38,884 nt of DNA from Chiloscyllium plagiosum (lineage: Eukaryota), in assembly GCF_004010195.1 (NCBI RefSeq), contig NW_025214078.1, positions 1 to 38,884 of the forward strand, in the 5' to 3' direction. Positions 1 to 38,884 of the stretch are shown piece after piece. How positions within the stretch are numbered: the first letter of the stretch is position 1; the number at the start of each line of letters is the position of its first letter. A program made the translations under genes and the position numbers. The notes beneath the pieces are model-generated. The model ran no database searches. It saw only the letters and a list, made by a program, of their open reading frames with translations, and was not told the DNA's origin.

Positions 1-93
1 TTCTGGATCAGTGGTGCTGGAAGAGCACAGCAATTCAGGCAGCATAGAGGAGCTTCAGTAAAATCGACGTTTCGGGTAAAAGCCCTTCATCAG
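1..93 (-). mobile_element. Penelope-like element (PLE) terminal-repeat fragment of the kind common in shark genomes
   Basis: Minus strand reads CTGATGAAGGGCTTTTACCCGAAACGTCGATTTT...GCTGCCTGAATTGCTGTGCTCTTCCAGCACCAC. I recall this as an abundant elasmobranch repeat, and it contains a hammerhead core typical of PLE terminal repeats. Recognised from memory, not searched. Confidence 0.6.
64..93 (-). ncRNA. Minimal hammerhead ribozyme core, probably truncated
   Basis: CUGAUGA-A-[GGG-CUUUUA-CCC]-GAAA-CGUC: both conserved core boxes, a stem II hairpin, palindromic ACGU stem III and a GUC cleavage triplet. The 5' strand of stem I appears replaced by SINE sequence. Confidence 0.6.
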
Positions 94-113
94 TGCTAAC
101 CACCGTGCTACCC
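91..113 (-). mobile_element. 5' head fragment of a tRNA-derived (HE1-like) SINE
   Basis: Minus strand GGGTAGCACGGTGGTTAGCACTG resembles the A-box-containing 5' end of shark HE1 SINEs. Only 23 nt long. Confidence 0.45.
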
Positions 114-342
114 TTTGGGTGATCCCTGACCAGACGTCACTGGAATCTCCTCACTGCGTTAATCAAAGGTAATTCAGCCAAATGCAAGTCTCCCAGGATG
201 AAATCCCATTACTAGGAAATGTGTGAGTACAATATCTTCAGAAGCAGAGTAACGTTTTGGACAAGCTTTCCTTTGTCATGAGTTCCAATATTATCTGAAC
301 AAAGTTCTTTCAAGTTAAAATTGCAGAGATTTTGTTCATCAT

Positions 343-419
343 TGTGTGTGTGTGTGTGTGTACGTGTGTATGTGTGTGTGTGTATGTGTGTGTGTCTGTG
401 TGTATGTGTGTGTGTGTGT
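343..419. repeat. Interrupted (TG)n microsatellite
   Basis: Directly visible TG dinucleotide run with a few TA/TC/CG interruptions. Confidence 0.97.
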
Positions 420-664
420 CAGTGTTTTTAGAAAGGGAAATATTGATTATATATTTGCAATACCCAACCAGTTTGCCATTCATCTTTCCATCATAGCTTG
501 AGTAACATTGTTCTGGATCATAAAAGTGTTGTTTTACCAGATTAAAGAAACTAGACTGACATGCTCCTAAACCTGACCCAGACCCAGTCTGAGACCGATG
601 TGATCGGCCATATCACCGACCTGGTTATATTTAACATTTGTTGTGGGCAGTGGAGGAGTGGGAT

Positions 665-929
665 TAGAAAAGGAAACAGTGAACCAAGAAGCCGGGAACT
701 ATCGGCCGGTAAGGCTGATGTCAGTGGTGGGTAAGTTGTTGGAGGAGAATGTGAGGGATAACTTTTACATACATTTGGGAAGTTAAGGGCTGATCGGGGT
801 AGACAACGTAGCTTTCTGCATGGGAAATCATGTCTCATTAATGTAGTTGAGTTTTATGAAGAGGTGACAAAGAAGATTGATGAAGGCAGTTTGGTGGGCA
901 TTGTCTATATGGACTTCAGCAAGGTGTTC
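665..929 (+). mobile_element. Decayed CR1 LINE ORF2 (reverse transcriptase) fragment, 5' part
   Basis: Encodes degenerate GNYRPVRLMSVVGKLLE, HGKSCLIN and VYMDFSKVF, matching the CR1 RT motifs NYRPVSLTSVVGKLLE, GKSCLTNL and VYMDFSKAFD. Confidence 0.88.
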
Positions 930-933
930 ATTT

Positions 934-1372
934 AAAGAACAAAGAGCAAAGAAAATTTACTGCCCAGGAACAGGCCCTTTGCCCTCCAAGCCTGAGACGA
1001 TCCAACTGTGTTGTCTACATCTGTAGGTCAATTCCTAAGCATCTGTATCCCTCTGCTCCCCACCTACTCATGCATCTGTCCAGACGCATCTTAAATGAAT
1101 CTGCCGTGCCTGCCTCTACCATCTCTGCTAGCAACGCGTTCCAAACGCCCACCACCCTCTGCGTGAAGTACTTACCGCGCGTATCCCCCTCAAACATTCC
1201 ATCTCTCACTTTGAAAGCACGACTTCTCGTTATTGAATCCTTCACCGTGGGAAAAAGCTTGTCTTTATCCACCCTGTCTATATACTTCATGATTTTGTAA
1301 ACCTCAATCAGGTCACCCCTCAATCTCCTTTTATCTAGTGAAAATAAACCTGACCTACTCAGCCTCTCTTCA
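934..1372 (-). mobile_element. 5'-truncated CR1 LINE 3' end, nested in opposite orientation within the older CR1
   Basis: ORF 1015..1323 (RGDLIEVYKIMKYIDRVD...FTQRVVGVWNAL...FKMRLD) is the typical CR1 ORF2 C-terminus. It is followed by a 3' UTR and a short repeated tail (AAAGAAC/AAAGAGC on + at ~934-951). Confidence 0.9.
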
Positions 1373-1394
1373 GAGACAGTATTTCATTCTGATT

Positions 1395-2008
1395 GGTTGA
1401 CAGATTAGTAAGTTTCGGTCAGATGGGATACAGGAGAAGCTAGTCACAATTGGCTTGAAGGAAGAGGGATATTTTTCAGACTGGAGGAGGGTCAGCAGCA
1501 CTGTGCTGGAAGAATCAGTACTGAGTTCACTGCATTTCATCATTTATGTAAAGGATTTCGATGTGAATATTGGGGCGATAGATAGTAAGTTTACAGATGT
1601 CATCAGAAAGGTGGTGTAGTAGATAATCTCGGAGTACAACGAGACCACAATTACATGGGACAAAGGGATAAGGAGTGAAAGATGAAGTTTAATTTAGATA
1701 AATACGAGGTTTTGCAGTTTAGGAAGGCAAATCAGGGCAGAAATTATTCACTTTATGGTAAGGTCCTGGAGAGTGTTGTGGAACAAAGGGACTTAGGACT
1801 GCAGGTACATTGTTCCTTGAAAGTGGAGTCGCAGGTAGACAGTGGGGACAGAGCACATTTGGCAAATTTGCCTTAATCAGTCAGAGCACTGAGTATAGGA
1901 GTTGTGGTGGCATGTTACATCTGTACAGGATGTTAGTGAGGCCACTTTAAGAATACTGCGAACATCTCGGTTTTCTGCAGAAATGACTTACACACAGATG
2001 TTCCAGGA
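1395..2008 (+). mobile_element. Decayed CR1 LINE ORF2, continuing the 665-929 fragment
   Basis: Degenerate RT core KFTDV (for FADD) at ~1587-1600, ORF 1682..1876 (MKFNLDKYEVLQF...EQRDLGLQVHCSLKV) and an LVRPLLEYC-like segment. TGCAGAAATGACTTACACACAGATGTTCCAGGA (QKRFTRMLPG-like) runs right up to the array. Confidence 0.88.
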
Positions 2009-5000
2009 CGTTAGTATTGGTGACGGTGATGCCGTTGGCCTTGGTGCTGGTGTTGGTGTTGACGTTGACGTTAGTATTGGTGACGGTGATGCCGTTGGCC
2101 TTGGTGCTGGTGTTGGTGTTGACGTTGACGTTAGTATTGGTGACGGTGATGCCGTTGGCCTTGGTGCTGGTGTTGGTGTTGACGTTGACGTTAGTATTGG
2201 TGACGGTGATGCCGTTGGCCTTGGTGCTGGTGTTGGTGTTGACGTTGACGTTAGTATTGGTGACGGTGATGCCGTTGGCCTTGGTGCTGGTGTTGGTGTT
2301 GACGTTGACGTTAGTATTGGTGACGGTGATGCCGTTGGCCTTGGTGCTGGTGTTGGTGTTGACGTTGACGTTAGTATTGGTGACGGTGATGCCGTTGGCC
2401 TTGGTGCTGGTGTTGGTGTTGACGTTGACGTTAGTATTGGTGACGGTGATGCCGTTGGCCTTGGTGCTGGTGTTGGTGTTGACGTTGACGTTAGTATTGG
2501 TGACGGTGATGCCGTTGGCCTTGGTGCTGGTGTTGGTGTTGACGTTGACGTTAGTATTGGTGACGGTGATGCCGTTGGCCTTGGTGCTGGTGTTGGTGTT
2601 GACGTTGACGTTAGTATTGGTGACGGTGATGCCGTTGGCCTTGGTGCTGGTGTTGGTGTTGACGTTGACGTTAGTATTGGTGACGGTGATGCCGTTGGCC
2701 TTGGTGCTGGTGTTGGTGTTGACGTTGACGTTAGTATTGGTGACGGTGATGCCGTTGGCCTTGGTGCTGGTGTTGGTGTTGACGTTGACGTTAGTATTGG
2801 TGACGGTGATGCCGTTGGCCTTGGTGCTGGTGTTGGTGTTGACGTTGACGTTAGTATTGGTGACGGTGATGCCGTTGGCCTTGGTGCTGGTGTTGGTGTT
2901 GACGTTGACGTTAGTATTGGTGACGGTGATGCCGTTGGCCTTGGTGCTGGTGTTGGTGTTGACGTTGACGTTAGTATTGGTGACGGTGATGCCGTTGGCC
3001 TTGGTGCTGGTGTTGGTGTTGACGTTGACGTTAGTATTGGTGACGGTGATGCCGTTGGCCTTGGTGCTGGTGTTGGTGTTGACGTTGACGTTAGTATTGG
3101 TGACGGTGATGCCGTTGGCCTTGGTGCTGGTGTTGGTGTTGACGTTGACGTTAGTATTGGTGACGGTGATGCCGTTGGCCTTGGTGCTGGTGTTGGTGTT
3201 GACGTTGACGTTAGTATTGGTGACGGTGATGCCGTTGGCCTTGGTGCTGGTGTTGGTGTTGACGTTGACGTTAGTATTGGTGACGGTGATGCCGTTGGCC
3301 TTGGTGCTGGTGTTGGTGTTGACGTTGACGTTAGTATTGGTGACGGTGATGCCGTTGGCCTTGGTGCTGGTGTTGGTGTTGACGTTGACGTTAGTATTGG
3401 TGACGGTGATGCCGTTGGCCTTGGTGCTGGTGTTGGTGTTGACGTTGACGTTAGTATTGGTGACGGTGATGCCGTTGGCCTTGGTGCTGGTGTTGGTGTT
3501 GACGTTGACGTTAGTATTGGTGACGGTGATGCCGTTGGCCTTGGTGCTGGTGTTGGTGTTGACGTTGACGTTAGTATTGGTGACGGTGATGCCGTTGGCC
3601 TTGGTGCTGGTGTTGGTGTTGACGTTGACGTTAGTATTGGTGACGGTGATGCCGTTGGCCTTGGTGCTGGTGTTGGTGTTGACGTTGACGTTAGTATTGG
3701 TGACGGTGATGCCGTTGGCCTTGGTGCTGGTGTTGGTGTTGACGTTGACGTTAGTATTGGTGACGGTGATGCCGTTGGCCTTGGTGCTGGTGTTGGTGTT
3801 GACGTTGACGTTAGTATTGGTGACGGTGATGCCGTTGGCCTTGGTGCTGGTGTTGGTGTTGACGTTGACGTTAGTATTGGTGACGGTGATGCCGTTGGCC
3901 TTGGTGCTGGTGTTGGTGTTGACGTTGACGTTAGTATTGGTGACGGTGATGCCGTTGGCCTTGGTGCTGGTGTTGGTGTTGACGTTGACGTTAGTATTGG
4001 TGACGGTGATGCCGTTGGCCTTGGTGCTGGTGTTGGTGTTGACGTTGACGTTAGTATTGGTGACGGTGATGCCGTTGGCCTTGGTGCTGGTGTTGGTGTT
4101 GACGTTGACGTTAGTATTGGTGACGGTGATGCCGTTGGCCTTGGTGCTGGTGTTGGTGTTGACGTTGACGTTAGTATTGGTGACGGTGATGCCGTTGGCC
4201 TTGGTGCTGGTGTTGGTGTTGACGTTGACGTTAGTATTGGTGACGGTGATGCCGTTGGCCTTGGTGCTGGTGTTGGTGTTGACGTTGACGTTAGTATTGG
4301 TGACGGTGATGCCGTTGGCCTTGGTGCTGGTGTTGGTGTTGACGTTGACGTTAGTATTGGTGACGGTGATGCCGTTGGCCTTGGTGCTGGTGTTGGTGTT
4401 GACGTTGACGTTAGTATTGGTGACGGTGATGCCGTTGGCCTTGGTGCTGGTGTTGGTGTTGACGTTGACGTTAGTATTGGTGACGGTGATGCCGTTGGCC
4501 TTGGTGCTGGTGTTGGTGTTGACGTTGACGTTAGTATTGGTGACGGTGATGCCGTTGGCCTTGGTGCTGGTGTTGGTGTTGACGTTGACGTTAGTATTGG
4601 TGACGGTGATGCCGTTGGCCTTGGTGCTGGTGTTGGTGTTGACGTTGACGTTAGTATTGGTGACGGTGATGCCGTTGGCCTTGGTGCTGGTGTTGGTGTT
4701 GACGTTGACGTTAGTATTGGTGACGGTGATGCCGTTGGCCTTGGTGCTGGTGTTGGTGTTGACGTTGACGTTAGTATTGGTGACGGTGATGCCGTTGGCC
4801 TTGGTGCTGGTGTTGGTGTTGACGTTGACGTTAGTATTGGTGACGGTGATGCCGTTGGCCTTGGTGCTGGTGTTGGTGTTGACGTTGACGTTAGTATTGG
4901 TGACGGTGATGCCGTTGGCCTTGGTGCTGGTGTTGGTGTTGACGTTGACGTTAGTATTGGTGACGGTGATGCCGTTGGCCTTGGTGCTGGTGTTGGTGTT

Positions 5001-8000
5001 GACGTTGACGTTAGTATTGGTGACGGTGATGCCGTTGGCCTTGGTGCTGGTGTTGGTGTTGACGTTGACGTTAGTATTGGTGACGGTGATGCCGTTGGCC
5101 TTGGTGCTGGTGTTGGTGTTGACGTTGACGTTAGTATTGGTGACGGTGATGCCGTTGGCCTTGGTGCTGGTGTTGGTGTTGACGTTGACGTTAGTATTGG
5201 TGACGGTGATGCCGTTGGCCTTGGTGCTGGTGTTGGTGTTGACGTTGACGTTAGTATTGGTGACGGTGATGCCGTTGGCCTTGGTGCTGGTGTTGGTGTT
5301 GACGTTGACGTTAGTATTGGTGACGGTGATGCCGTTGGCCTTGGTGCTGGTGTTGGTGTTGACGTTGACGTTAGTATTGGTGACGGTGATGCCGTTGGCC
5401 TTGGTGCTGGTGTTGGTGTTGACGTTGACGTTAGTATTGGTGACGGTGATGCCGTTGGCCTTGGTGCTGGTGTTGGTGTTGACGTTGACGTTAGTATTGG
5501 TGACGGTGATGCCGTTGGCCTTGGTGCTGGTGTTGGTGTTGACGTTGACGTTAGTATTGGTGACGGTGATGCCGTTGGCCTTGGTGCTGGTGTTGGTGTT
5601 GACGTTGACGTTAGTATTGGTGACGGTGATGCCGTTGGCCTTGGTGCTGGTGTTGGTGTTGACGTTGACGTTAGTATTGGTGACGGTGATGCCGTTGGCC
5701 TTGGTGCTGGTGTTGGTGTTGACGTTGACGTTAGTATTGGTGACGGTGATGCCGTTGGCCTTGGTGCTGGTGTTGGTGTTGACGTTGACGTTAGTATTGG
5801 TGACGGTGATGCCGTTGGCCTTGGTGCTGGTGTTGGTGTTGACGTTGACGTTAGTATTGGTGACGGTGATGCCGTTGGCCTTGGTGCTGGTGTTGGTGTT
5901 GACGTTGACGTTAGTATTGGTGACGGTGATGCCGTTGGCCTTGGTGCTGGTGTTGGTGTTGACGTTGACGTTAGTATTGGTGACGGTGATGCCGTTGGCC
6001 TTGGTGCTGGTGTTGGTGTTGACGTTGACGTTAGTATTGGTGACGGTGATGCCGTTGGCCTTGGTGCTGGTGTTGGTGTTGACGTTGACGTTAGTATTGG
6101 TGACGGTGATGCCGTTGGCCTTGGTGCTGGTGTTGGTGTTGACGTTGACGTTAGTATTGGTGACGGTGATGCCGTTGGCCTTGGTGCTGGTGTTGGTGTT
6201 GACGTTGACGTTAGTATTGGTGACGGTGATGCCGTTGGCCTTGGTGCTGGTGTTGGTGTTGACGTTGACGTTAGTATTGGTGACGGTGATGCCGTTGGCC
6301 TTGGTGCTGGTGTTGGTGTTGACGTTGACGTTAGTATTGGTGACGGTGATGCCGTTGGCCTTGGTGCTGGTGTTGGTGTTGACGTTGACGTTAGTATTGG
6401 TGACGGTGATGCCGTTGGCCTTGGTGCTGGTGTTGGTGTTGACGTTGACGTTAGTATTGGTGACGGTGATGCCGTTGGCCTTGGTGCTGGTGTTGGTGTT
6501 GACGTTGACGTTAGTATTGGTGACGGTGATGCCGTTGGCCTTGGTGCTGGTGTTGGTGTTGACGTTGACGTTAGTATTGGTGACGGTGATGCCGTTGGCC
6601 TTGGTGCTGGTGTTGGTGTTGACGTTGACGTTAGTATTGGTGACGGTGATGCCGTTGGCCTTGGTGCTGGTGTTGGTGTTGACGTTGACGTTAGTATTGG
6701 TGACGGTGATGCCGTTGGCCTTGGTGCTGGTGTTGGTGTTGACGTTGACGTTAGTATTGGTGACGGTGATGCCGTTGGCCTTGGTGCTGGTGTTGGTGTT
6801 GACGTTGACGTTAGTATTGGTGACGGTGATGCCGTTGGCCTTGGTGCTGGTGTTGGTGTTGACGTTGACGTTAGTATTGGTGACGGTGATGCCGTTGGCC
6901 TTGGTGCTGGTGTTGGTGTTGACGTTGACGTTAGTATTGGTGACGGTGATGCCGTTGGCCTTGGTGCTGGTGTTGGTGTTGACGTTGACGTTAGTATTGG
7001 TGACGGTGATGCCGTTGGCCTTGGTGCTGGTGTTGGTGTTGACGTTGACGTTAGTATTGGTGACGGTGATGCCGTTGGCCTTGGTGCTGGTGTTGGTGTT
7101 GACGTTGACGTTAGTATTGGTGACGGTGATGCCGTTGGCCTTGGTGCTGGTGTTGGTGTTGACGTTGACGTTAGTATTGGTGACGGTGATGCCGTTGGCC
7201 TTGGTGCTGGTGTTGGTGTTGACGTTGACGTTAGTATTGGTGACGGTGATGCCGTTGGCCTTGGTGCTGGTGTTGGTGTTGACGTTGACGTTAGTATTGG
7301 TGACGGTGATGCCGTTGGCCTTGGTGCTGGTGTTGGTGTTGACGTTGACGTTAGTATTGGTGACGGTGATGCCGTTGGCCTTGGTGCTGGTGTTGGTGTT
7401 GACGTTGACGTTAGTATTGGTGACGGTGATGCCGTTGGCCTTGGTGCTGGTGTTGGTGTTGACGTTGACGTTAGTATTGGTGACGGTGATGCCGTTGGCC
7501 TTGGTGCTGGTGTTGGTGTTGACGTTGACGTTAGTATTGGTGACGGTGATGCCGTTGGCCTTGGTGCTGGTGTTGGTGTTGACGTTGACGTTAGTATTGG
7601 TGACGGTGATGCCGTTGGCCTTGGTGCTGGTGTTGGTGTTGACGTTGACGTTAGTATTGGTGACGGTGATGCCGTTGGCCTTGGTGCTGGTGTTGGTGTT
7701 GACGTTGACGTTAGTATTGGTGACGGTGATGCCGTTGGCCTTGGTGCTGGTGTTGGTGTTGACGTTGACGTTAGTATTGGTGACGGTGATGCCGTTGGCC
7801 TTGGTGCTGGTGTTGGTGTTGACGTTGACGTTAGTATTGGTGACGGTGATGCCGTTGGCCTTGGTGCTGGTGTTGGTGTTGACGTTGACGTTAGTATTGG
7901 TGACGGTGATGCCGTTGGCCTTGGTGCTGGTGTTGGTGTTGACGTTGACGTTAGTATTGGTGACGGTGATGCCGTTGGCCTTGGTGCTGGTGTTGGTGTT

Positions 8001-11000
8001 GACGTTGACGTTAGTATTGGTGACGGTGATGCCGTTGGCCTTGGTGCTGGTGTTGGTGTTGACGTTGACGTTAGTATTGGTGACGGTGATGCCGTTGGCC
8101 TTGGTGCTGGTGTTGGTGTTGACGTTGACGTTAGTATTGGTGACGGTGATGCCGTTGGCCTTGGTGCTGGTGTTGGTGTTGACGTTGACGTTAGTATTGG
8201 TGACGGTGATGCCGTTGGCCTTGGTGCTGGTGTTGGTGTTGACGTTGACGTTAGTATTGGTGACGGTGATGCCGTTGGCCTTGGTGCTGGTGTTGGTGTT
8301 GACGTTGACGTTAGTATTGGTGACGGTGATGCCGTTGGCCTTGGTGCTGGTGTTGGTGTTGACGTTGACGTTAGTATTGGTGACGGTGATGCCGTTGGCC
8401 TTGGTGCTGGTGTTGGTGTTGACGTTGACGTTAGTATTGGTGACGGTGATGCCGTTGGCCTTGGTGCTGGTGTTGGTGTTGACGTTGACGTTAGTATTGG
8501 TGACGGTGATGCCGTTGGCCTTGGTGCTGGTGTTGGTGTTGACGTTGACGTTAGTATTGGTGACGGTGATGCCGTTGGCCTTGGTGCTGGTGTTGGTGTT
8601 GACGTTGACGTTAGTATTGGTGACGGTGATGCCGTTGGCCTTGGTGCTGGTGTTGGTGTTGACGTTGACGTTAGTATTGGTGACGGTGATGCCGTTGGCC
8701 TTGGTGCTGGTGTTGGTGTTGACGTTGACGTTAGTATTGGTGACGGTGATGCCGTTGGCCTTGGTGCTGGTGTTGGTGTTGACGTTGACGTTAGTATTGG
8801 TGACGGTGATGCCGTTGGCCTTGGTGCTGGTGTTGGTGTTGACGTTGACGTTAGTATTGGTGACGGTGATGCCGTTGGCCTTGGTGCTGGTGTTGGTGTT
8901 GACGTTGACGTTAGTATTGGTGACGGTGATGCCGTTGGCCTTGGTGCTGGTGTTGGTGTTGACGTTGACGTTAGTATTGGTGACGGTGATGCCGTTGGCC
9001 TTGGTGCTGGTGTTGGTGTTGACGTTGACGTTAGTATTGGTGACGGTGATGCCGTTGGCCTTGGTGCTGGTGTTGGTGTTGACGTTGACGTTAGTATTGG
9101 TGACGGTGATGCCGTTGGCCTTGGTGCTGGTGTTGGTGTTGACGTTGACGTTAGTATTGGTGACGGTGATGCCGTTGGCCTTGGTGCTGGTGTTGGTGTT
9201 GACGTTGACGTTAGTATTGGTGACGGTGATGCCGTTGGCCTTGGTGCTGGTGTTGGTGTTGACGTTGACGTTAGTATTGGTGACGGTGATGCCGTTGGCC
9301 TTGGTGCTGGTGTTGGTGTTGACGTTGACGTTAGTATTGGTGACGGTGATGCCGTTGGCCTTGGTGCTGGTGTTGGTGTTGACGTTGACGTTAGTATTGG
9401 TGACGGTGATGCCGTTGGCCTTGGTGCTGGTGTTGGTGTTGACGTTGACGTTAGTATTGGTGACGGTGATGCCGTTGGCCTTGGTGCTGGTGTTGGTGTT
9501 GACGTTGACGTTAGTATTGGTGACGGTGATGCCGTTGGCCTTGGTGCTGGTGTTGGTGTTGACGTTGACGTTAGTATTGGTGACGGTGATGCCGTTGGCC
9601 TTGGTGCTGGTGTTGGTGTTGACGTTGACGTTAGTATTGGTGACGGTGATGCCGTTGGCCTTGGTGCTGGTGTTGGTGTTGACGTTGACGTTAGTATTGG
9701 TGACGGTGATGCCGTTGGCCTTGGTGCTGGTGTTGGTGTTGACGTTGACGTTAGTATTGGTGACGGTGATGCCGTTGGCCTTGGTGCTGGTGTTGGTGTT
9801 GACGTTGACGTTAGTATTGGTGACGGTGATGCCGTTGGCCTTGGTGCTGGTGTTGGTGTTGACGTTGACGTTAGTATTGGTGACGGTGATGCCGTTGGCC
9901 TTGGTGCTGGTGTTGGTGTTGACGTTGACGTTAGTATTGGTGACGGTGATGCCGTTGGCCTTGGTGCTGGTGTTGGTGTTGACGTTGACGTTAGTATTGG
10001 TGACGGTGATGCCGTTGGCCTTGGTGCTGGTGTTGGTGTTGACGTTGACGTTAGTATTGGTGACGGTGATGCCGTTGGCCTTGGTGCTGGTGTTGGTGTT
10101 GACGTTGACGTTAGTATTGGTGACGGTGATGCCGTTGGCCTTGGTGCTGGTGTTGGTGTTGACGTTGACGTTAGTATTGGTGACGGTGATGCCGTTGGCC
10201 TTGGTGCTGGTGTTGGTGTTGACGTTGACGTTAGTATTGGTGACGGTGATGCCGTTGGCCTTGGTGCTGGTGTTGGTGTTGACGTTGACGTTAGTATTGG
10301 TGACGGTGATGCCGTTGGCCTTGGTGCTGGTGTTGGTGTTGACGTTGACGTTAGTATTGGTGACGGTGATGCCGTTGGCCTTGGTGCTGGTGTTGGTGTT
10401 GACGTTGACGTTAGTATTGGTGACGGTGATGCCGTTGGCCTTGGTGCTGGTGTTGGTGTTGACGTTGACGTTAGTATTGGTGACGGTGATGCCGTTGGCC
10501 TTGGTGCTGGTGTTGGTGTTGACGTTGACGTTAGTATTGGTGACGGTGATGCCGTTGGCCTTGGTGCTGGTGTTGGTGTTGACGTTGACGTTAGTATTGG
10601 TGACGGTGATGCCGTTGGCCTTGGTGCTGGTGTTGGTGTTGACGTTGACGTTAGTATTGGTGACGGTGATGCCGTTGGCCTTGGTGCTGGTGTTGGTGTT
10701 GACGTTGACGTTAGTATTGGTGACGGTGATGCCGTTGGCCTTGGTGCTGGTGTTGGTGTTGACGTTGACGTTAGTATTGGTGACGGTGATGCCGTTGGCC
10801 TTGGTGCTGGTGTTGGTGTTGACGTTGACGTTAGTATTGGTGACGGTGATGCCGTTGGCCTTGGTGCTGGTGTTGGTGTTGACGTTGACGTTAGTATTGG
10901 TGACGGTGATGCCGTTGGCCTTGGTGCTGGTGTTGGTGTTGACGTTGACGTTAGTATTGGTGACGGTGATGCCGTTGGCCTTGGTGCTGGTGTTGGTGTT

Positions 11001-14000
11001 GACGTTGACGTTAGTATTGGTGACGGTGATGCCGTTGGCCTTGGTGCTGGTGTTGGTGTTGACGTTGACGTTAGTATTGGTGACGGTGATGCCGTTGGCC
11101 TTGGTGCTGGTGTTGGTGTTGACGTTGACGTTAGTATTGGTGACGGTGATGCCGTTGGCCTTGGTGCTGGTGTTGGTGTTGACGTTGACGTTAGTATTGG
11201 TGACGGTGATGCCGTTGGCCTTGGTGCTGGTGTTGGTGTTGACGTTGACGTTAGTATTGGTGACGGTGATGCCGTTGGCCTTGGTGCTGGTGTTGGTGTT
11301 GACGTTGACGTTAGTATTGGTGACGGTGATGCCGTTGGCCTTGGTGCTGGTGTTGGTGTTGACGTTGACGTTAGTATTGGTGACGGTGATGCCGTTGGCC
11401 TTGGTGCTGGTGTTGGTGTTGACGTTGACGTTAGTATTGGTGACGGTGATGCCGTTGGCCTTGGTGCTGGTGTTGGTGTTGACGTTGACGTTAGTATTGG
11501 TGACGGTGATGCCGTTGGCCTTGGTGCTGGTGTTGGTGTTGACGTTGACGTTAGTATTGGTGACGGTGATGCCGTTGGCCTTGGTGCTGGTGTTGGTGTT
11601 GACGTTGACGTTAGTATTGGTGACGGTGATGCCGTTGGCCTTGGTGCTGGTGTTGGTGTTGACGTTGACGTTAGTATTGGTGACGGTGATGCCGTTGGCC
11701 TTGGTGCTGGTGTTGGTGTTGACGTTGACGTTAGTATTGGTGACGGTGATGCCGTTGGCCTTGGTGCTGGTGTTGGTGTTGACGTTGACGTTAGTATTGG
11801 TGACGGTGATGCCGTTGGCCTTGGTGCTGGTGTTGGTGTTGACGTTGACGTTAGTATTGGTGACGGTGATGCCGTTGGCCTTGGTGCTGGTGTTGGTGTT
11901 GACGTTGACGTTAGTATTGGTGACGGTGATGCCGTTGGCCTTGGTGCTGGTGTTGGTGTTGACGTTGACGTTAGTATTGGTGACGGTGATGCCGTTGGCC
12001 TTGGTGCTGGTGTTGGTGTTGACGTTGACGTTAGTATTGGTGACGGTGATGCCGTTGGCCTTGGTGCTGGTGTTGGTGTTGACGTTGACGTTAGTATTGG
12101 TGACGGTGATGCCGTTGGCCTTGGTGCTGGTGTTGGTGTTGACGTTGACGTTAGTATTGGTGACGGTGATGCCGTTGGCCTTGGTGCTGGTGTTGGTGTT
12201 GACGTTGACGTTAGTATTGGTGACGGTGATGCCGTTGGCCTTGGTGCTGGTGTTGGTGTTGACGTTGACGTTAGTATTGGTGACGGTGATGCCGTTGGCC
12301 TTGGTGCTGGTGTTGGTGTTGACGTTGACGTTAGTATTGGTGACGGTGATGCCGTTGGCCTTGGTGCTGGTGTTGGTGTTGACGTTGACGTTAGTATTGG
12401 TGACGGTGATGCCGTTGGCCTTGGTGCTGGTGTTGGTGTTGACGTTGACGTTAGTATTGGTGACGGTGATGCCGTTGGCCTTGGTGCTGGTGTTGGTGTT
12501 GACGTTGACGTTAGTATTGGTGACGGTGATGCCGTTGGCCTTGGTGCTGGTGTTGGTGTTGACGTTGACGTTAGTATTGGTGACGGTGATGCCGTTGGCC
12601 TTGGTGCTGGTGTTGGTGTTGACGTTGACGTTAGTATTGGTGACGGTGATGCCGTTGGCCTTGGTGCTGGTGTTGGTGTTGACGTTGACGTTAGTATTGG
12701 TGACGGTGATGCCGTTGGCCTTGGTGCTGGTGTTGGTGTTGACGTTGACGTTAGTATTGGTGACGGTGATGCCGTTGGCCTTGGTGCTGGTGTTGGTGTT
12801 GACGTTGACGTTAGTATTGGTGACGGTGATGCCGTTGGCCTTGGTGCTGGTGTTGGTGTTGACGTTGACGTTAGTATTGGTGACGGTGATGCCGTTGGCC
12901 TTGGTGCTGGTGTTGGTGTTGACGTTGACGTTAGTATTGGTGACGGTGATGCCGTTGGCCTTGGTGCTGGTGTTGGTGTTGACGTTGACGTTAGTATTGG
13001 TGACGGTGATGCCGTTGGCCTTGGTGCTGGTGTTGGTGTTGACGTTGACGTTAGTATTGGTGACGGTGATGCCGTTGGCCTTGGTGCTGGTGTTGGTGTT
13101 GACGTTGACGTTAGTATTGGTGACGGTGATGCCGTTGGCCTTGGTGCTGGTGTTGGTGTTGACGTTGACGTTAGTATTGGTGACGGTGATGCCGTTGGCC
13201 TTGGTGCTGGTGTTGGTGTTGACGTTGACGTTAGTATTGGTGACGGTGATGCCGTTGGCCTTGGTGCTGGTGTTGGTGTTGACGTTGACGTTAGTATTGG
13301 TGACGGTGATGCCGTTGGCCTTGGTGCTGGTGTTGGTGTTGACGTTGACGTTAGTATTGGTGACGGTGATGCCGTTGGCCTTGGTGCTGGTGTTGGTGTT
13401 GACGTTGACGTTAGTATTGGTGACGGTGATGCCGTTGGCCTTGGTGCTGGTGTTGGTGTTGACGTTGACGTTAGTATTGGTGACGGTGATGCCGTTGGCC
13501 TTGGTGCTGGTGTTGGTGTTGACGTTGACGTTAGTATTGGTGACGGTGATGCCGTTGGCCTTGGTGCTGGTGTTGGTGTTGACGTTGACGTTAGTATTGG
13601 TGACGGTGATGCCGTTGGCCTTGGTGCTGGTGTTGGTGTTGACGTTGACGTTAGTATTGGTGACGGTGATGCCGTTGGCCTTGGTGCTGGTGTTGGTGTT
13701 GACGTTGACGTTAGTATTGGTGACGGTGATGCCGTTGGCCTTGGTGCTGGTGTTGGTGTTGACGTTGACGTTAGTATTGGTGACGGTGATGCCGTTGGCC
13801 TTGGTGCTGGTGTTGGTGTTGACGTTGACGTTAGTATTGGTGACGGTGATGCCGTTGGCCTTGGTGCTGGTGTTGGTGTTGACGTTGACGTTAGTATTGG
13901 TGACGGTGATGCCGTTGGCCTTGGTGCTGGTGTTGGTGTTGACGTTGACGTTAGTATTGGTGACGGTGATGCCGTTGGCCTTGGTGCTGGTGTTGGTGTT

Positions 14001-17000
14001 GACGTTGACGTTAGTATTGGTGACGGTGATGCCGTTGGCCTTGGTGCTGGTGTTGGTGTTGACGTTGACGTTAGTATTGGTGACGGTGATGCCGTTGGCC
14101 TTGGTGCTGGTGTTGGTGTTGACGTTGACGTTAGTATTGGTGACGGTGATGCCGTTGGCCTTGGTGCTGGTGTTGGTGTTGACGTTGACGTTAGTATTGG
14201 TGACGGTGATGCCGTTGGCCTTGGTGCTGGTGTTGGTGTTGACGTTGACGTTAGTATTGGTGACGGTGATGCCGTTGGCCTTGGTGCTGGTGTTGGTGTT
14301 GACGTTGACGTTAGTATTGGTGACGGTGATGCCGTTGGCCTTGGTGCTGGTGTTGGTGTTGACGTTGACGTTAGTATTGGTGACGGTGATGCCGTTGGCC
14401 TTGGTGCTGGTGTTGGTGTTGACGTTGACGTTAGTATTGGTGACGGTGATGCCGTTGGCCTTGGTGCTGGTGTTGGTGTTGACGTTGACGTTAGTATTGG
14501 TGACGGTGATGCCGTTGGCCTTGGTGCTGGTGTTGGTGTTGACGTTGACGTTAGTATTGGTGACGGTGATGCCGTTGGCCTTGGTGCTGGTGTTGGTGTT
14601 GACGTTGACGTTAGTATTGGTGACGGTGATGCCGTTGGCCTTGGTGCTGGTGTTGGTGTTGACGTTGACGTTAGTATTGGTGACGGTGATGCCGTTGGCC
14701 TTGGTGCTGGTGTTGGTGTTGACGTTGACGTTAGTATTGGTGACGGTGATGCCGTTGGCCTTGGTGCTGGTGTTGGTGTTGACGTTGACGTTAGTATTGG
14801 TGACGGTGATGCCGTTGGCCTTGGTGCTGGTGTTGGTGTTGACGTTGACGTTAGTATTGGTGACGGTGATGCCGTTGGCCTTGGTGCTGGTGTTGGTGTT
14901 GACGTTGACGTTAGTATTGGTGACGGTGATGCCGTTGGCCTTGGTGCTGGTGTTGGTGTTGACGTTGACGTTAGTATTGGTGACGGTGATGCCGTTGGCC
15001 TTGGTGCTGGTGTTGGTGTTGACGTTGACGTTAGTATTGGTGACGGTGATGCCGTTGGCCTTGGTGCTGGTGTTGGTGTTGACGTTGACGTTAGTATTGG
15101 TGACGGTGATGCCGTTGGCCTTGGTGCTGGTGTTGGTGTTGACGTTGACGTTAGTATTGGTGACGGTGATGCCGTTGGCCTTGGTGCTGGTGTTGGTGTT
15201 GACGTTGACGTTAGTATTGGTGACGGTGATGCCGTTGGCCTTGGTGCTGGTGTTGGTGTTGACGTTGACGTTAGTATTGGTGACGGTGATGCCGTTGGCC
15301 TTGGTGCTGGTGTTGGTGTTGACGTTGACGTTAGTATTGGTGACGGTGATGCCGTTGGCCTTGGTGCTGGTGTTGGTGTTGACGTTGACGTTAGTATTGG
15401 TGACGGTGATGCCGTTGGCCTTGGTGCTGGTGTTGGTGTTGACGTTGACGTTAGTATTGGTGACGGTGATGCCGTTGGCCTTGGTGCTGGTGTTGGTGTT
15501 GACGTTGACGTTAGTATTGGTGACGGTGATGCCGTTGGCCTTGGTGCTGGTGTTGGTGTTGACGTTGACGTTAGTATTGGTGACGGTGATGCCGTTGGCC
15601 TTGGTGCTGGTGTTGGTGTTGACGTTGACGTTAGTATTGGTGACGGTGATGCCGTTGGCCTTGGTGCTGGTGTTGGTGTTGACGTTGACGTTAGTATTGG
15701 TGACGGTGATGCCGTTGGCCTTGGTGCTGGTGTTGGTGTTGACGTTGACGTTAGTATTGGTGACGGTGATGCCGTTGGCCTTGGTGCTGGTGTTGGTGTT
15801 GACGTTGACGTTAGTATTGGTGACGGTGATGCCGTTGGCCTTGGTGCTGGTGTTGGTGTTGACGTTGACGTTAGTATTGGTGACGGTGATGCCGTTGGCC
15901 TTGGTGCTGGTGTTGGTGTTGACGTTGACGTTAGTATTGGTGACGGTGATGCCGTTGGCCTTGGTGCTGGTGTTGGTGTTGACGTTGACGTTAGTATTGG
16001 TGACGGTGATGCCGTTGGCCTTGGTGCTGGTGTTGGTGTTGACGTTGACGTTAGTATTGGTGACGGTGATGCCGTTGGCCTTGGTGCTGGTGTTGGTGTT
16101 GACGTTGACGTTAGTATTGGTGACGGTGATGCCGTTGGCCTTGGTGCTGGTGTTGGTGTTGACGTTGACGTTAGTATTGGTGACGGTGATGCCGTTGGCC
16201 TTGGTGCTGGTGTTGGTGTTGACGTTGACGTTAGTATTGGTGACGGTGATGCCGTTGGCCTTGGTGCTGGTGTTGGTGTTGACGTTGACGTTAGTATTGG
16301 TGACGGTGATGCCGTTGGCCTTGGTGCTGGTGTTGGTGTTGACGTTGACGTTAGTATTGGTGACGGTGATGCCGTTGGCCTTGGTGCTGGTGTTGGTGTT
16401 GACGTTGACGTTAGTATTGGTGACGGTGATGCCGTTGGCCTTGGTGCTGGTGTTGGTGTTGACGTTGACGTTAGTATTGGTGACGGTGATGCCGTTGGCC
16501 TTGGTGCTGGTGTTGGTGTTGACGTTGACGTTAGTATTGGTGACGGTGATGCCGTTGGCCTTGGTGCTGGTGTTGGTGTTGACGTTGACGTTAGTATTGG
16601 TGACGGTGATGCCGTTGGCCTTGGTGCTGGTGTTGGTGTTGACGTTGACGTTAGTATTGGTGACGGTGATGCCGTTGGCCTTGGTGCTGGTGTTGGTGTT
16701 GACGTTGACGTTAGTATTGGTGACGGTGATGCCGTTGGCCTTGGTGCTGGTGTTGGTGTTGACGTTGACGTTAGTATTGGTGACGGTGATGCCGTTGGCC
16801 TTGGTGCTGGTGTTGGTGTTGACGTTGACGTTAGTATTGGTGACGGTGATGCCGTTGGCCTTGGTGCTGGTGTTGGTGTTGACGTTGACGTTAGTATTGG
16901 TGACGGTGATGCCGTTGGCCTTGGTGCTGGTGTTGGTGTTGACGTTGACGTTAGTATTGGTGACGGTGATGCCGTTGGCCTTGGTGCTGGTGTTGGTGTT

Positions 17001-20000
17001 GACGTTGACGTTAGTATTGGTGACGGTGATGCCGTTGGCCTTGGTGCTGGTGTTGGTGTTGACGTTGACGTTAGTATTGGTGACGGTGATGCCGTTGGCC
17101 TTGGTGCTGGTGTTGGTGTTGACGTTGACGTTAGTATTGGTGACGGTGATGCCGTTGGCCTTGGTGCTGGTGTTGGTGTTGACGTTGACGTTAGTATTGG
17201 TGACGGTGATGCCGTTGGCCTTGGTGCTGGTGTTGGTGTTGACGTTGACGTTAGTATTGGTGACGGTGATGCCGTTGGCCTTGGTGCTGGTGTTGGTGTT
17301 GACGTTGACGTTAGTATTGGTGACGGTGATGCCGTTGGCCTTGGTGCTGGTGTTGGTGTTGACGTTGACGTTAGTATTGGTGACGGTGATGCCGTTGGCC
17401 TTGGTGCTGGTGTTGGTGTTGACGTTGACGTTAGTATTGGTGACGGTGATGCCGTTGGCCTTGGTGCTGGTGTTGGTGTTGACGTTGACGTTAGTATTGG
17501 TGACGGTGATGCCGTTGGCCTTGGTGCTGGTGTTGGTGTTGACGTTGACGTTAGTATTGGTGACGGTGATGCCGTTGGCCTTGGTGCTGGTGTTGGTGTT
17601 GACGTTGACGTTAGTATTGGTGACGGTGATGCCGTTGGCCTTGGTGCTGGTGTTGGTGTTGACGTTGACGTTAGTATTGGTGACGGTGATGCCGTTGGCC
17701 TTGGTGCTGGTGTTGGTGTTGACGTTGACGTTAGTATTGGTGACGGTGATGCCGTTGGCCTTGGTGCTGGTGTTGGTGTTGACGTTGACGTTAGTATTGG
17801 TGACGGTGATGCCGTTGGCCTTGGTGCTGGTGTTGGTGTTGACGTTGACGTTAGTATTGGTGACGGTGATGCCGTTGGCCTTGGTGCTGGTGTTGGTGTT
17901 GACGTTGACGTTAGTATTGGTGACGGTGATGCCGTTGGCCTTGGTGCTGGTGTTGGTGTTGACGTTGACGTTAGTATTGGTGACGGTGATGCCGTTGGCC
18001 TTGGTGCTGGTGTTGGTGTTGACGTTGACGTTAGTATTGGTGACGGTGATGCCGTTGGCCTTGGTGCTGGTGTTGGTGTTGACGTTGACGTTAGTATTGG
18101 TGACGGTGATGCCGTTGGCCTTGGTGCTGGTGTTGGTGTTGACGTTGACGTTAGTATTGGTGACGGTGATGCCGTTGGCCTTGGTGCTGGTGTTGGTGTT
18201 GACGTTGACGTTAGTATTGGTGACGGTGATGCCGTTGGCCTTGGTGCTGGTGTTGGTGTTGACGTTGACGTTAGTATTGGTGACGGTGATGCCGTTGGCC
18301 TTGGTGCTGGTGTTGGTGTTGACGTTGACGTTAGTATTGGTGACGGTGATGCCGTTGGCCTTGGTGCTGGTGTTGGTGTTGACGTTGACGTTAGTATTGG
18401 TGACGGTGATGCCGTTGGCCTTGGTGCTGGTGTTGGTGTTGACGTTGACGTTAGTATTGGTGACGGTGATGCCGTTGGCCTTGGTGCTGGTGTTGGTGTT
18501 GACGTTGACGTTAGTATTGGTGACGGTGATGCCGTTGGCCTTGGTGCTGGTGTTGGTGTTGACGTTGACGTTAGTATTGGTGACGGTGATGCCGTTGGCC
18601 TTGGTGCTGGTGTTGGTGTTGACGTTGACGTTAGTATTGGTGACGGTGATGCCGTTGGCCTTGGTGCTGGTGTTGGTGTTGACGTTGACGTTAGTATTGG
18701 TGACGGTGATGCCGTTGGCCTTGGTGCTGGTGTTGGTGTTGACGTTGACGTTAGTATTGGTGACGGTGATGCCGTTGGCCTTGGTGCTGGTGTTGGTGTT
18801 GACGTTGACGTTAGTATTGGTGACGGTGATGCCGTTGGCCTTGGTGCTGGTGTTGGTGTTGACGTTGACGTTAGTATTGGTGACGGTGATGCCGTTGGCC
18901 TTGGTGCTGGTGTTGGTGTTGACGTTGACGTTAGTATTGGTGACGGTGATGCCGTTGGCCTTGGTGCTGGTGTTGGTGTTGACGTTGACGTTAGTATTGG
19001 TGACGGTGATGCCGTTGGCCTTGGTGCTGGTGTTGGTGTTGACGTTGACGTTAGTATTGGTGACGGTGATGCCGTTGGCCTTGGTGCTGGTGTTGGTGTT
19101 GACGTTGACGTTAGTATTGGTGACGGTGATGCCGTTGGCCTTGGTGCTGGTGTTGGTGTTGACGTTGACGTTAGTATTGGTGACGGTGATGCCGTTGGCC
19201 TTGGTGCTGGTGTTGGTGTTGACGTTGACGTTAGTATTGGTGACGGTGATGCCGTTGGCCTTGGTGCTGGTGTTGGTGTTGACGTTGACGTTAGTATTGG
19301 TGACGGTGATGCCGTTGGCCTTGGTGCTGGTGTTGGTGTTGACGTTGACGTTAGTATTGGTGACGGTGATGCCGTTGGCCTTGGTGCTGGTGTTGGTGTT
19401 GACGTTGACGTTAGTATTGGTGACGGTGATGCCGTTGGCCTTGGTGCTGGTGTTGGTGTTGACGTTGACGTTAGTATTGGTGACGGTGATGCCGTTGGCC
19501 TTGGTGCTGGTGTTGGTGTTGACGTTGACGTTAGTATTGGTGACGGTGATGCCGTTGGCCTTGGTGCTGGTGTTGGTGTTGACGTTGACGTTAGTATTGG
19601 TGACGGTGATGCCGTTGGCCTTGGTGCTGGTGTTGGTGTTGACGTTGACGTTAGTATTGGTGACGGTGATGCCGTTGGCCTTGGTGCTGGTGTTGGTGTT
19701 GACGTTGACGTTAGTATTGGTGACGGTGATGCCGTTGGCCTTGGTGCTGGTGTTGGTGTTGACGTTGACGTTAGTATTGGTGACGGTGATGCCGTTGGCC
19801 TTGGTGCTGGTGTTGGTGTTGACGTTGACGTTAGTATTGGTGACGGTGATGCCGTTGGCCTTGGTGCTGGTGTTGGTGTTGACGTTGACGTTAGTATTGG
19901 TGACGGTGATGCCGTTGGCCTTGGTGCTGGTGTTGGTGTTGACGTTGACGTTAGTATTGGTGACGGTGATGCCGTTGGCCTTGGTGCTGGTGTTGGTGTT

Positions 20001-23000
20001 GACGTTGACGTTAGTATTGGTGACGGTGATGCCGTTGGCCTTGGTGCTGGTGTTGGTGTTGACGTTGACGTTAGTATTGGTGACGGTGATGCCGTTGGCC
20101 TTGGTGCTGGTGTTGGTGTTGACGTTGACGTTAGTATTGGTGACGGTGATGCCGTTGGCCTTGGTGCTGGTGTTGGTGTTGACGTTGACGTTAGTATTGG
20201 TGACGGTGATGCCGTTGGCCTTGGTGCTGGTGTTGGTGTTGACGTTGACGTTAGTATTGGTGACGGTGATGCCGTTGGCCTTGGTGCTGGTGTTGGTGTT
20301 GACGTTGACGTTAGTATTGGTGACGGTGATGCCGTTGGCCTTGGTGCTGGTGTTGGTGTTGACGTTGACGTTAGTATTGGTGACGGTGATGCCGTTGGCC
20401 TTGGTGCTGGTGTTGGTGTTGACGTTGACGTTAGTATTGGTGACGGTGATGCCGTTGGCCTTGGTGCTGGTGTTGGTGTTGACGTTGACGTTAGTATTGG
20501 TGACGGTGATGCCGTTGGCCTTGGTGCTGGTGTTGGTGTTGACGTTGACGTTAGTATTGGTGACGGTGATGCCGTTGGCCTTGGTGCTGGTGTTGGTGTT
20601 GACGTTGACGTTAGTATTGGTGACGGTGATGCCGTTGGCCTTGGTGCTGGTGTTGGTGTTGACGTTGACGTTAGTATTGGTGACGGTGATGCCGTTGGCC
20701 TTGGTGCTGGTGTTGGTGTTGACGTTGACGTTAGTATTGGTGACGGTGATGCCGTTGGCCTTGGTGCTGGTGTTGGTGTTGACGTTGACGTTAGTATTGG
20801 TGACGGTGATGCCGTTGGCCTTGGTGCTGGTGTTGGTGTTGACGTTGACGTTAGTATTGGTGACGGTGATGCCGTTGGCCTTGGTGCTGGTGTTGGTGTT
20901 GACGTTGACGTTAGTATTGGTGACGGTGATGCCGTTGGCCTTGGTGCTGGTGTTGGTGTTGACGTTGACGTTAGTATTGGTGACGGTGATGCCGTTGGCC
21001 TTGGTGCTGGTGTTGGTGTTGACGTTGACGTTAGTATTGGTGACGGTGATGCCGTTGGCCTTGGTGCTGGTGTTGGTGTTGACGTTGACGTTAGTATTGG
21101 TGACGGTGATGCCGTTGGCCTTGGTGCTGGTGTTGGTGTTGACGTTGACGTTAGTATTGGTGACGGTGATGCCGTTGGCCTTGGTGCTGGTGTTGGTGTT
21201 GACGTTGACGTTAGTATTGGTGACGGTGATGCCGTTGGCCTTGGTGCTGGTGTTGGTGTTGACGTTGACGTTAGTATTGGTGACGGTGATGCCGTTGGCC
21301 TTGGTGCTGGTGTTGGTGTTGACGTTGACGTTAGTATTGGTGACGGTGATGCCGTTGGCCTTGGTGCTGGTGTTGGTGTTGACGTTGACGTTAGTATTGG
21401 TGACGGTGATGCCGTTGGCCTTGGTGCTGGTGTTGGTGTTGACGTTGACGTTAGTATTGGTGACGGTGATGCCGTTGGCCTTGGTGCTGGTGTTGGTGTT
21501 GACGTTGACGTTAGTATTGGTGACGGTGATGCCGTTGGCCTTGGTGCTGGTGTTGGTGTTGACGTTGACGTTAGTATTGGTGACGGTGATGCCGTTGGCC
21601 TTGGTGCTGGTGTTGGTGTTGACGTTGACGTTAGTATTGGTGACGGTGATGCCGTTGGCCTTGGTGCTGGTGTTGGTGTTGACGTTGACGTTAGTATTGG
21701 TGACGGTGATGCCGTTGGCCTTGGTGCTGGTGTTGGTGTTGACGTTGACGTTAGTATTGGTGACGGTGATGCCGTTGGCCTTGGTGCTGGTGTTGGTGTT
21801 GACGTTGACGTTAGTATTGGTGACGGTGATGCCGTTGGCCTTGGTGCTGGTGTTGGTGTTGACGTTGACGTTAGTATTGGTGACGGTGATGCCGTTGGCC
21901 TTGGTGCTGGTGTTGGTGTTGACGTTGACGTTAGTATTGGTGACGGTGATGCCGTTGGCCTTGGTGCTGGTGTTGGTGTTGACGTTGACGTTAGTATTGG
22001 TGACGGTGATGCCGTTGGCCTTGGTGCTGGTGTTGGTGTTGACGTTGACGTTAGTATTGGTGACGGTGATGCCGTTGGCCTTGGTGCTGGTGTTGGTGTT
22101 GACGTTGACGTTAGTATTGGTGACGGTGATGCCGTTGGCCTTGGTGCTGGTGTTGGTGTTGACGTTGACGTTAGTATTGGTGACGGTGATGCCGTTGGCC
22201 TTGGTGCTGGTGTTGGTGTTGACGTTGACGTTAGTATTGGTGACGGTGATGCCGTTGGCCTTGGTGCTGGTGTTGGTGTTGACGTTGACGTTAGTATTGG
22301 TGACGGTGATGCCGTTGGCCTTGGTGCTGGTGTTGGTGTTGACGTTGACGTTAGTATTGGTGACGGTGATGCCGTTGGCCTTGGTGCTGGTGTTGGTGTT
22401 GACGTTGACGTTAGTATTGGTGACGGTGATGCCGTTGGCCTTGGTGCTGGTGTTGGTGTTGACGTTGACGTTAGTATTGGTGACGGTGATGCCGTTGGCC
22501 TTGGTGCTGGTGTTGGTGTTGACGTTGACGTTAGTATTGGTGACGGTGATGCCGTTGGCCTTGGTGCTGGTGTTGGTGTTGACGTTGACGTTAGTATTGG
22601 TGACGGTGATGCCGTTGGCCTTGGTGCTGGTGTTGGTGTTGACGTTGACGTTAGTATTGGTGACGGTGATGCCGTTGGCCTTGGTGCTGGTGTTGGTGTT
22701 GACGTTGACGTTAGTATTGGTGACGGTGATGCCGTTGGCCTTGGTGCTGGTGTTGGTGTTGACGTTGACGTTAGTATTGGTGACGGTGATGCCGTTGGCC
22801 TTGGTGCTGGTGTTGGTGTTGACGTTGACGTTAGTATTGGTGACGGTGATGCCGTTGGCCTTGGTGCTGGTGTTGGTGTTGACGTTGACGTTAGTATTGG
22901 TGACGGTGATGCCGTTGGCCTTGGTGCTGGTGTTGGTGTTGACGTTGACGTTAGTATTGGTGACGGTGATGCCGTTGGCCTTGGTGCTGGTGTTGGTGTT

Positions 23001-24826
23001 GACGTTGACGTTAGTATTGGTGACGGTGATGCCGTTGGCCTTGGTGCTGGTGTTGGTGTTGACGTTGACGTTAGTATTGGTGACGGTGATGCCGTTGGCC
23101 TTGGTGCTGGTGTTGGTGTTGACGTTGACGTTAGTATTGGTGACGGTGATGCCGTTGGCCTTGGTGCTGGTGTTGGTGTTGACGTTGACGTTAGTATTGG
23201 TGACGGTGATGCCGTTGGCCTTGGTGCTGGTGTTGGTGTTGACGTTGACGTTAGTATTGGTGACGGTGATGCCGTTGGCCTTGGTGCTGGTGTTGGTGTT
23301 GACGTTGACGTTAGTATTGGTGACGGTGATGCCGTTGGCCTTGGTGCTGGTGTTGGTGTTGACGTTGACGTTAGTATTGGTGACGGTGATGCCGTTGGCC
23401 TTGGTGCTGGTGTTGGTGTTGACGTTGACGTTAGTATTGGTGACGGTGATGCCGTTGGCCTTGGTGCTGGTGTTGGTGTTGACGTTGACGTTAGTATTGG
23501 TGACGGTGATGCCGTTGGCCTTGGTGCTGGTGTTGGTGTTGACGTTGACGTTAGTATTGGTGACGGTGATGCCGTTGGCCTTGGTGCTGGTGTTGGTGTT
23601 GACGTTGACGTTAGTATTGGTGACGGTGATGCCGTTGGCCTTGGTGCTGGTGTTGGTGTTGACGTTGACGTTAGTATTGGTGACGGTGATGCCGTTGGCC
23701 TTGGTGCTGGTGTTGGTGTTGACGTTGACGTTAGTATTGGTGACGGTGATGCCGTTGGCCTTGGTGCTGGTGTTGGTGTTGACGTTGACGTTAGTATTGG
23801 TGACGGTGATGCCGTTGGCCTTGGTGCTGGTGTTGGTGTTGACGTTGACGTTAGTATTGGTGACGGTGATGCCGTTGGCCTTGGTGCTGGTGTTGGTGTT
23901 GACGTTGACGTTAGTATTGGTGACGGTGATGCCGTTGGCCTTGGTGCTGGTGTTGGTGTTGACGTTGACGTTAGTATTGGTGACGGTGATGCCGTTGGCC
24001 TTGGTGCTGGTGTTGGAGTTGACGTTGACGTTAGTATTGGTGACGGTGATGCCGTTGGCCTTGTTGCTGGTGTTGGAGGTGATGATGACGTTAGTATTGG
24101 TGACGGTGATGTCGTTGGCCTTGGTGCTGGTGTTGGAGTTGACGTTAGTATTGGTGACGGTGATACCGTTGGCCTTGGTGCTGGTGTTGGAGTTGACGTT
24201 GACGTTAGTATTGGTGACGGTGATGCTGTTGGCCTTGTTGCTGGTGTTGGAGTTGACGTTGACGTTAGTATTGGTGACGGTGATGCCGTTGGCCTTGGTG
24301 CTGGTGTTGGAGTTGACGTTAGTATTGGTGACGGCGATGCTGTTGGCCTTGGCGCTGGTGTTGGAGTTGACTTTGACGTTAGTATTGGTGACGGTGATGC
24401 CGTTGGCCTTGGCGCTGGTGTTGATGTTGACGTTAGTATTGGTGATGGTGATGCCGTTGGCCTTGGCGATGGTGTTGGAGTTGACGTTAGTATTGGTGAC
24501 GGTGATGTCGTTGGCCTTGGCGATGGTGTTGGAGTTGACATTAGTATTGGTGACGGCGATGCCGTTGGCCTTGGTGCTGGTGTTGGAGTTGACGTTGACG
24601 TTAGTATTGGTGACGGCGATGCCGTTGGCCTTGGTGCTGGTGTTGGAGTTGACGTTGACGTTAGTATTGGTGACGGCGATGCCGTTGGCCTTGGTGCTGG
24701 TGTTGGAGATGACGTTGACGTTAGTATTGGTGACGGTGATGCCGTTGGCCTTGGCGATGGTGTTGACATTGACGTTAGTATTGGTGACGGTGATGCCGTT
24801 GACGTTGGCGATTGCGTTGGACTGCT
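1988..24826 (-). other. Open frame of mucin-like repeats (TSTSTPTPAPRPTASPSPIL)n, in frame with the upstream CDS after its TGA; coding status unresolved
   Basis: After TGA (24829-24827) the frame reads SSPTQSPTSTASPSPILTS for 19 codons into the listed 7593-aa ORF at 24769. It ends WNICV* inside the antisense CR1 remnant. No signal peptide or folded domain is visible. Confidence 0.3.
2007..24816. repeat. Giant 60-bp tandem array (~381 units), identical over 2007-24016 and diverged over 24017-24816
   Basis: Unit TTGGTGCTGGTGTTGGTGTTGACGTTGACGTTAGTATTGGTGACGGTGATGCCGTTGGCC. I see no variant until 24017, and three invariant frame translations agree. The last ~13 units carry substitutions, and six are shortened to 54 bp. 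Confidence 0.99.
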
Positions 24827-27800
24827 TCAGCGGACCGCTCGGCGGCCGGCCTGGACCAGGCGCCGTCCCAGCAGCCCCCGGGCCCGCTCCACCCCACCGC
24901 CAAAGTAGAGGGTGGCCCAGAACTCCTGGTCCTCCTCCGCCACCTCCATCATGGCGTTGTCGGTTACCACCACTGCCGGGGGTCGCCTCGGCTGCGGGTA
25001 CAGGATGCCGAAGAGCACGTGGTCGTAGTCGTCCGGGGGCACGGCTGGGGGCGGTGGTGGGGGCGCGGGGTCCGTCTCGGGGCAGGGGCAGGGCTCTGAG
25101 GGAGGGGGAGGGTGAGGGGGTGGGGGAGGGGGGGTTTCGGTGCCCGGCGGACCCTCGGACACCTCCCCCCGTGAGGAGGAGGCGGTGGTGAGGCTGGAGG
25201 GGCTGTCCCCGCTGGAGGTCAGGTGGGAGAACAGGGTGACGATGACCAAGGGGTCGCAGGCCTGGGCTGGGGCCTGGGTCTGGGTGGGCCGAGGGAGGCG
25301 GTGCCGCGGGGGGTGGGGCTGGGTGGCCGATGTGGGGGGCGGGGGGGGCCCGCCTCCCGGCCAGCTGTGCCCACTGGGGGCGCTCTCGGCGTCGGTGCTC
25401 TGGCCGGAGGAGGGAGCCTCGAAGTGGGGGTAGGGGGCGGGGCTGAGGCCCGACGACGGCCCCTCCCCCGGGTTGTCGGGCGTGGTCGCGCCCCTGCCCC
25501 CCAAGGTGGTCAGGGTGCCCGCGGTGGGGGTCAGCTCGGCCGGGGACATCCCCGCCAGGGTCAGCGTCTCGGGGGTGGGGCTGGCCTCGGCCCCGCCCCC
25601 CGCCGCGGCGAGGCGCGGGCCTTCCCTACCCGGCGTGCCCCCCTCGCTGGCGGGGGGCAGGCGGGCGGGCGAGGGGGCGGGTGGGGCTAGCCCCCACTCC
25701 AGCCGGGCGGTGCCCGCCTGCCCCTGGGACGAGGAGGAGGGCGAGGAGGTGGAGGAGGGCGACGAGGGGGAGGGGGGCGAGGAGGAGGACGAGGAGGAGG
25801 AGGAGGTCTCGCTCTGGCACGAGGCGCCGTCGCCTGCGGCCGGCGTCCGTCCGCCTGTCGTCTGGTCTGGTGTTCCGCCTGTAGCCGCTGACTGGTCTCG
25901 GGAGGATGTTTCGTCTGTAGCCGGTGGCCATTCTGACAGTGCTCCGCCTGTAGCCACTGCCTCATCGCAGGAGGATGTTTCGCCTGTAGCTGGTGGCTGT
26001 TCTGACAGTGCTCCGCCTGTAGCCGCTGCCTCATCGCAGGAGGATGTTTCGCCTGTAGCCGGGGGCCGTTCTGACAGTGCTCCGCCTGTAGCCGCTGCCT
26101 CATCGCAGGAGAATGTTTCACCTGTAGCCGGTGGCTGTTCTGACTGTGCTCCGCCTGTAGCCGCTGCCTCATCGCAGGAGGATGTTTCACCTGTAGGCAG
26201 TGGCTCTTCCGATGATGCTCCGCCTGTAGCCACGATTGCATCACACGAAGATATTTCACCTGTAGCAAATGGCTGTTCTGATGGCGTTCCACCTGTAGCC
26301 GCTGCCTCATCACAGGAAGATATTTCGCCTGTAGTCAGTGGCTCTTCTAATGGTGCTCCACCTGTAGCCACAATCTCATCACATGAAGATATTTCGCCTG
26401 TAGCGAGTGGCTCTTCCGATGGTGCTGCACCTGTAGCCACGATCTCATCACTGGAAGATATTTCACCTGTAGCTAGTGACTGTTGTGGCGGTATTCCGTC
26501 TGGAGCCGCGAACCCATCGCAGTATATTTTGCCTGTAGCCGTCAACTGTTCTGATGGTGTGCTGCCTGTAGCCGTGGCCTTATCACAGGAGGATGTTTCG
26601 CTTGTAGCCGGCGGCTGTTCTGACAGAGCTCTGCCTGTAGCCACTGCCTCATCGCAGGAGGATGTTTCGCTTGTAGCCGGCGGCTGTTCTGACAGTGCTC
26701 TGCCTGTAGCTGCTGCCTCATCGCAGGAAGATGTTTCGTCTGGAGCCAGTGGCTCTTCCGATGAAGCTCCGCCTATAGCCACGATCTCATCACCAGAAGA
26801 TATTTCACTTGTAGCCAGCGACTGTTCTGGCGGTATTCCACCCGGAGCCATGAACCCATCGCTGGAGGATATTCTGCCTGTAGCCATCAGCTGTTCTGAT
26901 GGTGTGCCGCCTGTAGCCGCGGCCTCGTCGCAGGAGGCTGTTTCGCTTGTACTCATCTGTTCTGGCGGCTGGGTTCTGCCTGTAGCTGTGATCTCTTCAC
27001 ATGGAGATGTTTTGCCTGTTGTCAGTGTCTGTTCTGACTGTGACATTCCACCTGTAGTCACTGTTAGGTCTGATGGTGATAGTCGGCCTGTGGTAGGGGT
27101 TTGTTCACATGGAGATATTTCTCCTGTAGGCAGGGTCCGTTCTGATGGTGACAATTCACCTGCCGTCCCTCTCTTTTCTAGTTCTGCCAGTCCGCCTACA
27201 GTCTGTGCCTGTTCTGATGGCAGCCTTCTGCCTGTCATTGAGGGCTGTTCACATGGAGACACTTCACCTGTAGTCAGTGTCTGTTCTGATGGCGTCAGTT
27301 CTCCTGTAGCCAGTGTCTGTTCTGGTGGTAATTTGTCACCTGTGGGCAGGTACTCTTCAACTGATGGCACTTTGCCTTCGCGTGGGCTCCATTCCGATGG
27401 TGATCTCTTGCCTGTAGTGAGCACGGGTTCCAGTAACAAGGAGTCACCCAAACACAGAGTCTCCTCTGTTTCACCTGTTGCCAGTGTCTCTGCCGGTGGC
27501 GATTGTCCACCTGTAGTCTTGGTCTGCCCGGGATCTGTGCGTTCACCTGTTTCTTCTGGCAGTGCTAGTTCACCCCTCAACTGAACCTGCTCTGCTGTTG
27601 TCATCGCGCCTGTAGGCACTGCCTGTCCTATTTCACCTGGACGCAGGGTGTTGTCCATTGGTGGACGCTTAGCTGGGGTCATGGCATCTTCTGATGGACA
27701 TGGTTTGCCTGTAGACTGTGCCTGATCTGGTGGTGTGACCTCACCTGAACACAGCTTCTGATTCAACGTTGATAGTTCACCTGTACCTGGCGCCTGTTCT

Positions 27801-30800
27801 TGAGCAGACAGCTCACCTGTTGGCACGGCAGCTTGGGTATGAATCAGCGTCTGTTCGGATAATGATATTTCCTCTGTCGTCAGCAACCGCTCCAGTGGTG
27901 ACAACTCGTCTGAGCACTCTGTTTGCACTGACGGTGATATTTCACCTGTAGCCAGCACTTGTTCTTGCGGAGAAAGTTCACCTGTAGCCATGGTTATTGC
28001 TGATGGCCGACTCTTTGCAATGATCTGTGTGTATTCTGGTGAAGATGTCGCACCTGTAGTTCGGGTCTGTTCTGCTGGCGATAGTCCGCCTGTCGTCGGT
28101 GCCTGCTCTGAGGGTAGCAGTTCGCCTGTAGTCAATGTCAGGTCCGGTGGAGTCATGACACCCACAACAAGTTTTTGTCCACTTGGTGATATTTTACCTG
28201 TCGCTCTCACCTGTTCTGATGGTGACACCTCGTCTGCTGCTAGTGGCTCTTCTGCAGGGGATATCTCACCTGTAGACAGTGTCTGTTCTGACTGTGATAT
28301 CTCGCTCGTAGACAGTGTCTGATCTGACGAAGATGCTTCACTTGTAGACAGCATCTGTTCTGATGGTGACTGTTTGTCTGTGGTTAAGGCTTGTACTTGT
28401 GGAGGGGGTGCACCCTTGATCGGTGCCTGGTCCAGCAACATTTCGCCTGTACTCCAGGTCTCTTCTGGTGGCGGAATTTCGCCTGTATTCAGCATCAGGT
28501 CTGTCAGCAATAGTTTACCAGTAGTTAGTGTCTGATCTGGCAAGGAAGGTTCACCTGTAGTCGCGGTCTCTTCTGGTGGCGAGATATCACCTGTAGCCAA
28601 TACCTGGTCTGGCAGGGAACGTTCACCTGTAGTCACGGTCTCTTCTGGTGGTGAGCTTTCGCCTGGAGCCAATACCTGGTCTGGCAGGGAACGTTCACCT
28701 GCAGTCACAGACTCTTCTAGTGGTGAGATTTCGCCTGTAGCCAATACCTGGTCTGGCAGGGAGAGTTCACCTGTAGTCACGGTCTCTTCTGGTGGTGAGA
28801 TATCGCCTGTAGCCAATACCTGGCCTGGCAGGGAACGTTCACCTGTAGTCACGGTCTCTTCTGACAGTGAGATTTCGCCTGTAGCCAATACCTGGCCTGG
28901 CAGGGAACGTTCACCTGTAGTCACGGTCTCTTCTGACGGTGAGATTTTGCCTGTAGCCAATACCTGGCCTGGCAGGGAACGTTCACCTGTAGTCACGGTC
29001 TCTTCTAGTGGTGAGATTTTGCCTGTAGCCAATACCTGGTCTGGCAGGGAGAGTTCACCTGTAGTCACGGTCTCTTCTGAGGGTGAGATTTTGCCTGTAG
29101 CCAATACCTGGCCTGGCAGGGAACGTTCACCTGTAGTCACAGTCTCTTCTGGCGGTGGGATTTTGCCTGTTGCCAATACCTGGCCTGGCAGGGAACGTTC
29201 ACCTGTAGTCACAGTCTCTTCTAGTGGTGAGAGTTCGCCTGTAGCCAATACCTCGTCTGGCAGGGAGAGTTCACCTGTAGTCACGGTCTCTTCTGGTGGT
29301 GAGATATCGCCTGTAGCCAATACCTGGCCTGGCAGGGAACGTTCACCTGTAGTCACGGTCTCTTCTGACAGTGAGATTTCGCCTGTAGACAATACCTGGC
29401 CTGGCAGGGAACGTTCACCTGTAGTCACGGTCTCTTCTGATGGTGAGATTTTGCCTGTAGCCAATACCTGGTCTGGCAGGGAACGTTCACCTGTAGTCAC
29501 AGTCTCTTCTGGTGGTGGGATTTTGCCTGTTGCCAATACCTGGCCTGGCAGGGAGAGTTCACCTGTAGTCACAGTCTCTTCTGACAGTGAGATTTCGCCT
29601 GTAGCCAATACCTGGTCTGGCAGGGAACGTTCACCTGTAGTCACAGTCTCTTCTGGTGGTGAGATTTCACCTGTAGCCAATACCTGGCCTGGCAGGGAGA
29701 GTTCACCTGTAGTCACAGTCTCTTCTGACAGTGAGATTTCGCCTGTAGCCAATACCTGGTCTGGCAGAGAACGTTCACCTGTAGCCACAGTCTCTTCTAG
29801 CGGTGAGATTTCACCTGTAGCCAATACCTGGTCTGGCAGGGAACGTTCACCTGTAGTCACAGTCTTTTCTGTCGGTGAGATTTCACCTGTAGCCAATACC
29901 TGGCCTGGCAGGGAGAGTTCACCTATAGTCACGGTCTCTTCTGTCGGTGAGATTTCACCTGTAGCCAATGCCTGGCGTGGCAGGGAAAGTTCACCTGAAG
30001 TCACAGTCTCTTCTGGTGGTGAGGTTTCACCTGTGGCAAATACCTGGCCTAGCAGGGAGAGTAGGCCTGTAGTCATGGGCTCTTCTGTCAGTGAGACATC
30101 ATCTGTAGCCAATTCCTGGTCTGGCAGGGAACGTTTACCTGTAGTCACAGTCTCTTCTGGTGGTGAGCTTTCGCCTGTAGCCAATACCTGGCCTGGCAGG
30201 GAGAGTTCACCTGTAGTCATGGGCTCTTCTGTCGGTGAGATCTCAGCTTTGGCCAATACCTGGTCTGGCAGGGAATGTACACCTGTAGTCACAGTCTCTT
30301 CTGATGGTGAGATTTCGCCTGTAGCCAATACCTGGCCTGGCAGGGAGAGTTCACCTATAGTCAAGGTCTCCTCTGACGGTGAGACTTTGCCTGTAGCCAA
30401 TACCTGGTCTGGCAGGGAGAGTTCAGCTGTAGTCACAGTCTCTTCTGTCGGTGAGATTTCGCCTGTAACCAATACCTGGCCTGGCAGGGAACGTTCACCT
30501 GTAGTCATGGGCTCTTCTGTCGGTGAGACTTTGCCTGTAGCCAATACCTGGTCTGGCAGGGAACGTTCACCTGTAGCCACAGTCTCTTCTGTCGGTGAGA
30601 TTTTGCCCATAGCCAATACCTGGCCTGGCAGGGAGAGTTCACCTATAGTCAAGGTCTCTTTTGTGAGTGAGCTTTCGCCTGTAGCCAATACCTGACCTGG
30701 CAGGGAATGTTCGCCTGTAGTCACGGTCTCTTCTGGTGGTGAGATTTTGCCTGTAGCCAATACCTGGCCTGACAGGGAACGTTCACCTGTAGTCACAGTC

Positions 30801-33800
30801 TCTTCTGACAGTGAGATTTCACCTGTAGCCAATAACTGGTCTGGCAGGGAACGTTCACCTGTAGTCACAGTCTTTTCTGTCGGTGAGATTTCACCTGTAA
30901 CCAATACCTGGTCTGGCAGGGAGAGTTCACCTGTAGCCACAGTCTCTTCTGTTAGTGAGACTTTGCCTGTAGCCAATACCTGGTCTGGCAGGGAGAGTTC
31001 ACCTGTAGTCACGGTCTCTTCTGGTGGTGAGGTTTTGCCTGTAGCCAATACCTGGTTTGACAGGGAACGTTCACCTGTAGTCACAGTCTTTTCTGTCGGT
31101 GAGATTTCACCTGGAGCCAATACCTGGTCTGGCAGGGAGAGTTCACCTATAGTCACGGTCTCTTCTGGAGGTGAGGTTTTGCCTGTAGCCAATACCTGGT
31201 TTGACAGGGAACGTTCACCTGTAGTCACAGTCTTTTCTGTCGGTGAGGTTTCACCTGTAACCAATACCTGGTCTGGCAGGAAGAGTTCACCTATAGTCAC
31301 GGTCTCTTCTGGAGGTGAGACTTTGCCTGTAGCCAATACCTGGTCTGGCAGGGAACGTTCACCTGTAGTCACGGTCTCTTCTGGAGGTGAGACTTTGCCT
31401 GTAGCCAATACCTGGCCTGGCAGGGAACGTTCACCTGTAGTCACAGTCTCTTCTGTCGGTGAACTTTCGCCTGTAGCCAATACCTGGCCTGGCAGGGATC
31501 GTTCACCTGTAGTCACGGTCTCTTCTGTCGGTGAGCTTTCGCCTGTAGCCAATACCTGGCTTGACAGGGAACGTTCACCTGTAGTCACAGTCTCTTCTGT
31601 CGGTGAGCTTTCACCTGTAGCCAATACCTGGCCTGACAGGGAACGTTCACCTGTAGTCATAGTCTCTTCTGTCGGTGAGCTTTCGCCTGTAGCCAATACC
31701 TGGCCTGACAGCGAACGTTCACTTGTAGTCACGGTATCTTCTGTCAGTGAGAATTCCCCTGTACCTGTTTTCTGGTCTGTCAGTAATAGTATCCCAATAG
31801 TTAAGATCTCTTCTGACAGTGAAAGCCCACCAGTCTCTGCTGGTGGGGGTAGTTCCCCTGGGGTTGGCTCCTGGTCCGACAGTAATACTTTGCCTGTGGT
31901 TTGCGCCTTTCCAAGTGGCGATGCCTCCCTTTCAGCCGGCCCCTGTCCCGGTGGTGACATCTCGCCCGGGGTCATGGTGGTTAGGATCTGTTCCAATGGT
32001 AATATGTCCCCTGTCGCTAATGTCACGCCTGAATCCAGGGCCTGGTCTGACGGCGGTGATTCGCCTGTGCTCTTGGTCTGCGGCGTCAGGGCTGGTTGGC
32101 CCGTCTGCTCACCGTCTGGAGACAGCTCGCCAATAGCCACCGTCCGTTGTGGCGTTTCGGGTGCGGCGAGGGGGTGCTCCAGGAGCGACTGTTCGTCCGG
32201 GGTCCGCTCCCACTGCGAGATGTCACCCGTCAACAGAACGTCCCGGGGCCTGAGCATCTCCACCCGGATGACTGTGATCACCGATGGCTCGTTTGCCGAC
32301 GGTCGGTCTGTCGCCAGGCTCGACTCGGACCACGTCGGGGACACACTCAGTTCGCCTGTCGACAGCGTTTGCTCTGGCCGGGACAGTCGACTAGTAGCAA
32401 GGGTCTGTTCCGACAGTCCGCCTGTGCTCGGCGTTTGCGCGGGTGGGGACGTCGCGCCCGCCCGCTCCTGTGGGAGGTGCCTGCCGGCAGCCGGTGCCTG
32501 TTCTGAAGGCGAGCGTTCGCCTGTGGTCAGGATATAGTCAGGCGGGGACAGTCTGCCTGTAGCCAGCAGCTGTTCCAGGGGAGAGAGCTGGCTTGAGGCC
32601 AGCGCCTGCTCCAGGAGGGTCAGGGTGCCGGCGGACACGTGGGGCCCCAGGGCCGTGGGTTTGCCTGTAGCCAGCACTTGCTCGGGCAGGGAGAGTCTGC
32701 CTGTCGCCCGCACCTCGTCTGCGGGGCGCAGGATGCCTCTCGCCAACACTGGCTCTGGCAGCGACAGCCTGCCCGTCGTCAGCACCTGTTGGGGGGGGGA
32801 CAGCTTGCCCATCGACAGCACCCACTCCGAGAGGGACAGTCCGCCTGTAGCCGGCACCTGTTCCGGCAGGGAGAGCTTGCCCATTGGGACCGACCACTCC
32901 GGGAGGGGCAGTCCGCCTGTAGCCGGCAAAGCCATTGGCGGAGGGGACATTCCACCTGTAGCCGGCGACTGTTCAGGGGGGGAGAGTTTGCCTGTAGGGA
33001 GCGCTGACTCCAGAAGGGGCAGTCCACCTGTAGCTGGCAACGCCACCGGCAGAGGGGACACTCCACCTGTAGCCGGCGCCTGTTCAGGCGGGGGGAGTTT
33101 GCCTGTAGGGAGCGCCCACTCCGAGAGGGGCAGTCCGCCTGTTGCCAGCAACGCCGTCGGCAGAGGGGACACTCCACCTGTAGCCGGCGCCTGTTCAGGC
33201 TGGGGGGGTTTGCCTGTAGGGAGCGCCCACTCCGGGAGGGGCAGTCCGCCTGTAGCCGGCGCCCGTTCCGGGGGCAGCAGGAGGAGGCGGTCGGAGGTGC
33301 GGGGACCCTCCAGGAGCAGGCCGGAGGAGGACCGCAGGGTAGCGGAGGACCCCGGGCCAGAGCCGGGGAACAGCATCGAGGCCAGGTCCCGGTCGGAGTC
33401 GGCAGGGGCCTCGGGGAGCAGGGCCCACTCGGACAGGCCTCCCCAGGAGGGGGTGGGCGGGCAGCTGCGGGGCGGGGGCGGGGGAGGGGGAGGGGGCTCG
33501 GGGGAGGAGCCGCTGCCGCCCCGCCCAGCGCCCGCCCCCTCCCAGCTCTCCGCCATCAGGACCCGGCCCCAGACGGAGCGGTCGTCCACCGAGGAGCCCG
33601 GGAGCACGCGGGCGGCCGACTTCTCGTCCCGGGTGTAGATGGTCAGGATCTCGCCCCAGGAGGCCGGGACGTCGAGGGGGGCTGGGGGCGGACCCCCCGC
33701 CCCCACCCAGGGCGGGGGGCTACCCGGCACCGCCCCCCGCTCCTCCTGGCCCTCCCCGTACATGCTCAGCACCTGCTCCCAGGCCGCCCGCTGGTCCTCG

Positions 33801-34153
33801 GGGGGCTGGGGGGAGGGGGGAGGGGTGGAGGTGGTCGGGCCCCCTCCCCCACCCTCCGCAGGGGGCGATGAAGGAGGAGGGGAGGGCGTCCGCTCCCCGG
33901 CCTGTTCCGGGGAGCCCGGTGCCGAGGGGTGGGGACTGGGGGTGGGCGTCGGCGTCCCCTGCCCTCCGGAGGCGTCCTTGTCCCCCGCCTCCTCCTCCTC
34001 CTCCTCCTCCTCTCCCCTCCCTCTTCCTCCAGCGGGGTAGGCCATTCGCGTCCTGATGTAGTAGTAACTCTCGACGAGGGAGTCCGTCCTGAGCGGGGCG
34101 CGGGCGTCTTCCGGGGCCGCCCCCTCTTCGCGTTTCGGGCGGTGGGTGGGGTC
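24827..34153 (-). CDS. Giant coding exon of an uncharacterised ~3100-aa Thr/Ser/Glu/Pro/Gly-rich repeat protein, predicted mostly disordered
   Basis: The 3072-aa ORF stays open across unique and diverged-repeat sequence. Its frame extends 36 codons upstream of the ATG at 34045 (DPTHRPKREEG...SYYYIRTR) to a phase-0 acceptor: TAACTCAC branch-like motif, polypyrimidine tract, then CCAG|GAC at 34154/34153. Confidence 0.82.
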   Translation of the reverse strand, partial: DPTHRPKREEGAAPEDARAPLRTDSLVESYYYIRTRMAYPAGGRGRGEEEEEEEEAGDKDASGGQGTPTPTPSPHPSAPGSPEQAGERTPSPPPSSPPAEGGGGGPTTSTPPPSPQPPEDQRAAWEQVLSMYGEGQEERGAVPGSPPPWVGAGGPPPAPLDVPASWGEILTIYTRDEKSAARVLPGSSVDDRSVWGRVLMAESWEGAGAGRGGSGSSPEPPPPPPPPPRSCPPTPSWGGLSEWALLPEAPADSDRDLASMLFPGSGPGSSATLRSSSGLLLEGPRTSDRLLLLPPERAPATGGLPLPEWALPTGKPPQPEQAPATGGVSPLPTALLATGGLPLSEWALPTGKLPPPEQAPATGGVSPLPVALPATGGLPLLESALPTGKLSPPEQSPATGGMSPPPMALPATGGLPLPEWSVPMGKLSLPEQVPATGGLSLSEWVLSMGKLSPPQQVLTTGRLSLPEPVLARGILRPADEVRATGRLSLPEQVLATGKPTALGPHVSAGTLTLLEQALASSQLSPLEQLLATGRLSPPDYILTTGERSPSEQAPAAGRHLPQERAGATSPPAQTPSTGGLSEQTLATSRLSRPEQTLSTGELSVSPTWSESSLATDRPSANEPSVITVIRVEMLRPRDVLLTGDISQWERTPDEQSLLEHPLAAPETPQRTVAIGELSPDGEQTGQPALTPQTKSTGESPPSDQALDSGVTLATGDILPLEQILTTMTPGEMSPPGQGPAEREASPLGKAQTTGKVLLSDQEPTPGELPPPAETGGLSLSEEILTIGILLLTDQKTGTGEFSLTEDTVTTSERSLSGQVLATGESSPTEETMTTGERSLSGQVLATGESSPTEETVTTGERSLSSQVLATGESSPTEETVTTGERSLPGQVLATGESSPTEETVTTGERSLPGQVLATGKVSPPEETVTTGERSLPDQVLATGKVSPPEETVTIGELFLPDQVLVTGETSPTEKTVTTGERSLSNQVLATGKTSPPEETVTIGELSLPDQVLAPGEISPTEKTVTTGERSLSNQVLATGKTSPPEETVTTGELSLPDQVLATGKVSLTEETVATGELSLPDQVLVTGEISPTEKTVTTGERSLPDQLLATGEISLSEETVTTGERSLSGQVLATGKISPPEETVTTGEHSLPGQVLATGESSLTKETLTIGELSLPGQVLAMGKISPTEETVATGERSLPDQVLATGKVSPTEEPMTTGERSLPGQVLVTGEISPTEETVTTAELSLPDQVLATGKVSPSEETLTIGELSLPGQVLATGEISPSEETVTTGVHSLPDQVLAKAEISPTEEPMTTGELSLPGQVLATGESSPPEETVTTGKRSLPDQELATDDVSLTEEPMTTGLLSLLGQVFATGETSPPEETVTSGELSLPRQALATGEISPTEETVTIGELSLPGQVLATGEISPTEKTVTTGERSLPDQVLATGEISPLEETVATGERSLPDQVLATGEISLSEETVTTGELSLPGQVLATGEISPPEETVTTGERSLPDQVLATGEISLSEETVTTGELSLPGQVLATGKIPPPEETVTTGERSLPDQVLATGKISPSEETVTTGERSLPGQVLSTGEISLSEETVTTGERSLPGQVLATGDISPPEETVTTGELSLPDEVLATGELSPLEETVTTGERSLPGQVLATGKIPPPEETVTTGERSLPGQVLATGKISPSEETVTTGELSLPDQVLATGKISPLEETVTTGERSLPGQVLATGKISPSEETVTTGERSLPGQVLATGEISLSEETVTTGERSLPGQVLATGDISPPEETVTTGELSLPDQVLATGEISPLEESVTAGERSLPDQVLAPGESSPPEETVTTGERSLPDQVLATGDISPPEETATTGEPSLPDQTLTTGKLLLTDLMLNTGEIPPPEETWSTGEMLLDQAPIKGAPPPQVQALTTDKQSPSEQMLSTSEASSSDQTLSTSEISQSEQTLSTGEISPAEEPLAADEVSPSEQVRATGKISPSGQKLVVGVMTPPDLTLTTGELLPSEQAPTTGGLSPAEQTRTTGATSSPEYTQIIAKSRPSAITMATGELSPQEQVLATGEISPSVQTECSDELSPLERLLTTEEISLSEQTLIHTQAAVPTGELSAQEQAPGTGELSTLNQKLCSGEVTPPDQAQSTGKPCPSEDAMTPAKRPPMDNTLRPGEIGQAVPTGAMTTAEQVQLRGELALPEETGERTDPGQTKTTGGQSPPAETLATGETEETLCLGDSLLLEPVLTTGKRSPSEWSPREGKVPSVEEYLPTGDKLPPEQTLATGELTPSEQTLTTGEVSPCEQPSMTGRRLPSEQAQTVGGLAELEKRGTAGELSPSERTLPTGEISPCEQTPTTGRLSPSDLTVTTGGMSQSEQTLTTGKTSPCEEITATGRTQPPEQMSTSETASCDEAAATGGTPSEQLMATGRISSSDGFMAPGGIPPEQSLATSEISSGDEIVAIGGASSEEPLAPDETSSCDEAAATGRALSEQPPATSETSSCDEAVATGRALSEQPPATSETSSCDKATATGSTPSEQLTATGKIYCDGFAAPDGIPPQQSLATGEISSSDEIVATGAAPSEEPLATGEISSCDEIVATGGAPLEEPLTTGEISSCDEAAATGGTPSEQPFATGEISSCDAIVATGGASSEEPLPTGETSSCDEAAATGGAQSEQPPATGETFSCDEAAATGGALSERPPATGETSSCDEAAATGGALSEQPPATGETSSCDEAVATGGALSEWPPATDETSSRDQSAATGGTPDQTTGGRTPAAGDGASCQSETSSSSSSSSSPPSPSSPSSTSSPSSSSQGQAGTARLEWGLAPPAPSPARLPPASEGGTPGREGPRLAAAGGGAEASPTPETLTLAGMSPAELTPTAGTLTTLGGRGATTPDNPGEGPSSGLSPAPYPHFEAPSSGQSTDAESAPSGHSWPGGGPPPPPTSATQPHPPRHRLPRPTQTQAPAQACDPLVIVTLFSHLTSSGDSPSSLTTASSSRGEVSEGPPGTETPPPPPPHPPPPSEPCPCPETDPAPPPPPPAVPPDDYDHVLFGILYPQPRRPPAVVVTDNAMMEVAEEDQEFWATLYFGGGVERARGLLGRRLVQAGRRAVR
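25870..26960 (-). repeat. Coding repeat block of ~69 bp / 23 aa (TGETSSCDEAAA-TGGALSEQPPA), about 15 copies, containing Cys
   Basis: Visible in the translation and as CCTGTAG anchors alternating about 33 and 36 bp apart. Confidence 0.88.
28550..31745 (-). repeat. Coding repeat block of 72 bp / 24 aa (TGERSLPGQVLA-TGEISPPEETVT), about 44 copies
   Basis: Two alternating 36-bp monomers (CCTGTAGCCAATACC... and CCTGTAGTCACGGTC...) with many substitutions but no frameshift or stop on the minus strand. Confidence 0.95.
32830..33265 (-). repeat. Coding repeat block of 111 bp / 37 aa (TGGLPLPEWALP-TGKPPQPEQAPA-TGGVSPLPTALLA), about 3.5 copies
   Basis: The AGTCC(G/A)CCTGT anchor recurs at 33243, 33132, 33021 and 32910, a 111-bp spacing. 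Confidence 0.88.
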
Positions 34154-34231
34154 CTGGCGTTGAGGGAGGGGGGAGGTGGAGAGACGGGAGGGTGAGTTAT
34201 TACGCCCGTCTGCCTTCCTTTACACCCCCAC

Positions 34232-34332
34232 CCGACCTCCCGCCCCGGCTCCCTCTCCATCCCTTTCCCCCCGGCGTTTCCGCTCGGCGGCCAGCCACTT
34301 GGAAATAGCGATCACAACGTCGGACGCGCAGA
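34232..34332 (-). CDS. Possible 101-nt internal exon (xCASDVVIAISKWLAAERKRRGERDGEGAGAGGR)
   Basis: Acceptor CTCCCCTCTCTCCAG|TC with an upstream TACTCAC motif, and a weak donor CGG|GTGGGG. Phase 1 in and phase 0 out fits both flanking exons and leaves a 78-nt intron. Confidence 0.4.
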
Positions 34333-34420
34333 CTGGAGAGAGGGGAGTCCCGCAACTAGACCAGGTGAGTAGGTGGCGGGAGTGGGGGGGAGGAATGCTG
34401 GTGTGGGGGAGGGGAGGGGG

Positions 34421-37400
34421 TTGTCCCGTAGTGCCCTGGGATGTGCAGGTTAGGGTGGATTGGCCTTGGGGAAATTGTCCCGTAGTGCCCAGGGATGTGT
34501 GGGTTAGGGTGGGTTGGCCGTGGGAAATTGTCCCGTAGTGCCCAGGGATGTGCGGGTTAGGGTGGGTTGGCCGTGGGAAATTGTCCCGTAGTGCCCAGGG
34601 ATGTGCAGGTTAGGGTGGTTTCGCCATGGGAAATTGTCCCGTAGTGCCCGGGGTTATGCAGGTTAGGGTGGTTGCCCGTGGGGAAATTGTCCCGTAGTGC
34701 CCAGGTATGTAGAGGTTAGGGGGGATTGGCCGTGGGGAAATTGTCCCGTAGTGCCCAGGGATGTGCAGGTTCGGGTGGATGGCCGTGAGGAAATTGTCCC
34801 GTAGTGCCCAGGGATGTACAGGTTAGGGTGGATTGGTCGTGGGGAAATTGTCCCATAGTGCCCAGGGATGTTCGGGTTAGGGTGGATTGGCCGTGGGAAA
34901 TAGTCCCGTAGTGCCTAGGGACGGGCACGTTAGGGTGGATGGGCCATGGGTAACTGTCCCGTAGTGCCAGGGACGTGCAGGTTAGGGTGGGTTGGCCATG
35001 GGAAATTGTCCCGTAGTGCCCAGGGATGTGCAGGTTAGGGTGGGTTGGCCGTGGGAAATAGTCCCGTAGTGCCTAGGGACGGGCACGTTAGGGTGGATGG
35101 GCCATGGGTAACTGTCCCGTAGTGCCAGGGATGTGCAGGTTAGGGTGGATGGGCCATGGGTAACTGTCCCGTAGTGCCCAGGGATGTGCAGGTTAGGGTG
35201 GGTTGGCCATGGGAAATTGTCCCGTAGTGCCCAGGGATGTGCAGGTTTGGGTGGGTTGGCAATGGGGAAATTGTCCCGTAGTGCCCAGGGATGTGCAGGT
35301 CAGGGTGGATGGGCCATGGGGAATTGTCCCGTAGTGCCCAGGGATGTGCAGGTTAGGGTGGATTAGTGTTGGGAAATTGTCCCGTAGTGCCCAGGGATTA
35401 CAGGTTTTGTGGATTGGCCCTGGGAAATTGTCCCGTAGTGCCCAGGGATGTGCAGGTTAGGATGGGTTGTCCGTGGGAAATTGTCCCGTAGTGCCCAGGG
35501 CATCCATGGGCAGGTTAGGGTGGGATGGCCGTGGGAAATTGTCCCTGTAGTGCACAGGGATGTGCAGGTTAGGGTGGGTTGGCCGTGGGAAATTGTCCTG
35601 TAGTGCCCAGGGATGTGCAGGTTAGGTTGGATTGGCCATGGGAAATTGTCCCGTAGTGCCCAGGGATGTGGAGGTTAGGGTGGATTCGCTGTGGGAAATT
35701 GTCCCGCAGTGCCCAGGGATGTGCAGGTCAGGCTGGATTAGCCGTGGGAAATTGTCCCGTAGTGCCCAGGGATGTGCAGGTTAGGGTGGATTAGCCGTGG
35801 GAAATTGTCCTGTAGTGCCCAGGGATGTGCAGGTTAGGGTGGATTGGCCATGGGGAAATTGTCCTGTAGTGCCCAGTGATGTGCAGGTTAGGGTGGATTG
35901 GCCGTGGGAAATTGTCCCGTGGTGCCCAGGGGTGTGAGGGTTAGGGTGGATTTGCCACGAGAAATTGTCCCTTTGTGGGTTGGCTGTGGTGAAATCGTCC
36001 CATAGTGCCCAGGGATGTGCGTGTTAGGAATCGGCCATGGGAAATTGTCCCGTAGTGTCCAATGATGTGCAGGTTAGGGTGGGTTGGCCGTGGGGGAATT
36101 GGCCCGTAGTGCCCAGGGATGTACAGGTTAGGGTGGGTTGTCCGTTGGAAATTGTCCCGTTGTGCCTAGGGATGTGCGGGTTAGGGTGGATTTGCCACGA
36201 GAAATTGTCCCTTTGTCCCTTTGTGCCCAGGGATGTGCAGGTTCGGGTGGGTTGGCCGTGGGGACAGTGTCCCGTAGTGCCCAGGGATGTGCAGGTTAGG
36301 GTGGATTGGCCGTGGGAAAATTGTCCCGTAGTGCCCAGGGATGTACAGGTTAGGGTGGATTGTCCATTGGATATTGTCTCGTTGTGCCCAGGGATGTGCG
36401 GGTTAGGGTGGATCGGCCGTGGGGAAATTGTCCCATATTGCCCAGGGATGTGCGGGTTAGGGTGGATCGGCCGTGGGAAATTGTCCCCTAGTGCCCAGGG
36501 ATGTACAGGTTAGGGTGGGTTGCCCATTGGAAATTGTCCCGTTGTGCCCAGGGATATGCGGGTTAGGGTGGATTTGCCACGAGAAATTGTCCCTTAGTGC
36601 CCTGGGATGTGCAGGTTAGCGTGGGATTGGCCGTAGGGAAATTGTCCCATAGTGCCCAGGGATGTACAGGTTAGGGTGGGTTGGTCGTGGGAAATTGTCC
36701 CGTAGTGCCCAGGGATGTGCCGGTTAGCGTGGGATTGGCCGTGGGATATTGTCCCCTAGTGCCCAGGGATGTGCAGATTAGGGTGGGATTGGCCGTGGGG
36801 AAATTGTCCCGTAGTGCCCAGGGATGTGCAGGTTAGGGTGGATTGGCCGTGTGGAAATTGTCCCGTGGTGCCCAGGGGTGTGCAGGTCAGGGTGGGTTGG
36901 CTGTGGTGAAATTGTCCTGTAGTGCCCAGGGATGTGCGTGTTAGGGATCGGCCATGGGAAATAGTCCCGNNNNNNNNNNNNNNNNNNNNNNNNNNNNNNN
37001 NNNNNNNNNNNNNNNNNNNNNNNNNNNNNNNNNNNNNNNNNNNNNNNNNNNNNNNNNNNNNNNNNNNNNNNNNNNNNNNNNNGTCCCGTAGTGCCCAGGG
37101 ATGTACAGGTTAGCGTCGGATTGGCCGTGGGGAAATTGTCCCATAGTGCCCAGGGATGTGCGGGTTAGGGTGGATTGGTCTTGGGGATAGTGTCCCATAG
37201 TGTCCAGGGATGTGCAGGTTAGGGTGGATTGGCCGTGGGAAATTGTCCCGTAGGACTCAGGGATGAGCAGGTTAGGGTGGATTGGCCGTGGGAAATTATC
37301 CCGCAGTGCCCAGGGTTGTGTGGGTTAGGGTGGATTGGCCGTGGGGAAATTGTCCCATAGTGCCCAGGGATGTACAGTTTAGGGTGGGTTGGCCGTGGGA

Positions 37401-37510
37401 AATTGTCCCGTATTGCCCTGGGATGTGCAGGTTAGGGTGGATTGACCGTGGGGAAATTGTCCTGTCGTGTCCAGGGATGTGCAAGTTAGGGTGGATTGGC
37501 TTTGGGAAAT
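34421..37510 (+). repeat. 53-bp minisatellite (~58 units) derived from the central part of an HE1-like SINE
   Basis: Unit GGGAAATTGTCCCGTAGTGCCCAGGGATGTGCAGGTTAGGGTGGATTGGCCGT, moderately diverged. It resembles the GATGTGCAGGTTAGG-TGGATTGGCCATG-TAAATTG segment of shark SINEs (origin recalled, not searched). Confidence 0.9.
36970..37082. other. Assembly gap (113 N)
   Basis: Run of N inside the 53-bp minisatellite. Confidence 0.99.
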
Positions 37511-37554
37511 GTAGGAATGGGTCTACATTTTCAATGGTATCTGATCACCCCGGA

Positions 37555-37710
37555 GAACGGATTTACCAGGATTGTACTCCACGGGTCAGAGTGTTTTGGC
37601 GATGCAGAGAAAATGGGGGTTGGGCAGTGGGAGTGGGCATATTATTGAGATGTGTAGAGTGATGTGGGGCAGAGATGGGGTTGACAGGAAAAAAGTTTTC
37701 CCTTTGATCA
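37555..37710 (+). mobile_element. Highly decayed CR1 ORF2 3' fragment
   Basis: GATTTACCAGGAT (RFTRM-like) and GATGGGGTTGACAGGAAAAAAGTTTTCCCTTTG (DRVDRxKLFPL-like). Confidence 0.45.
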
Positions 37711-37749
37711 ATCGATCAGTGGGAATGTATTAATATTTGTTTGTTTAAA

Positions 37750-38510
37750 TTTAAACCAGGCTGGTGGCTACGGAGTGACAGTTAACTGCCAAGTGTCATG
37801 CAAACGTAAACCAGGCTGGTCGTAATGGAGTGACAGTTAACCGATGAGGATTGTTAAAGTTTAAACCAGATGAGTGGCAATTGAGTGAGTTTACTGCTGA
37901 GTTTTGCAAAACGTTAAACTGGGCTGGTAGAGATTGAGCGACAGTCAACGGCTGAGTTTTGCAAAACTTTAAACTGGGCTGGTAGAGGTTGAACGACAGT
38001 TAACTGCTGAGTTTTGTAACCCTTTAAACTGGGCTGGTAGAGATTGAGTGACAGTTAACTGCTGAGTTTTGTAACCCTTTAAACCGGGCTGGTGGAGATT
38101 GAGTGACAGTTAACTGCTGAGTTTTGTAACCCTGTAAACTGGGCTGGTGGAGATTGAGTGACAGTTAACTGCTGAGATTTGTTTAAATTTAAACCGAGCT
38201 AGTGTGGAAACCAATTGACAGTTAACTGCCGAGCTTAGCGTAAATGTAAACCAGGGTGGTTGGGGACCGATTGACAGTTAACTGCTAGGGCATTGTTTAA
38301 ATTTGAACCACACAATTCGAGACTAGTTGCAAGGGAGGGAAAATGACGAGTACCTGTGCAGAGAGAAAGTGAGGAGGCGTGGTGCAGAAGGAGAGAGCAA
38401 CTGCTGAGTTTTTGTTAATTTTTAAACTCGGTCGGTGGAGATTGACAGTTAACTGCCAGATTTGTGTAAATTTAAATTGGGCTGGTGGAGATTGAGCGAC
38501 AGTTAACTGC
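37750..38510. repeat. 55-bp tandem repeat (~12-13 units, interrupted near 38300-38395) containing the palindrome CAGTTAACTG
   Basis: The GGGCTGGT anchor recurs at 37921, 37976, 38031, 38086 and 38141. Unit is approximately TTTAAACTGGGCTGGTAGAGATTGAGTGACAGTTAACTGCTGAGTTTTGTAACCC. Confidence 0.92.
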
Positions 38511-38593
38511 TGTGCGAGACAGGGCATGAATGGGACAGGGTTTGGGGTGATGGGGGTGTTGGGGGGGAGGTGTAGGGTTGGTTAAGTACTCAC

Positions 38594-38686
38594 CCTTGAA
38601 GACCCCGAACAGCACAGCAACTTTCTCACAGACATGGTTTTCGTCAGTTAGGGAGCGAGTTGCATTCGGATATATACAAGCCCATT
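38594..38686 (-). CDS. 93-nt upstream exon of the minus-strand gene
   Basis: Acceptor TCTCTTCCCTTTCTGCTCTCTGGATAG| and consensus donor AAGG|GTGAGT. It either initiates at ACCATG (38635; MSVRKLLCCSGSSR, phase 0) or reads through as WACIYP...FGVFK (phase 1/1). Both options join in frame downstream. Confidence 0.68.
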
Positions 38687-38805
38687 CTATCCAGAGAGCA
38701 GAAAGGGAAGAGACCATTCAGGGAGCGGGCTGAAGGGCAGCAGGTCAAAATCCAAACTATTTCACCCCTCATGCAATATCTCACAGCGTTACAAAAGGCA
38801 GGGCC

Positions 38806-38884
38806 AGCACAGGGTCAGATACAGGGGAAGGCTCCCTCTACACTGTCCCCCCCCCCTATCAAACACTCCCAGTGACAGGGACAG
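38806..38884 (+). repeat. One unit of a common shark satellite-like repeat, cut by the window end
   Basis: GGGTCAGATACAG...GCTCCCTCTACACTGTCCCC...ATCAAACACTCCCAG...ACAGGGACAG resembles a ~70-bp repeat I recall from shark genomes. Not searched. Confidence 0.5.

Follow-up and report, generated by a model that had tools for sequence, protein, structure and literature searches.

An in-frame TGA ahead of a stop-free minisatellite in Chiloscyllium plagiosum is most likely an ordinary stop codon

Two very long open frames on the minus strand of a Chiloscyllium plagiosum contig (NW_025214078.1; the window, i.e. the whole stretch analyzed, is 38,884 nucleotides long) are separated by a TGA. In our view an uncharacterised gene of cartilaginous fish normally terminates at this TGA, with a non-coding minisatellite 3' of the stop; we give this reading a probability of about 80%. 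The 7612-codon "mucin-like" frame that follows most likely reflects a simple DNA repeat, stop-free by chance. Ribosomes would be released at the TGA, and the array would be non-coding 3' sequence, probably part of a 3' UTR.

The minus-strand codons GTC CGC TGA AGC AGT CCA ACG CAA TCG can be read off directly, the TGA occupying 24829-24827. The upstream frame (34219-24830) has 3130 codons from stop to stop, with its first Met at residue 59, position 34045; the downstream frame (24826-1988) has 7612 codons, is rich in Pro, Thr, and Ser (PTS), and begins SSPTQSPTSTASPSPILTS. Joined without the TGA they would make about 10,700 codons, so the frame count bears out the original prediction both in its single in-frame TGA and in the length of the ORF without that codon. 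The features discussed below are the following.

24830..34219, minus strand: open frame of 3130 codons for an acidic repeat protein of low complexity, rich in T/P/S/E/G; first ATG at 34045, upstream exons possible
28537..31763, minus strand: coding 72-nt (24-aa) repeat within the gene, about 44 diverged units, on average 92% to the consensus, open in one minus frame only
24848..25078, minus strand: conserved C-terminal motif (residues 3048-3124), common to skate and sawfish proteins (HMM i-E 4.4e-10), under purifying selection among sharks
24827..24829, minus strand: TGA, most likely an ordinary stop codon; context UGA-AGC
24809..24826, minus strand: 18-nt spacer from stop to array
1988..24826, minus strand: PTS frame after the stop, 7612 codons, probably not translated
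1947..25625, minus strand: second frame open across the array, 7892 codons long and rich in Thr/Asn/Val, without selection over the gene overlap
24017..24808, no strand: start of the minisatellite, where 14 diverged units (54 or 60 nt each) were counted, with 16 distinct substitutions and 6-nt indels
2007..24016, no strand: perfect 60-nt units, 366.8 copies (22,010 bases without a mismatch, ending abruptly); length probably inflated or homogenised

The comparison at the stop took in 4 of 24 listed sequencing runs and rests on a related species, organism C, one contig of which spans 24769-25129 with no gaps. A same-species run (X1) has no contig over the stop, and the stop comparison excludes organism B, whose private differences lie outside the best 40 of 131 difference rows. 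Among these best 40 of 131 rows, organism C shows changes at 24821, 24823, 24826, 24839, and 24845, and none at 24827-24829. Because these rows depend on how the differences are ranked, we infer, rather than observe, that organism C keeps the TGA. Over the final 82 codons of the gene, organism C differs by about 9%. Of the 23 changes listed within 24830-25074, third positions account for 15 (p = 0.0017); of the 22 changed codons among the last 82, 15 are silent (27-34% expected). The end of the gene is thus under purifying selection in its own frame. All four contigs from relatives keep the frame, with net indels of +9, +15, 0, and -30; the contigs compared are DNA or of unrecorded kind and are unable to show splicing. 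Past the stop, three of the first six bases are changed in organism C, two of these also in organism B; the context in organism C is GGC instead of AGC, both of the first two codons are altered non-silently, and the frame is unshifted across the 58 bases covered.

Batoid homologues end at nearly the same point. Six records from three batoid species, whose ends are those of database gene models, terminate 22 residues past a FGGGVE motif, compared with 19 in the window protein, i.e. 3 residues later when counted from the motif. XP_055512122.1 and XP_055512121.1 (Leucoraja erinacea), XP_032901285.1 (Amblyraja radiata), and XP_051897650.1 (Pristis pectinata) resemble the window protein in a C-terminal motif of about 75 residues, a low-complexity body, and an end 19-22 residues past FGGGVE, whereas their lengths are 564-634 aa versus at least 3072 aa for the window protein. 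Homology is confined to the C-terminal ~77 residues, the long repeat body and the N-terminus being unalignable; the proposed kinship of the window and batoid proteins is thus a shared C-terminal motif, seen over those ~77 residues alone. The batoid database names (collagen-like, NDC80 homolog) have no Pfam match behind them, and our literature search found no paper naming the accessions or the motif of the family.

Searches with the upstream protein returned little else. No Pfam family was above cut-off for the window protein or in the skate and window proteins scanned, and scans of six and of four proteins gave 0 families; matches to ChlI, Attacin_N, DUF2807, Phage_Gp84, and FAM186A_PQQAQ were all below the cut-offs and were rejected. 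Word-index searches for homologues, one over 1576 candidates and one over 3641, yielded nothing with E ≤ 0.01. A dinoflagellate repeat protein (P0001; E 1.2e-5 summed over five stretches) and P0010 (E 4.8) were dropped as chance matches, two PDB sequence matches (E 0.16 and 0.75) were rejected, and Atlas searches gave no usable match. An exact copy of the window protein was absent from the protein collection with three start positions tried. In the 3130-codon frame as read, upstream exons being possible, there is no hydrophobic stretch (best 19-residue hydropathy 1.28), and a hydropathy scan revealed no signal or membrane stretch. For the final 83 residues AlphaFold gives only a weak model (pLDDT 64.7, pTM 0.30), with three helices. 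From the RNA run X21, 0 reads were placed out of about 2% of the run, too small a sample to bear on expression. No AATAAA occurs on the minus strand below the stop within the window, the sole near match being ATTAAA at 1693; this counts against the main reading.

The downstream frame consists of one 60-bp unit repeated about 380 times. Head-to-tail units of 54-60 bp with variants at one end are what characterises a minisatellite (head-to-tail units of 10-100 bp with variants), a class whose copy number is likewise hard to assemble; the array adjoins the stop in organisms B and C as well, i.e. in at least three species. The unit is built of ten 6-nt subunits (67% identity at lag 6), and this sub-period accounts by slippage for the indels, all those seen being of 6 nt and hence multiples of 3. 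The minus strand of the array is C- and A-rich, C recurring at every third position, and therefore one frame reads as Pro/Thr/Ser/Ala and most frames are stop-free; the PTS reading arises because C holds the second codon position in 17 of the 20 codons of the unit. Two of the three minus frames and two of the three plus frames of the unit are open. Besides the second minus frame (25625-1947), which runs over the final 266 codons of the gene, two plus frames of equal length are also open through the array. Since a single unit is repeated ~380 times, the stop-free downstream frame is essentially one event. When the unit was shuffled 20,000 times, a given frame proved open in 60% of cases. The original prediction had offered a chance frame match at odds of 1 in 3: chance does suffice, at odds nearer 2 in 3, because the unit is open in two of three frames and shuffled units in 60%. 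The 16 unit substitutions all leave the PTS frame open, an outcome with a chance expectation of 48%; this speaks against the main reading, as do the unshifted frame in organism C, the 6-nt indels, and the array's presence beside the stop in three species. Six of these 16 are silent (33% expected), a test without power, to which we attach no weight because the 72-nt repeat, itself coding and part of the gene, scores 18 of 64 (28% expected).

The 22-kb length of the array is suspect because 22,010 bases are perfect and because unit variants in X1 are missing from the window; the original prediction had not remarked on this uniformity or on a possible assembly origin. These variants carry TCGA and CGAG, both words absent from the array of the window; they may reflect another individual, another locus, or assembly loss. 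We regard it as somewhat probable that the perfect copies arose when assembly expanded or homogenised an array that was shorter and more varied. Summed contig depth does not equal copy number. Mis-sizing of tandem repeats by gap closing is described in the available part of PMC10265787, in which a gap-closing program is reported to have turned 2.9 copies into 7.9, an example far below the 367 perfect copies here. The portions of the literature seen on shark assembly and gap closing, on UTR minisatellites with open frames, and on readthrough in cartilaginous fish held nothing on this locus.

Functional readthrough, in which some ribosomes would insert, for instance, Trp at the UGA and go on to make a long Pro/Thr/Ser tail, appears very unlikely. 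It can draw on a UGA that is apparently conserved in a relative, as readthrough stops are according to the part of PMC4132726 available, on a frame that keeps its register over 58 bases in organism C, with the array in three species, and on an alignment of R-W-S-S-P, with Trp at the stop, to the skate R-W-G-S-P, which adds 9-12 to the alignment score. However, X at the stop brings no alignment gain, and the batoid proteins stop 4 residues past the aligned Trp, indicating that a homologous tail is absent. In the vertebrate UGA-CUAG class (OPRK1, OPRL1, AQP4, and MAPK10 in the same part of PMC4132726), a UGA shared between species and followed by an open frame resembles the present locus, but the 3' bases there are invariant and, in known cases, the six bases past the stop are the most conserved; here CUAG is absent, UGA-AGC becomes UGA-GGC in organism C, the six bases vary between species, and the downstream frame is a tandem repeat without a homologous protein tail. 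No stable stem-loop was found 3' of the stop (150 nt folding at -19.4 kcal/mol, z = +0.56, 140 of 200 shuffles being as good), and Rfam gave 0 matches of any kind at the gathering score over the whole window, hence no SECIS. The available text of PMC8136774 contained 0 passages on UGA-A or UGA-G. The earlier doubt that a UGA-A context would permit programmed readthrough is therefore upheld, with no CUAG, SECIS, or stem-loop. The Trp alignment is also a weak hint, doubtful in our view, that the stop may descend from an old Trp codon (TGG), at a cost of only ~4 residues. An array that is coding in another isoform, with splicing skipping the stop or with the second, Thr/Asn/Val frame in use, is a shade less probable than readthrough, even though two minus frames run stop-free through the entire array, one of them over the last 266 gene codons, and unit indels are multiples of 3. 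Slippage within the 6-nt sub-period explains these indels, no pyrimidine tract was found by eye before the array, and where the second frame overlaps the gene and can be tested, it shows no selection (3 of 19 changed codons silent, 16 non-silent).

Mucin PTS domains of the MUC2/MUC5AC type combine a PTS tandem repeat with a signal peptide or membrane anchor and with VWD, SEA, CysD, or cystine-knot domains. The array resembles them in having a tandem repeat with one Pro/Thr/Ser-rich frame, in translation only, and differs in lying past a stop; Pfam found no VWD, SEA, CysD, or cystine-knot family above cut-off in the frame as read. A recent CGA>TGA nonsense allele, as had been proposed, would have truncated a mucin-like protein of 10,700 aa in this species or this individual; it is a slight prospect. 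It would fit a stop in frame with the long PTS frame and the CpG-rich DNA (observed/expected 0.70 just upstream), and no same-species contig lies over the site to contradict it; yet placing Arg at the stop raises the scores of the three alignments by 0, 0, and 3, and the frame as read has neither a signal or membrane stretch nor a mucin domain. Slighter again is a base-call error at 24829, for which the assembly-affected look of the adjoining array and the lack of an X1 contig over the site could speak. Recent nonsense alleles and sequencing errors are recognised by a sense codon in relatives and by homologues that run well past the site (PMC5100048); at this TGA, organism C has no listed change (best 40 of 131 rows) and the batoid proteins end within 3 residues. 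Both proposals are left unsupported because an independent species appears to have the identical three bases and the skate and sawfish proteins end there. Among the signs that had been named as refuting the earlier interpretation, fixation of the TGA across species can be said of organism C alone, by inference, and a shift of the downstream frame is absent from the 58 bases covered in that species.

In summary, the reading of the TGA as the gene's own stop carries a caution: a stop-free unit multiplied hundreds of times, perhaps by an assembler, yields a "7600-aa" frame that is probably not translated, and gene callers or readers can take such frames for mucins or for giant genes that have been broken. 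It is quite unlikely that an old Trp codon turned UGA is still usefully decoded or spliced around in sharks, the minisatellite supplying an intracellular repeat protein with a regulated, very long tail of Pro/Thr/Ser; if true, this would be of much greater importance, because readthrough lacking CUAG would then enter a tandem-repeat extension that far exceeds the 13 residues of the MAPK10 example (PMC4132726, in the part available). A modestly useful by-product is an unnamed family of cartilaginous-fish proteins defined by its conserved C-terminal motif, with about 600 aa in skates and sawfish and more than 3000 aa here through expansion of a coding repeat.

The original prediction placed a single in-frame TGA between two long frames, and this arrangement was confirmed, with the codon at 24829-24827 on the minus strand.

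Features of the gene and the array
34333 (-): acceptor, by eye, in phase with the main frame
34222-34220 (-): in-frame TAA, by eye
near 34155 (-): second acceptor-like site, by eye
34219-24830 (-): main stop-to-stop frame of the repeat-protein gene, 3130 codons
24826-1988 (-): Pro/Thr/Ser-rich (PTS) frame after the stop, 7612 codons, beginning SSPTQSPTSTASPSPILTS
2007-24808: 60-bp tandem array, ~380 copies

The first Met of the main frame is residue 59 (position 34045). We assign a probability of about 80% to the TGA being the ordinary stop of this gene, followed by a minisatellite. The joined protein of ~10,700 residues that had been implied, split by the TGA, is most likely not real.

The array is highly uniform, with 366 of the 380 counted units identical and a perfect stretch at 2007-24016 (22,010 bases, zero mismatches) that ends abruptly; on the gene side lie 14 variant units, each 54 or 60 nt long. 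The unit, which has a 6-nt sub-period, is stop-free in two of three minus and two of three plus frames, so that four frames of 7600-7900 codons each traverse the whole array, and a given frame stays open in 60% of unit shuffles (n=20,000). The repeat is stop-free by composition, and the length of the stop-free frame is one event, a single unit repeated. The PTS reading likewise follows from unit composition, with C at the second position in 17 of 20 codons and A or G ending all 20. A chance continuation past the TGA, already listed in the original prediction, is plausible, at odds of ~2 in 3 rather than 1 in 3 because the unit is open in two of the three minus frames. A silent-site bias test among array units (6/16 silent) was set aside because the gene's own coding repeat gave 18/64 in the same test, against 28% expected. 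Coding repeat blocks in the gene body (25869-33272, minus; 111, 72, 36 and 69 nt, shared 36-nt base period) are all diverged, unlike the perfect array. The far array end adjoins ~650-2006, which we take to resemble decayed LINE fragments, at a junction without diverged units that could be a misjoin.

Four of 24 listed runs were aligned over 24700-25720, and 40 of the 131 difference rows were listed. Among these, 15 of the 23 changes in 24830-25074 hit the third position of a main-frame codon (p=0.0017), and 15 of 22 changed codons are silent, versus 27-34% expected; farther upstream (25100-25700, 14 listed rows), 7 main-frame changes are silent versus 7 non-silent. The four relative contigs carry net indels of +9, +15, 0 and -30. 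The main frame is coding as far as the TGA. Where the second long minus frame (25625-1947) overlaps the gene, it holds 3 silent versus 16 non-silent codons, which argues against the array being coded through another isoform, a quite improbable reading. Directly after the stop, 3 of 6 bases differ in organism C, a related species, with both codons changed, and selection appears to end at the TGA. Three observations count against an ordinary stop: the PTS frame is unshifted across the 58 bases covered in organism C, where the original prediction had considered a downstream shift; every array unit indel seen is 6 nt; and the repeat adjoins the stop in all three species.

Contig 13 of organism C covers 24769-25129 without gaps and, among the 40 of 131 rows listed, differs at 24821, 24823, 24826, 24839 and 24845 and at none of 24827-24829. 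A change in the TGA should have been listed, because the organism C contig has a depth of 27 and the listing included rows that a contig of only 22.5 depth supported by itself. Judged from this row ranking rather than from directly read bases, the TGA would be common to the window and organism C, a sharing across species that the original prediction had named as evidence against itself. A contig of organism B, another related species, spans the stop, its private changes falling outside the listed rows; contigs of X1, a run of the same species, lie outside the site, and about 2% of RNA run X21 placed 0 reads over the region.

The last 146 residues gave 2 matches among 1.84 billion representatives, one a skate protein whose cluster has 5 members (Leucoraja, Amblyraja, two Logan records), and a motif profile search added one sawfish protein; credible relatives were found in skates and one sawfish only, from which the source of the window is taken to be a shark. 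A profile of the three batoid proteins matches window residues 3048-3124 (i-E 4.4e-10), with no other significant match in the window's six frames. The alignment is confined to the C-terminal end, and for this reason we regard the batoid proteins as relatives by motif and only candidate orthologues. After FGGGVE, 22 residues remain in 6/6 batoid records, whose ends are gene models, versus 19 in the window protein; a homologous motif ends at the TGA. With the TGA read as Trp, R-W-S-S-P pairs with skate R-W-G-S-P and the alignment gains 9-12 points, versus 0 as X and 0-3 as Arg. This hints weakly at an old TGG>TGA change costing ~4 residues, weakly because the gain depends on picking W. By eye, a short hydrophobic VITVIRVE (residues 646-660, region 32282-32246, minus) looks like a segment that the batoid proteins retain; it gave no score in the batoid profile search.

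The 3130-codon frame, with no hydrophobic stretch in a hydropathy scan and no domain in a Pfam search, fits the defining features of mucins poorly, unless first exons upstream supply a signal peptide. The 5' end looks spliced by eye, with an exon-like piece at 38686-38590 (-) that has an acceptor and a GTGAGT donor and is open in one frame; the TAA could be removed by a short intron or end an upstream ORF. The 5' exon-like pieces had no Pfam match. The CpG-rich 5' region also has a perfect CAG/GTGAGT donor at ~34365 (+), either a sign of a possible divergent gene or simply the minus-strand branch site read in reverse. An overlapping 181-codon frame (33766-34311, minus), without a Pfam match, contains KRGRPRK, presumably an AT-hook-like word, and is likely a product of chance in GC-rich DNA. 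Upstream (34421-37510 and 37750-38285) lie a satellite of 53-bp units, presumably derived from a shark SINE, that contains an N gap of 113 bases, and a 55-57-bp repeat.

Readthrough of the TGA into the PTS frame is unlikely. According to PMC4132726, verified vertebrate readthrough involves UGA-CUAG with following bases invariant across orthologues, whereas the context here is AGC, and GGC in organism C, with half of the next six bases changed; the doubt in the original prediction about efficient programmed readthrough was supported. Folding of the 150 nt that begin at the stop is no more stable than that of shuffled sequences (z=+0.56), Rfam (SECIS included) has no match in the window, and there is no known recoding signal at the stop. 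PMC5100048 takes a stop confined to close relatives to be a nonsense change of recent origin, and suspects sequencing error where a relative has a sense codon; neither pattern was seen at the TGA in the listed rows of the relatives compared. A recent CGA>TGA nonsense allele is very doubtful, given that the TGA is apparently kept in organism C, that batoid proteins end near the same place and that Arg adds so little to the alignment. A base-call error, also suggested originally, is scarcely credible, with no listed change at the TGA in organism C and with the homologous proteins ending there too.

The length of the array is probably inflated or homogenised by assembly. The window assembly is scaffolded, as its N gap indicates, and gap closers are reported to get the size of tandem repeats wrong (with GapCloser, 2.9 copies became 7.9; PMC10265787). 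Unit variants in the X1 contigs contain the words TCGA and CGAG, which the window's array lacks. The depths of these contigs, 23-183, sum to ~1200 at 24700-24734. Such a sum is no copy number; it covers 84% of the run, and X1 may be another individual. For an assumed single-copy depth near 25, the array would have ~50 copies rather than 380; for one near 4, it would be built from numerous variants, each in several copies, in contrast to the window. Under neither assumption does X1 resemble 366 identical units. Summed array depths of 9-54 versus 5-6 in organism B and up to 560 versus 22-27 in organism C, again no copy numbers, suggest short arrays. Below the stop on the minus strand the window has no AATAAA; ATTAAA occurs at 1693.

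In the mechanism we propose for the ordinary stop, termination would take place at a TGA shared with organism C, the array would be non-coding 3' sequence, and it would be shorter in life than in the window. The conserved ~75-residue C-terminal motif (24848-25078, minus) marks an unnamed family of cartilaginous-fish proteins (skates, sawfish, this shark) of 564 to >3000 aa, with no match in Pfam, PDB or Atlas and no paper found for any of three batoid accessions or two motif spellings. Judging from composition and a weak structure model, the source of the helical assignment, the window protein would most likely be a disordered acidic spacer that resides inside the cell, varies in length and carries a short helical C-terminal interaction motif.
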